Positions 1-42,038 of a stretch of 42,038 bases of DNA are shown here, in pieces (the first letter of the stretch is position 1; each line of letters opens with the position of its first letter). The translations under genes were made by a program, and so were the position numbers. Source of the DNA: Kiritimatiellia bacterium (GTDB lineage Bacteria; Verrucomicrobiota; Kiritimatiellia; CAIKKV01; CAITUY01); assembly GCA_044359285.1 (NCBI GenBank), contig JBIKMI010000001.1, positions 1 to 42,038 on the forward strand, in the 5' to 3' direction. A model generated the notes under the pieces. That model did not search any database. It saw only the letters and a program-made list of their open reading frames with translations, and was not told the DNA's origin.

Positions 1-851
1 ACCAACTCCCGCCCCCAATCTCCGTGCCGGTTCGAAAACTCGCTCCAGCCCTCACCTCGCTTCTGCTCCACCACCCTTATCACTTCCTCTACCGTCACCC
101 TCTTCAGCACCTGCCTGCGATCCGGCTGCTCCTTCGTCACTCGCCCAACCCAGCCCTTCACCTTTTCCATAAACTCCAGCGAGCCTATCGCCACTCGGCC
201 CCCAAAATCCTCATATCCTTCCGGCGAATCGCCCCGCGTCACGTGTCGCTGGACATACTCTCGATACGCCTTGCGCCCCCCGCCACGCTCCAGCAACTCC
301 CCCGTCACAAGCCATTCCGGAGCCGGACTATAACCCGCATACGCACCATATGAACTCCACCGGTACTCCTTCAGTTTCTTCAGCCGCCGCTTCACAGCCT
401 CCCGGTCTATCGGTGCCAGCCCCCGGCTTTCTGCACGGTTGCTCGCCTTCCCCAACCCCTCCTTCTTCATCCGAATGGGGTTGAGATGGACATACACGCT
501 GGCCGACATCGCCCAGGAGCCTTCCCCGTCTATCAGCACACTGGCAAACCGTCCTTGGAACACATGCCCCACCCGGTTCCGTCGCCGGTTAAACCATACG
601 CTGTAACTGACATTGAGCCACTGGATGGCCGCGCTGGCGTTCGCATTCGGCGTCCGAATCAACAGGTGATAATGGTTGACCATGAGCACATACGCATGAA
701 TTTCCACCCCGTACCGCTCGACCATCGCGGGTAGCAGTTCAAGAAAATGCTCATGGTCCCTCACGTCCTCGAAGATCAGCCTCCGCTCGATCCCTCGCGC
801 CGTCACATGGTACCATCCTCCCTCAACATCCACTCTTACGGGTCTTGCCAT
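1..851 (-). mobile_element. HUH/Y1 tyrosine transposase-like protein (IS200/RayT superfamily). The C-terminus is truncated by the window edge.
   Basis: Absent from the supplied ORF track because it runs off the window. Manual minus-strand translation from the ATG at 851-849 gives MARPVRVDVEGGWYHVTARGIERRLIFEDVRDHEHFLELL...YVLMVNHYHLLIRTP (HUH motif)...FQGRFAS...KEYRWSSYGAY (Tyr motif)...VTVEEVIRVVEQKRGEGWSEFSNRHGDWGREL. The frame stays open to base 3 (283 codons). The C-terminal part resembles the DnaA-C-like HTH found in long RayT-like proteins; that comparison is from memory. Confidence 0.75.
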
Positions 852-916
852 GCCGCCCCTTGTATCAGACCCACCCGCCAACTCGCAACCTTTATTTGTC
901 GCTTGTCGAGATGTGA

Positions 917-942
917 CCCCGGTGTCGTCCCCCGGTGTCGTC
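917..942. repeat. Perfect tandem direct repeat, 2 x 13 bp (ccccggtgtcgtc)
   Basis: Read directly from the sequence: 917-929 is identical to 930-942. It lies 66-91 bp upstream of the transposase-like start codon. Confidence 0.9.
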
Positions 943-1037
943 TAAATTCCCAGCTTACGCCCCCGCCCCACCATGTTTCTGGGCACATACCGCGTGTCTC
1001 CACGGCATATCCCGCATGCAGACACCAACGATCGAAA

Positions 1038-2105
1038 TCAGCTCCATTGTGATGCCTTGCGGATAAAGGCATCGGCCTCGGCGATGGAATGGCATCCCCC
1101 CGTCAGGGCCACCCCCTCTGGTCGCAGGTTGGCCATCAGATCATCGAGATCATCCAACGTACAGCCACAGACCTGCAACCCCTTGCCTGCAGCCTGGATC
1201 TGTTGGTAAACGGGAATCCATCGGCGGGCAGGGCCATGTCCCTCGCCATAGACCCATTGCACCGCGTCAAGATCGGCTATGCTCAGAATGGCTGGCAGGT
1301 GCGGTAACGCATTGGGACCATCGAGATGATAGACCGAACGGTCCAGGAAGGTGCACTCCTCGGCCAGTCGGGACAGGAAAAACCGCTCGAATAGCTCCGG
1401 TGAAACCATGCAGGAGAAATCGTTACTGGGAACATAGTAGCGACCTTCCGTGAAGAATGTCGCCCAAGTTGTGGTCACGGTTTGCCCCATCTGAAGCATG
1501 ACCTGGTACTGAAGGTCGTAGAAACGCTGGAAATCCGGCTGGATCTTGACCAGTAACCGTTCCACAAGTTCCGGGGAGTCCAGCAGATCGATACAGAAGT
1601 CCTGCGGATTCCGCAGGGAGGCCGCCAGGTCACCGCCGGGGTGGATATCCGTGATCCCGGTAATGAATCGGCCACGGCCCCGTTCCAAACCGCAACGCAT
1701 GATCTCCAGGATCTTGGATATATAGAACGAGTTCGGATTGAAACTCAGGGACTCCAACCTGTCCCAGTCCTGGAGAACGGGATGAGACCATGAGGTTCTC
1801 TCGGAAAAGTCCAATTCCGCTCCATAGGCGGTCGACATGACCTCCGGCCCGAGATTGGGGAAAAACATGGGGATCGCGTCCGCGCCCCAGTAAATGTTCT
1901 CCGTGAACGCCAGCGCGCGATCCACGGCAAAATCGGCGTCGAGCCAGCGCGCCCGGAGCGAGTCATGCCGACTGACTGGCAGCGGTACGCTTTCGGGCTT
2001 TGGCGCGGTGACCTGAATGAAGGGCCGATCCAGAACAGCCCGGTTCCAGAACGCCTCCATCCGCTTCGCGCACATGTCAAAATCGGGTTTTGTTATTAGA
2101 TTCAC
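1038..2105 (-). CDS. Hypothetical enzyme, possibly a uroporphyrinogen-decarboxylase (URO-D)-like family protein
   Basis: 355-aa ORF with globular, non-repetitive composition, divergent from an AraC regulator. The N-terminus (KRMEAFWNRAVLDRPFIQV) and overall length recall URO-D-like, MtaA-like proteins. The family call is weak. Confidence 0.45.
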   Translation of the reverse strand: MNLITKPDFDMCAKRMEAFWNRAVLDRPFIQVTAPKPESVPLPVSRHDSLRARWLDADFAVDRALAFTENIYWGADAIPMFFPNLGPEVMSTAYGAELDFSERTSWSHPVLQDWDRLESLSFNPNSFYISKILEIMRCGLERGRGRFITGITDIHPGGDLAASLRNPQDFCIDLLDSPELVERLLVKIQPDFQRFYDLQYQVMLQMGQTVTTTWATFFTEGRYYVPSNDFSCMVSPELFERFFLSRLAEECTFLDRSVYHLDGPNALPHLPAILSIADLDAVQWVYGEGHGPARRWIPVYQQIQAAGKGLQVCGCTLDDLDDLMANLRPEGVALTGGCHSIAEADAFIRKASQWS

Positions 2106-2208
2106 GGTTCATATCTCCTTCCGTTCTTACAGAATGACATTGACCCTACTGCGATTTTATGAAAGTTTCCTCCCATTATTAAGCCATTTATTCCTGTATT
2201 TTCAGGTC

Positions 2209-3078
2209 ATGCAAATACAAACATCCACGCTCAAGAGAATCGGGCAGATGGGTCTATGGGGACGGAGCGGAGTCCCCTCTCCCATGACCACGCCCCATTG
2301 CCACAACGATATCGAGATCAACTTTATGGAAAAGGGGCGCATCGCCTATCTCTTCCGTGATCGGCGCATCACAATCCAGGAGGGGCAGTGGGCGATCTTC
2401 TGGGGAGCCGTGCCGCACCGCCTGACCGAGGTTGCCCAACCGCGCATGCACTGGGTGACCGTCCCGCTGGCTCGGTTCCTCCAATGGACGTTGCCCTCAG
2501 CCTTCACGGAATCCATTCTGCATGGAACCTTACATACCCCGCCCGCCCTGCCTTGGGATCCTGCGCTGATAGCGGACTGGTGCCGCACACTCAGTCACCG
2601 TGAACTTGCCGGGGAACACGATGAAGCCATCGCATTGATGGAAATCGAGGCCCGGTTGTTCAGGATGGCACAGTCCTGGGTTCCGCCACGCTTGACCCAA
2701 CCCTCCCGGCCCTCCACCAACCCATCGAAGGTCGAAACGATGGCCTGCTACATCTCGCTACATTACCAGGATCCATTGCGGCTCGAGACCATCACCGGTT
2801 CAACCGGCCTGCACCGAAACTACGCCTGCGCCCTGTTCAAGTCGGTTTTTGGGGTGAGCCTGATGGACTATGTGATCCAGCACCGGGTGTGGCACGCGCA
2901 ACGCATGTTGTCCACAACCAACAATAAGATCATCGATGTCGCGATGGAGGCGGGATTCGGATCCCTCTCCCGCTTCTACGCGCAATTTTCCCGCCTTTGC
3001 GGCATGACTCCCCGCGCCTATCGCCAGCAGTGCCAGGCTCCGGGTGTGGCTACGGAATATCACAAGCGCAAAGACTGA
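2209..3078 (+). CDS. AraC family transcriptional regulator (cupin sensor domain plus HTH_18)
   Basis: The C-terminus (ISLHYQDPLRLETITGSTGLHRNYACALFKSVFGVSLMDYVIQHRVWHAQRMLSTTNNKIIDVAMEAGFGSLSRFYAQFSRLCGMTPRAYR) is a typical AraC double HTH. The N-terminus is cupin-like (PHCHNDIEINFMEKG). I chose the ATG at 2209 (MQIQTS...) because the track ORF start at 2017 would overlap the divergent gene. Confidence 0.85.
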   Translation: MQIQTSTLKRIGQMGLWGRSGVPSPMTTPHCHNDIEINFMEKGRIAYLFRDRRITIQEGQWAIFWGAVPHRLTEVAQPRMHWVTVPLARFLQWTLPSAFTESILHGTLHTPPALPWDPALIADWCRTLSHRELAGEHDEAIALMEIEARLFRMAQSWVPPRLTQPSRPSTNPSKVETMACYISLHYQDPLRLETITGSTGLHRNYACALFKSVFGVSLMDYVIQHRVWHAQRMLSTTNNKIIDVAMEAGFGSLSRFYAQFSRLCGMTPRAYRQQCQAPGVATEYHKRKD

Positions 3079-3156
3079 TTGCCAGCACGCCACCCGGAGC
3101 ACGCATCGGGGTCACGGCACGCATCCCGCAGCACCCCGGACGCCTAACATCACCGA

Positions 3157-6100
3157 CTATTTCTCGCTGGCCGCCCTGATCCTGGGCGAGCAAATCGCCG
3201 TCAACAGCAATCCCAGTACCACCGCCCCCGCCACCACCGAACCCAGCAACCGGCCCCACCATCCGCTTGACGCCTTGAATTCAATGGCCATCTCACTGTC
3301 GGGGTGAATTTGCAGTTCACGGTGAAACGCCAGATGTTGGCCCAGGATCGGCATCGTGATCCGGATCGGATTCGCCCGAACCTGCGCTGCCGCCTGCTGT
3401 TCCAGCAGCTTGTCGGCCACCATGTTGAGATTGCCGATGTCCTTCGCATCCATTTGCTGCTCCACCTGCCGCCCGTAATCCGCCGTCCATTCGCCCTCCA
3501 CGAGCTGCCGGACAGGGGCGTTGGCCGCCAGACCTTGCGCCGACTCATCCTCATCCTGCACGTTTCGGGCCTTCTTGAGCGCCGACCGCCGGTTGTAGAA
3601 ACCCACGACCGCCTGTTGGCGCATCAGGTTGCGGTATTGAATCCGGGCGTCTTCGTTCAGGCCCTGCTGACCTTGGGAAAATACCACCGCCTCCTTCAAG
3701 GCCTGTTTGGCTTGCGCCTGCTTGCCTGCTTTCCAGAAGGTCTCTCCCTGCTTCAGCACCTCCTCCGCCCTGGCATTGTAGGCCAGCATCGCGTTCCGCG
3801 TTTCCTGCTCGTAGTTATATGTCACCACGCCATCCTGATGCCACTCGGGCCTGTGTAGCAGTGTCCCGCCAAACCCATGATAGCGATAGCCGGAGGGCAG
3901 GTACACGTCCCAGCGCACATCCGTCAACGGCACATTAAAGCGCGGCCCCTCTAGGCGCTGCCGCCCGAACCAGTGTCCCTTGCCCGCCGGGGTCGCATAG
4001 GTCAACTCCACCGCCGCCTCACCCGTCGTCCGGACCGACTCCAGCGGCACCAGCAGCTTCCCGTCCTTTTTCAACGGCATCACCGCCGCCCCGTTGACAA
4101 ACACCGACCACGCCACCGACCCCTCGGGCAGCACGGTTTCCAGCGCCCTCAGGCTTCCCGCCTGCATCTGTATCACCACCCGCGTCACCCGCTGGCCGTC
4201 CTCCGATTCCACCGTCGTCAACCGCACCGACTCCACCCGCGCCGGCAGCATCTCGGCTGAATCATGCCGCACCACCGACAGGGCCAGAGCATAATCCGCT
4301 CGCGTCGTCCGATAACACAGGATCGCGTCCGAGAGATCCCCAGCGCCGAACGTCCCCGGCACACTCCTCGCGTCGTCCGGATACAGCCCGTCGGGAACCC
4401 CGGTGGGCTTTACCTGCAATCGCCCCGCGGCAAATACGACCACATATCCTTTCTGTGAATCAGCCCCCACCGTCTGGACCGGCGCCATATCCATCCCCGC
4501 CGCCTTCGAATCCACCGGCTGCTGGTAGCTGACGTCCAACGCATAGCGGTTTTCCACCTTGCCCTGCAGTTCAACCTCCCAGAGCCCCTGCGCCTTGTCC
4601 ACTTCGCTGACTTTGGCAATGTTCCGCCCGGAAACCGTCAGCGACACCCCTTTAGCCGGGCTCTTGAACCGGAACACCTTCACGCCCGCCTGGTCGATCT
4701 TGTACTGAACGAAGCACCTCCCATGGATCATGCCCTCGGAAATATCGGCCCGCTGGAGCAGATCGGCCCGCACCACCGGCGCCAGCGTCTCGGTCTTCAG
4801 CGTCACCGACCAGTCTGGCCGCAGCAACCGGTAGGCCAGATATCCTGGCTGCTCGATCCCCAGTTCTTTCGGATGCACTTCGCTAACCCCGTCCCGCTCA
4901 TGCGTCAGGAACCGTACGCCCCGCTCTCCCGACACCGCCAGGGTCCCCACATGCTTGACCGCATCCCGCACGCCAATCCTCGGCACCTTGACCAGCGCCT
5001 CGACACCCTTCTCCATCCGTCCCAACACCACATTGAGATTCCGCACCCCCAACGCCTGCTTGTTGAAGTGCACAACCACCCCGCGCCCGCCTTCCTTGAC
5101 CTCGTCCCAGTGGCTCACATCGTCGCCTGTCAGCGTCTCGATGTCGAACCGGTCAGGCAGATCCAGCCGCAGATCAAAGACACCCGCGCGGTTGATGGTG
5201 ACGGCCAGCCGCGAAGTCAGCACCAGTCGCTCGTCCGAGATGTCGAGACTGGCGTCTTCCACCACTCGCACTTCCGGCAGCACTGGTTCGGCATGCACCG
5301 CTGCCGATACCGGCAATTCATGATATCGGTAGGCCAGTTTGATCTCGGGTAACCCCGTGTATACTGCCCGCTTCTGCAATATCGGCACGCTGTCCTTGGA
5401 GAAATCGCTGACGTTCATCCGGCTGACGCCCTTCAGCGACGCCTCGTCAACACGCAGTTGGACCCCGTTCCCCGCCGCCAATGCAATACTCCCCCTCTGG
5501 CGCGCACAGCCTTCCACGACCGGCGCCATGACCACCACATCATATGGCAGGCCTTCCCGCGCCATCTGCGTGGTTAATGTCACCGCCAAATCGCCGCTCA
5601 CAGGCTTGTCCAGAAGGGCCTCGACCATGCGCGTGTCGGCGTCGAACCGCCACGTCACCAGACCCGGCGCCTCAACCGCCGTCACGCTGCTGCCTTCCGG
5701 AATCCTGTACCGCAGTGCCTGGATTTCGCCCTGCGCAATCTGGTACCGCGCCACATGGGTCATGCTCAGCAGGCCGGGCGATACCACGGCATACGTCTGC
5801 AAATCGCAATAGAACAGCGCCCGCTCCAGCCTGGTGGCCCGCTCCCGCGGCTGCCAGACAATCTCGGCATCGGATGCGTCGTACAGCAGCATCACCGCCG
5901 TTGTCCGTCCCTCGCGGTCCGCTACGTCAAGGCGCGCCGCCTGCTCGGAACTCACCGACCAGCCGCCAGACGGAATCGTCAGCTTCACCTCGTTCTTCAA
6001 GTGCGGCGGCAGGCTTAAAGACAGGCGCCACGCGCCGCTGCCGCCACTGACCGTTGCAATTCCCGAGAACTTGATCTCACGCCGCCCTGCCTTCCGCAAC

Positions 6101-9100
6101 GCGACCGAATACCCGTTGGTATCCGCCGTCAGACTGGACCAGCGGGGATCAAGCGATGAACCCGTCAGCACAATGTTTGCCGGGAAGACCTGGAAACTTA
6201 TCGGCTTGTCGCAATCAACCTTGAGCGTCAGCTCAAGCCTGGCAATCCCTTCCCGTTCACGCAGGGGGTCCGGCGCCTCAATCTGCAATTCCGCTGACCG
6301 GATGTCGCTGGCCGTGGCCGGCGTTGCCACTGCCGCGGCCTCCACCCACGGCCACGCCAGGCATGGCACGGCCGCCAGCACGGTCATGAACATCAGTAAC
6401 CCAATCCGGATTCCACCCTCCGTCCCCGCGCCCGAACGGTTCCCAGCCCCCTGCGGCATCGTCGCAAACGGTGGCGGCATCGTCTCATCATCCCGCTTCA
6501 CACGGTCCGCCACGGTTGCGCGCTTGCCGGCGCCCCTGCGGTAGACGCCCCGTAACAACGCAACCCAATATACCAGGGGCATCACGACCATCAGCCCCGC
6601 CGCCGCCACATTCACCACCATGGGAATAACCGCCACCCCCCACAGGGTCACCGTTAACCCCAGCGCCACCCACACCGGTTTCCGTTTCCGGATCAATGCC
6701 CACAGGGTCAGTCCTGCCCCGGCCACGCCGCCCAGCAACAGCCGGACCATGCCTCCGCTTCCTCCCATCCAATGGGGAACCACCCGGATCTGGACCGCCA
6801 GCTCGCGATCGGACAGCGTCACGGACTTGGTGAATTCCACCTGCCGCGATACCCCGCTATCCCCGCCAGTCACATCAAAGACAGCCCCTGCCAGCGGATT
6901 AAGCCCAGCCAGGATCACCACACAGGCAATCAAGCCGATGATTAAGGTTGTAATCACAAGCCCCACAGCCGCCGCCGACCCTATCCCGTTTCTCCCGATC
7001 ACATAGGCGCACCCTGCCGTCATCAGCGCAAACATCAACGCCGCCGCCAGGATACCCCTTCCCGTTTGCCAAACCCCCGCCACCATCCGGCCCGCCGCCT
7101 CGCATACCGCCGTCAACCCCACCCCCGGCATCGGCGGCGGCGCCATGTTCCCGCCGGACGGCAGCAGTGAGAGCGTCTCCGGACCGGTCAGCACCCATCG
7201 CGCAAACACCGACTGCGCTATCGAGACCGGCGACCGGAACGTGTGCGACGAGAACCACTTCATCTTCGGATACCCCTCGGCATACGTCAGATCCACACGC
7301 AACGGCGTATTGGCATCCAACAGCCGTTTCATGGGAACCAGCAGCATCCCTTTCCCGTCATCCAGGACGCGCACCACTTCGCTGTCCACCTTGGCCGACC
7401 ACAACGCCGCCGTCTTCGGCAACGTCACCCCCAGGAATTGCTGCGCGGTGTTCTTCACGAAATACGTCGCCTCGGTCACCGCTTCCCCATCCCGGCTGAT
7501 CCTCGTCTGAAGCGTGATGTGATCCGCCACATGGTCCAACAAAGCCTGGGTTCCGATCCGCCGTACCGCCATCTTGATCACATGGGGAATCCCGACGCTC
7601 TTGTATGCCTTGAGGACCGGATCATTGACCAGCAGCGCATACTCTCTGGGCAACTCCTCCGGCGCAATCCCGATCACCGCCGCCTCACGCTTCGATTCCG
7701 GCTCGAACGCCAGACTGGCCGGCCCTGCAATCGCCACGTAGCCAACCTCGCTGGCGGCATTCACCGCCTCTACTCCGCCCGCGGTCAATTCCGCCCCCTC
7801 ATACGCGAACGGCTGGTCATAGGTCATCAGCAACGTATAGTCACCTAGCACCTTCTCCTGCAGCGACACCGTCACCAGTTCGCCTTCCCGTTCCCACCCG
7901 CGGATATCTCTTCCGGTAAAATCAACATTCTGGCAGGTCGCAGGCACCTTTACCACGAACCGGCGAACCGGGGCCCCCTCAATCCGGCACGTCAGCGTCA
8001 CACTGCCATAGAGCGCGCCTTCCCCGACCGACACCAGATGGAACAGCTCCGCATGCATCGCCACATCCGCCTGTTCCACCAGAACCTGCAAATCCCACCC
8101 CGGATCCTTGAACCGATAGGCCCTCTGCGCATCCGGCGTCCGGAACGGCACCGAGCCCGTATGCACTTCGGTCAATCCCGCCGCCTTACCCTCCTTCAGC
8201 CGTACCCCTTTTTCCGCCCGCAGCACCACATACCCGCGCTCCACCCGGGCGTCGCGCACCTTCAACCGCGGCACCGTGAACAACGCGCATCCGTCGTTCC
8301 ATGTTCGCTCCATCCGCACCGACAGTAGCGTATGACCGAGCACCGCCTCCTTGAGTGTAACCACAATCTGCCGCCCCGCCGCTGTCTCGCGTACGTCATA
8401 ATCAGCCACGGCGGCCCCCTGCACCTGCGCCACCGACCACCCCGGCACCGTCTCCAGCACCAGATCCCGGGTCGGGGCCTCGCGCACATCCACGTCCAAA
8501 GCCGTATCCACCGTCACCCCGTTATCCTCGTAGGACACCGTCACCCGGTCATCCGCCGTCAACACCGTCACCACATCCTCTGCGGCGATCCGCATCTGGA
8601 ACGGAAGGTGCGCATATTGGTACGCCAGAACAGACCGCGTGGGCAGGGCCACCGCGGCCTCTGTCAGTTTGGGGAACGCCGCCGCATCCACCTGATTCAA
8701 CCCCGCCGACTTGTCGACCAGCAACTTGATCGCGCTGTCCGTTCCCATCAGCAGGAACCCGCTCGCCCGGATGACATCGCGCGGCACAATCACCGGCATA
8801 TCAAAGCGGCACGGGAACGCCGCCAACACCCGCTCCCCCTCGATACGTAGCGTATAGACCTTTTCCTTGGGCCGGCTGAGACTCACTTTCAACAGGCGCT
8901 CGCCGGTCGGCAGCGTCTCCGTACGCCATTCCCGGATGTCTTCCCCTGTCACCTGAGTCACGTTTAACAGCTCGGGCAACGCCAGCGTGGCAGAATCCAT
9001 CACCCCCTGGATGATCCGGTAACTGAACACGGTGTTCATCTTCAACGCCCCGACCCCCGCCACCGCAACCGTCCGCCCATCACAGGCCACCGCCAGTTCA

Positions 9101-9642
9101 CCTTCCAGTTTCTGCACCTGGGGTTTCCATCGGACATCCACCGGGGCCCCCGGCGCCAGGAAGACTTCCGCCTCCGTCCCGCCTCCCGCCACCGGCCGCT
9201 TCGCCACCGGCACCGCCTCGCCGAATTGCATCTCAAGGTCGTCACGGTCGGACGTCATCGTTAATCGCCGGATCACGCTGCCCGGCACCGTAAACGACGC
9301 CTTACGCCATTCTCCCTGCCGGTCCGGTGTCACCGCAAAAGAGAACGTCATGGCCTGCTCGCCCCGCGAGGCAAACCGCACGGAATACATCGTCCCCTCC
9401 CGGTCAAGGGATACCCCCCGAGGCAGGGTCCCCTCCATGAACACCACCTTGCCATCGGCCAGCGGCAGCGTCGCCCCCGCCTGGGCAACATCCACCTTGA
9501 CCGCCATCGTGAACGTCACATTCTCCCCCTTGACTCCACCCGACACTTCAAGCGATTTGACGGTGATCTCCGGCCGGCTCTCCGCCATCGCATTCACCAT
9601 CGCCATCATCACCACCGCGCCTGCCAGGAATAATCTCTTCAT
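3157..9642 (-). CDS. Giant (2161 aa) secreted, polytopic membrane protein of unknown function with two paralogous ~800-aa extracytoplasmic modules
   Basis: N-terminal signal peptide MKRLFLAGAVVMMAMVNAMA. Hydrophobic cluster of about 5 TM helices at residues 862-1035. Basic linker (YRRGAGKR...VKRDDE). Second signal-like helix IRIGLLMFMTVLAAVPCLAWPWVEAAAVA at about residues 1078-1105. Module B (residues 1106 to about 1900) aligns by eye with module A. K/Q/A-rich helical region and a C-terminal TM helix (LLGSVVAGAVVLGLLLTAI). Confidence 0.85.
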   Translation of the reverse strand: MKRLFLAGAVVMMAMVNAMAESRPEITVKSLEVSGGVKGENVTFTMAVKVDVAQAGATLPLADGKVVFMEGTLPRGVSLDREGTMYSVRFASRGEQAMTFSFAVTPDRQGEWRKASFTVPGSVIRRLTMTSDRDDLEMQFGEAVPVAKRPVAGGGTEAEVFLAPGAPVDVRWKPQVQKLEGELAVACDGRTVAVAGVGALKMNTVFSYRIIQGVMDSATLALPELLNVTQVTGEDIREWRTETLPTGERLLKVSLSRPKEKVYTLRIEGERVLAAFPCRFDMPVIVPRDVIRASGFLLMGTDSAIKLLVDKSAGLNQVDAAAFPKLTEAAVALPTRSVLAYQYAHLPFQMRIAAEDVVTVLTADDRVTVSYEDNGVTVDTALDVDVREAPTRDLVLETVPGWSVAQVQGAAVADYDVRETAAGRQIVVTLKEAVLGHTLLSVRMERTWNDGCALFTVPRLKVRDARVERGYVVLRAEKGVRLKEGKAAGLTEVHTGSVPFRTPDAQRAYRFKDPGWDLQVLVEQADVAMHAELFHLVSVGEGALYGSVTLTCRIEGAPVRRFVVKVPATCQNVDFTGRDIRGWEREGELVTVSLQEKVLGDYTLLMTYDQPFAYEGAELTAGGVEAVNAASEVGYVAIAGPASLAFEPESKREAAVIGIAPEELPREYALLVNDPVLKAYKSVGIPHVIKMAVRRIGTQALLDHVADHITLQTRISRDGEAVTEATYFVKNTAQQFLGVTLPKTAALWSAKVDSEVVRVLDDGKGMLLVPMKRLLDANTPLRVDLTYAEGYPKMKWFSSHTFRSPVSIAQSVFARWVLTGPETLSLLPSGGNMAPPPMPGVGLTAVCEAAGRMVAGVWQTGRGILAAALMFALMTAGCAYVIGRNGIGSAAAVGLVITTLIIGLIACVVILAGLNPLAGAVFDVTGGDSGVSRQVEFTKSVTLSDRELAVQIRVVPHWMGGSGGMVRLLLGGVAGAGLTLWALIRKRKPVWVALGLTVTLWGVAVIPMVVNVAAAGLMVVMPLVYWVALLRGVYRRGAGKRATVADRVKRDDETMPPPFATMPQGAGNRSGAGTEGGIRIGLLMFMTVLAAVPCLAWPWVEAAAVATPATASDIRSAELQIEAPDPLREREGIARLELTLKVDCDKPISFQVFPANIVLTGSSLDPRWSSLTADTNGYSVALRKAGRREIKFSGIATVSGGSGAWRLSLSLPPHLKNEVKLTIPSGGWSVSSEQAARLDVADREGRTTAVMLLYDASDAEIVWQPRERATRLERALFYCDLQTYAVVSPGLLSMTHVARYQIAQGEIQALRYRIPEGSSVTAVEAPGLVTWRFDADTRMVEALLDKPVSGDLAVTLTTQMAREGLPYDVVVMAPVVEGCARQRGSIALAAGNGVQLRVDEASLKGVSRMNVSDFSKDSVPILQKRAVYTGLPEIKLAYRYHELPVSAAVHAEPVLPEVRVVEDASLDISDERLVLTSRLAVTINRAGVFDLRLDLPDRFDIETLTGDDVSHWDEVKEGGRGVVVHFNKQALGVRNLNVVLGRMEKGVEALVKVPRIGVRDAVKHVGTLAVSGERGVRFLTHERDGVSEVHPKELGIEQPGYLAYRLLRPDWSVTLKTETLAPVVRADLLQRADISEGMIHGRCFVQYKIDQAGVKVFRFKSPAKGVSLTVSGRNIAKVSEVDKAQGLWEVELQGKVENRYALDVSYQQPVDSKAAGMDMAPVQTVGADSQKGYVVVFAAGRLQVKPTGVPDGLYPDDARSVPGTFGAGDLSDAILCYRTTRADYALALSVVRHDSAEMLPARVESVRLTTVESEDGQRVTRVVIQMQAGSLRALETVLPEGSVAWSVFVNGAAVMPLKKDGKLLVPLESVRTTGEAAVELTYATPAGKGHWFGRQRLEGPRFNVPLTDVRWDVYLPSGYRYHGFGGTLLHRPEWHQDGVVTYNYEQETRNAMLAYNARAEEVLKQGETFWKAGKQAQAKQALKEAVVFSQGQQGLNEDARIQYRNLMRQQAVVGFYNRRSALKKARNVQDEDESAQGLAANAPVRQLVEGEWTADYGRQVEQQMDAKDIGNLNMVADKLLEQQAAAQVRANPIRITMPILGQHLAFHRELQIHPDSEMAIEFKASSGWWGRLLGSVVAGAVVLGLLLTAICSPRIRAASEK

Positions 9643-9693
9643 GATGAACTCCTTCCATCCATCTATACGTCTGTTTCACACACTGCTCAGGTG

Positions 9694-9716
9694 GCGTTCG
9701 CCGTCCCGGCGAACGC
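9694..9716 (-). other. Intercistronic stem-loop (10-bp perfect stem, 3-nt loop)
   Basis: gcgttcgccg-tcc-cggcgaacgc, located between the anti-sigma stop (9722) and the giant-gene start (9642). No U-tract follows it on the minus strand. Confidence 0.4.
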
Positions 9717-9721
9717 ATTGC

Positions 9722-12271
9722 CTACTTCATCAGCCGCTGCGTCGCCGTCGCCATCTTCACCAGATCTTGAACCTGCCGGTCTACCTTCATCTCCATCCCA
9801 ACGGGCCCCAGTACCGCCACAACCTCGGCCATCCCCGTCGCTTTGGAAATCGGATCGTTCCGCAAGGCGCCCGCCAGTTCCGCCACACCCGCCGCCAACC
9901 GGAACCGCACTGGAGCCACTCCGAAATCCGCATACCGGTCCCCCGCCCGGATGGGCTCTGCCAGTTCCTCCACCTGCCCGGTCGCCACATCCTGCCACCG
10001 AACCCGGACCACCCCCAACGCATCCCCGGTATTCCCGGCCAGTTCAACCTCATATAACGCCGTCGCACTCTGCCCTGACCCCACCTCTCCTGCATCGACC
10101 CGGTCATCTCGGAATTGTTCTTTTGTAAGTTGCCGATTCTCGTATCCGAGCTGACGATAGGACTTCACGCGGCTGGGATCAAACTCCACCTGTATCTTCA
10201 CATCCTTCGCAATAACCTGGAACGATGCCGAAAGATCATCCACAAACGCCCGCCGCACCTCCGCCGCCGAATCGATGAACCGGTAGATGCCATCCCCTTT
10301 GTCCGCCAGGGATTCCAACATGGCATCGTTGTATGTCCCCTGCCCGAACCCGTAGACCGAGCAGTAGATTCCCTGCTTCCGGTAGCTTTCCACTTGCTTC
10401 AGGATTTCATCCGCCGTCGCTGCCCCCAGATTGGCAACCCCGTCGGATAACAGAATCACTCGGTTAAGGCATCCACTCCCGAAGTGCCGTGCCGCCGTCT
10501 CATAACCCAATCGGAGCCCTCCCTCAAGGTGGGTTGACCCTTGAGTTTCCAGGCCCGCCACTGCCGCCAGTACCGCCGTCTTGTCCGTTATTGGAGTCAT
10601 GTCTAACACTAGCCGGGCACCCGATCCGAAGGTCACAATGGCTAGACGGTCCGCCGGCCCTAATCCATCCGCCAGCATGCCTATTGCCTGCTTCATCAGC
10701 CCGATCCGGTCCGGCGTATTCATTGAGCCGGAGGTGTCCACCACCAGCGTCAACACCGATGCCTTCTGCTGGTCCCGCCCCAACACTTTCCCTCTCACCC
10801 CGATCCTCAGCAACTCCAACCCCGGCCGGAACGGTGATCGCGCCCGGTCGGCAATGACAGCGAACGTCTTCTTCTCCGGCGCCCGGTAATCCTGATCAAA
10901 GGCGTTGATGAACTCCTCCACCCGCACCGTTGCCGGTGTCGGCAACCGCCCGCTCAGCAAAGCCCGCCGCGCCATCGTAAAGGACGCCGTATCTACATCG
11001 ATGGCAAAGGTAGAGAGCGGCATCGCCGCGGCGTCGATAATTTCGTTGTACTGGATCGGCACCTCGACATCTGCGTTCACCATCAGTAGTTCGTCAGAGG
11101 CTTCCTTCAGTTCCTGCGCCTTCTCACAACGCTTCTCGTCGACCAACTGCGATTCGCCGGCAAGCTTATTAAGGGCTTCGATCTTCTGGGGAGCGATGAC
11201 ACGGGACTGCCGTTCGACTCTGGCAAGGCAACGTTGATTCTCCTTCACCTTCATAACGCCAGCACCCAAGCTCATCAACCTCTTCCTCTCAGGCGCTGCT
11301 TCCAGGCGATCACCTTCGTCCCTCTTGCGATCAGCACATTCCATTTCCACACTTGGCACCCCGTCTTCCTTTGCCATGTCACAGGCCAGTGCCGATTGCA
11401 TTTGCACTAGTGACGGCTTTTCTTCTGTTGCTTCCTGCACCGCTTGACATGCCTGTCCTGCCTGTCCTGCCTGCTTGAATTGCACCTCCAGTACTACTTT
11501 CTCTACCTTGTCCTCTTGTTTTTGCTCGATTGGCACCATTGCCATCATTTGCTCCGCGATTTTCTCTCCGGAATCAGTTGCTGCCTTCTCGGCATTATAA
11601 ACCTTCCTCCCGCCAAAATAGGTGCGCGTTTCTATGCGTCCAGCCGCCGCACGGCTGACCTCCCCCACCTGCTCTTGAGGCGTCGACAATGGACCAATCT
11701 CATCCAGCAGCATGGTGGCTGGCGTGCCATCCCGCCCATCCATTCCAGCCAGCAGCATCCTTTGGGAATGCCTTTCCGGTGCCGGCGGTGTTGTTCCTGG
11801 CCTTGTAGCGTCTGGAGCTTCTTCCGATAATCCGCTGACATCACGATCGGCAGACGCACTTGACTCAACTACGGCACAGGCCGGCGCCATATCCTTCATC
11901 CTCTGCTCACAGCGCACCGACACATCCCGGGCTTTCGATCTGCTCGTACTCAGCGCCGGCATCAGCATCCCCGCCAGCCCACCCAGCGCCAACACCAGTG
12001 CCGCCGCCTTTAATAACCACCATCCGGTTCCGGCCTTCTGCTTCCGCGATAGCATGATCCGCCCGCGATGCAAATCATCCAGCCTCAAGGTCTGCTGACG
12101 GGCCGCCGTGAACCCCTCCACCAGCACCCCCAGCGTCCCCTCCATCTCCTCCCGCATGGCCCGGCAAGACGCACACTGTTGCACATGCGCCCCGACCTGT
12201 TCCGCCACAGTCGGAGCCAGGTCCCCGCGAAGGTCATCCACTAGCAAAAGTTCCACTTGATCGCATTTCAT
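9722..12271 (-). CDS. Anti-sigma factor (zf-HC2) fused to a YfbK-like von Willebrand factor A domain protein
   Basis: N-terminal zf-HC2 motif HVQQCASCRAM. One TM helix (WWLLKAAALVLALGGLAGMLMPAL). About 300 aa of acidic, Q/K-rich linker. vWA N-terminal region (STFAIDVDTASFTMARRALLSGRLPTPATVRVEEFINAF). MIDAS motif VVDTSGSM. DUF3520-like tail. The preferred ATG at 12271 (MKCDQVELLL) overlaps the sigma-factor stop as ATGA. Confidence 0.8.
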   Translation of the reverse strand: MKCDQVELLLVDDLRGDLAPTVAEQVGAHVQQCASCRAMREEMEGTLGVLVEGFTAARQQTLRLDDLHRGRIMLSRKQKAGTGWWLLKAAALVLALGGLAGMLMPALSTSRSKARDVSVRCEQRMKDMAPACAVVESSASADRDVSGLSEEAPDATRPGTTPPAPERHSQRMLLAGMDGRDGTPATMLLDEIGPLSTPQEQVGEVSRAAAGRIETRTYFGGRKVYNAEKAATDSGEKIAEQMMAMVPIEQKQEDKVEKVVLEVQFKQAGQAGQACQAVQEATEEKPSLVQMQSALACDMAKEDGVPSVEMECADRKRDEGDRLEAAPERKRLMSLGAGVMKVKENQRCLARVERQSRVIAPQKIEALNKLAGESQLVDEKRCEKAQELKEASDELLMVNADVEVPIQYNEIIDAAAMPLSTFAIDVDTASFTMARRALLSGRLPTPATVRVEEFINAFDQDYRAPEKKTFAVIADRARSPFRPGLELLRIGVRGKVLGRDQQKASVLTLVVDTSGSMNTPDRIGLMKQAIGMLADGLGPADRLAIVTFGSGARLVLDMTPITDKTAVLAAVAGLETQGSTHLEGGLRLGYETAARHFGSGCLNRVILLSDGVANLGAATADEILKQVESYRKQGIYCSVYGFGQGTYNDAMLESLADKGDGIYRFIDSAAEVRRAFVDDLSASFQVIAKDVKIQVEFDPSRVKSYRQLGYENRQLTKEQFRDDRVDAGEVGSGQSATALYEVELAGNTGDALGVVRVRWQDVATGQVEELAEPIRAGDRYADFGVAPVRFRLAAGVAELAGALRNDPISKATGMAEVVAVLGPVGMEMKVDRQVQDLVKMATATQRLMK

Positions 12272-12774
12272 GGCCGATCCCCCCCATTCTGGACAGCACT
12301 CGTCGGCTTCACCCATTTCCCGAGCTTCCGCACCGCATGATGTAGCAGGCACCCCACATTCCCCTCGCTCCGTCCCGTGATCCTGCTGATTTCCTGATAC
12401 GAAAGCCCCTCCTGCAGCCGTAGCAACACCACCTGTCGTTCCGCTTCAGGCAACCGCCCCACCGCCCCCATCACCACTTCCATCCGAGCATCCTCCGTCA
12501 TGCCCGGCGGGTCAGCGGCCGCACAGGCTTCGGCCTGTCTCGCATGCAGGAAGAACCGCCGTTTTTCCCGTCGCAAATGATCAATCGCCTCGTTATGAGC
12601 CACACGATACAGCCATGACCTGATGGAGGCCGACGGCTGCATCCCCGGCTGCCATTGTCTGAATAGCTTGATGAAGACATTCTGAACCACATCCTGGGCA
12701 GCATGGGAATCGCCAACAATTCCGATGGCATACCGCAACAGGCAGCTCTCGTGCGTGGCAATCAGGTGTTCCAT
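12268..12774 (-). CDS. ECF (sigma-24 type) RNA polymerase sigma factor
   Basis: Region 2: AAQDVVQNVFIKLFRQW...WLYRVAHNEAIDHLRREKRR. Region 4: LSYQEISRITGRSEGNVGCLLHHAVRKL. The ATG at 12774 is preceded by GGAG; the track start at 12849 has no SD. Confidence 0.85.
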   Translation of the reverse strand: MEHLIATHESCLLRYAIGIVGDSHAAQDVVQNVFIKLFRQWQPGMQPSASIRSWLYRVAHNEAIDHLRREKRRFFLHARQAEACAAADPPGMTEDARMEVVMGAVGRLPEAERQVVLLRLQEGLSYQEISRITGRSEGNVGCLLHHAVRKLGKWVKPTSAVQNGGDRP

Positions 12775-13026
12775 ATCCTGCTCCCCTGAATCGAGAGCGT
12801 CTTTTTCAATTGAGCTTCCGCGACGTTCTTTCACCGGCCAAGTCCTCATAAAAAAGCGCTTCTATTGATACAACGTGTGTCGGCCCCATAATCTTCAGAA
12901 AACGTTTGTTCACTCATCAAGGCGGCAGATGGCGCGATTCCACGCACTTCCCACCGCCAGGAAAGAAGCGCATTCGGCCATGTACTACCCGCTCTCTCAT
13001 GGTCTTACCCCAGCCAACGGCCGGAG

Positions 13027-14178
13027 TTATGGCAGGAATTTACCGCGTTTCAGCTTCTCTGGCAGGTAGGTCTCCAGTACGTAGTTCAGGCCGTGCTTGG
13101 CAAAGGCCTGCTGCTCAACACGGACGCCCATTTTCAACATCTGATTGAGCGTGTCCTGCCACTCCTTGTGGTGCTTGATGAAGGGGTCGTTTTTCAAGGC
13201 GTCCTTTGCCCGCTTGATATCCACCTCTTCCAGCGGATGCGTGGCATCCTGCAAGCCGAAATCCAGGATGTCCTGCGGGGTCACTCCCAAATAACGGGCC
13301 TGCGGCACACAGAAGAACTTATTGATGTGAGCCGCCTGCCCGGAGCCCACCTTCAAGGTCCGGTAGATGTTGCAATACCCGTAGGGATCCCCGTCGGTAA
13401 ACACCAGCACCGGCAACTTCTGATCGTCGGCGAGCCGCCGGATAAAACGCCGGCAGGCCCGGGTCGGCACCCCGCTCATCGAAATGAGCACACACTTGGC
13501 GGTTTCATAATAGCGGTGATGCACCAGACGTTGAAAGAGCGAGGAGGTCTCGATCACCAGGATGAACTTGGCGGTGGACTCGAATTTCAGATGCTCCACC
13601 CGTGACGGAATACTCCAGGCGCCTGAGCCCAGCTTGGCACAGTTGATCTTCACCACCTCGCCGGTGGCGGGATTCTGGTCAATCACGATCAACGGACCGG
13701 TCACATCGCCGCCCCGCTCCTCGGGAATGTAGCCGATCTGCTCGCGGTTGACCCCCAGCATGGCCTCCATGTCGTCCAGCAGCGTATCGCTTTCAGGCTG
13801 CTCCTCGAACCGGCATTCACCCCAGCTCTTGCTGTTGTAATAGATCTCACGCTTTCCGGCGATGTCGTTCTTGTCGATCAAGTCCTTCTTGGTCGTTGCC
13901 AGCAACCGCATGGTCTGGGCAAAGGCCTTGACGGTATTGTAGCTGAGCGTTCGCGTCGATGTCTTGCCCCGGATCTCAAAGTAGCCGGCCTTGGGGTCAT
14001 ATTTCACGTTGGCCAGTGACCGGATGGGAAACTTCATCGAGGGCTTCTTCATCTTCTTGATGATGTCGTTATAGACATCACGGCCGACGGAAAGGATTTT
14101 ATCCGCCACGCCCTGCCGGGAAATCATGAGCGACGCCTCGCCTGTGCTCTTGGTTTTTCTGGTTGTCTTTTTTGCCAT
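13027..14178 (-). CDS. top6A: DNA topoisomerase VI subunit A (Spo11/Top6A family)
   Basis: 383 aa. Putative catalytic Tyr context (GKREIYY). Toprim motifs LVIETSS and VFTDGDPYG. The C-terminus (GVRVEQQAFAKHGL) is typical of Top6A. Confidence 0.9.
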   Translation of the reverse strand: MAKKTTRKTKSTGEASLMISRQGVADKILSVGRDVYNDIIKKMKKPSMKFPIRSLANVKYDPKAGYFEIRGKTSTRTLSYNTVKAFAQTMRLLATTKKDLIDKNDIAGKREIYYNSKSWGECRFEEQPESDTLLDDMEAMLGVNREQIGYIPEERGGDVTGPLIVIDQNPATGEVVKINCAKLGSGAWSIPSRVEHLKFESTAKFILVIETSSLFQRLVHHRYYETAKCVLISMSGVPTRACRRFIRRLADDQKLPVLVFTDGDPYGYCNIYRTLKVGSGQAAHINKFFCVPQARYLGVTPQDILDFGLQDATHPLEEVDIKRAKDALKNDPFIKHHKEWQDTLNQMLKMGVRVEQQAFAKHGLNYVLETYLPEKLKRGKFLP

Positions 14179-14188
14179 AAATGCCTCG

Positions 14189-15877
14189 TCAGGTTTCCAG
14201 ATGCGACCGCTCCAACATGGTTTGCAGGGTCTTCACGACACGCGCCTCATCCTTATCGGGCAAATCGAGAATGTCCTTCAGTCCGAGCGCCAGATGCGGG
14301 ATGTACTTCACGATATAGGAGCGCTTGCGCTCCGCCTCATGCTCCCGGTTGCGCCGGTTGAGGTGGACGGAGAGGCGTCGTCCGCATTCCTGCATACAGA
14401 AGGTAATCTCGCGGATAATCTCGGGGTAATGGGCAATCGCCTCCTTGCTCTCGCTCGTGAAGGGCACCCACACACTGGCAATATGCACCATCATCACCGC
14501 GGGCCCGATGGGCAGTGAGCCACGGGGTTGCGGCAACCCGTAATTCTTCCAGTTGACGGCGGTAATGGCCTTGGTGATGGCGCAGGCCCCTCCCATATAA
14601 AGCAGGGGAACCCGGTTGGCAAAACGGAGCAGCCGCACGGGATCCTCGGCACTGAGCCCCTCATTCTCGCCCGGCTTGGCAAAGGCCATGCCGACCTCGA
14701 CCTGGAAGGGATTCCCGCGGTACACCGTGGGATCGCGGGTGACGGCGGTGATGAACTCCGCCTGGATCTCCTTGGCCAGTCCCCCCTTGATCAACTCCTC
14801 ACCAATGGGCGAGAGGCAGTCCGTCGGCGGACGCATCAGCTTCGTTTCATTCACCGCCTTGAACAGGACTTCAATCTCGCGGTTGGCGATCCGGCGCGGA
14901 TTTGCCTTGGGCTCCAGCCCGGCCCGTGTGCAGATGTCCAGGGCCGTCTGACTGCTGACCCGCGAGAAATCCTCCGACAGGGCGCCTCGCAGGGTGTGCG
15001 ATTCGGTGTCACGCAACATCTGCATCAACATCCCCAGCTCGACCCCATGGGGATGCGGCTTGATCTCAACCGGCGGCGTGGGCAGTTGATTCGCCAGTCG
15101 CATCCAGGACGTCCACTGTCCCTCCACCAGCGGCGCCGCGGTCTCCTCCCCGGCCTCCCCCTCCTTATTCATCAGGTTGATGCGGTAATGCAGTTGCAGA
15201 TGCGGATTGGAGATCAGGCACTGGCGCAGGAACTCATCCACCGAGAGCTTACCCCGGAAATATTGTGCCTCCATCTCAATCATCACGGAGGTCCCATGCG
15301 CCAGAGCCTCCGGCGCCACCGGGACCCCATCCGCATCGATACGCGGAAATGTGGGGTGCCAATCCAGCTCCACATCCTTGAGAATCGACGGGGTGTTTTT
15401 CCGGGTATCGATCTGGACCTCAATGTGATGGGCCTGCTTCGCCCGCGGCAGTTTGGAAAGGATCCGCGTCGCCTTCCCGGTCGTCAGCTGCCCGTACATG
15501 CCGGCCGCACTGATCCCGATCCCCTGCTGACCGCGTGACATCCGTAACCGGTGGAACTTGGAGCCATACAACAGTTTGGCGAAGATCCGGGGCACTTGCT
15601 GGCGCATGACACCCGGCCCGTTATCCGTCACCTCCATCCGGAAGCGCTTGCCGCCGGACTGGGTGATTTCGACGCTGATTTCCGGCAGGATGCCCGCCTC
15701 TTCGCAGGCGTCCAGCGAGTTGTCCACCGCTTCCTTGACGGCCGTCAGCAGGGCCTTGCGCGGGCTGTCGAACCCGAGCAGGTGCCGGTTTTTCAGGAAA
15801 AATTCGGACACCGAAATCTCGCGCTGTTGACGCGACATCGTTTCCGCGGTGGCCTTGGTTGCAGGGGGTTTTGCCAT
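14189..15877 (-). CDS. top6B: DNA topoisomerase VI subunit B (GHKL/Bergerat ATPase)
   Basis: EFFLKNRHLLGFD, N-box KEAVDNSLDA, G1 box VTDNGPGV, KLLYGSKF, G2 box SRGQQGIGISAA. The ATG at 15877 is preceded by GGGAGA. It ends 10 nt upstream of top6A. Confidence 0.9.
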   Translation of the reverse strand: MAKPPATKATAETMSRQQREISVSEFFLKNRHLLGFDSPRKALLTAVKEAVDNSLDACEEAGILPEISVEITQSGGKRFRMEVTDNGPGVMRQQVPRIFAKLLYGSKFHRLRMSRGQQGIGISAAGMYGQLTTGKATRILSKLPRAKQAHHIEVQIDTRKNTPSILKDVELDWHPTFPRIDADGVPVAPEALAHGTSVMIEMEAQYFRGKLSVDEFLRQCLISNPHLQLHYRINLMNKEGEAGEETAAPLVEGQWTSWMRLANQLPTPPVEIKPHPHGVELGMLMQMLRDTESHTLRGALSEDFSRVSSQTALDICTRAGLEPKANPRRIANREIEVLFKAVNETKLMRPPTDCLSPIGEELIKGGLAKEIQAEFITAVTRDPTVYRGNPFQVEVGMAFAKPGENEGLSAEDPVRLLRFANRVPLLYMGGACAITKAITAVNWKNYGLPQPRGSLPIGPAVMMVHIASVWVPFTSESKEAIAHYPEIIREITFCMQECGRRLSVHLNRRNREHEAERKRSYIVKYIPHLALGLKDILDLPDKDEARVVKTLQTMLERSHLET

Positions 15878-15903
15878 GTGACTATCTCCCAAATACGGTC
15901 AGC

Positions 15904-16707
15904 TCATGTCCGGCCAAGTTCACGACTACGCCGGGCAGCCGCCTGAATGGTGCGCTCCAGCGTTTCAGCCAGCGCCGGGGTTTCCAATACCTCACGCCCC
16001 GCCGCCGTGGTCCCCTTGGCCGAGGTCACGGCCGAGGCCAGTTCCAGCGGGGTCATGGGCTTCTGCAGCAGCAACTGGGCCGTTCCCGCCATGGTCTGGG
16101 CCGCCAGGATCAGGGCCTGCTCCCGGGGCAGTCCCTCCTTGACCGCGCCCTCCACCAGCCGGTCCAGCAGATAGGCAAAAAAGGCCGGACCGGACCCGCT
16201 CAGGGCCGTCACGGCATCGAAAAGGGATTCAGGGATTTCAAGCGCACGACCGCAGCAGTCCAGCATGCTCGCCACCAACGCGCCATCCTCCGCTGACGCA
16301 CGGCTACCCCGCGTATAGGCATTCATGCCGGCCCCGACCAGACAAGCCAGGTTCGGCATTACGCGGATCACCCGCCCTGCGGGCAGCAGGGACTCCATAT
16401 ACAAGGTGGTTTTGCCGGCGGCGATAGAGACCAGCAGGTGTTCTTTCGTAATCAGGGTGGCCAAATCGCTCAACACCGCGCCCAGTTGTTGCGGCTTCAC
16501 CGCCAGCACACAAACCGGCGCCAGCGCCACCACCTCGGAATTAGAAAGCGTCGTGCGGACGCCATACTCCCGGCCGACCGCCGCGAGCCGGTCGCCACTG
16601 ATATCCGACACCACGATTTCGCCCGGCTTGGCAAACCGGTTTGCAATCAACCCGGACAGCATGGCCTCCGCCATTTTGCCCGCCCCGATAAACCCGATTT
16701 TATGCAT
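15904..16707 (-). CDS. proC: Pyrroline-5-carboxylate reductase
   Basis: MHKIGFIGAGKMAEAMLSGLI Rossmann N-terminus and a ProC-like C-terminal dimerisation region (SAKGTTAAG). The start at 16707 lies just after the upstream stop (16712). Confidence 0.9.
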   Translation of the reverse strand: MHKIGFIGAGKMAEAMLSGLIANRFAKPGEIVVSDISGDRLAAVGREYGVRTTLSNSEVVALAPVCVLAVKPQQLGAVLSDLATLITKEHLLVSIAAGKTTLYMESLLPAGRVIRVMPNLACLVGAGMNAYTRGSRASAEDGALVASMLDCCGRALEIPESLFDAVTALSGSGPAFFAYLLDRLVEGAVKEGLPREQALILAAQTMAGTAQLLLQKPMTPLELASAVTSAKGTTAAGREVLETPALAETLERTIQAAARRSRELGRT

Positions 16708-16711
16708 AAGA

Positions 16712-17758
16712 TTATTTCCCGTTAAAGTAACCCGACCCCTTGAGAAGGCCCTGCATCGCCCTGTCATAGGGCTTCAAGATCAGGCCGCTCCCGGGAAAGC
16801 GCACAAACGTGGCCACCACCAGCAGGGTCGTGTACAAGATCATGAAAATCAGCATCGTGGTGCCAAGCGCCCCGCGAATCCCGCGTGAAAGGGGGCGTGT
16901 CGCCGGGGAGGCGTTGGCCTCGGACGGCTCCCAGTCCGCGGGAAGGCGATCATTGATCTCCCCCCGCTCATAGGCGGTCAACACCTCCAACACGCCGTCC
17001 AAATTGGGCTCCGAGGCGATATGCCCATGGGTCCGGTGGACGGTTTCCACCACTTCAGGGGCGGCATTGGCCGGACAGGCGGTAAGGCAAGGCGGCTCAA
17101 TCTCCATCATGCTGATATCATTAAAACCGTCGCCAACCACCAGAATCATTGAATTAGCAATCCCCAGATGCCGGGCCAATTCCGCCACCGCCAGCCCCTT
17201 GGTAAACGGAATCACGCGCACCGTGATCTCGAGCGGCGATTGAAACACCTGTAAATGCTTATAGGGCTCGACCTCAGCCCGGAGCACCTTGGCCCCGTAG
17301 GCGGCGGCCCCTTCGTCATCAAACCGGAAGCTCAGCCGTTGCCGGTTGAGCACCATGGTCCGGGCAAAGGGATTTTGGGACAGGACAGCCTTCCTGATTT
17401 TCGGGAGGGCCCGTCGCACAACCAGGGTATCCCGCCACTCGAGCCAGAGAATCCGGAGGTTCCAGATCCAATGCGGCAGGAATCCCCACTTTTTGCACTC
17501 AAAAATATAGGCGTGATTGATGATCACAAAGTCCGGCGAGATGCCGAAAATGCGCATGGGCCTGAAAATATGCTTATAGCCACCCAGACTGCGCCCCGTG
17601 CAGACCACCCAGATTATCCCATAGGCCGAGCGGAGTTCAGCAATCCGGTCGCGGAAGGCGCGGTACTGCTCAAACTCCCGATGCTGCCCCATCAGCGTGC
17701 CATCGGCATCGGTGACGAACATCCGGATCCGCTTGAGACTATTTTCAGAAGGGCTCAT
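16712..17758 (-). CDS. HAD-IIB (Cof-like) family hydrolase with a C-terminal membrane anchor
   Basis: Motif I MFVTDADGTL. Motif IV VVGDGFNDISMM. C-terminal hydrophobic helix LGTTMLIFMILYTTLLVVATFV. Confidence 0.65.
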   Translation of the reverse strand: MSPSENSLKRIRMFVTDADGTLMGQHREFEQYRAFRDRIAELRSAYGIIWVVCTGRSLGGYKHIFRPMRIFGISPDFVIINHAYIFECKKWGFLPHWIWNLRILWLEWRDTLVVRRALPKIRKAVLSQNPFARTMVLNRQRLSFRFDDEGAAAYGAKVLRAEVEPYKHLQVFQSPLEITVRVIPFTKGLAVAELARHLGIANSMILVVGDGFNDISMMEIEPPCLTACPANAAPEVVETVHRTHGHIASEPNLDGVLEVLTAYERGEINDRLPADWEPSEANASPATRPLSRGIRGALGTTMLIFMILYTTLLVVATFVRFPGSGLILKPYDRAMQGLLKGSGYFNGK

Positions 17759-17765
17759 ACGACTA

Positions 17766-17805
17766 AAAAAACGGGCCGGCCTGCTCTTCAGCGTGCCGGC
17801 CCGTG
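17766..17805 (-). terminator. Intrinsic terminator downstream of the acyl-CoA dehydrogenase gene
   Basis: Minus-strand reading: ACGGGCCGGC-loop-GCCGGCCCGT followed by TTTTTTT. It lies 26 nt after the stop at 17831. Confidence 0.6.
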
Positions 17806-17830
17806 ACTCAAGACCTTGCTCTTAAACGGC

Positions 17831-18991
17831 TCATTTCTTGGCTGCCGCGGATTCCTTGATCAGGTTCAAGGCGATCACTTCGCGCTGAATCTGATTGGTC
17901 CCTTCATAGATCTGCGTGATCTTCGCATCGCGCATCATCTTCTCAACGGGATACTCCTTCATATAGCCATACCCGCCGAGGATCTGCACGGCATCCGTGG
18001 TCACCTTCATCGCGGTATCGGAGGCAAACAACTTGCACATGGCTGATACCTTGCTGATATCCTTCGCCCCGGTATCAATGTAGCGCGCGGCGCCATAAAT
18101 CAGGGCGCGGGCGGCCTCCACCTGGGTGGCCATATCCGCCAGCATGAACTGCACGCCCTGGAAGGCGCCGATCGGCTTGCCGAACTGACGGCGCTGACGG
18201 CTGTAGGCGACGGCCTCATCCAGCGCACCGGCGGCAATACCGAGCGCCTGGGCGGCGACTCCGGGCCGGGAGCTATCCAGCGTCTTCATGGCCACAATAA
18301 AGCCCATGCCTTCCTTGCCCAGCAGATTGGCCTTGGGAATGCGGCAATCCTGGAACACCAGTTCGCGGGTCGCGGACGCGCGGATCCCCATCTTGTTCTC
18401 CTTCTTGCCGAAGGTGAAACCCGGGGTCCCCTTCTCCACCACAAAAGCCGAGGCACCCCGTGCGCCCTTGGCCTTGTTGGTCATCGCCACCACGGTATAG
18501 ATCTCAGCCTCACCGCCATTGGTGATCCACTGCTTGGTGCCATTCAACACATAGTGATCGCCATCAAGCACGGCGGTGGTCGTGATGCCACCGGCATCCG
18601 ACCCGGCATTCGCCTCGGTCAAACCGAAGGCCGCCAGCGCCTTTCCGGAAGCAATACGGGGCAGGTACTTCTTCTTCTGCTCATCGGTCCCGAACAGGAT
18701 GATCGGGAACGTGCCCAGCGCGGTTGCCGCCAAAGCCAGCGCAATGCCGGAACACACCTTGGAAAGCTCTTCCACCGTCACCGCCAGCTCCATGATCCCG
18801 CCGCCCATGCCGCCGTATTCCTCACCGATATAGACGCCGCACAGGTCCGCATCGGCAAACACCTTTACAATTTCATGGGGAAATTCATTGGCTTCATCAT
18901 AATGCTCGCGAATCGGCTTGATTTTCTCCTGTGCCACTTGCCGACAAAGATCACGAATCATCACCTGCGCTTCAGTTAAACCATAATCCAT
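17831..18991 (-). CDS. Acyl-CoA dehydrogenase (short-chain, butyryl-CoA dehydrogenase-like)
   Basis: MDYGLTEAQVMIRDLCRQVAQEKI..., GLTEANAGSDAGG, QILGGYGYMKEYPVEKMMRDAKITQIYEGTNQIQR. I chose the internal ATG at 18991; the N-terminal extension in the track ORF is not ACAD-like. Confidence 0.9.
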   Translation of the reverse strand: MDYGLTEAQVMIRDLCRQVAQEKIKPIREHYDEANEFPHEIVKVFADADLCGVYIGEEYGGMGGGIMELAVTVEELSKVCSGIALALAATALGTFPIILFGTDEQKKKYLPRIASGKALAAFGLTEANAGSDAGGITTTAVLDGDHYVLNGTKQWITNGGEAEIYTVVAMTNKAKGARGASAFVVEKGTPGFTFGKKENKMGIRASATRELVFQDCRIPKANLLGKEGMGFIVAMKTLDSSRPGVAAQALGIAAGALDEAVAYSRQRRQFGKPIGAFQGVQFMLADMATQVEAARALIYGAARYIDTGAKDISKVSAMCKLFASDTAMKVTTDAVQILGGYGYMKEYPVEKMMRDAKITQIYEGTNQIQREVIALNLIKESAAAKK

Positions 18992-19094
18992 GTTATTCGC
19001 TCCCAATAAGTTGCAGTCAATCATCACCAGCATCCGCCAGCACAAACTTGCGGGACTATAGAAAACAGCAGGTAAAGGAGCAAGCAAAGCCTTT

Positions 19095-19142
19095 GGGTGG
19101 CTCTGCGATTATGTTGCGCGCAACATAATCGCAGAGCCACCC
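19095..19142. repeat. Perfect 48-bp palindrome (24-bp arms, no spacer)
   Basis: GGGTGGCTCTGCGATTATGTTGCG/CGCAACATAATCGCAGAGCCACCC. I checked by eye that the second arm is the exact reverse complement of the first. Intergenic, about 100 bp upstream of the acyl-CoA dehydrogenase start. Confidence 0.95.
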
Positions 19143-19229
19143 TTATGGGGCTGCTATCAGCAATTCCCTGATGCAAAATCAGGGATTCCCCGATTGTTTT
19201 AATTTCTGAAATATCGGATTTTGTCGACC

Positions 19230-19463
19230 ATGAAAGCCAAGAAATTAACTATCGCAGCGGGAACCGCCCTGCTCGTGCTCGCCACCCGGACCGTGGAAGC
19301 CGCCCAGGGATTCGGTTCAAGCCAATCCATTACCATTATCGACACTTTCCGCGAGACACACCCCGTCCTGATGAGCATCTTCAATCTCGGGTGGATCTTT
19401 CTCCTGATCGTTGTCTGCGTCTCATTTTTTTCGATGCTCACCAGAAATTCAAACGGGAAATAG
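19230..19463 (+). CDS. Small (77 aa) hypothetical protein with a signal peptide and a C-terminal TM helix
   Basis: MKAKKLTIAAGTALLVLATRTVEAAQG... followed by LGWIFLLIVVCVSFFSML. It is the only plus-strand ORF in a long minus-strand block and sits in a locally low-GC stretch. No family recognised. Confidence 0.4.
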   Translation: MKAKKLTIAAGTALLVLATRTVEAAQGFGSSQSITIIDTFRETHPVLMSIFNLGWIFLLIVVCVSFFSMLTRNSNGK

Positions 19464-19474
19464 CGGCCTCGCCT

Positions 19475-22084
19475 CTATTCCACCTGAATGTCCAATTCGC
19501 CCTTCTTGACCCCGACCTTCACCGCCTGACCGCCCTTGATGGTTCCCGCCACAACCAGCCGGGCCACCGGGGTCTCCACGCGCGTTTGAATCAACCGCTT
19601 CAACGGGCGTGCCCCGTAGACCGGACTATACCCTTCCCGCGCCAATATCTCCCGGGCCCCATCGGCCACCTTCAGCTCTATCCGCTGCTCCCCGAGCCGC
19701 GCCCGCAATTCACCCATCTGCAGATCCACAATCCGCCCGATCTCTTCGAGCGTCAGCGGCTTGAACAGCACCACATCGTCCAGTCGATTAAGGAATTCAG
19801 GACGGAAACTCTGCCGCAACTCATCCATCACCTCTCGCCGGGCCTCTTCCTTGATCTGACCATCTGCCCCGATCCCCTCCAGCAGGCGGGGTGACCCGAT
19901 ATTGCTGGTCATGATGACAATCGTATTTTTAAAGTTCACCGTCCGCCCATGGGAATCCGTCAACCGCCCATCATCCAGGATCTGCAGCAGGATATTGAAG
20001 ACATCATGATGCGCCTTCTCAATTTCATCCAACAGGATCACCGCATAGGGCTTACGCCGCACCGCCTCGGTTAACTGCCCGCCTTCCTCATACCCGACAT
20101 ACCCCGGGGGCGCACCGACCAGTCGCGAGACCGTATGCTTCTCCATGTATTCACTCATATCGATCCGGACCAGATGGTCCTCCGAGTCAAACAGCGTACT
20201 GGCCAGCACCTTTGCTAATTCGGTTTTCCCCACCCCTGTCGGCCCCAGAAACAGGAACGCCCCCACCGGCCGCTTAGGGTTCTTGATCCCCGCCCGCGCC
20301 CGCAAAACGGCATCGGCCACCACCCGGACCGCCTCATCCTGTCCAATGACATTTTCATGCAACACGTCGCCCAGCTTCAACAGCTTTTCCCGGTCGCCCT
20401 GCAGCAGTTTCGTCAGGGGCACGCCCGACCAGCGCGACACCACCTCCGCAATCTCCTCCTCGGTGACTTCCTCCCGCAACAAGGAGCGACTTCCTTCGCT
20501 CCCGCCCGCCGTCTTCTGAAGCGCCGCCAGCTTTTTTTCAAGTTCCGGAATGACGCCATGCCGTAATTTGGCCAACCGGTCGAGGTCATATTTGCGTTCC
20601 GCCTCTTCGCTTTCACGCCGCACCTTTTCGAGCTCTTCGCGGACAGCCTGCACCCCGGCGATCGCACTTTTTTCATTGGTCCATTGCGCCCGCATGGTAT
20701 CGGAAGCGGTTTTGAGATTGGCCAACTCCTTGCGCAGCCCCTTCAAGCGCTCTTTACTGCCTTCATCCTTTTCCTTCTTGAGCGCGGTTTCCTCGATTTC
20801 CAGCCGCATCACCTTGCGGGTAATCTCGTCGAGTTCCGCCGGCATGGAGTCAATCTCCGTGCGGATGGAGGCACAGGCCTCATCCATCAGGTCAATCGCC
20901 TTGTCCGGCAGGAACCGGTCGCTGATATAGCGATCCGAAAGCACGGCGGACGCCACGAGCGCCGAATCCTTGATCTGGACCCCATGATGAACCTCAAAGC
21001 GCTCTTTAAGCCCCCGCAGAATGGAAAGCGTGTCTTCCACCGACGGCGCTTCCACCAGTACCGGCTGGAAACGGCGCTCCAGCGCAGCATCCTTCTCGAT
21101 ATATTTCCGGTATTCATCCAAGGTCGTGGCCCCGATACAATGCAACTCGCCGCGCGCCAGCATGGGTTTGAGCATATTCCCCGCATCCGTCGACCCTTCC
21201 GTCCGGCCCGCCCCCACGATGGTGTGCACCTCGTCAATGAACAGGATAATCCGACCTTCTGCCGCCTTGATCTCGGTCAGCACCGCCTTGAGCCGCTCCT
21301 CAAACTCGCCCCGGTATTTGGCCCCCGCCATCAGCGCCGTCATGTCCAGAGCGAAAATCGTGCGCTCCTTCAGCCCCTCCGGCACATCCCCGCGCAGGAT
21401 CCGGTGTGCCAACCCTTCAACAATAGCGGTTTTCCCCACCCCGGGCTCCCCGATCAGGACGGGATTGTTTTTGGTCTTCCGCGACAGGATCCGGATGACA
21501 CTGCGGATTTCCATGTCCCGCCCGATGACGGGATCCAACTTGCCCTGCCGCGCCATCGCCACCAGGTCCACCCCATATTTCTCCAAGGCTTCATAGGCCC
21601 CCTCCGGGGTGGTACTGGTCACCCGCTGATTACCCCGCACGGCGGTCAATGCCTCCAGGAAGCGGGCGCGATCCACCCCTGACTGCGCCAGGATTTTGCC
21701 GGAGGATGTCCCTTTGCCCTCCTCCAGAAAGGCCAGCAACAGATGCTCCACCGAGATGAACTCATCTTTTAACCGCTTGGCCTCGTCACCCGCCTTGACC
21801 AGCAATTGATTCAGCCGCTGTGTCACATAGACCTTGCCGGCCTCCGTCGCCGCTCCCTTCACCTTGGGCATGCGGTCTAAAGCCGCTTCCAGTCGCGCGC
21901 GGAGTTCAGCAGCACGTACTCCCAGCCTCTCCATTAATTTTGGAGCCAGACCGTCCTCCTGCTCCAATAAACTCAGCAACACATGCTCGCCATCCAATTC
22001 CTGATGGCTGTACCGCACGGCTTTCTCCTGCGCCACCTGCATCGCTTCCTGCGCCTTTTGTGTCAATTTACTCAAGTCAAACAT
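19475..22084 (-). CDS. clpB: ATP-dependent chaperone ClpB
   Basis: Two AAA+ modules ([23 protein letters not shown]; [25 protein letters not shown]) separated by a long coiled-coil M-domain. The ATG at 22084 ([14 protein letters not shown]) is preceded by GAGGAGG. Confidence 0.95.
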
Positions 22085-22265
22085 CGCTCGCCTCCTCTCA
22101 ATCGGGTCACTCCCCTTATTGAATAGCACTAGCTGTACCAAACACGTCACATATCATAATAATATTCATAATACATTTATATTCAATGTGTTATGAGTAT
22201 ATATACAAACCAATGATCGGCAGGAAGAGAGACATTATGACGCATGCGAGCAAGGAGTGACGACA
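22085..22265 (-). promoter_or_regulatory. AT-rich intergenic island upstream of clpB, presumed promoter or operator region
   Basis: The stretch from about 22140 to 22215 is strongly AT-rich within a high-GC window. It contains the inverted 8-mers ATTGAATA (22128-22135) and TATTCAAT (22179-22186). No clean CIRCE or sigma-32 consensus was found. Confidence 0.35.
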
Positions 22266-23615
22266 TTATGTACGCTTTACCGCGCAACATCGTGCATCGA
22301 GTTTATTATTAGCCCTGAATTGTTCACACAGTCGCACATACACCCCGGTCATTTTTCCGGCAATGACTTCAATGTCAAAATGCTGACGGACAGCGGTTGC
22401 CCCCGCCTGGCTCATCCGGCGCCACCGGGCTTCATCCGTCAGCAGCGACTCAAGTTCCCGGACCAGCGCATCCGGATCAGCCGGATCATAACACACGCCT
22501 CCTCCGGTCATCCCGATCAACTCCGGCGAGGCACCCAGGCGCGGCTGAACCACCGGCACCCCGCTGGCCATGGCTTCCAGCATGAACATTCCGAACGCCT
22601 CGGGTTTTGACATCGGCACCGCCAGCACCGTCAGTGACTGCAAGAACTCCCGCTTGGTCTTCCGGTCGAAGGCCGGACAGAATTCAACCTCAGCCAGCCA
22701 TTCAGCCGCCCCCAGCTTCTGCTTGAGTCCGGCCAGAAATCCATCATCCTCCGGAGTCTTCCCGCCCATGATTTTCAGTGTCACCCGTCCCGCCAACCCC
22801 CGCTTCCGGATCGCGATGAAGGCATCCACCAGCGTCCCCAGTCCGAGGGAGGCCGACATCCGCGAAAGGTAGCCGATCACAGGCTTTCCGGGAACCCACT
22901 TCGCCTCGCCGTAGGACTCTGCGGTGACCCCGATCGGGATGACATGAAACAGGTCGGCGGGAATGCCTTTCAACCGGTCCTGCATTACCCGGCTGTAATA
23001 CTGGCTGACCGGGAAAAAGGCGGCGATATCACGCGCCTTCTCCGACATCAGTGCCCAGGCTTGCCGGGCCGCTTCCGGATTCATGGCATCAATCCAGGAA
23101 TCCTCATCCTGCAGGGTGCAGACCACGGGAACCCCCACTTCCCGGCGGAGCCGGCCGGCCAGCCCGAGCAGGAGCGCGTTGGACAAGTGAACCAGATCCG
23201 GCTTCTCATGGAGAACCAGCCAGGAAACGAGGCGATCCAACTCCTCTTTCTGTCCGCCTTCCTCCCCTTTCAATACCGACAGGGTCATCTCCTCCAGACC
23301 ACGGGCGTGGGTGGTGCCCGCCCGTCTGGAAACCCAGGTCAGAAGCCGGCGCGAATCCAGCCGGCTCCGCAGCCAACGGGGAAGCCGCCTGAAAGCGGGC
23401 AGCATCTGGGCCAGATAAACCCCCACGGCTCCATAAAAAATCGGCACCTGTGGGGCCCCCATATCCTCCCCTTCCGTCAGCAGGGGAAGATACATCGGCA
23501 CCAACGTCACCTCATGCCCCTGGGCCCGCAAGGCCATGACAAGCTCCTTGTCACGCATGCAGTTCTGACAATAGAAGACGTCACCGGTTCCCGGGATGAT
23601 ATGCACAATTTTCAT
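22266..23615 (-). CDS. Glycosyltransferase family 4 (GT-B fold)
   Basis: MKIVHIIPGTGDVFYCQNCMRDKELVMALRAQGHEVTLV...; C-terminal GT1 domain with the EAFGMFMLEAMASGVPVV motif. The ATG at 23615 overlaps the upstream stop as ATGA. Confidence 0.8.
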   Translation of the reverse strand: MKIVHIIPGTGDVFYCQNCMRDKELVMALRAQGHEVTLVPMYLPLLTEGEDMGAPQVPIFYGAVGVYLAQMLPAFRRLPRWLRSRLDSRRLLTWVSRRAGTTHARGLEEMTLSVLKGEEGGQKEELDRLVSWLVLHEKPDLVHLSNALLLGLAGRLRREVGVPVVCTLQDEDSWIDAMNPEAARQAWALMSEKARDIAAFFPVSQYYSRVMQDRLKGIPADLFHVIPIGVTAESYGEAKWVPGKPVIGYLSRMSASLGLGTLVDAFIAIRKRGLAGRVTLKIMGGKTPEDDGFLAGLKQKLGAAEWLAEVEFCPAFDRKTKREFLQSLTVLAVPMSKPEAFGMFMLEAMASGVPVVQPRLGASPELIGMTGGGVCYDPADPDALVRELESLLTDEARWRRMSQAGATAVRQHFDIEVIAGKMTGVYVRLCEQFRANNKLDARCCAVKRT

Positions 23616-25198
23616 GGCTTTGCGTGCTCCCATGCGAGGGCGCCGGTCGGACAGTGACGGATACACTCCCCGGCCTTTTCGCCCATGCCAGCCGCCAGGG
23701 TGGCATTGAAGGGAGCCGCCATCACGGTGCCAAAGCCACGACCGGTAAAAGCAAGGCCAAGCCCGTCTTCAGCCGTCGCCGCGATACGAACACAGATCCC
23801 GCATTTGATGCACTTCCCCGCCTCATAGACCACCCGATCCCCGCAGGCGCTCCCCGCCACGGGAGTCGATACCGCCACACTGACCGTCAGTCGTCCATCC
23901 GTTTTCAAGGAGCTATGGTCTACATTATATTCGGTAGCATAATCCCGCAGGCGACAACTTTTCACCCGGCGGCAGTCACAGTGCAGACACCTCCGCCCTT
24001 CCTGTGCCGCTGCCTCGGGCACGATCAGGCTGGCCGGAGCCCGCGGCGCCGCAAGTCGTGGCGCGGGCTCCGCATCCCGGACACATTCAGCCAGTTCGGT
24101 ATCGCGTAACCGGCCCAGGCGCGATTGGAATGACCCGGCTTCACCTGTCACCGGGACGCCACTCAGAAACTGATTGATCGCGCACGCCATACTCCGGCCA
24201 TGCGCCATGGCCCGCACCGCCAGCTTTCCCGCATGCACCGCCTCGCCTCCGGCAAATATCATCGGATCCGAGGAACGGAACGTCCCGCCCGCCACGGTGA
24301 GCCCGCGTTCGGTGGCGACAAGCCCCCAGGCGGATAACGCCCCGGAACCCCTGCCCGGCGCGAGCACCACCGCATCATAGGCCGTCCGCAACCGATCCAA
24401 TCCGGCGCCCGGCTCAATCCGGGTGTTCATCTTGAATTCCACCCCGAGCCGGCGGATCACCTCCACATCACGTTCCAACACTTCAGGCGGCAAGGCGGTC
24501 GCCGGGACCTGGTAACGCAGTGCCCCGCCCGGCGCGGCTTGTTCATCAAAGATCGTACAGCCATGACCCGCCTTGGCCAGATAATAGGCCGCCGCCAGAC
24601 CGGCCGGACCGGCGCCGACGATCGCCACCCGCCGACCGGAGCCTGCCACTGCCGGCGTATCGGCCACCCCTGCAGCCCCGGCGGCGACACACCGTTCCAT
24701 CACACAAATGGATACCGGCGCATCATGCCGGCCCCGGCGACACCCCTTTTCGCACGGGGCGGGACAGATGTGCCCCACCACCCCGGGCAGGGCAATCGCC
24801 TCCCGGACCGTCACCAGTGCCTCCTGAATCCGGCCCTCCGCGATCTGACGCAGCATCACGGGAATCTCCATGCGGGCCGGACACGTCATCTGGCAGGGCG
24901 CCTCGCAGTCCCCGGCATGCTCACCCATCAGCAATTCCAACACCCGCTTGCGGTGCAACCGGACCTCAGCAGAATCCGTCTCCACCACCATCCCCTCAAC
25001 GGCAGGCGTACTACAGGCCGGCAACAACCGGCCGGTCGTCATATCCTTGACGGCACAGATCATGCAAGAGGTAAAGGGCTCCAACCCCTGAAGATGACAG
25101 AGCGTCGGAATACCGATCCCCGCATTACCCGCGGCCTCCAGAAGTGTTGCCCCTTCCCGGACCTCCACCACACGTCCGTTCAGCGTCACACGCGGCAT
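23612..25198 (-). CDS. 2Fe-2S ferredoxin domain fused to a GltD/NfnB-like NAD(P)H-dependent FAD oxidoreductase with C-terminal Fe-S motifs
   Basis: N-terminus MPRVTLNGRVVEVREGATLLEAAGNAGIGIPTLCHL...CMIC. GltD-type Cys clusters (CEAPCQMTCP, CPAPCEKGC). Dinucleotide fold RRVAIVGAGPAGLAAAYYLAKAGHGCTIFDEQAAPGG. C-terminal CIKCGICVRI...CIRHCP. The ATG at 25198 overlaps the upstream gene by 13 nt. Confidence 0.75.
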   Translation of the reverse strand: MPRVTLNGRVVEVREGATLLEAAGNAGIGIPTLCHLQGLEPFTSCMICAVKDMTTGRLLPACSTPAVEGMVVETDSAEVRLHRKRVLELLMGEHAGDCEAPCQMTCPARMEIPVMLRQIAEGRIQEALVTVREAIALPGVVGHICPAPCEKGCRRGRHDAPVSICVMERCVAAGAAGVADTPAVAGSGRRVAIVGAGPAGLAAAYYLAKAGHGCTIFDEQAAPGGALRYQVPATALPPEVLERDVEVIRRLGVEFKMNTRIEPGAGLDRLRTAYDAVVLAPGRGSGALSAWGLVATERGLTVAGGTFRSSDPMIFAGGEAVHAGKLAVRAMAHGRSMACAINQFLSGVPVTGEAGSFQSRLGRLRDTELAECVRDAEPAPRLAAPRAPASLIVPEAAAQEGRRCLHCDCRRVKSCRLRDYATEYNVDHSSLKTDGRLTVSVAVSTPVAGSACGDRVVYEAGKCIKCGICVRIAATAEDGLGLAFTGRGFGTVMAAPFNATLAAGMGEKAGECIRHCPTGALAWEHAKP

Positions 25199-27567
25199 GG
25201 GGTGCCCTCCTTCAGCCTGCCCGGGGAACTCAGGTCGACGGCCTCCGCCGGGCACACCTGGCGGCAGGCATCGCATCTTGTACACCGGTTCTGATCGACC
25301 ACATGCTTCCGGTAAGGATCCAGTGCAATGGCCTCCACCGGACACACCTGGGCGCACTTGGTACACCCGATGCATTTGTCATTGATGGTGTAAGAAACAA
25401 GTGACCGGCATTTCAAGGCGGGGCAGCGCCCCTCCAGATGGGCCTCGTACTCGGCCCGGAAGTGGCGGAGCGTCGACAGGACGGGATTGGGGGCGGTCCG
25501 CCCCAGGCCACACAAACTTCCCCTCTTCGCGGTTTGGCCCAGTCCTTCCAGCCGCTCCAGATCGCCCTGTACCCCGCGCCCCGCGCACAGGCGGTCCAGA
25601 ATATCCAGCATGCGTTTGGTGCCGACACGGCAGGGGGTGCACTTGCCGCAGGATTCCTGCCGGGTGAACGACATGAAATAGCGCGCCAGATCAACCATGC
25701 AGTCGGCCTGATCCAGCACCACCAGACCGCCCGAGCCCATGATACATCCCACGGCATCGAGTGACTCATACGTGACCGGCGTGTCCCCCAGCGTGGCGGG
25801 CAGGCAGCCCCCTGATGGCCCCCCGATCTGGACCGCCTTCCAGCCCCGGCGATCCGGTGTGCCTCCGCCGATCTCCTCGACAACATCCCGCACGGTGATC
25901 CCCATGGGCACTTCGATCAATCCCCCGCGGACGACCTTTCCCGTCAGGGAAAACACCTTGGTTCCCTTGCTCGCCCCGCTTCCCAGCGCCGCAAACTTAT
26001 CCGGCCCGTTCCGTAAGATCCAGGGAATCAGCGCCAGGGTTTCAACATTATTGATGGCGGTGGGCTTGTTCCACAATCCGCATTCGGCTGGAAACGGGGG
26101 CCGGGCACGGGGCATGGCGCGCCGGCCTTCGATGGACGCCAGCAACGCGGTCTCCTCGCCGCTGACAAACGCGCCCGCGCCTTCCACGATCTTCACCGAA
26201 AAATCGAATGGCGTTCCCAGGATCGCCTTGCCCAGCAGGCCGCCGGCCTCCATGCGGACCAGGGCCTCGCGGATCCGTTTCAGGGCCAGCGGATACTCGG
26301 CGCGGATGTAGAGATATCCTTCATGGATCCCCATGGCGTAGGCGGCCAGCACCATCCCCTCCAGCACGCGATAGGGAAATGATTCCAACAGCATCCGGTC
26401 CATAAACGCGCCGGGATCGCCCTCATCGCCATTGCACACCAGGTATTTTGGGCTTCCCGCGGCCTTGCGTACGGCGGCCCATTTCCGGCCCGTCGGGAAG
26501 CCGGCGCCCCCGCGCCCCCGCAACCCGGATTGCAACACCCGCTCAACAATCGCCTCCGGCATCCCTTCCGCCAGACACGCTTTAAGGGCCTGCCAGCCAC
26601 CATGCGCGGCATACTCCCCGATGTCGAGGGGATCCATATCGCCACACCACTCACTCGCAATCCGCTGCTGCTTGCCAAGGAACGAGCAGACCGGCGCATC
26701 CCGGACATCCAAAGCAAACCGGCTGACCGGTTCCCAGACCTCATCGGTCAGCCACTGTTCCAGAATGGCGTCCAAGCCCCCTTGTAATTTCCGCATCAGG
26801 CCCCGGGGCTTGAAATGGCGACGTACAATCCGGGCGGCATCCTTGGCTTGGACCTTGGCATACGTCACAGGCTCACCCGACCCGGCCACCACCTGCACCA
26901 ACGGAGTCTGGTGGCACATCCCCACACAGCCGACCGGCTTGACGAGCGCCTCGGCGCCCAACTTCCGGACCTCCCGCTCCAGGCCACGCCGGACCTCCTG
27001 GCTTCCACCGGCAACGCAACAGGAGCCCACTCCAACGCGGATCTCGACCAGGCCGGAGCTACGACTTGCCGACTGATCCTGCACGGCGGGCACAGCCCCT
27101 TTTTTTTCAAGCTCCAGGAAATCCTCCACGGCACGCGCAACGGTCTGGGTCGTCAGGTGCCCATAGGTGACGTCATCAATCCTGATCACAGGGGCCAGGG
27201 TGCAGCAGCCCAGACAGGCGACCCGCTCAATCGTGAAAACACCCGCGGGGTCCGTGTCCTCACCCTCCCTGATCTTCAACAGCCGGACCAGGGCGGACTC
27301 GATCAGTTCGGCGCCCTTCACATGACAGGCCGTGCCGTGGCAGACGCTGATGATATGCCGGCCGACGGGCTTATGGCGGAACTGGGAATAGAAGGTGGAG
27401 ACGCCAGCCATGGTGGCGGGCGTGATATCCGTGAGTTCACAAACCCGGCGCAGGGCGGCTTCCGGCAAATAGCGGTAGCGCTGCTGCACCCGTTGGAGGA
27501 TCGGGATCACCAGCGCGGCATCACGCCCGAGCTCAGCGACAATGGAATCAACGAAGGAGAGGTCCAT
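25186..27567 (-). CDS. Fused NuoE-like (2Fe-2S) and NuoF-like (FMN/NADH, 4Fe-4S) subunit with two C-terminal ferredoxin clusters (HndA/HndC, HydC/HydB or StnA/StnB type)
   Basis: NuoE part: ILQRVQQRYRYLPEAALRRVCELTDITPATMAGVSTFYSQF...SVCHGTACHVKG. NuoF part: GLRGRGGAGFPTGRKW, YLVCNGDEGDPGAF, ESCGKCTPCR. Ferredoxin motifs CIGCTKCAQVCP and CTRCDACRQVCP. I preferred the ATG at 27567 over the GTG at 27633. Confidence 0.85.
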   Translation of the reverse strand: MDLSFVDSIVAELGRDAALVIPILQRVQQRYRYLPEAALRRVCELTDITPATMAGVSTFYSQFRHKPVGRHIISVCHGTACHVKGAELIESALVRLLKIREGEDTDPAGVFTIERVACLGCCTLAPVIRIDDVTYGHLTTQTVARAVEDFLELEKKGAVPAVQDQSASRSSGLVEIRVGVGSCCVAGGSQEVRRGLEREVRKLGAEALVKPVGCVGMCHQTPLVQVVAGSGEPVTYAKVQAKDAARIVRRHFKPRGLMRKLQGGLDAILEQWLTDEVWEPVSRFALDVRDAPVCSFLGKQQRIASEWCGDMDPLDIGEYAAHGGWQALKACLAEGMPEAIVERVLQSGLRGRGGAGFPTGRKWAAVRKAAGSPKYLVCNGDEGDPGAFMDRMLLESFPYRVLEGMVLAAYAMGIHEGYLYIRAEYPLALKRIREALVRMEAGGLLGKAILGTPFDFSVKIVEGAGAFVSGEETALLASIEGRRAMPRARPPFPAECGLWNKPTAINNVETLALIPWILRNGPDKFAALGSGASKGTKVFSLTGKVVRGGLIEVPMGITVRDVVEEIGGGTPDRRGWKAVQIGGPSGGCLPATLGDTPVTYESLDAVGCIMGSGGLVVLDQADCMVDLARYFMSFTRQESCGKCTPCRVGTKRMLDILDRLCAGRGVQGDLERLEGLGQTAKRGSLCGLGRTAPNPVLSTLRHFRAEYEAHLEGRCPALKCRSLVSYTINDKCIGCTKCAQVCPVEAIALDPYRKHVVDQNRCTRCDACRQVCPAEAVDLSSPGRLKEGTPCRV

Positions 27568-27584
27568 AGACACCCTCACCCCAG

Positions 27585-27607
27585 CCCTCTCCCCTGAAGG
27601 GAGAGGG
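27585..27607. repeat. GC-rich stem-loop (9-bp stem, 5-nt loop), REP-like intergenic element
   Basis: ccctctccc-ctgaa-gggagaggg in the 62-nt gap between the propeller gene and the NuoEF gene. Read as protein it gives PLPSGERAGVRV, the kind of spurious peptide produced by a widespread GC-rich intergenic repeat type; that comparison is from memory. Confidence 0.5.
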
Positions 27608-27629
27608 AGCAGAGTTGTGTTTGCCGCTT

Positions 27630-29360
27630 TCACTTGGTCTGCCTCCCGATGCAGAATAGCGTCTTGATGCCCCGGACCAGGAACCGATCACCTGCGAAGA
27701 CTGGCGAGCCGTCGCTCGGTTCACCCAGAACCACTTTCCCGATTTCCCCGTATTCCCGGCCGGCCTTGAGAATGAATAGCGTTCCGTTCCGGGCCACCAG
27801 ATAGAGTTTATCCGCCGCTAACGTCGGCGACCCGTAAAACTCCCCTTCCAGATTCTGCTCCCAGACTTTTTTACCCGTCTTCACCTCCAGGCAGGTGAGC
27901 AGTCCTCCCGAATGAACGAAAAAGGCGAGCTCCCCATTGCTGACCGGCGAAGAGACATCGCTCACGCCCTCCTCAACCGTCCACGCCACATGGGTCGCTG
28001 AAACATCACCGGTCCCGTCGGGCCGGATGGCATAGATCCGGTCTGCGGTGATGGAGACCAGAACCAGACCGCCCGCGATGATCGCCGAGGGGGCCACATC
28101 GGTTCCGGCACAATGCACCTTCCAGAGTTCACGGCCCGAGCCGGGGTCATAGGCAATGATCCACTCGTTGGCCACCGTGATGAGCTGGGGGCCTTTTTCC
28201 GTCGGCACGACCACCGGCGAGGGCCAGGAATCCGAAACGGCGCGTGGCGTGCTCCACACCGTCTTGCCCGTCACCGCATCCAGGGCGATAAGGCGCGAGG
28301 GATGACCCTTCTCGACATCCTGATCATACTGGATCAGGACCGTGCTCCCGGACCATGCCAGTGAAGCGGAATGTCCATAGCGATTGAAGGGCAGCCCGAG
28401 ATCAATCTCCCAGAGGATTTGCGCACAATGGTCCACGGCGATCATATCGCCGTTCGCAAAAATAGAGATCACCCGCAGACCATCCGTCACCGAGGTAGGC
28501 GCCGCATACCCGGTGTCCTTGAAAATCTCCGGAACCGCTTTGGGCGGGCGCGCGATCCCCTTCGCCTCCACGCTCCAAAGCCGGGTCCCGGTGGCGAGAT
28601 CATAACAGTATACCTCGCGTTTTTCCTCCGAAGCGCCCGTCAGGTAGATCTTGTTCCCAGCCACAATCGGGGAACTCATCCCCGGCAGCGGGATTCCGGC
28701 CTTCCAGACAATCCCCAGCTCACCCTCGCCCGTCCCGGGATCGGGCGTATGGGAAGAAACCGCCACACCGCTTCCCGAGGGACCCCGGAACGCAGTCCAC
28801 TCCAGGCGCCCGGTTGAGCCGGTCGCAACGCCGGCCTCCACCGCTGTCGCCGGAACGGCGACAACCACGACCGCACCAGGCGGCCTGCCGCTCATGCCGA
28901 TGTACAGGGTCGCCGTCAGAACCGCCACCATCACTCCCGCCAGCGTCCAGCGGGCGGATGATTCCACCTGACGCTGATCCGGTAGCGGGGGATACTCACG
29001 GGGGTTGGGCCGCCGTCTCCTGAGCAGCGCGACCAGCCGCAAACTGATCAGCGACACCGCCACCCCGCCCAGCAGGAGGAAAATCCCGGTCCGCCGCGAG
29101 GCGAGTCCGCCGAAATAAAACCGCCGCGCCATCCAATCCAGATCGCGTATTTTTGTCTGGATCGCGAGATCCGCCGGATTCTCCTTGAACATCACCCGCA
29201 TCGCATCCAGTTCCGGCAGGTTCAGGGGTGAGGAGACCCTGACCGTCATCAGGGTCGAGACCAGCAGGATGGCCACCAACAATGAAAAGACGCACGCCAC
29301 CGCCGCCACGGCCAGTGTAAGCCGGTAGAGTCCCGGCGAGACAGGCTTCGGATTATCCAT
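27630..29360 (-). CDS. Membrane-anchored PQQ-like (BamB-type) beta-propeller repeat protein
   Basis: Three N-terminal hydrophobic helices (LTLAVAAVACVFSLLVAILLV, GIFLLLGGVAVSLISLRLVALL, WTLAGVMVAVLTATLYIGM) followed by repeated propeller blades (A..G.IY......G.L.A.D..TG...W). The ATG at 29360 is preceded by GGGAGGGA and overlaps the upstream stop by 8 nt. Confidence 0.7.
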   Translation of the reverse strand: MDNPKPVSPGLYRLTLAVAAVACVFSLLVAILLVSTLMTVRVSSPLNLPELDAMRVMFKENPADLAIQTKIRDLDWMARRFYFGGLASRRTGIFLLLGGVAVSLISLRLVALLRRRRPNPREYPPLPDQRQVESSARWTLAGVMVAVLTATLYIGMSGRPPGAVVVVAVPATAVEAGVATGSTGRLEWTAFRGPSGSGVAVSSHTPDPGTGEGELGIVWKAGIPLPGMSSPIVAGNKIYLTGASEEKREVYCYDLATGTRLWSVEAKGIARPPKAVPEIFKDTGYAAPTSVTDGLRVISIFANGDMIAVDHCAQILWEIDLGLPFNRYGHSASLAWSGSTVLIQYDQDVEKGHPSRLIALDAVTGKTVWSTPRAVSDSWPSPVVVPTEKGPQLITVANEWIIAYDPGSGRELWKVHCAGTDVAPSAIIAGGLVLVSITADRIYAIRPDGTGDVSATHVAWTVEEGVSDVSSPVSNGELAFFVHSGGLLTCLEVKTGKKVWEQNLEGEFYGSPTLAADKLYLVARNGTLFILKAGREYGEIGKVVLGEPSDGSPVFAGDRFLVRGIKTLFCIGRQTK

Positions 29361-30627
29361 GCGCTTCCCTCCCTTTCCCGAGACGCTCATGCTCTTTGGG
29401 ACACGACTCAAAACACCGCGCGCAACTCAGGCATTCGCCGCGATCAATTTCATAGTCAACCCGGGCGCGCCGGAGGGATAACGTAATCAGGCCCAGCCCC
29501 AGAAAGCCGCCCAGCAAGCCACCCAGCCACCAGCCACCCCGGTGGAACCGGGCCCTGGCAAGCGCGGCCTGCCGCTCCAAATCCTCCCGCGTGGCGCCAC
29601 TGCTCTGGAAGGCCTCGATCTCCATGGAGAGAGCCGGATCCTGAGTGCGCAAAGCCTCCTCCAGCCGGACCGCCGGATTCATCCGGGCCAGGCGGGTATC
29701 CAGCCGGGAGCCTGCCCAGCCACCCGCCACCACGAGAAGCACGCACAGAACAAGCAGCCCCTTCAGGCGGCGAAGGCCCTGCTCCCGTGGCTCGGCCGTC
29801 CCGACCATCGGCACCCGGATGGCATCAAACGGGCAGGCCGTCTCACACAGCCGGCACCGCACACACTCGTCGGGTGTAATCGTCACATGCCACTTCGAGA
29901 GCCGGGAGAGCCCGCTCAACAGGACGCCATACGGACAGAGAAACCGGCAATAGGGCCTCGCCACCACGAGCCCGACCAGCAACAGCCCAACGCCCGCGAT
30001 CAGGATCGGGGCTTCGCCGCTCAAGCGGAAAATCGCAATGAAGGGATCATACCGGCAGATGATATAAGCCGAACCGGTCGCCGCCAGCAGCACCGCCAGC
30101 CCCAGATACACCACGGGAATCACCTTCAGCACCTGTGCCACGCGGGCGGGCACCCGCATGGGGAACAACAGGGTCATTTCCTGAATCGCGCCCAGCGGAC
30201 AGACCGCCGCGCAGAAGACCCGCCCGAAAAACAGGGCAAACACGAGTGGCAAAATGAAAAAAGCCACCACGCTTAAAGGGAGCACCACACCCGGGTCCGA
30301 GAGCCACACGGCAACATTCTGGATACTGCCGATGGAACAGACGCATCCCTTGCGCCAGAAGCCAAAATAGAGAAGTGAAAACAGCGTCAGCAGGTAGAGG
30401 CCCCGGCGTGACCGGCGTTTCAAAGCCAACCAGGCAGCGAGGGCCAGCGCACCGGCCAGCACGGCCACATCCAGGGCGGCCAGGGCGGCCGCCCGGGGAG
30501 CCGGCACGGAAACAGCAGGCATCGTGTACCCGCTTTCGAACTGCGGTTTCGGGAAGCGGTTCTCGGCCCCGGCATCCGGGCCCAGACAGGCCAGCAGCAG
30601 AAGCAGGCACATCCACACCCGCTTCAT
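29353..30627 (-). CDS. NapH/MauN-like polytopic 4Fe-4S binding membrane protein
   Basis: Signal peptide MKRVWMCLLLLLACLG and multiple TM helices. Fer4_5-type motifs FCAAVCPLGAIQE and YCRFLCPYGVLL. Classical cluster CVRCRLCETACP plus a C-terminal CLSCARCFESCP. ATGA overlap with the upstream gene. Confidence 0.75.
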   Translation of the reverse strand: MKRVWMCLLLLLACLGPDAGAENRFPKPQFESGYTMPAVSVPAPRAAALAALDVAVLAGALALAAWLALKRRSRRGLYLLTLFSLLYFGFWRKGCVCSIGSIQNVAVWLSDPGVVLPLSVVAFFILPLVFALFFGRVFCAAVCPLGAIQEMTLLFPMRVPARVAQVLKVIPVVYLGLAVLLAATGSAYIICRYDPFIAIFRLSGEAPILIAGVGLLLVGLVVARPYCRFLCPYGVLLSGLSRLSKWHVTITPDECVRCRLCETACPFDAIRVPMVGTAEPREQGLRRLKGLLVLCVLLVVAGGWAGSRLDTRLARMNPAVRLEEALRTQDPALSMEIEAFQSSGATREDLERQAALARARFHRGGWWLGGLLGGFLGLGLITLSLRRARVDYEIDRGECLSCARCFESCPKEHERLGKGREAHG

Positions 30628-31325
30628 GACCCACCCGCCTGATCAGCAGAAGGACCCAGCAGGCCGGGAGTCTCCGCGGGCACCCGCCTGAAGGCATCCG
30701 CCGGACAGTTCCGTGCGATGGCACATTCATTGCAATTGACGCAGAGGTCATGACGGACCTGCAACACCAGCGAACTGTTCCCGAATGCCCCGCAGCCTTT
30801 CACACACCGGCCGCACCCCACACACAGGGACTCGTCAATGGTGTACTCGTGGTAGGGGTTCTCAATAAACGCCCGCTTGATGGCCCCGGTGGGGCACATC
30901 TGATTTTCCGCGCCACTGGTCAGTGCGGTGGCACCAGGCTGGAAATAGCCGAAGCAAAGCCGGCAATACCCGCACATCCGCGCGCGATGCACGCATTTGA
31001 CCGCCGACGGCTGGAGCACACAACTGGTCGCGCAGCGCCCGCACTGGATGCATTTGGCGGGGTCAAGCTGCCAGACTTTGCTGCCCGCGGCAACAGCCCC
31101 AGCCGGGGCGGCCACCGGCACGGTACAGGAAGAGAGATCGGGACACCCCTTACAAAGCTTCCATTGATCCGGGTCGCTCCCGTCGGGACATCGCCTTCTC
31201 AAGGCCATCTTCAAGCCGAACCCGGCCAGCCCGGCCACCGCCACGCCACGCAGAAGGCCACGCAGGAAATCACGGCGGCTGCTCACGGGCAACGGGCCCG
31301 GCGTTGTCTCATTGGCGCTAGTCAT
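30624..31325 (-). CDS. Tat-exported multi-cluster ferredoxin (NapG/MauM-like)
   Basis: Twin-arginine signal SSRRDFLRGLLRGVAVAGLAG. Cys motifs CIQCGRCATSC, CGYCRLC, CVGCGRCVKGC and CVNCNECAIARNCP. Confidence 0.75.
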   Translation of the reverse strand: MTSANETTPGPLPVSSRRDFLRGLLRGVAVAGLAGFGLKMALRRRCPDGSDPDQWKLCKGCPDLSSCTVPVAAPAGAVAAGSKVWQLDPAKCIQCGRCATSCVLQPSAVKCVHRARMCGYCRLCFGYFQPGATALTSGAENQMCPTGAIKRAFIENPYHEYTIDESLCVGCGRCVKGCGAFGNSSLVLQVRHDLCVNCNECAIARNCPADAFRRVPAETPGLLGPSADQAGGS

Positions 31326-33612
31326 GGCTTGAATACATCCTTATGGAATCCGAGGAAGGATCGAGCACGAGTATTCGTCCCGTTGAATCCACTGCCAGAT
31401 CGAGCCCCACCACATCTTTTCCCCATTCGTCCTGGCCCGAAATGATTCCGGTGAAACGCCCGGCGGCGTCATACCGCTTGACGCGAACCAGATGCTTCTC
31501 GCTGGTCACAAAAGAGCCATCGGGCGCCAACGCGATGTTGCTGGGGTTGCAACAGCCGCAAAACCCGTCCGGATCCGTCGACGCTTTTCCCCAGCCTGAC
31601 AAGTAGGTTCCGCTGGAGTCAAAATGCTCGACCCGGTGCATCCCGGGATTGACAATCCAAACCGTGCCATCCGGCGCCGTGGCTACATCAAAAAAGGCGC
31701 TGGGCACCACAAAGCCTTCAGGCCGGGAAGGTGACTTATCCCCGAGACGACCCGTCACCTCGCCAGACAGGTTAAAGCGCCACACAATCCGATTCTGGCA
31801 GTCAGCAACGAACACCGCATTGGATGAGGCCGCCACCGACGTGACCATGGTATTCGGCGCCGGACTTTTCCAGACGGCCTTGCGCACGCCCGCCTGATCG
31901 TAAATTTCAACATGATCATCCAGCCCGACAACCAGATCGCCATTGACCGCTTGCGCCAGGGCCCTGACTGTTCCGGCAACCGGAATGGTGACGCGGTGCA
32001 CCCCCATGCGATTCATCACTTCAATCCCCATCTTTGCCCCCACGAAAATCTCATCCTGCCGCCCCACGGCCAGAGCCGTGACATTGGAGAGCGAGGACTT
32101 GATCCATTCGCTACCGCCTCGGCGCACCGCACCCGCATCAACCTTCTTGACCGCCAGGGGCTCACGACTCAAATCCAAGCATCGCAGGGTGCTGTAATCC
32201 CTGACCAACAGTCGGCCCCCGGCCAGCGCCAGGGGCGCCCAGGCTTCCTTGCCATCCAACACCTTGGCTTGCGCCAGCCGGGTATACCCAAGTTCAGTGG
32301 CCTTGGCCAGGGTAAGTACCCCGTTATCCTCCAGGATCAACAATTTGCCATCGGCAATCATGAAAGGACCAAGCCCGAACCGATCGGCAGGTCCGCTCCG
32401 CCACACCACCTTGCCGCCTGGCTCCATGCACACCGCCTCTTTCCGGACCGCGCCCGCATCTGCCGGCAACACCGTATAGAGGTGGCCCTTGTAAAAAACC
32501 GGCGTATGCTGTTCGCAGGCAAACGTCTTCTTGTCCAGCCGCGTGACCAGGCTCACGGAATACTTCCCGCCCTCCTGCGCCACCTGGAAAAGGGCGCTCC
32601 CGGCGCCATAACCGGAGGTCACCAAAAACAGTCCGTTATCCAGGGGCACCGGAGTCGGGGCGACCACCTGGAAATTCCAGGCATCCGTTGTCCACAACAC
32701 GGTGCCGGCATCGGCCGGCTCCGCCGAGACCCCGATAATGCCGCCGACTGCACAATAAATGTACATTTTCCGCCCATTGAATTCCATCGGCATCACGGAG
32801 GCATGTGACATCAGCCATTTGTCAGGATTTGGGGTCTGCCACACCACCTTCCCGGTATCGATATCCACCCCCATCAGGAGCGCCTTGCCGCCCACCCCGA
32901 GCACCACCTGCCGGCCATCGATTAACGGACATTGCCCCGTGTACCACATGGGGACCTCGGCCCCCCACTCCTTTTCAAGATCAATGCCCCATTTGAAATC
33001 ACCCGTGACCGGATCGACTGCCATCACATGGCAACGGGGGCCGATGGTGACGACACACCGCTCCGTGACTGAGGGCACCGTCCGCGAGATGCCGTGATTG
33101 CGCTTGATCCGCACCTTGTACCAGCGGCGCCAGATCTCGCGCCCATCATCCAGCGACAGGCAACGCAGGGCATCCGCCCCCTCCCGGCCGTCATAGTCGA
33201 GCAGATAGACCCGCCCATTCAGGATAGCGGGTCCGGCATAGCCTTCGCCCAGTTCAATGGACCAGAGGCACGGCGGCCCGTTGGAGGGCCAGGCATTCGC
33301 CAGCACTTCCGAGTCCGGCGCCACATTGTCATGCCGGCTTCCCCTGAAGCACGGCCATTCACCCGGCCACTGGGACGGAATGCCTGCGGAAGCTGTGAAA
33401 TTTTCGCCTATGCGAACCGTCTCCACGGCACCGGTATCAGCGGGGGCGCCCATGATTTCGTAAGCTTGCGGAAGCCTGCGCGCGACATCAGGGCCCGGGG
33501 CTGCGCCACGCCACCATGCCAGTGCGGCGCCAGCCACACACACACCGGCCAGGAGAGTGGCTAATACGGGAATGACTCCTTTCCCGGGCCTTATGTTGAG
33601 GTCTCTCATCAT
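31318..33612 (-). CDS. Signal-anchored double beta-propeller protein (N-terminal PQQ-like propeller, C-terminal NHL-like repeats)
   Basis: N-terminal hydrophobic anchor VIPVLATLLAGVCVAGAALAWW. PQQ/BamB-like blades (GRVYLLDYDG..., VVTIGPRCHVMAVDPVTGDFKW, GKALLMGVDIDTGKVVW). The C-terminal ~270 aa has NHL-like blades (PDGTVWIVNPGMHRVEHFDSSG, LAPDGSFVTSE..VRVKRYDAAG, VDSTGRILVLDPSSDSIRMY). Confidence 0.65.
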   Translation of the reverse strand: MMRDLNIRPGKGVIPVLATLLAGVCVAGAALAWWRGAAPGPDVARRLPQAYEIMGAPADTGAVETVRIGENFTASAGIPSQWPGEWPCFRGSRHDNVAPDSEVLANAWPSNGPPCLWSIELGEGYAGPAILNGRVYLLDYDGREGADALRCLSLDDGREIWRRWYKVRIKRNHGISRTVPSVTERCVVTIGPRCHVMAVDPVTGDFKWGIDLEKEWGAEVPMWYTGQCPLIDGRQVVLGVGGKALLMGVDIDTGKVVWQTPNPDKWLMSHASVMPMEFNGRKMYIYCAVGGIIGVSAEPADAGTVLWTTDAWNFQVVAPTPVPLDNGLFLVTSGYGAGSALFQVAQEGGKYSVSLVTRLDKKTFACEQHTPVFYKGHLYTVLPADAGAVRKEAVCMEPGGKVVWRSGPADRFGLGPFMIADGKLLILEDNGVLTLAKATELGYTRLAQAKVLDGKEAWAPLALAGGRLLVRDYSTLRCLDLSREPLAVKKVDAGAVRRGGSEWIKSSLSNVTALAVGRQDEIFVGAKMGIEVMNRMGVHRVTIPVAGTVRALAQAVNGDLVVGLDDHVEIYDQAGVRKAVWKSPAPNTMVTSVAASSNAVFVADCQNRIVWRFNLSGEVTGRLGDKSPSRPEGFVVPSAFFDVATAPDGTVWIVNPGMHRVEHFDSSGTYLSGWGKASTDPDGFCGCCNPSNIALAPDGSFVTSEKHLVRVKRYDAAGRFTGIISGQDEWGKDVVGLDLAVDSTGRILVLDPSSDSIRMYSSHD

Positions 33613-33729
33613 GGATATAGAGAATACAGCGACAATGTGCCCGACAGGCTATCAGATCCTTTGGTCCTCATCAAGATACCTGGTTCCCGAGATCCCCCCG
33701 GGAAGGCGGCAGGCGGGTTCACTGAAGCA

Positions 33730-34215
33730 CTAAAACGAGATAATCGTCACCCCATCGCCACCGGGCGTCTGGCCGGGTTCGCCCAGTCGGAAATGACGGA
33801 TCCCCATCTCCTTCAGGCGCAGATGCAGGGCTTTTTTCAAGGCGCCCGAGCCATGCCCGTGAATCACCCGGACCTCATCCACATGACCTAGCAGCGCCTC
33901 ATTCAGGAAATGATCCAGCTTCACCAGCATCTCTTCAACCCGCAGGCCGTGCATATCAATTTCACGGGCCACCGCCGCACGCCGGGCGGGCGGCCTCACG
34001 GGCTCCCGCCGCATTTTCGCTTTTGATTTTTCCCGGCCGGCGGCCAACCCGGACTGATCGAGATTGAACCGCACCCGGCCCACTTCCACCACCGCTCTGC
34101 GCCCATCATCACTGAGTGACACCACCGTTCCGTGATCCTTCAGCCGCTCAACCCACACACGGCTGCCAATGGCCCCGGGGGCCGGGCACACTGCTTTCCT
34201 GGAGTTCTGCGTCAT
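33730..34215 (-). CDS. Stand-alone Smr (MutS2 C-terminal-like) domain protein
   Basis: EIDMHGLRVEEMLVKLDHFLNEALLGHVDEVRVIHGHGSGALKKALHLRLKE is the Smr nuclease domain. The N-terminus resembles the KOW-like segment that precedes Smr in MutS2. Confidence 0.8.
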   Translation of the reverse strand: MTQNSRKAVCPAPGAIGSRVWVERLKDHGTVVSLSDDGRRAVVEVGRVRFNLDQSGLAAGREKSKAKMRREPVRPPARRAAVAREIDMHGLRVEEMLVKLDHFLNEALLGHVDEVRVIHGHGSGALKKALHLRLKEMGIRHFRLGEPGQTPGGDGVTIISF

Positions 34216-34224
34216 GGGCAGGTT

Positions 34225-34974
34225 TTACCGTTCTTCCAGCCGGAATTCAAATTGTAGATTCATCTCGGACGCCACAGGGCGTCCGCCCTGCTCCGCAGGC
34301 TTGAAACGGGCGGCCTTTGCGGCGGCCACCGCCGAGGCATCCAGCGCCGGATGGCCGCTGCCCGCCACCACCTCCGCGGTCTCCACCTCCCCTTGCTCAC
34401 TCACCCGTAGATGAACCGTTACCCGCCCGGCTTCACCCCGCACCCTCGCCCCATAGGGATAGTGCGGCTGTATTGCAGAAAGCGCGATAGGGCGGCCCCC
34501 GCCAGCAGGCTCACTCCTCCCCTTGACCGCCGGCTCCAGCTTCCCCTTGCCAGCAGGCGCACTCCTCCCCTTGACCGCCGGCTCCACCCCGGCAGGGCCG
34601 GCCCGCAGCTGGATCTCCGGCATGACCGGCACCCACCGGACGGTCTGCTCCGGTGCCTGGACCGGGGGCTCGGGGACCATCAGGGCCCGGTCTTCCGGTA
34701 CTTCAGGAACAGGCGCGGCACGCGCTTCGGGCGGAATCACCGCAAGGGCCTGCTCCAACTCCGTGGGCTCGCCGGACGGCACCGGGGCAGGAAGGGGGGG
34801 CACGACATCCACCACCCATCCTTCGGAGACTGGCCGCAGGCGGGCCACCGGCCAATAGCGGACCGCCACCAATAGCACCCCCCCTGCGCACACATGCAAC
34901 AGGAGGGCAAGGGAAAACGCCCGACGGAGCGTCGGGCGCGACAACCAACTCACACTCTGAGACAGAGTAGTCAC
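34225..34974 (-). CDS. tonB: TonB family energy transducer
   Basis: N-terminal TM helix (AFSLALLLHVCAGGVLLVAV), a Pro-rich spacer, and a C-terminal TonB domain (YPYGARVRGEAGRVTVHLRVSEQGEVETAEVVAGSGHPALDASAVAAAKAARFKPAEQGGRPV). The start is uncertain: GTG at 34974, just after the receptor stop, or upstream starts extending to 35055. Confidence 0.75.
   Translation of the reverse strand: MTTLSQSVSWLSRPTLRRAFSLALLLHVCAGGVLLVAVRYWPVARLRPVSEGWVVDVVPPLPAPVPSGEPTELEQALAVIPPEARAAPVPEVPEDRALMVPEPPVQAPEQTVRWVPVMPEIQLRAGPAGVEPAVKGRSAPAGKGKLEPAVKGRSEPAGGGRPIALSAIQPHYPYGARVRGEAGRVTVHLRVSEQGEVETAEVVAGSGHPALDASAVAAAKAARFKPAEQGGRPVASEMNLQFEFRLEER
34501..34586. repeat. Direct repeat inside tonB (38-nt units, 48-nt period, one mismatch)
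   Basis: 34501-34538 and 34549-34586 differ at a single base. They encode EPAVKGRSAPAGKGKL / EPAVKGRSEPAGGG. Confidence 0.85.
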
Positions 34975-34975
34975 C

Positions 34976-36844
34976 TTAAAACAGCACTTTGACGCCCCCA
35001 TACCCGGCGCGACCGGGGCTTCCGTAACCAATGGCCGGCTCGTACTCCTCGTCAAACAGGTTCTCCACGCGCCCGAAGAGGGTCATATTCCTACGAACGT
35101 CGTACGAGGCGTAAAGGTTCACCAGGATATACCCATCCAGCGTGGCCGCCATATAGGTTGCGAAATCCTCATCCATGCGCTCGCCCACATAGCTCACACT
35201 CACCGTCCCCTTGAGCTTTGCGGTCACGTCATACGTGGTGTCGAGCGAAGCCTTATTACGGGGCCGGCGCAAGAGCTGCTCGCCTGTGAGCTTGTTTTCC
35301 GTATCGGTGTACGTGTAAGCCGCCCGCATGGAAAGATCCCTGGCCGGCTTGGCGGTCACAAAGGTTTCAACCCCGCGCGTTTCCGCCTGACTGACATTCC
35401 CGTACTTCATGGTCACGAAATCGTAATCAATCAGATCTTCAAACTGATTTTCGAAATAGGTGACCCCCACCAGGACCTTGCCACCGGCCAGTTTCTGCTC
35501 CACCCCGGCATCCCACCCCTTGCTGCTCTCCGGGTTCAGATCGGGACTGCCATAGGATGAATAGAGCTGAAACAGGGAAGGCGCCTTGAAGCCGGTACCG
35601 TAAGAGCCTTTGAAACGGGTGTCCGTAGCGGCAACGTCATAGGAAGGCGCCAAACGCCAGGTGGGTTCGGTCCCGAACGAATCATAACTATCGATGCGCC
35701 CCCCGGCGGTGGTGGTCAGCGGCCCGGTAGTCAGGATATCCTGCGCATAGGCACTTTGATGACGTGCCGTCTTGCGCGCAAACTGGTCCACATAGCCGAC
35801 TGACTCATACGTTGATTCCGCCGACTCCTGCTGGGCCTCAATTCCGGCCGTGACAATATTGGCCTCACCCAGGAAGAGATCATTCTGCCACTCCAGCTTC
35901 TGGAGCAGGCTGTCGAACGAGGAATCCCCGAGCGAGGAGGTATCCTCCCGGCTTTGGCTCACCCATGACCCGCCCACCCGCGGACGCCACTGGCCATCAA
36001 GCAACTTACCCTTTCCCTCCCCATAGAGTGACAGCAGCTCATAGGCACCCTGATTGTCGCCATCCACCGGCCGGCCATTCGCGAAATCATCGTAATCGTA
36101 GTCCGCCTGGTTCCAGCGCAGGATCATATTGGCCTCGAACTCATCCGCCGGGGTCCAGCCCAGCTTGCTCGACAACTCCGTCCGGCGATAGCCGTCTTTC
36201 TCCGGGTTCCCGTTTTTCTCTGCCGCGCTGGAGAACCCCTCCGAATCCTGGCGGGAGATCCCCACCGAGTAATTATAGTTCGAGGTGCCGCCACGGACGG
36301 CCGCCTTCTCGTTGAAGGTGTTGAACGAGCCCGCCTCGGCCGACACCTCGCCGCCCACAGGCCCTGCCCCTTTTTTGGTGATGACGTTAATCACACCGCC
36401 CATCGCATCGGCCCCATAGAGAGGGCTCTGCGGCCCCCGCAAGACTTCGATCCGCTCAATATTCTGAGCGGGCATCTGGGAGAGATCCGCACCACGCCCC
36501 AGTCCGGAAGGATCATTGAGCGGCACGCCATCCACCAAAACCAACGTCTGCTCCGAGGAGGCACCCCGGATAAAGATCGACACGGTCCCGCCGGCACCGC
36601 CCAGCTGCACGACATCCAACCCCGGCACCTCCCGCAAGGCGTCAGCCACCGTGGCACACTGCCGCTCCACCAATTGCGCGTGATCCACCACGCTCACCGA
36701 ACTACCGACCGTCGACAGGGATTGCTCCACCCGGGTTGCCGTGACAACCACCTGCTGCTGGACCACTTCATTGGTCGGTCCCGCCACACTCCCCTGCAAT
36801 CCGCCTGCCAACACCAATCCCACCCACATTGTCAATTTTCTCAT
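34976..36844 (-). CDS. btuB: TonB-dependent outer-membrane receptor, BtuB-like (cobalamin uptake inferred from the upstream riboswitch)
   Basis: Signal peptide, a TonB-box/plug region (VVVTATRVEQSLSTVGSSVSVVD...VPGLDVVQLGGAGGTVSIFIRGASSEQTLVLVDGVPLNDP), and a beta-barrel ending in ...GGVKVLF with the terminal aromatic residue. Confidence 0.85.
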   Translation of the reverse strand: MRKLTMWVGLVLAGGLQGSVAGPTNEVVQQQVVVTATRVEQSLSTVGSSVSVVDHAQLVERQCATVADALREVPGLDVVQLGGAGGTVSIFIRGASSEQTLVLVDGVPLNDPSGLGRGADLSQMPAQNIERIEVLRGPQSPLYGADAMGGVINVITKKGAGPVGGEVSAEAGSFNTFNEKAAVRGGTSNYNYSVGISRQDSEGFSSAAEKNGNPEKDGYRRTELSSKLGWTPADEFEANMILRWNQADYDYDDFANGRPVDGDNQGAYELLSLYGEGKGKLLDGQWRPRVGGSWVSQSREDTSSLGDSSFDSLLQKLEWQNDLFLGEANIVTAGIEAQQESAESTYESVGYVDQFARKTARHQSAYAQDILTTGPLTTTAGGRIDSYDSFGTEPTWRLAPSYDVAATDTRFKGSYGTGFKAPSLFQLYSSYGSPDLNPESSKGWDAGVEQKLAGGKVLVGVTYFENQFEDLIDYDFVTMKYGNVSQAETRGVETFVTAKPARDLSMRAAYTYTDTENKLTGEQLLRRPRNKASLDTTYDVTAKLKGTVSVSYVGERMDEDFATYMAATLDGYILVNLYASYDVRRNMTLFGRVENLFDEEYEPAIGYGSPGRAGYGGVKVLF

Positions 36845-36944
36845 TTTTCGTTCCCTTCCTGACCGTTTACTTCAGACCCGGCAGATCACCCGACCTGCTC
36901 CGAACTTATCCGCCTCCGCCTGCTGCTCACGGTCTCTCACCGCA

Positions 36945-36990
36945 TAAAAACAAAACCCCTTGAATTTTCCTGGATGGAAAACTGAAGGGG
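36945..36990 (-). terminator. Intrinsic terminator/attenuator in the btuB leader (riboswitch expression platform)
   Basis: Minus-strand reading: CCCCTTCAGTTTTCC-ATCCA-GGAAAATTCAAGGGG followed by TTTTGTTTTTAT. It lies about 100 nt upstream of the btuB ATG and downstream of the riboswitch core. Confidence 0.6.
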
Positions 36991-37069
36991 CTGATAAGTT
37001 AAATTACGCCTCATGACTCTTCCATCGCGAAAGAGAGACGGATCCCCGTAACGGGATCTGTCCATTGAG

Positions 37070-37220
37070 CATGAAGTAAAACGTCTTCTGACTTCCGGCT
37101 TCAGACCTACTCCCCCGCCTTCCCCCTGCACAGGCAGGAGTGGTTTTATGGGTTTCGTATCCGGTTACAGCGGCGCGACCGCGTTCGAATTTCACGAACT
37201 TCCGTTCTTACTTCACGGCT
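37070..37220 (-). promoter_or_regulatory. Cobalamin (B12) riboswitch aptamer
   Basis: Minus-strand reading: GTGAAGTAAGAACGGAAGTTCGTGAAATTCGAACGCGGTCGCGCCGCTGTAACCGG...AACCACTCCTGCCTGTGCAGGGGGAAGGCG...GAAGCCGGAAGTCAGAAGACGTTTTACTTCA. This matches the conserved core (GGAA..GGTGAAAtTCC..CgGtCCCGCCaCTGT), the CCACTG...GGGAAGG element and a B12-box-like AGTCAGAAGAC. P1 is closed by GAAGTAA/TTACTTC. Consensus recalled from memory; no covariance model was run. Confidence 0.7.
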
Positions 37221-37459
37221 TCTGGTTATCAAAGAACTGCGCGCACACTACCACGTCTGATTCCTGCGTCAATAGCGATTCGCACCGATTCTCCTTCACT
37301 TTTCCCGCCATTCCCGATAGAGTACCCCCTTAATTCATGCAGTTCCTCTTCCGGCCGGGTGGCGACGAAAGGAGCGTCTGGTGGAAATAGTGTTTGACAC
37401 ATCCCCCCGAAATGAAGTAAACAAGCCCGCTTTTTATGGCCTGAAAGGTTGAACAAAGA

Positions 37460-37891
37460 ATGAAGACATCTCTACCCAAAGAGAGCGAAATCAAGCGCAA
37501 TTGGTTTATTGTTGACGCGGCAGGGAAACCCCTGGGACGGATGGCCGTCAAGGTGGCTAATCTGCTTCGTGGGCGCACCAAGGCGATCTATACGAACCAT
37601 ATTGATACAGGGGACTTTGTCGTCGTTATCAATGCCAAGGACGTGAAGCTCAGCGGCACCAAGGACGACAAGAAGATCTATGAGCGCTATACCGGTTTCC
37701 GGGGCGGTCACAAGACCACCACAGCGGCGGCCATGCGCGAGCGGCACCCCGACCGGATGATCACGAAAGCGGTCGAAGGCATGCTTCCGGGCAATCACAT
37801 GAGCCGGAAAGTCATTAAACGTTTGAAGGTTTTTGCGGGCGCTGAGCATTCTCATGCCGCTCAGAACCCTAAAGTAATTGACATCAAGTAA
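37460..37891 (+). CDS. rplM: 50S ribosomal protein L13
   Basis: KRNWFIVDAAGKPLGRMAVKVANLLRGRTKAIYTNHIDTGDFVVVINA...KIYERYTGFRGG is canonical L13. Confidence 0.95.
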   Translation: MKTSLPKESEIKRNWFIVDAAGKPLGRMAVKVANLLRGRTKAIYTNHIDTGDFVVVINAKDVKLSGTKDDKKIYERYTGFRGGHKTTTAAAMRERHPDRMITKAVEGMLPGNHMSRKVIKRLKVFAGAEHSHAAQNPKVIDIK

Positions 37892-37904
37892 CGAGGGTAT
37901 CCCA

Positions 37905-38303
37905 GTGGCAGAAAAAGTCTTAGATTATCGTGCATCAGGTAGCAGGAAAACATCGGTCGCCCGGGTGTGTCTCACCCCCGGAACCGGCAAGTGGATCGTG
38001 AACAAGAAGGACCCGACCATCTATTTCGGCAACGAAGCCGTGATCAAGTTCATCGAACAGCCCATGAAGCTGACCGATACACTCACCAAGTTTGACCTGA
38101 CGGCCCGCCTGATTGGCGGCGGCACCGTGGGTCAGGCCGGCGCCCTGCGTCAGGCGATCTCCCGCGCCTTGCAGCTGACCGATCCGTCGCTCCGCGCGGC
38201 GCTTAAGGCCAGTGGCTGCATGACCCGCGATTCCCGCATGAAGGAACGCAAGAAATACGGTCAGCCCGGAGCCCGCAAACGCTTCCAGTTCTCGAAGCGT
38301 TAA
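37905..38303 (+). CDS. rpsI: 30S ribosomal protein S9
   Basis: GSRKTSVARVCLTPGTGKWIVN...GGGTVGQAGALRQAISRAL...RDSRMKERKKYGQPGARKRFQFSKR is canonical S9. I preferred the GTG at 37905 with a GAGGG SD, since the track start at 37878 overlaps rplM. Confidence 0.95.
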   Translation: MAEKVLDYRASGSRKTSVARVCLTPGTGKWIVNKKDPTIYFGNEAVIKFIEQPMKLTDTLTKFDLTARLIGGGTVGQAGALRQAISRALQLTDPSLRAALKASGCMTRDSRMKERKKYGQPGARKRFQFSKR

Positions 38304-38328
38304 GCTCATTACGGCTCAGCCGTTCTGT

Positions 38329-38366
38329 CAAAACCCCCGGCCATTACTGGTTCGGGGGTTTTGTTT
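38329..38366. terminator. Bidirectional intrinsic terminator between the convergent rpsI and GH30-like genes
   Basis: AAAACCCCCG-loop-CGGGGGTTTT followed by GTTTTC on the plus strand. The complementary strand carries a shorter T-tract. Confidence 0.7.
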
Positions 38367-38367
38367 T

Positions 38368-39732
38368 CTACAACACCATCGTGTTAAACGAGTCCGGCTG
38401 GAGCGTCATCGCCAGGCGGCGGTCTCCATCTTCCAGCACCACACGCCTGAACTCCGGGTCCGGGTTGTGTATAACCAGCACCCGGCTCTCATCGTCCTCA
38501 TTATAAAACGCCACGGCCCGGTCTGCCCACTCCCCTGCCAGACCCAGGCGGACGGCATACCGGTCGACCAGGCACGAGAAATGCCTCATGACATAATAGT
38601 CAGGATTAAGCACGAAGGTCAGCTCCGCCTCATTGACTGAAATCAGGGAATTGAGCGACCGGCCCGTCAGGGTCTTACCCCCCGCCGGAAGTACCAGGTT
38701 ATCATGCAGGCACACCTCCACGCCTGCCGTAATCGCCTGCTGGATGGTTGCAAAGGTGGCCTGTCCCTGGGCCCAGGTATTGGTCCCATCCCCCGCCCCG
38801 CAATCGGAGTGCATCAGGCGGATATCCGGAAACGCCCGCCGGATCCGCGGCAGGGTCTGCTGGCCACCCTGCTGACAGGCCACTCCGGCGATAAACTGCA
38901 GGGCCATCGGATCGCTCAAAACGGTCAGGGCATAATCAGCGTAATCAGGGGAATCCAGAGCCCCCAACCACAGCCGCACTGGAATTTTCTGCCGCTCCAT
39001 CACCGGACCGGCATAGTCCCGTATGAAATCACGCAGCTGGGCGCCCGTCCAATAACACCCCGGCCGTCCCAGGGGATCCGCGGGGTTGTTCTGGATCAGC
39101 AGATGATCGATAAGGATCCCCGCTTTCCGGTATCCCTGAATATACCGGGCGAGGTAGAGGGCATAGGCCTCCAGGTTACCGGGCTCCCATCTGATCCGTC
39201 CACAGCCGCCGCCCGCGGACTCCTTCATCCAATCGGGTGGACTCCAGGGGCAGGCCACCGTTTTGAATTTACGGATCCGGTCGAGCGGAATGCGCAGGAA
39301 TGGAATAAGGGCCTCCTGATCCCGGGTCATGCTGAAGCTCTTCCGCGCCCGATCGCCCAGGGGATCCGGTTGCGGATAGGCGGACCGCGCCGCCCCTGAC
39401 ACCCCCAGCGGCGTCCTCGCATAATGGAAGCGACACCCCTCCTCGTGATTGAACAAGGCATGAAGGGCCCGGAGCCGGCCCGCGCCTTTGAGCAAGGCCA
39501 GCGCATCCCACCCCTGCTCGGACACCCCGCCCCCGAAGCCCTCCCAAAGCTGAAACATCCCGCCTTCAAAGCGGAGATTCACCTCGCTTTTGCGGTTCGT
39601 TACCGGTCGCCCCTGCACCCCCCACGGCCGCAGGGGGGTCGAGGCGATCCATAATCCACTCCGTCGTTCCATAGGGCCAAAGATATCCTGACTCCAGCCA
39701 CCCTGTCCATGGCATTGCTCCAAAAAGAACAA
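38368..39732 (-). CDS. Glycoside hydrolase family 30-like protein (glucosylceramidase fold) with non-canonical catalytic positions
   Basis: WEGFGGGVSEQGW, VACPWSPPDWMKES, YIQGYRKAGILIDHLLIQNNP and IRLMHSDCGAGDG...CLHDNLVL align by eye with the GH30 motifs ASPWSPPxWMK, (Q/E)NEP and SE-AC...DWNL. No signal peptide. The start is uncertain (TTG at 39732 or ATG at 39672). Confidence 0.6.
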   Translation of the reverse strand: MFFLEQCHGQGGWSQDIFGPMERRSGLWIASTPLRPWGVQGRPVTNRKSEVNLRFEGGMFQLWEGFGGGVSEQGWDALALLKGAGRLRALHALFNHEEGCRFHYARTPLGVSGAARSAYPQPDPLGDRARKSFSMTRDQEALIPFLRIPLDRIRKFKTVACPWSPPDWMKESAGGGCGRIRWEPGNLEAYALYLARYIQGYRKAGILIDHLLIQNNPADPLGRPGCYWTGAQLRDFIRDYAGPVMERQKIPVRLWLGALDSPDYADYALTVLSDPMALQFIAGVACQQGGQQTLPRIRRAFPDIRLMHSDCGAGDGTNTWAQGQATFATIQQAITAGVEVCLHDNLVLPAGGKTLTGRSLNSLISVNEAELTFVLNPDYYVMRHFSCLVDRYAVRLGLAGEWADRAVAFYNEDDESRVLVIHNPDPEFRRVVLEDGDRRLAMTLQPDSFNTMVL

Positions 39733-39770
39733 TTGTAGTCTCCGCCGGCGTTGCTACCATAGCTTCCCTT

Positions 39771-40685
39771 ATGGATACCCCTGTCATCGAGGCGGCGCAG
39801 CTCCGCAAATGCTACGGCGCGTTCACCGCGGTTGACGGCATCTCCTTTACCGTCCAGAAAGGGGAACTTTTCGGCCTGCTGGGTCCGAATGGCGCAGGAA
39901 AAACCTCCACGATCCGCATGATCTACGGCTTTTCGCCCCGGAGCGACGGTACCCTGAAAGTATTCGGGGACGACATCACCACGCACTGGCGATCGATCCG
40001 CGCCCGTATCGGCGTGTGCCATCAGGACAACAGCCTGGATGAGGAAATTTCCGTTCGCGATAACCTGGAAATATTTGCCGGATTCTTCGGCATCCCCAGC
40101 GGGGTTGCCCATGAACGCGCCTCGCGGTTATTGGAATTTTTCGGCCTGGGAAATCGCGAGACACTGAATGTGAAATCGCTTTCCGGCGGCATGATGCGCC
40201 GGCTGGCACTCGCCCGGGGCCTGATGAATGAACCGGATCTGCTCATCCTGGATGAACCCACGACCGGACTGGACCCCCAGACCCGGCACCAGCTCTGGGA
40301 CCGGCTGGCCCAGCTCAAGCAACGGGGCGTGACCATTCTCCTCACCACTCACTACATGGAGGAGGCCTCCCTGCTGTGCGACCGGCTCATTATTGTGGAC
40401 CACGGAAAAATCCTGGTTGAAGGCCGGCCGAAGGACCTGATCGCCCGCTACGTCGGCAATAAGGTGATTGAAAACAGTCCCGTCTGTCCGACCTTGCGTG
40501 ATTACGTCATCTCCCATGGCCTGGATCACGAGGACCTCGGGCACCGCATGCTGATTTACTGCAAGGATCACGAAGCGATCTATGATGAAATCACCCGTTC
40601 CTACTGCCACGACAACTGCATCCTGCGCATGGGCACCCTGGAAGATGTCTTCCTCAAGCTGACGGGCCGGGAGTTGCGCGAATGA
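39771..40685 (+). CDS. ABC transporter ATP-binding protein (ABC-2, DrrA/NodI-like)
   Basis: Walker A GLLGPNGAGKTST, signature LSGGMMRRLALA, Walker B LLILDEPTTGLD, H-loop TTHYMEEA. Confidence 0.9.
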   Translation: MDTPVIEAAQLRKCYGAFTAVDGISFTVQKGELFGLLGPNGAGKTSTIRMIYGFSPRSDGTLKVFGDDITTHWRSIRARIGVCHQDNSLDEEISVRDNLEIFAGFFGIPSGVAHERASRLLEFFGLGNRETLNVKSLSGGMMRRLALARGLMNEPDLLILDEPTTGLDPQTRHQLWDRLAQLKQRGVTILLTTHYMEEASLLCDRLIIVDHGKILVEGRPKDLIARYVGNKVIENSPVCPTLRDYVISHGLDHEDLGHRMLIYCKDHEAIYDEITRSYCHDNCILRMGTLEDVFLKLTGRELRE

Positions 40686-41473
40686 GCCGCCCCACCCACT
40701 CCCTTTCCTGGCGGCTCCTGCGGGTCTGGCAGCGCGACTGGCGGGTCACCCGGCGCTCCTGGCTGATCGGATTCCTCACCCCCCTGCTGGAGCCGGTCCT
40801 CTATATCGCCTCCCTCGGCTTTGGCTTCCGCCTGCTCATCCCCGAGGTTCATTATGGCGGGCAGACCCTGACCTATGTGGTATTTATGGCGCCAGCCATT
40901 ATCGCCACGAACATCATGTACACGGCCTTCATGGAGAATTCGTTTTCGTCGTTCGTCCGGATGTATTACCAGAAAACCTATGATGCCATCATGGCGACCC
41001 CGCTCTCCGTCGACGAGATTATTGCCGGTGAAATCGCCTGGGGCGCCACCAAATCCCTCATGACAGCGACCATTATGACGGCGGTCCTGAGCGGGTTCGG
41101 CCTGGTTCATTATCCGACCGGACTGGGAATCCTTCCGCTGGCCTTCGTGGGCGGCCTGCTGTTCGGCTGCATCGGCATGATCTTCACCGGCATTGTCAAA
41201 AGCATCGAAATGTTCAATCTGCCGATTTTTCTCTTCATCACCCCGATGTACCTCTTCAGCGGCACCTTCTTTCCCCTGGAAAATCTACCCGACTGGGCCA
41301 GGGTCGTTGCCTGGCTTCTCCCGCTTTCCCATCTGGTGACTTTGGCGCGTAATTTATGCCTGGGCACCATTACGGCGGGCCAGATTGCGGTGTCCGGCGG
41401 CTATCTGGTCATCACCACGGCACTCTTGTTCCCCGTGGCGATCCGGGTCATGCGGCGCCGCCTGATCAAGTAA
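40682..41473 (+). CDS. ABC-2 type transporter permease
   Basis: 263 aa with about 6 TM helices. ATGA overlap with the ATPase gene. Typical ABC-2 (DrrB/NodJ-like) size and hydrophobicity pattern. Confidence 0.85.
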   Translation: MSRPTHSLSWRLLRVWQRDWRVTRRSWLIGFLTPLLEPVLYIASLGFGFRLLIPEVHYGGQTLTYVVFMAPAIIATNIMYTAFMENSFSSFVRMYYQKTYDAIMATPLSVDEIIAGEIAWGATKSLMTATIMTAVLSGFGLVHYPTGLGILPLAFVGGLLFGCIGMIFTGIVKSIEMFNLPIFLFITPMYLFSGTFFPLENLPDWARVVAWLLPLSHLVTLARNLCLGTITAGQIAVSGGYLVITTALLFPVAIRVMRRRLIK

Positions 41474-41479
41474 GGCGGC

Positions 41480-42013
41480 TCATACCACCACGATTTTAGC
41501 CGTGGGCGCCGCGTGTTTCAGCGGGGCGAGGGCCAACTTCCGGGACGCGCCGATCCTCCCGGGATCGAGGGGCATTTTTGCATCGCCCAGCGCCCAGATG
41601 AGCGCGTCGCGGAGCTCGCCATCCACGTAGGCCAGACGGCGGGCCAGTTCGCAGGCAATTTCGCGATAGAGTTTCAAGCCGACAGCCGGTTTGGCGAGGA
41701 TCAATTTCTCAAAGGTATCCCGTGAAAACTCCAGCACCTGCGTGGCCTCCAGGGCGACGACGCTGGCCGAACGGGACTCCACCCCGAGGAAGCAGACCTC
41801 CCCGAAAATATCAAGGGGCCCCAGTTCAACCAGCTTCTTATGCTTATCGGGGCCGATACTCTTGCGCACTTCCACACGGCCATTCAGGACCAGGAAAAAG
41901 GAGGATCCTGCTTCACCCTCCCTGATCAGCGCCTCCCCGGCCCCCGCCTTCATCGGGACGCCAATGGCTTCCACGGCCGCCATTTCGCTTGAAGTCAGGT
42001 CATGCAGAATCAT
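41480..42013 (-). CDS. Cyclic nucleotide-binding domain protein
   Basis: GEALIREGEAGSSFFLVLNGRVEV...LGPLDIFGEVCFLGVESRSASVVALEATQVLEFSRDTFEKLI is a cNMP-binding beta-roll with the FGE...RSA phosphate-binding cassette. No Crp-type HTH follows it. Confidence 0.8.
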   Translation of the reverse strand: MILHDLTSSEMAAVEAIGVPMKAGAGEALIREGEAGSSFFLVLNGRVEVRKSIGPDKHKKLVELGPLDIFGEVCFLGVESRSASVVALEATQVLEFSRDTFEKLILAKPAVGLKLYREIACELARRLAYVDGELRDALIWALGDAKMPLDPGRIGASRKLALAPLKHAAPTAKIVVV

Positions 42014-42038
42014 CGCCCCCCCAATCCCCTTACGGCAC

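Follow-up and report, generated by a model that had tools for sequence, protein, structure and literature searches.

The window analysed here (JBIKMI010000001.1, positions 1-42,038; GCA_044359285.1, Kiritimatiellia bacterium) is a stretch of 42,038 nucleotides that carries a three-gene cassette entirely on its minus strand, in the order ECF sigma factor, zf-HC2/VWA anti-sigma factor and 2161-aa giant membrane protein, hereafter the giant (Table 1). A preliminary description had reported an ECF sigma factor, an ATGA overlap, a VWA-bearing anti-sigma factor, a stem-loop and a two-module giant, and all of these were confirmed at the coordinates given, on the minus strand. Other neighbours of the cassette in the window include AraC, topoisomerase VI and ProC.

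Table 1. Features of the cassette, in minus-strand order; residue numbers refer to the respective protein.
Feature	Position (strand)	Description
Predicted ECF-type promoter	12873..12897 (-)	-35 TGAAGA (12892-12897), 16-nt spacer, -10 ACGT (12873-12876)
ECF sigma factor gene	12268..12834 (-)	188 aa from GTG 12834; Sigma70_r2 + Sigma70_r4_2
Sigma-stop/anti-sigma-start overlap	12268..12271 (-)	ATGA; translational coupling
Anti-sigma factor gene	9722..12271 (-)	849 aa; zf-HC2, one TM, tether, YfbK-type VWA unit
zf-HC2 (ZAS) domain	12161..12265 (-)	Residues 3-37, cytoplasmic; PF13490 E 3.3e-5
Single TM segment	11942..12022 (-)	Residues 84-110; hydropathy scan
Periplasmic tether	11057..11941 (-)	Residues 111-405; charged, low complexity
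YfbK-type unit	9812..11056 (-)	vWF_A 406-489, VWA 507-667, YfbK_C/DUF3520 683-820
MIDAS motif	10724..10738 (-)	DTSGS, residues 512-516
Stem-loop in anti-sigma/giant spacer	9694..9716 (-)	10 bp, GC-rich; no T-tract after it
Giant inner-membrane protein gene	3157..9642 (-)	2161 aa
Sec-type signal peptide	9583..9642 (-)	MKRLFLAGAVVMMAMVNAMA, then E; presumed cleavage
Module A	7123..9576 (-)	Residues 23-840; periplasmic all-beta arm
Six predicted TM helices	6340..7056 (-)	Residues 863-1101; hydropathy and positive-inside rule
Module B	3823..6255 (-)	Residues 1130-1940; paralogue of module A, likewise an all-beta arm in the periplasm
Membrane-proximal periplasmic helical region	3385..3813 (-)	Residues 1944-2086; long helices, model ma783eceb58f7 positions 838-980
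LNEDARIQ	3637..3660 (-)	Residues 1995-2002; E1997 invariant; among the family's most conserved short motifs
C-terminal TM anchor	3178..3261 (-)	Residues 2128-2155, then short basic tail

The sigma factor ORF spans 12268..12849 (-), and its product combines Sigma70_r2 (residues 4-73, E 7.5e-16) with Sigma70_r4_2 (residues 101-151, E 3.9e-14). It scored 87.7 bits against TIGR02937 (cutoff 42.9) and has the make-up of a group IV ECF factor, i.e. sigma-2 and sigma-4 domains only within about 170-200 aa; none of the specific NCBIfam ECF models reached its cutoff with this protein. The gene had previously been taken to begin at ATG 12774 (168 aa). This start has to be revised in favour of GTG 12834, which lies in the context GAGGA-N8-GTG and is probably the true start, because most of the 15 loci bearing the promoter motif have a Shine-Dalgarno sequence and start codon some 35 nt past the -10 element. 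The overlap with the next gene recurs among the relatives, the sigma ORF ending 4 nt past the anti-sigma ORF start in at least 8 of 21 mapped related loci.

An autoregulated promoter had been predicted upstream of the sigma factor gene, and a candidate, TGAAGA-N16-ACGT, was found there, with the AAC-like -35 and CGT-containing -10 elements that would be expected of an autoregulated ECF promoter. In 15 of 42 loci the motif TGAAG-N16/17-CGT precedes the aligned sigma core by 108-126 nt, compared with about 0.8 occurrences expected anywhere at a background rate of 0.069 per kb per strand, and the copy in Table 1 is the sole intergenic one in the window (~42 kb of genome searched). In its strict form the motif is confined to the Kiritimatiellia/Lentisphaeria-like part of the family, and it was not found in most planctomycete and verrucomicrobial loci. 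A second promoter had been anticipated upstream of 9642. This did not hold for the window, where no separate promoter precedes the giant, which would therefore be co-transcribed there with the sigma/anti-sigma pair; it did hold for two other loci, L016 and L071, in which pair and giant are uncoupled. The motif lies at most 350 nt upstream of the giant in 3 of 56 loci, L016 and L071 among them (chance 0.025 per locus), and precedes it in these two out of three loci with a detached giant. The giant is therefore likely to be at least a target of the sigma factor. A scan for sigma-70 promoters gave sites no more often than expected by chance, and a terminator scan found none after any of the three cassette genes.

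The spacer between the anti-sigma factor gene and the giant is 79 nt long and holds a stem-loop with a predicted folding energy of -28.7 kcal/mol (z = -3.2; none of 200 shuffles folded as well). The element is identical in L001 and missing from spacers of at most 36 nt, which occur in about a third of related loci, and analogous GC-rich hairpins recur after the anti-sigma stop codon in many other loci. As a conserved element it was nevertheless rejected, since its sequence varies and it is missing in L017 and L022 (~80% identical). An Rfam scan of 2900-13100 with E-values up to 0.1 gave no match, so that the leader and the intergenic hairpin do not correspond to any known RNA element.

The anti-sigma factor begins with a zf-HC2 domain that scored 24.3 bits against PF13490 (cutoff 22.2) and contains H29-x3-C33-x2-C36, a motif present in 36 of 48 homologues; an N-terminal H-x3-C-x2-C domain followed by a TM helix is the arrangement of ZAS class I. 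The preliminary description had an acidic linker of ~300 aa beyond the membrane. Such a linker does exist (residues 111-405), but its acidity is no more than mild (18% D+E, 14.6% K+R), and homologues have linkers of between 107 and 965 aa (median 384). The remainder of the protein is YfbK-like in that PF12450 (E 1.7e-22), the VWA domain (PF00092, E 1.1e-15) and PF12034 (YfbK_C, formerly DUF3520; E 1.9e-33) follow one another in this order, all above cutoff, together with a D-x-S-x-S MIDAS. This motif is found in 48 of 48 homologues, and in 47 of them in an extended form with a following M. The nearest solved sequences to the VWA domain are the VWA domains of anthrax toxin receptor 2 (CMG2), at E 6.5e-5 and ~23-27 bits. 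Stand-alone YfbK-type VWA proteins of 500-700 aa are widespread in unrelated phyla, and paralogous sigma/VWA-anti-sigma pairs occur without a giant in L011 and L015; the VWA head thus has no intrinsic tie to the giant.

The two-module organization of the giant follows from an internal alignment of residues 74-837 with 1166-1932 (26% identity, E 3e-53). Between the modules, the predicted cytoplasmic loops of the TM cluster are basic (RNG, RKRKP, RRGAGKR...), and one periplasmic loop of 40 aa is conserved. Conservation within the protein is lowest in this cluster, at 0.26-0.4 compared with 0.5-0.6 for the periplasmic modules, a pattern that suggests a function in the periplasm. In distant relatives a split gene pair was seen; the first product has 1125 aa and a single module (hhalign E 1e-57 against the module profile), and the second is larger and likewise module-bearing. 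From this we infer that the giant may have arisen by fusion of two adjacent single-module genes, still separate in these relatives. A word-index search seeded with a single-module distant relative returned only 8 unnamed proteins.

The giant had been described as having no nameable family, and this assessment stands, as scans against Pfam, NCBIfam and PADLOC gave no match. Likewise, a Pfam scan of 22 giant relatives returned nothing above cutoff, the best hit being Big_3_5 at E 0.098 (13.7 bits, cutoff 35.5), and the family profile retrieved only spurious matches to TM segments from the PDB sequences. No known adhesin or Bat family was thus recognised in these scans of the giant (Pfam, NCBIfam and PADLOC) and its 22 relatives (Pfam). 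Structure prediction, which had been suggested as a way of placing the modules, yielded confident AlphaFold2 models (pLDDT 87.3 for module A, with ~58 strands and no long helices, and 85.3 for module B) but only generic Foldseek matches when both modules were compared with the PDB and module B also with viral structures. In the PDB, module A matched ribophorin I (E 5e-8) and then integrin alpha legs, and module B likewise matched ribophorin I (E 1.9e-8), the latter match having a Foldseek probability of 1.0 over ~430 columns for both modules. Matches of both modules to integrin alpha chains span 700-800 columns. Pilus or adhesin proteins were also retrieved, as were the heavy chain of inter-alpha-inhibitor and, with a probability of 0.51 (E 5e-6), E. 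coli alpha-2-macroglobulin (5a42). With TM-scores of 0.13-0.30 and sequence identities of 8-13%, the resemblance seen in these models reflects a generic tandem beta-sandwich fold class only.

Specific identities for the giant were rejected on the following grounds. For ribophorin I/OST1, TM-scores do not exceed 0.30, no Ribophorin_I Pfam match was obtained, and the window holds no STT3/PglB-type gene. An alpha-2-macroglobulin would be expected to show a CxEQ thioester motif or A2M/MG Pfam domains, of which none was found, and the fold match to 5a42 is weak; similarly, an integrin homologue is at odds with TM-scores of at most 0.3 and the lack of an FG-GAP Pfam match. Big, PKD or DUF11 repeats, as in an Ig-repeat adhesin, were not recognised. 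A Bat/aerotolerance operon was dismissed since neither the giant nor the 22 relatives have a BatD domain and the window has no MoxR, DUF58 or BatA-E genes, and an anti-phage defence system since no PADLOC model matched the giant or the anti-sigma factor.

The linkage of the three genes, chosen beforehand as the test of whether they belong together, was surveyed in species-representative genomes of Kiritimatiellia, Lentisphaeria, Verrucomicrobiota and Planctomycetota. A genome scan with the LNEDARIQ motif gave at least 591 matches at which giant relatives are encoded. Where the giant N-terminus and at least 1.5 kb of upstream sequence were available (n = 50), a VWA anti-sigma gene lies directly upstream of the giant on the same strand in 46 loci; where at least 5 kb of upstream sequence was available (n = 37), a sigma factor gene is present in 36. 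The cassette order is kept down to ~25% identity of the giant in four PVC lineages, and all-against-all clustering of the flanking ORFs revealed conservation of the three cassette families only, the next cluster occurring in 6 loci. The VWA units of giant-linked anti-sigma factors are ~52% identical to one another, compared with 39-42% to unlinked paralogues from their own genomes. Genes for site-1 or site-2 proteases are not linked to the cassette. Exceptions to the linkage include L075, with a giant that has neither the pair nor a recognisable promoter motif, and distant giant relatives (Sumerlaeota and one other) that lack any sigma/anti-sigma pair. In combination, these comparisons show that the sigma factor, VWA anti-sigma factor and giant are syntenic across four PVC lineages, and they support the view that the three form a functional unit. 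Genera with cultured members are represented as well, through MAGs of Pontiella, Lacunisphaera, Roseibacillus and Planctomicrobium and through Haloferula sargassicola.

According to the available text of the ECF classification 2.0, anti-sigma factors with VWA and DUF3520 are the hallmark of ECF289 (Casas-Pastor et al. 2021, PMC7826278), a group that goes back to the old, scattered ECF20. The cassette resembles ECF289 as described there in having an anti-sigma factor at +1 with DUF3520 fused to VWA, a comparison made by anti-sigma domains alone; going by the same text, this anti-sigma class is already catalogued and not new, whereas a giant downstream protein or a PVC-wide cassette is not mentioned in it. 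Searches of the available literature on YfbK, ECF289, DUF3520 anti-sigma factors and PVC ECF factors returned only that paper and no functional study of YfbK. The giant family and the three-gene cassette appear to be undescribed.

Several features can be compared with known systems. RseA/sigmaE and RsiW/sigmaW are examples of ZAS-type single-pass anti-sigma factors under regulated intramembrane proteolysis, and the cassette shares with them a cytoplasmic N-terminal HxxxCxxC domain, one TM helix, an extracytoplasmic C-terminal part, an overlapping co-transcribed sigma gene and a predicted autoregulated promoter. It differs in its extracytoplasmic part, a 295-aa tether with a 440-aa VWA unit, and in having no linked proteases or RseB-like partner; proteolytic control of its anti-sigma factor is assumed by analogy. 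The C-terminal 440 aa reproduce the full three-domain architecture of E. coli YfbK with an intact MIDAS, except that YfbK is stand-alone and the cassette unit is fused to an anti-sigma domain. Anthrax toxin receptor 2 binds a carboxylate of its protein ligand via the MIDAS metal. The VWA fold and D-x-S-x-S MIDAS are common to integrin I domains, CMG2 and the cassette, and completion of the metal site by an acidic ligand side chain would apply to the latter by analogy only, the relationship to CMG2 being remote at ~23-27 bits. Ribophorin I, integrin alpha legs and MG domains are, like the modules of the giant, membrane-anchored beta-sandwich arrays. Finally, Bat/MoxR-VWA clusters encode envelope VWA proteins beside large membrane proteins of unknown function. 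This juxtaposition recurs in the cassette, but the MoxR ATPase, DUF58, BatA/B double-TM VWA, TPR BatC and BatD are replaced by a sigma/anti-sigma pair.

The best overall explanation, which we hold with moderate confidence, is a self-contained autoregulated ECF operon with the giant as its conserved output and a docking switch as its control. The zf-HC2 domain would hold the sigma factor at the inner membrane, and the single TM helix and flexible charged tether would place the YfbK-type VWA head, with its MIDAS intact, in the periplasm. Once its signal peptide is removed, the giant would be anchored by its six central and one C-terminal TM helices, displaying two ~800-aa tandem beta-sandwich arms and the membrane-proximal helical domain in the periplasm. 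The VWA head may then use the metal in its MIDAS to dock on the giant at an acidic residue; our best guess for the site is the invariant NEDAR motif, and LNEDARIQ as a candidate docking site is speculation. While docked, the anti-sigma factor would be stable. If the giant were scarce, damaged or ligand-occupied, the undocked head and tether would be exposed to periplasmic proteolysis, and subsequent intramembrane cleavage would free the sigma factor; transcription of the operon would then replenish the giant and reset the switch. That VWA/MIDAS binds the giant directly is what we infer from the linkage and by analogy with MIDAS domains elsewhere. As counterpoints to this mechanism, YfbK-type units stand alone in unrelated phyla and pairs occur without a giant; conversely, L075 and the distant relatives have a giant and no pair, the strict promoter is lineage-limited, and proteases are not linked.

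The same regulatory evidence fits equally well if the VWA head senses something else, for example a protein of the envelope or the environment, a polysaccharide or a metal-dependent ligand, and the giant is an effector that it never contacts. The YfbK-type unit in many phyla without the giant and the paralogous anti-sigma factors in L011 and L015 that no giant follows both speak for this account, and the variable tether length is what a head merely reaching into the periplasm would show. However, the greater likeness of giant-linked anti-sigma factors to one another than to unlinked paralogues suggests a dedicated orthologous group, and strict pairing over distances of ~25% identity, with nothing else conserved, is typical of interacting partners; we regard sensing without contact as possible, if rather less than probable. 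The giant could also act solely on the input side, as a sensor or co-receptor determining how stable the anti-sigma factor is, with the important regulon elsewhere in the genome. Such arrangements are known from the outer-membrane transducer for FecR-type anti-sigma factors and from RseB for RseA, the giant resembles a binding platform in that the surfaces of its large periplasmic arms are conserved and its TM helices only poorly so, and the promoter search spanned only ~42 kb of genome. A purely sensory giant is nonetheless unlikely, given that it has its own ECF promoter copy in the two unlinked loci L016 and L071, making it at least a target, and that no other neighbour is conserved.

More doubtful still is an incidental adjacency, in which the giant would belong to a known protective or adhesive system (a Bat-type VWA complex, alpha-2-macroglobulin or Ig-repeat adhesin) independent of the pair. 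The Foldseek matches to 5a42, integrin legs, proteins of pili or adhesins and the heavy chain of inter-alpha-inhibitor are in its favour, but TM-scores of at most 0.3 reflect generic tandem beta-sandwiches, neither the giant nor its 22 relatives match a Pfam family, the giant lacks a CxEQ motif, the window has no MoxR, DUF58 or BatA-E genes, and the linkage and shared promoter argue otherwise; we consider it very improbable. Returning to the docking switch, a bolder version would make the cassette a lineage-defining PVC envelope surveillance device, with the giant as an integrin-like two-armed periplasmic ruler or mechanosensor read by MIDAS docking, possibly at NEDAR; this extension is speculative and on balance improbable. 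The most that we can say of the giant itself is that it may serve as a scaffold spanning the periplasm or as a platform for binding.

Few signalling systems of bacteria are as abundant as ECF sigma factors, yet for most groups neither input nor output is known. Here, comparative genomics pins the output to one family of giant envelope proteins, comprising thousands of sequence clusters without family annotation, and the input domain is a sensor of the MIDAS-VWA type, the bacterial ligands of which are essentially unexplored. The four host lineages of the cassette have unusual and poorly understood cell envelopes. If the proposed mechanism is true, a MIDAS-docked VWA head would be a previously undescribed way to gate an ECF sigma factor, and the cassette would offer a compact three-gene system for the study of such gating, as well as an entry to a large uncharacterised protein family.

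The three genes occupy 3157-12849 on the minus strand and encode a sigma factor, an anti-sigma factor and a 2161-aa membrane protein (hereafter the giant). ORFs and domain matches bear out the preliminary description of an ECF sigma factor, a zf-HC2-VWA anti-sigma factor and the giant at these positions, and the overlap of the sigma stop with the anti-sigma start was likewise seen. The sigma gene contains Sigma70_r2 and Sigma70_r4_2 only; it exceeds the cutoff of the superfamily model TIGR02937 and reaches that of no specific NCBIfam ECF model. Its start, previously placed at ATG 12774, is probably GTG 12834. The giant ORF gave no match in Pfam, NCBIfam or PADLOC. Within it, residues 74-837 and 1166-1932 (modules A and B) are paralogous, with 26% identity (E 3e-53).

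Features of the sigma/anti-sigma/giant cassette (window positions in nucleotides, protein positions in residues)
Feature	Position	Strand	Remark
Predicted cassette promoter motif copy	window 12873-12897	minus	only other copy in the window lies inside the giant ORF
ATGA overlap, sigma stop / anti-sigma start	window 12268-12271	minus	
Anti-sigma factor gene	window 9722-12271	minus	849 aa
zf-HC2 anti-sigma domain	anti-sigma 3-37		H29-x3-C-x2-C
Single TM helix	anti-sigma 84-110		
Charged low-complexity stretch	anti-sigma		295 aa
YfbK-type unit, complete	anti-sigma		vWF_A PF12450 + VWA + YfbK_C PF12034 (former DUF3520)
MIDAS DTSGS in VWA	anti-sigma 512-516		
Spacer, anti-sigma gene to giant		minus	79 nt, with 10-bp hairpin
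Sec-type signal peptide	giant N-terminus		AMA, then E
Six TM helices	between giant 863 and 1101		hydropathy and positive-inside rule; basic cytoplasmic loops
C-terminal TM helix	giant 2128-2155		hydropathy and positive-inside rule

The linkage of sigma factor, VWA anti-sigma factor and giant is real and specific. Among 80 fetched loci carrying giant-family genes (L-numbers below), oriented on the giant, a VWA anti-sigma homologue lay immediately upstream on the same strand in 46 of the 50 with the giant N-terminus and at least 1.5 kb of upstream sequence, and an ECF sigma gene was present in 36 of the 37 with at least 5 kb upstream. These counts contradict the lack of conserved linkage that had been set as refutation of a three-gene unit. 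Of the four apparent exceptions, two come from coordinate artefacts and two (L016 and L075) are real. The gene order is kept in Kiritimatiellia, Lentisphaeria/Victivallales, Opitutae, Akkermansiaceae-related Verrucomicrobiota, Phycisphaerae and Planctomycetia, and persists down to approximately 25% giant identity. All-against-all clustering of the flanking ORFs returned only the sigma, anti-sigma and giant families as conserved, the next cluster covering 6 loci.

The neighbours of the cassette in the window are unrelated to it (an AraC regulator, topoisomerase VI, ProC and others). Directly upstream (13027-15892, minus strand) lie the genes of topoisomerase VI, subunit A (TOP6A/Spo11 Toprim, E 1e-57) and subunit B (transducer domain, E 7e-58), an archaeal/plant-type enzyme uncommon in bacteria. 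At the other end, positions 1-864 (minus strand) were compared with L081:10677-11711, an identical contig from JGI sample 3300044971, in which a Y1 (IS200-like) transposase gene follows the giant two genes further downstream; this gene would extend past the window start. Further away on the minus strand, a redox run (23612-33612) includes a NuoE/NuoF-like fusion (2Fe-2S thioredoxin-like, Complex1_51K, NADH_4Fe-4S), a Fer2_4/Fer4_20/pyridine-nucleotide oxidoreductase and two polyferredoxins, and interspersed among these are two beta-propeller proteins of PQQ/BamB-like type (593 and 764 aa). The same strand encodes a TonB-dependent receptor with an adjoining TonB C-terminal-domain protein, and a GH30 glycoside hydrolase (34225-36844 and 38368-39732).

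An autoregulated promoter upstream of the sigma gene had been anticipated, and paired-motif enumeration over the 270 nt upstream of sigma genes returned a predicted ECF-type motif, TGAAG(A)-N16/17-(A)CGT, in 15/42 loci, the window among them. It is always located 108-126 nt ahead of the aligned sigma core; T-rich sequence precedes it, and its -10 element reads ACGT(C/T). Looser versions add approximately 8 loci. Over all the DNA fetched, the background frequency is 0.069 per kb per strand, corresponding to ~0.8 occurrences expected anywhere. A promoter upstream of 9642 was not borne out, as in the window the giant gene lacks its own motif copy. From this absence, together with the short spacers in most loci, the giant is concluded to be co-transcribed with the pair in the window. 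A second exact TGAAG-N16-ACGT is found at 5411-5435 (minus strand), and at least two matches occurred in 4 of 100 shuffles; this copy inside the giant ORF is probably due to chance, albeit it could conceivably drive transcription from within the ORF, upstream of module B.

A motif within 350 nt upstream of the giant was found in only 3/56 loci, including L016 (TCTGAAGAAACCCGCCCCGAGCCACGTCAT at -49) and L071 (TTTGAAGGTCCTGCCATCCACGGACGTCTT at -101), in both of which the giant does not directly follow the anti-sigma gene. A motif ahead of a detached giant is what would be expected if the giant is a direct sigma target. No recognisable copy was found upstream of the giant in L075. As to the spacer between anti-sigma gene and giant, the hairpin reported there is present in the window but not conserved among loci. 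The spacers of L069, L050 and L035 are made up of short tandem repeats (CAGACTT, CGGACTCTT-like and GATCTGACC-like units, respectively) with very stable predicted structures, z reaching down to -7.7.

The anti-sigma factor is constant at both ends. The MIDAS D-x-S-x-S is kept in 48/48 homologues and HxxxCxxC in 36/48, part of the remainder being truncated at contig ends. The stretch from TM helix to VWA unit measures between 107 and 965 aa, with a median of 384, and is charged and low-complexity throughout; with its length variable while both ends are constant, it behaves as a tether. The linker had been described as acidic, of which the charge holds but the acidity is only mild. The three-domain VWA unit is common without the fusion, as stand-alone 500-700-aa proteins in many phyla. 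Fusion to zf-HC2 was found mainly among the nearest matches, and the few named ones are PVC-lineage MAGs.

Full-length giants form approximately 100 clusters in a word-index search (2100-2350 aa, from Kiritimatiellae, Lentisphaerae, Verrucomicrobia and Planctomycetes), all annotated as hypothetical, and a scan in which each GTDB species was represented by a single genome gave at least 591 confirmed family matches. An exhaustive HMMER search of 1.84 billion representative proteins with a single-module profile returned 10,406 proteins at E ≤1e-3 and 3,715 at E ≤1e-30, the top 150 all being two-module proteins. The window's giant was found identical in two metagenome assemblies, and among the matches listed the genomes nearest to it carry the label Kiritimatiellia or, as GTDB uses the name, Verrucomicrobiota. 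In L046, L047, L055, L063, L067-L069, L076 and L079 (Verrucomicrobiota/Planctomycetota relatives) the giant reaches 2270-2410 aa owing to an N-terminal extension of ~200-250 aa, matched by the module profile as a partial third stretch.

Two distant relatives, from a Sumerlaeota MAG and a second metagenome contig (L083:4613-15539 and L084:4580-17594), take the form of an adjacent gene pair: a single-module membrane protein of ~1125-1142 aa is followed immediately by a larger one of 2.5-3.2 thousand aa that also bears the module. Over its whole length the single-module protein aligns with the module profile (hhalign E 1e-57), and neither relative has the sigma/anti-sigma pair. The L084 genes directly follow the flagellar export genes FliI, FliJ, FliN, FliO, FliP, FliQ, FliR and FlhB on the same strand. 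Because the PVC giant has a TM cluster in its interior and, ahead of module B, a second helix resembling a signal anchor, it is best explained as a fusion of two such adjacent genes.

The predicted topology places both modules and region 1944-2127 in the periplasm. Confident AlphaFold2 models built from 36-sequence alignments (pLDDT 87.3 for residues 23-862 and 85.3 for 1107-2161) depict each module as all-beta with ~58 strands, and module B as followed by long helices, a beta-hairpin and a TM helix; the low pTM (0.43-0.45) would fit a chain of beta-sandwich domains with flexible hinges between them. The top Foldseek match of the modules was ribophorin I of the eukaryotic oligosaccharyltransferase (E 2e-8 to 5e-8, ~430 columns), followed by integrin alpha legs, alpha-2-macroglobulins, mastigoneme and viral tail/DUF11 proteins, every match at TM-score ≤0.3 and ~9% identity. 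Kinship with ribophorin, integrin or macroglobulin was rejected, since at such TM-scores the likeness is one of fold class only; no profile matches to any of these families were obtained, and a CxEQ-type thioester motif is absent. Conservation among 22 diverse relatives is higher in the periplasmic modules than in the TM cluster, so that the helices look like anchors and the function appears periplasmic. Taken together, the data support the giant as an inner-membrane-anchored periplasmic scaffold or binding platform, not a transporter or enzyme.

Taken as a regulatory unit, the cassette is very likely an ECF operon that regulates itself and has the giant for a conserved target. As with other ZAS anti-sigma factors that cross the membrane once, the sigma factor is assumed, by analogy, to be released through proteolysis. 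The nearest solved sequences to this VWA are those of anthrax toxin receptor 2, and the anthrax toxin receptor VWA binds a carboxylate of its protein ligand via the MIDAS metal. In the giant, LNEDARxQ (residues 1995-2002, in the membrane-proximal helical region) is among the most conserved short motifs in the 22 relatives. The head may tentatively be pictured as docking on the giant for feedback control, possibly via this NEDAR motif. Alternatively, the head would sense another ligand and the giant would be output only, which we regard as only slightly less likely. L011 and L015 also carry paralogous sigma/VWA-anti-sigma pairs that lack a giant, their anti-sigma factors sharing 39-42% identity as against ~52% for giant-linked orthologues. 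Such paralogous anti-sigma genes, on the same contigs as the cassette (L011:11509-14141, L015:1399-3884 and L071:236-4456), in some cases have an ECF sigma gene of their own and are never followed by a giant; VWA-gated ECF pairs thus seem to have diversified within these genomes. Overall, the observation behind the preliminary description stands, and its interpretation is supported in part, namely in that the three genes form a functional unit; binding of the giant or its ligand by the VWA domain would be a further, tentative step.

Anti-sigma factors with VWA and DUF3520 are already listed as a hallmark of group ECF289 in the ECF classification (Casas-Pastor et al. 2021, PMC7826278), and this anti-sigma class is therefore already known. 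The literature searched does not mention the giant family or the three-gene cassette. In kind, the cassette is an ordinary ECF sigma/anti-sigma/target module; what is unusual in its particulars is that, across the PVC superphylum, a VWA-gated anti-sigma factor is paired with a family of envelope proteins that is very large, abundant and entirely without annotation.

Follow-up and report, generated by a model that had tools for sequence, protein, structure and literature searches.

Organisation and conservation of the operon

The window, a 42,038-nucleotide stretch of a Kiritimatiellia bacterium contig, holds a real operon of seven genes on the minus strand (Table 1). The six genes P1 to P6 lie exactly where the original prediction had put them, with overlaps of 8 nt (P1/P2), 4 nt (P2/P3), 8 nt (P3/P4) and 13 nt (P5/P6) and a single intergenic gap, between P4 and P5. 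The unit is longer than the six genes first recognised, however, in that the start codon of a GT4 glycosyltransferase overlaps the P6 stop in an ATGA junction. As had been claimed for molybdopterin, H-cluster and CxxCH proteins, the operon products lack such features: a motif scan found the CxxCH heme motif in 0/7 proteins, and Pfam and NCBIfam gave no molybdopterin, H-cluster or hydrogenase domain in the seven.

Table 1. Features of the operon from the ORF listing and junction check, with the related loci at which each gene is in place (counted only over loci with enough flanking DNA)
Feature	Position (nt)	Strand	Length	In place	Description
P1	31318-33612	minus	764 aa		double propeller
P1a	32170-33423		about aa 64-481 of P1	61/64	8-bladed BamB-like propeller
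P1b	31321-32112		aa about 501-764 of P1	69/70	6-bladed NHL propeller
P2	30624-31325	minus	233 aa	73/74	Tat-type ferredoxin
P3	29353-30627	minus	424 aa		NapH-like membrane protein
P4	27630-29360	minus	576 aa	67/69	three helices and propeller
P4-P5 spacer	27568-27629	minus	62 nt		10-bp hairpin at 27585-27607
P5	25186-27567	minus	793 aa	55/58	NuoE-NuoF fusion
P6	23612-25198	minus	528 aa	47/54	BfuA-type flavoprotein
GT4	22266-23615	minus	449 aa		glycosyltransferase, seventh gene

The spacer has a GAGG Shine-Dalgarno-like motif ahead of the P5 ATG at 27567. Judged from its sequence, the hairpin bears little resemblance to an intrinsic terminator: a U-tract is absent after it, no terminator-like site was called within the spacer, and the fold energy of -28.7 kcal/mol has a z-score of only -0.35 against shuffles. 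The hairpin sequence is found once in the window. An alternative GTG start for P5 at 27633, used by one gene caller (L001), would overlap the P4 stop.

The operon is shared by hundreds of bacterial species belonging to about ten phyla. A relative of the NapH-like P3 is encoded in at least 596 species genomes, and in a comparison set of 81 non-redundant related loci (L007, L009, L012-L090) the gene order is kept in 47-73 of 54-74 informative loci. The carriers include Kiritimatiellae, Verrucomicrobiota, Planctomycetota, Bacteroidota, KSB1, Calditrichota and Aminicenantes, among others. Median spacings are about 18 nt from P2 to P3, 25 nt from P3 to P4, about 31 nt from P4 to P5 (61 related loci) and 2 nt from P5 to P6. 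The set withstands rearrangement, as the order in Victivallales (L046) and Pirellulales (L079) illustrates. In one Omnitrophota locus (L087) P2-P3-P4-P1a-P1b occur without adjoining P5 and P6, and several kb separate P4 from P5 in L009 and L014. P1a and P1b, fused in the window, are separate neighbouring genes in most relatives, and NuoE and NuoF are fused in nearly all loci with a complete P5 gene; these fusions support a physical association of the products. The synteny test proposed with the original prediction thus did not refute it. Literature searches found no published system of the same composition, as had also been supposed; the combination was found described nowhere.

The propellers and the iron-sulfur pair

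P1 consists of an N-terminal membrane helix (aa 13-36) and two propellers separated by a disordered linker. Pfam recognises PQQ_2 (57.7 bits) and, weakly, NHL (21.7 bits); the AlphaFold2 model (mean pLDDT 89.4) and Foldseek confirm that the weak part is a six-bladed NHL propeller. The best structural matches are BamB 3prw for P1a (TMt 0.74) and the TRIM2 NHL domain 7qrv for P1b (TMt 0.77), in line with the signal-anchored PQQ-like and NHL double propeller foreseen earlier. At a threshold of at least 90%, over 66 and 61 orthologues, the conserved residues of P1 include K170 R171 N172 H173 G174 x S176 R177 T178, G226 Q227 C228 P229, N262...M268 x H270 and E367/Q368, and in the NHL part G196 C197 C198 N199 P200 (GCCNP, a vicinal Cys pair). 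In the alignment and the AlphaFold2 model, the conserved residues of P1a lie in 7/8 loops leading into the innermost strands, which points to a functional central pocket. Identity of P1a across phyla is 50-70%.

P4 combines three N-terminal helices, a disordered linker and a BamB-like 8-bladed propeller (PQQ_2 86 bits; Foldseek BamB TMt 0.79-0.82), in accordance with the expected 3-TM PQQ-like protein. The AlphaFold2 model (mean pLDDT 80.2) has helices at 9-42, 49-60, 65-114 and 129-157. A conserved loop, IRDLD...R, lies within the helical region, and an RRRR loop sits between helices 2 and 3, ahead of the last helix. The propeller is predicted to face outward.

P1 and P4 resemble BamB in fold, and BamB itself is a non-enzymatic scaffold. 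A PQQ dehydrogenase is not supported, since TIGR03075 scores 37.9 against a cut-off of 480 and the fold of P4 is nearer BamB than PedH; sequence and structure searches of both propeller proteins found no cofactor-binding signature. With BamB and NHL domains as the best matches, the propeller enzyme postulated outside the membrane was not borne out.

P2 (Pfam Fer4, Fer4_7 and Fer4_6) is a Tat-type ferredoxin whose Cys motifs account for four [4Fe-4S] clusters. In 50 orthologues, R17, R18 and F20 of the twin-arginine motif SRRDFLRG and 17 Cys are at least 90% conserved, and 16 of these Cys fall in the four cluster motifs. P3 (Pfam Fer4_5, 47.1 bits, and Fer4) is a polytopic NapH-like iron-sulfur membrane protein with a signal peptide and about 8 hydrophobic segments. 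Both descriptions match those made earlier. The label NapG/NapH-like, on the other hand, holds for the architecture but not for the families: no NapG/MauM model is among the NCBIfam matches of P2 at E<=0.01, and P3 reaches 50.3 bits with TIGR02163 against a cut-off of 213, so that true NapH/MauN membership was rejected.

P3 has an invariant periplasmic motif, RFPxPxF, one GCxC and two CX3CP motifs, and two CxxCxxCxxxCP ferredoxin motifs with an extra pair of hydrophobic segments in between. The ferredoxin motifs, of cytoplasmic type, follow positively charged loops. Invariant in 26 sequences from several phyla are C95, C97, C139, C143, C191, C227 and C231 as well as the ferredoxin-motif residues C255, C258, C261, C265, C399, C402, C405 and C409. 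To our knowledge, no transmembrane electron route has been established in NapH-family proteins. NapH-like proteins serve as modules alongside propeller oxidoreductases outside the cytosol, ExaA and NirS among them (PMC8238504).

The Bfu-type module and neighbouring genes

By sequence, P5 and P6 are a BfuCB/BfuA module of the electron-bifurcating Bfu family, with the NfnABC/Stn transhydrogenases as closest solved relatives. Pfam finds 2Fe-2S_thioredx (NuoE, 161 bits), Complex1_51K (149), NADH_4Fe-4S (113) and Fer4_21 (43.5) in P5, which corresponds to BfuC (NuoE-like [2Fe-2S], aa about 7-149) fused to BfuB. Within BfuB, a Cys-rich 2Fe-2S-like domain lies at the N-terminus and the B3/B4 2x[4Fe-4S] domain at the C-terminus; BfuB also carries the FMN/NADH site, the B1 cluster and a B2-site motif H-x4-C-x4-C. 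The best PDB matches are 9bov_B (E 4.8e-208), StnB 8oh5_B (4.7e-205) and NfnB 9n5u_B (5.4e-204), and residue-level alignment with solved relatives shows a common EYxAH...CPA..C motif and the C-terminal clusters. Across 55 orthologues, conservation reaches at least 90% at 212 positions, and the His/Cys motif of the B2 site is kept along with the B3/B4 clusters; NuoF homologues that do not bifurcate are reported to be without the B2-B5 clusters (Schut et al. 2022, PMC9304861).

P6 (Pfam Fer2_4, Fer4_20, NAD_binding_8 and Fer4_Nqo3) is of the BfuA type, with an N-terminal [2Fe-2S] domain, a GltD/NfnB-type 2x[4Fe-4S] domain, a FAD Rossmann fold and the C-terminal [4Fe-4S] motifs CxHCDC...C and CxxCxxC...CP. 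Compared with StnC and NfnABC, the Fe-S chain and FAD domain are kept but the NADP(H)-binding domain is lost. The alignment to StnC 8oh5_C covers residues 6-287 and 444-671, and the 10 residues 284-293 of P6 replace StnC 288-443, a Rossmann domain of roughly 156 residues; GxGxxG at aa 195 is just 120 residues ahead of FAGGE at aa 315. This short form is the usual one among relatives, since 124 of the best 150 representative proteins match as a single continuous stretch, nearly all of them about 490-560 aa long. The loss implies that the third substrate is not NADPH and that its branch needs a different partner.

The original prediction of a NuoE-NuoF fusion with a GltD-like flavoprotein was right about the domains and incomplete in treating them as a NuoEF module without a partner, because the GltD-like BfuA subunit is the catalytic partner in NfnABC/Stn. 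The NADPH side of the proposed NAD(P)H module falls with the missing domain. Bfu cores combine with third-substrate modules of various kinds, predicted membrane-bound ones included (PMC9304861, PMC12318220). In every Bfu enzyme characterised by structure, mid-potential electrons of the third substrate reach the BfuBC core through the BfuA branch (PMC11829005, PMC12318220); coupling to a high-potential acceptor is so far a prediction only (PMC9304861).

GT4 matches Glycos_transf_1 and Glyco_trans_4_4 in Pfam and only generic GT4 models in NCBIfam. Its orthologue is inside the cluster in 22/46 loci, in Bacteroidota, KSB1, Aminicenantes, Calditrichota, Kiritimatiellae and Planctomycetota. The only recurring neighbours in the 81 loci belong to the ABC-ATPase (30), FtsX-permease (29), GT4 (25) and propeller families. 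Relatives' operons add extra propellers, up to five or six soluble paralogues in tandem in Bacteroidales, and a transporter made up of a LolD-like ABC ATPase and a duplicated MacB/FtsX permease. Tight clusters with GT4, ABC ATPase and FtsX occur, for example, in Pirellulales (L079), Kiritimatiellae (L007) and many Bacteroidota. No ABC/FtsX genes were found within the window; the redox module can therefore exist without such genes in its vicinity.

Possible function

The best reading, with about an even chance of being correct, is a heme-free conduit across the envelope that links NADH and ferredoxin to a periplasmic redox reaction. Beyond domain identity, its basis is gene context. The trans-membrane conduit proposed originally thus survives in its NADH/ferredoxin-linked form, and its NADPH part was given up. 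The seven genes would form one redox system without an evident quinone-binding partner. P5 contributes the core in which BfuC and BfuB are fused; it has a site for NADH and FMN and, at the C-terminus, a 2x[4Fe-4S] domain that interacts with ferredoxin. The branch that serves NADPH in NfnABC/Stn may instead dock on P3, at the 2x[4Fe-4S] domain on its cytoplasmic side. The conserved GCxC and CX3CP cysteines of P3 could carry electrons through the membrane to exported P2, presumably held between P1 and P4, where the terminal reaction would take place. Lacking a Tat motif, P1 and P4 are probably exported unfolded via Sec; any catalytic centre would then consist of side chains or metal ions acquired in the periplasm. 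Candidates are the GCCNP vicinal Cys pair and the channel-lining Lys, Arg, Asn, His, Gln, Cys and Met residues.

Several observations sit uneasily with such a conduit. A respiratory or electron-sink role leaves the co-occurrence with GT4 and LolD-like/FtsX unexplained, and the propellers, the Omnitrophota locus and the L009 and L014 gaps described above also count against it, as does the mid-potential character of the solved BfuA branches (PMC9304861).

It is rather unlikely that two separate units merely share the operon, namely a quinone-pool NapGH-type P2/P3 with propellers, acting as quinol dehydrogenase or reductase, and a soluble P5/P6 Bfu enzyme whose exposed FAD meets a small third substrate in the cytoplasm. 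A link to quinol is described for NapGH-type pairs (PMC8238504), the FAD-binding fold of P6 is apparently intact and could be a catalytic site, P4|P5 is the only non-overlapping junction, with its own Shine-Dalgarno-like motif, and the Omnitrophota membrane module stands apart from P5/P6. However, P5 and P6 adjoin P4 in 55/58 and 47/54 loci across phyla, at a median P4-to-P5 spacing of about 31 nt, a persistence that would be unusual if the functions were unrelated, and the spacer here holds no terminator. Furthermore, the cytoplasmic ferredoxin-type clusters of P3 have no other evident cytoplasmic partner, and Kiritimatiella glycovorans, a comparison at class level and not via the cluster, lacks quinones (PMC7356697).

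A role in envelope biogenesis or maintenance seems improbable. The propellers would be scaffolds or chaperones working with GT4 and ABC/FtsX, and the Fe-S conduit would only power a periplasmic reduction, for example of the NHL vicinal Cys disulfide, or a glycoconjugate modification. BamB as best structural match, the ATGA-coupled GT4, the packing of GT4, ABC ATPase and FtsX into the same cluster in relatives, the conserved Cys of exported proteins (GCCNP included) and the tandem propellers of Bacteroidales all fit. DsbD-type systems run thiol reduction from thioredoxin, and a bifurcation-type NADH/ferredoxin module would be an elaborate donor for such housekeeping; the identity and conserved polar channel residues of P1a suit an active site better than a scaffold, and ABC/FtsX is absent from the window. 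Equally improbable is the same architecture run inward, in which the propellers would oxidise a low-potential donor of the periplasm, perhaps a reduced sulfur compound or an aldose (sugar/lactone couple), and P5/P6 would bifurcate its electrons to NAD+ and ferredoxin; the characterised Bfu counterparts are H2, aldehydes and NADPH. Many carrier lineages are carbohydrate degraders. Oxidation of a sugar or similar donor needs a hydride-accepting cofactor, however, while the propellers fall short of the PQQ-dehydrogenase models and no donor-specific domain was recognised in the operon proteins. Inward flow would agree with the BfuA branch of characterised Bfu enzymes, which delivers third-substrate electrons to BfuBC (PMC11829005, PMC12318220), with NapH-like systems beside ExaA-type propeller oxidases, proposed to take electrons inward (PMC8238504), and with carbohydrate degradation in Kiritimatiellales (PMC7356697).

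For the heme-free conduit, the preferred direction is outward. P5 would oxidise NADH, with one branch reducing ferredoxin and the other running via P6, P3 and P2 to an acceptor of higher potential outside the cytoplasm, for which sulfane sulfur, Fe(III) chelates and quinone-like humics are candidates. Such a system would give fermenters an electron sink and reduced ferredoxin as well. As a physiological lead at the level of the class rather than through the cluster itself, the cultured type species K. glycovorans, by a route its authors called unclear, reduces S0, Fe(III) and AQDS without quinones or c-type cytochromes (PMC7356697).

Organization of the operon

The operon combines known modules in an undescribed and widely conserved arrangement; the literature search found this gene combination described nowhere. 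The ORF listing and junction check bear out the six minus-strand genes of the original prediction, here called P1 to P6, with overlaps of 8, 4, 8 and 13 nt and one gap of 62 nt. The redox unit comprises at least seven genes because the start codon of a GT4 glycosyltransferase gene overlaps the stop codon of P6. This gene was overlooked in the original prediction, as was an alternative GTG start of P5 at 27633, which would overlap the P4 stop and was chosen by one gene caller on an identical metagenome contig.

Positions of the operon genes and of other features in the window
Feature	Positions	Strand	Basis or remark
P1, membrane-anchored double propeller	31318-33612	-	ORF listing, junction check
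P2, Tat ferredoxin	30624-31325	-	ORF listing, junction check
P3, NapH-like protein	29353-30627	-	ORF listing, junction check
P4, membrane-anchored propeller	27630-29360	-	ORF listing, junction check
P5, NuoE-NuoF fusion	25186-27567	-	ORF listing, junction check
P6, GltD-like flavoprotein	23612-25198	-	ORF listing, junction check
GT4 glycosyltransferase	22266-23615	-	ATGA overlap with P6 stop
Hairpin	27585-27607		between P4 and P5
Smr-domain gene	33730-34215	-	
TonB	34225-35055	-	
TonB-dependent receptor	34976-36844	-	
Cobalamin riboswitch	37061-37253	-	RF00174, 72 bits
2161-aa ORF	3157-9642	-	
ECF-type sigma factor gene and 876-aa protein	9722-12849	-	
Topoisomerase VI subunits A and B	13027-15892	-	adjoining genes

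The sole intergenic gap of the operon contains a perfect 10-bp GC-rich hairpin of the CCCTCTCCCT/AGGGGAGAGGG type, which occurs once in the window and would be translated if P5 began at the GTG. The idea that this hairpin is a terminator that splits the operon into two units is not supported. It has no U-tract, it does not stand out against shuffled sequence (z = -0.35), no terminator is called in the spacer, and the junction is short in most relatives (median P4-to-P5 spacing of about 31 nt), where intergenic distances are typically short. A scan for the sigma-70-type consensus revealed no convincing promoter upstream of P1.

Control of the operon by a riboswitch or another RNA element was also considered and rejected. 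The only Rfam match in the window is the cobalamin riboswitch, which lies directly upstream of the TonB-dependent receptor gene and belongs to it. It probably controls only the neighbouring B12-uptake unit, since no RNA element was found in an Rfam search of seven orthologous loci of other phyla. The genes for the receptor, TonB and the Smr-domain protein share the strand of the redox operon; the Smr-domain gene comes last, ending 117 nt before it.

A predicted Bfu module in the cytoplasm

In the Bfu family of electron-bifurcating enzymes, built up by the subunits BfuA, BfuB and BfuC, a third substrate reduces NAD+ and ferredoxin in a coupled reaction. The solved transhydrogenases of the family are NfnABC and Stn. 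Schut et al. 2022 separate bifurcating BfuB from ordinary NuoF by the B3/B4 domain, the His and Cys residues of the B2 site, and B5, a Cys-rich [2Fe-2S] domain at the N-terminus (PMC9304861). Non-bifurcating NuoF homologues lack the C-terminal domain with two [4Fe-4S] clusters (B3, B4), and the B2-site His is conserved in nearly all BfuB sequences but missing from the non-bifurcating homologues (PMC9304861).

P5 has the Pfam domains of NuoE and NuoF followed by two [4Fe-4S] clusters (Complex1_51K 149 bits, NADH_4Fe-4S 112.9 bits), and its BfuB part aligns end to end with the solved BfuB subunits 9bov_B, 8oh5_B and 9n5u_B at E values of about 1e-205. The NuoF-type FMN/NADH site and the [4Fe-4S] cluster B1 are represented by GRGGAGFP, CNGDEGDPGAF and SCGKCTPC, at least 90% conserved among 55 orthologues. 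The B3/B4 domain (Fer4_21, aa 729-778) aligns to the C-termini of 9bov_B and 8oh5_B with all eight Cys at least 90% conserved. At the B2 site, the counterparts of EYEAH-LEGR-C-PALK-C (EYEAH-x4-C-x4-C) in the solved NfnB/StnB are EYIAH...CPAKQC and EYEAH...CPAKSC, and this sequence-level test shows at least 90% conservation of the His and both Cys. The stretch corresponding to B5, GSCCVAGGS...VGCVGMC, lines up with the N-terminal ends of 9bov_B and 8oh5_B; of its four Cys, two are conserved at 90% or more and the other two at 60-90%. A NuoE-like BfuC with the C1 [2Fe-2S] cluster is present as in NfnABC/Stn, but here it is fused to the front of BfuB in a single protein (2Fe-2S_thioredx 161 bits, aa 7-149).

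P6 has a [2Fe-2S] domain, GltD-type clusters and an FAD fold, and in two pieces it aligns to StnC and NfnA, which are BfuA subunits (E 3e-85 to 5e-71). Residues 4-283 correspond to StnC 6-287 and residues 294-521 to StnC 444-671, which covers the N-terminal [2Fe-2S], the GltD-type 2x[4Fe-4S], the FAD Rossmann fold and the [4Fe-4S] motifs that follow. The 156 residues of StnC 288-443, its NADP(H)-binding Rossmann domain, have no counterpart in P6, where residues 284-293 bridge the gap. Just 120 residues separate the FAD GxGxxG from FAGGE, leaving no room for a second dinucleotide fold. The formate-dehydrogenase-like C-terminal half of StnC beyond residue 671 is missing as well (528 aa in P6 versus 1172 aa). 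An exhaustive search of 1.84 billion representative proteins found the short continuous form in 124 of the 150 best relatives examined, nearly all of about 490-560 aa, and the remaining 26 or so are mostly split at about residue 283 as in StnC. The short form is no accident of one genome.

Judged by sequence, P5 and P6 have the hallmarks of the Bfu family and would constitute an Nfn-type module that is no longer able to use NADPH, because P6 lacks the NADP(H)-binding domain. The missing domain rules out an ordinary NfnABC/Stn transhydrogenase. In the comparison with the solved enzymes (8oh5, 9bov, 9n5u), the fusion of BfuC to BfuB, the two regions absent from P6 and the location of both genes inside an operon for membrane and periplasmic proteins mean that P5 and P6 cannot be an NADH/NADPH transhydrogenase of the known kind. 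The original description of an NAD(P)H module therefore holds for P5 and fails for P6. It was also stated that the usual partner of NuoEF is absent, which overlooks that P6, as a BfuA, is that partner.

The membrane and Tat proteins

P3 is a polytopic Fer4_5/NapH-like protein according to Pfam and NCBIfam. Several of its features are invariant across phyla: a periplasmic RFPxPxF after the signal peptide, GCxC, two CX3CP motifs (C139-x3-C143-P and C227-x3-C231-P) and two CxxCxxCxxxCP motifs (C255/258/261/265 and C399/402/405/409). P2 carries ferredoxin motifs behind a Tat motif, SRRDFLRG, in which the twin arginine is kept among orthologues, and its conserved Cys comprise 16 arranged for four clusters and one more.

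This is the architecture of NapGH, MauMN and NosGH, where a four-cluster Tat ferredoxin is likewise coupled in translation to a polytopic protein that bears CX3CP and ferredoxin-type [4Fe-4S] motifs, two of each. The "NapG/NapH-like Fe-S pair" of the original prediction stands in this sense, but is not backed by the models of these families. P3 scores far below the cut-offs of the NapH/MauN models (TIGR02163, 50.3 bits against 213; PRK09477, 46.2 against 234), and the 16 NCBIfam matches of P2 at E<=0.01 are to generic ferredoxin models only, with no NapG or MauM among them. Unlike in the known pairs, P3 has two additional hydrophobic segments between its ferredoxin motifs, and the cytoplasmic neighbour of P2 and P3 is an NADH/ferredoxin module and not the quinone pool. 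No Nap, Mau or Nos catalytic gene is found in the window and no such family recurs in a non-redundant set of 81 related loci. A true NapGH, Nos or Mau system is rejected on the widely missed family cut-offs and the lack of a catalytic gene nearby in any locus. The observation that there is no heme, molybdopterin or hydrogenase partner is confirmed: none of the proteins contains CxxCH, and Pfam and NCBIfam searches found no molybdopterin or hydrogenase domain.

NapH-like proteins are combined modularly with extracytosolic propeller oxidoreductases in flavinylated systems with ExaA or NirS, and NuoF-like cytosolic donors have been noted for the MsrQ-like systems (Meheust et al. 2021, PMC8238504). 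The modular pairing of a NapH-like Fe-S membrane protein with an extracytosolic beta-propeller is the same here, but a Tat ferredoxin takes the place of ApbE and of the extracytosolic FMN-binding domain that those systems have on or beside the NapH-like protein. Neither FMN_bind nor ApbE was found in P1-P6 with Pfam or among the recurrent families of the related loci. The propellers also fall outside the ExaA/PQQ-dehydrogenase and NirS families.

The propellers

P1 matches PQQ_2 and, weakly, NHL in Pfam, while P4 has membrane helices and PQQ_2. The AlphaFold2 model of P1, based on a 47-sequence alignment (pLDDT 89), has a membrane helix, an 8-bladed propeller (P1a) and a 6-bladed NHL propeller (P1b). 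That of P4 (pLDDT 80) starts with three to four helices, which a disordered linker joins to an 8-bladed propeller. In Foldseek searches of the PDB, BamB ranks first for both 8-bladed propellers (TMt 0.74-0.82, identity 16-18%), ahead of tetrathionate hydrolase 6l8a/7cqy at 0.57-0.65, and the PQQ alcohol dehydrogenase PedH (6zcv) reaches 0.48 against 0.8 for BamB. The best matches of P1b are the NHL domains of TRIM2/Thin (TMt 0.77). Profile searches of PDB sequences agree with this ranking.

The relation to BamB concerns the fold alone. P1 and P4 reach 27.8 and 51.9 bits with the BamB model TIGR03300, whose cut-off is 285, they are anchored by membrane helices and not by lipid as BamB is, and P1a has strongly conserved channel-lining residues of its own. 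A PQQ-dependent dehydrogenase is ruled out by model scores and fold: with TIGR03075, P4 scores 37.9 against 480 and P1 has no match, and the PF01011 match is local only. The fold and profile searches gave no sign of PQQ or another cofactor, and the search for an enzymatic relative ended with only BamB, designed propellers, NHL and weak matches to tetrathionate hydrolase and PQQ alcohol dehydrogenase.

P1a is 50-70% identical across phyla, which is unusually conserved for a scaffold. Ligand sites of propeller enzymes sit in the loops leading into the innermost strands. Residues at least 90% conserved in P1a (K170 R171 N172 H173, Q227 C228, N262/M268/H270, E367 Q368 and others) occupy seven of these eight loops in the model, and are signs of a candidate functional site. 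The NHL domain has an invariant vicinal Cys pair, GCCNP. P1 and P4 have no Tat motif, from which we infer that they are exported unfolded by Sec; a catalytic centre, if there is one, would then be formed by side chains or by metals acquired in the periplasm.

Conservation and gene order

At least 596 species genomes encode the NapH-like subunit, counting confirmed loci in a scan of one genome per species, and relatives of P3 more than 50% identical are found in many phyla. The carriers include abundant sediment and gut-associated lineages and the cultured Marinifilum fragile, M. flexuosum, Labilibaculum sp. K2S and Ancylomarina sp. DW003.

Gene order was surveyed by searching six-frame ORFs of 90 fetched loci with the proteins of the window. 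P1a and P1b, fused in the window, are adjacent separate genes in most relatives. The order P1a-P1b-P2-P3-P4-P5-P6 recurs in Kiritimatiellae, Verrucomicrobiota and Lentisphaerota, in Planctomycetota (Pirellulales, Phycisphaerae, Sedimentisphaerales), in Bacteroidota including the cultured Marinifilum, Labilibaculum and Ancylomarina, and in KSB1, Calditrichota, Aminicenantes, Aegiribacteria and Spirochaetaceae. Among loci with enough flanking DNA, P2 is in place in 73 of 74, P1b in 69 of 70, P1a in 61 of 64, P4 in 67 of 69, P5 in 55 of 58 and P6 in 47 of 54, where several of the misses are locus ends or frameshifts. A lack of synteny in related genomes, which would have spoken against the original prediction, is clearly contradicted by an order kept across phyla.

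The cluster is larger in relatives. It has between one and six additional BamB-like paralogues, all of them soluble and with W-P-x-[FW]-R-G after a signal peptide, together with a small BamB-like propeller adjoining GT4, a LolD-like ABC ATPase and a permease of the MacB/FtsX type, which is duplicated and about 1100 aa in length. In a locus from Pirellulales (L079, 24-6565) the tightly packed order is propeller-GT4-ABC-FtsX-P1a-P1b-P2-P3-P4-P5-P6, with GT4/ABC/FtsX upstream of P1a, and in Bacteroidota and Kiritimatiellae this part is downstream of P6 (L007, 17147-21284; L049, 16713-19973). The window has GT4 without the ABC/FtsX transporter. Of 46 informative loci, 22, belonging to several phyla, have a GT4 orthologue within the cluster. 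That these genes recur together while their order is permuted speaks for a functional link between the redox genes and GT4/ABC/FtsX.

One locus from Omnitrophota (L087, 9399-15588) has the order P2-P3-P4-P1a-P1b, and P5 and P6 are absent within the locus, so it is evident that the genes of the membrane and periplasmic module can lie away from those of the Bfu module. They are flanked by genes of fatty-acid synthesis and genes for an OPT transporter and a Band 7 protein. One Rikenellaceae MAG contains the complete cluster twice (L015 and L045), with 75-92% protein identity between the copies, which are either diverged paralogues or a strain mixture in a co-assembly. Some relatives of P4 in Planctomycetota are about 980-994 aa long (P0265, P0267-P0269, P0272, P0273) with 36-40% identity over nearly all of P4, which suggests a fusion to a further domain of about 400 residues.

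Proposed function

Bfu-type enzymes are central to anaerobic energy conservation, and to our knowledge all that have been characterised are soluble. If the third-substrate branch of such an enzyme led to the periplasm via a NapH-like protein, bifurcation would reach extracytoplasmic chemistry as well. The third-substrate modules that Bfu cores take are many, and among them are a polyferredoxin "nanowire" and predicted membrane complexes (PMC12318220, PMC9304861). The predicted Mbh-Bfu and Nuo-Bfu likewise place BfuABC inside the operon of an integral membrane complex with added subunits for the third substrate, but their membrane partner is an ion-pumping module of the complex-I/Mbh type, not a NapH-like polyferredoxin with periplasmic partners. 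Schut et al. 2022 list 17 BfuB clades without an assigned function and describe no type linked to NapH or propellers (PMC9304861).

What is observed are the identities of the domains, the NADPH domain lost from P6, the Tat signal and the conserved gene linkage, and on this basis the following steps are proposed. The orphaned third-substrate branch of the Bfu module would dock on the cytoplasmic clusters of P3, P3 would relay electrons across the membrane, and P2 would distribute them to a site formed with P1 and P4. Apart from the two points on P6, the original reading of an electron conduit across the membrane to a propeller enzyme is in this way partly supported and sharpened.

The direction of flow may be outward to an acceptor of higher potential, with ferredoxin co-reduced inside the cell. 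We favour this because the characterised NapH-family systems cited, PceC and Nos, belong to clusters of genes that serve to reduce organohalides and nitrous oxide (PMC8238504), and because it would match an unexplained physiology of external reduction. Fermenting Kiritimatiella glycovorans and Pontiella reduce S0, Fe(III) citrate and AQDS. The former has neither quinones nor c-type cytochromes, and S0 is also reduced by several Planctomycetes (PMC7356697). Inward electron flow through the same architecture is a live alternative, and so is a role in envelope biogenesis.

With outward flow, our hypothesis is that the cluster is linked to the reduction of S0, Fe(III) and AQDS in Kiritimatiella and Pontiella. 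We give only a small chance to its full form, a new class of heme- and quinone-free, membrane-spanning, flavin-based bifurcating complex of respiratory type, in which NADH oxidation would drive both the reduction of ferredoxin and that of an acceptor outside the cell, for instance sulfane sulfur, chelated Fe(III) or humic quinones, at propellers poor in cofactors. If true, it would explain extracellular electron disposal and energy gain in fermenters free of quinones and cytochromes such as Kiritimatiella, and in S0-reducing Planctomycetes.

The operon as such is a concrete candidate for how Kiritimatiellales reduce sulfur, iron and AQDS without quinones or cytochromes (PMC7356697). The proposed system would also assign a role to some of the "PQQ-like/BamB-like" propellers, whose large families in PVC and FCB bacteria are unannotated. 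The many genomes that the system spans include a few cultured strains, which makes the hypothesis testable.

Other genes in the window

Topoisomerase VI is uncommon in bacteria, and genes for both its subunits (Spo11/Toprim and Topo-VIb transducer) are present. The 2161-aa ORF has no Pfam match at E<=1e-4. The ECF-type sigma factor gene is followed by a gene for an 876-aa protein with a zf-HC2 anti-sigma motif, vWA domains and a YfbK C-terminal domain.
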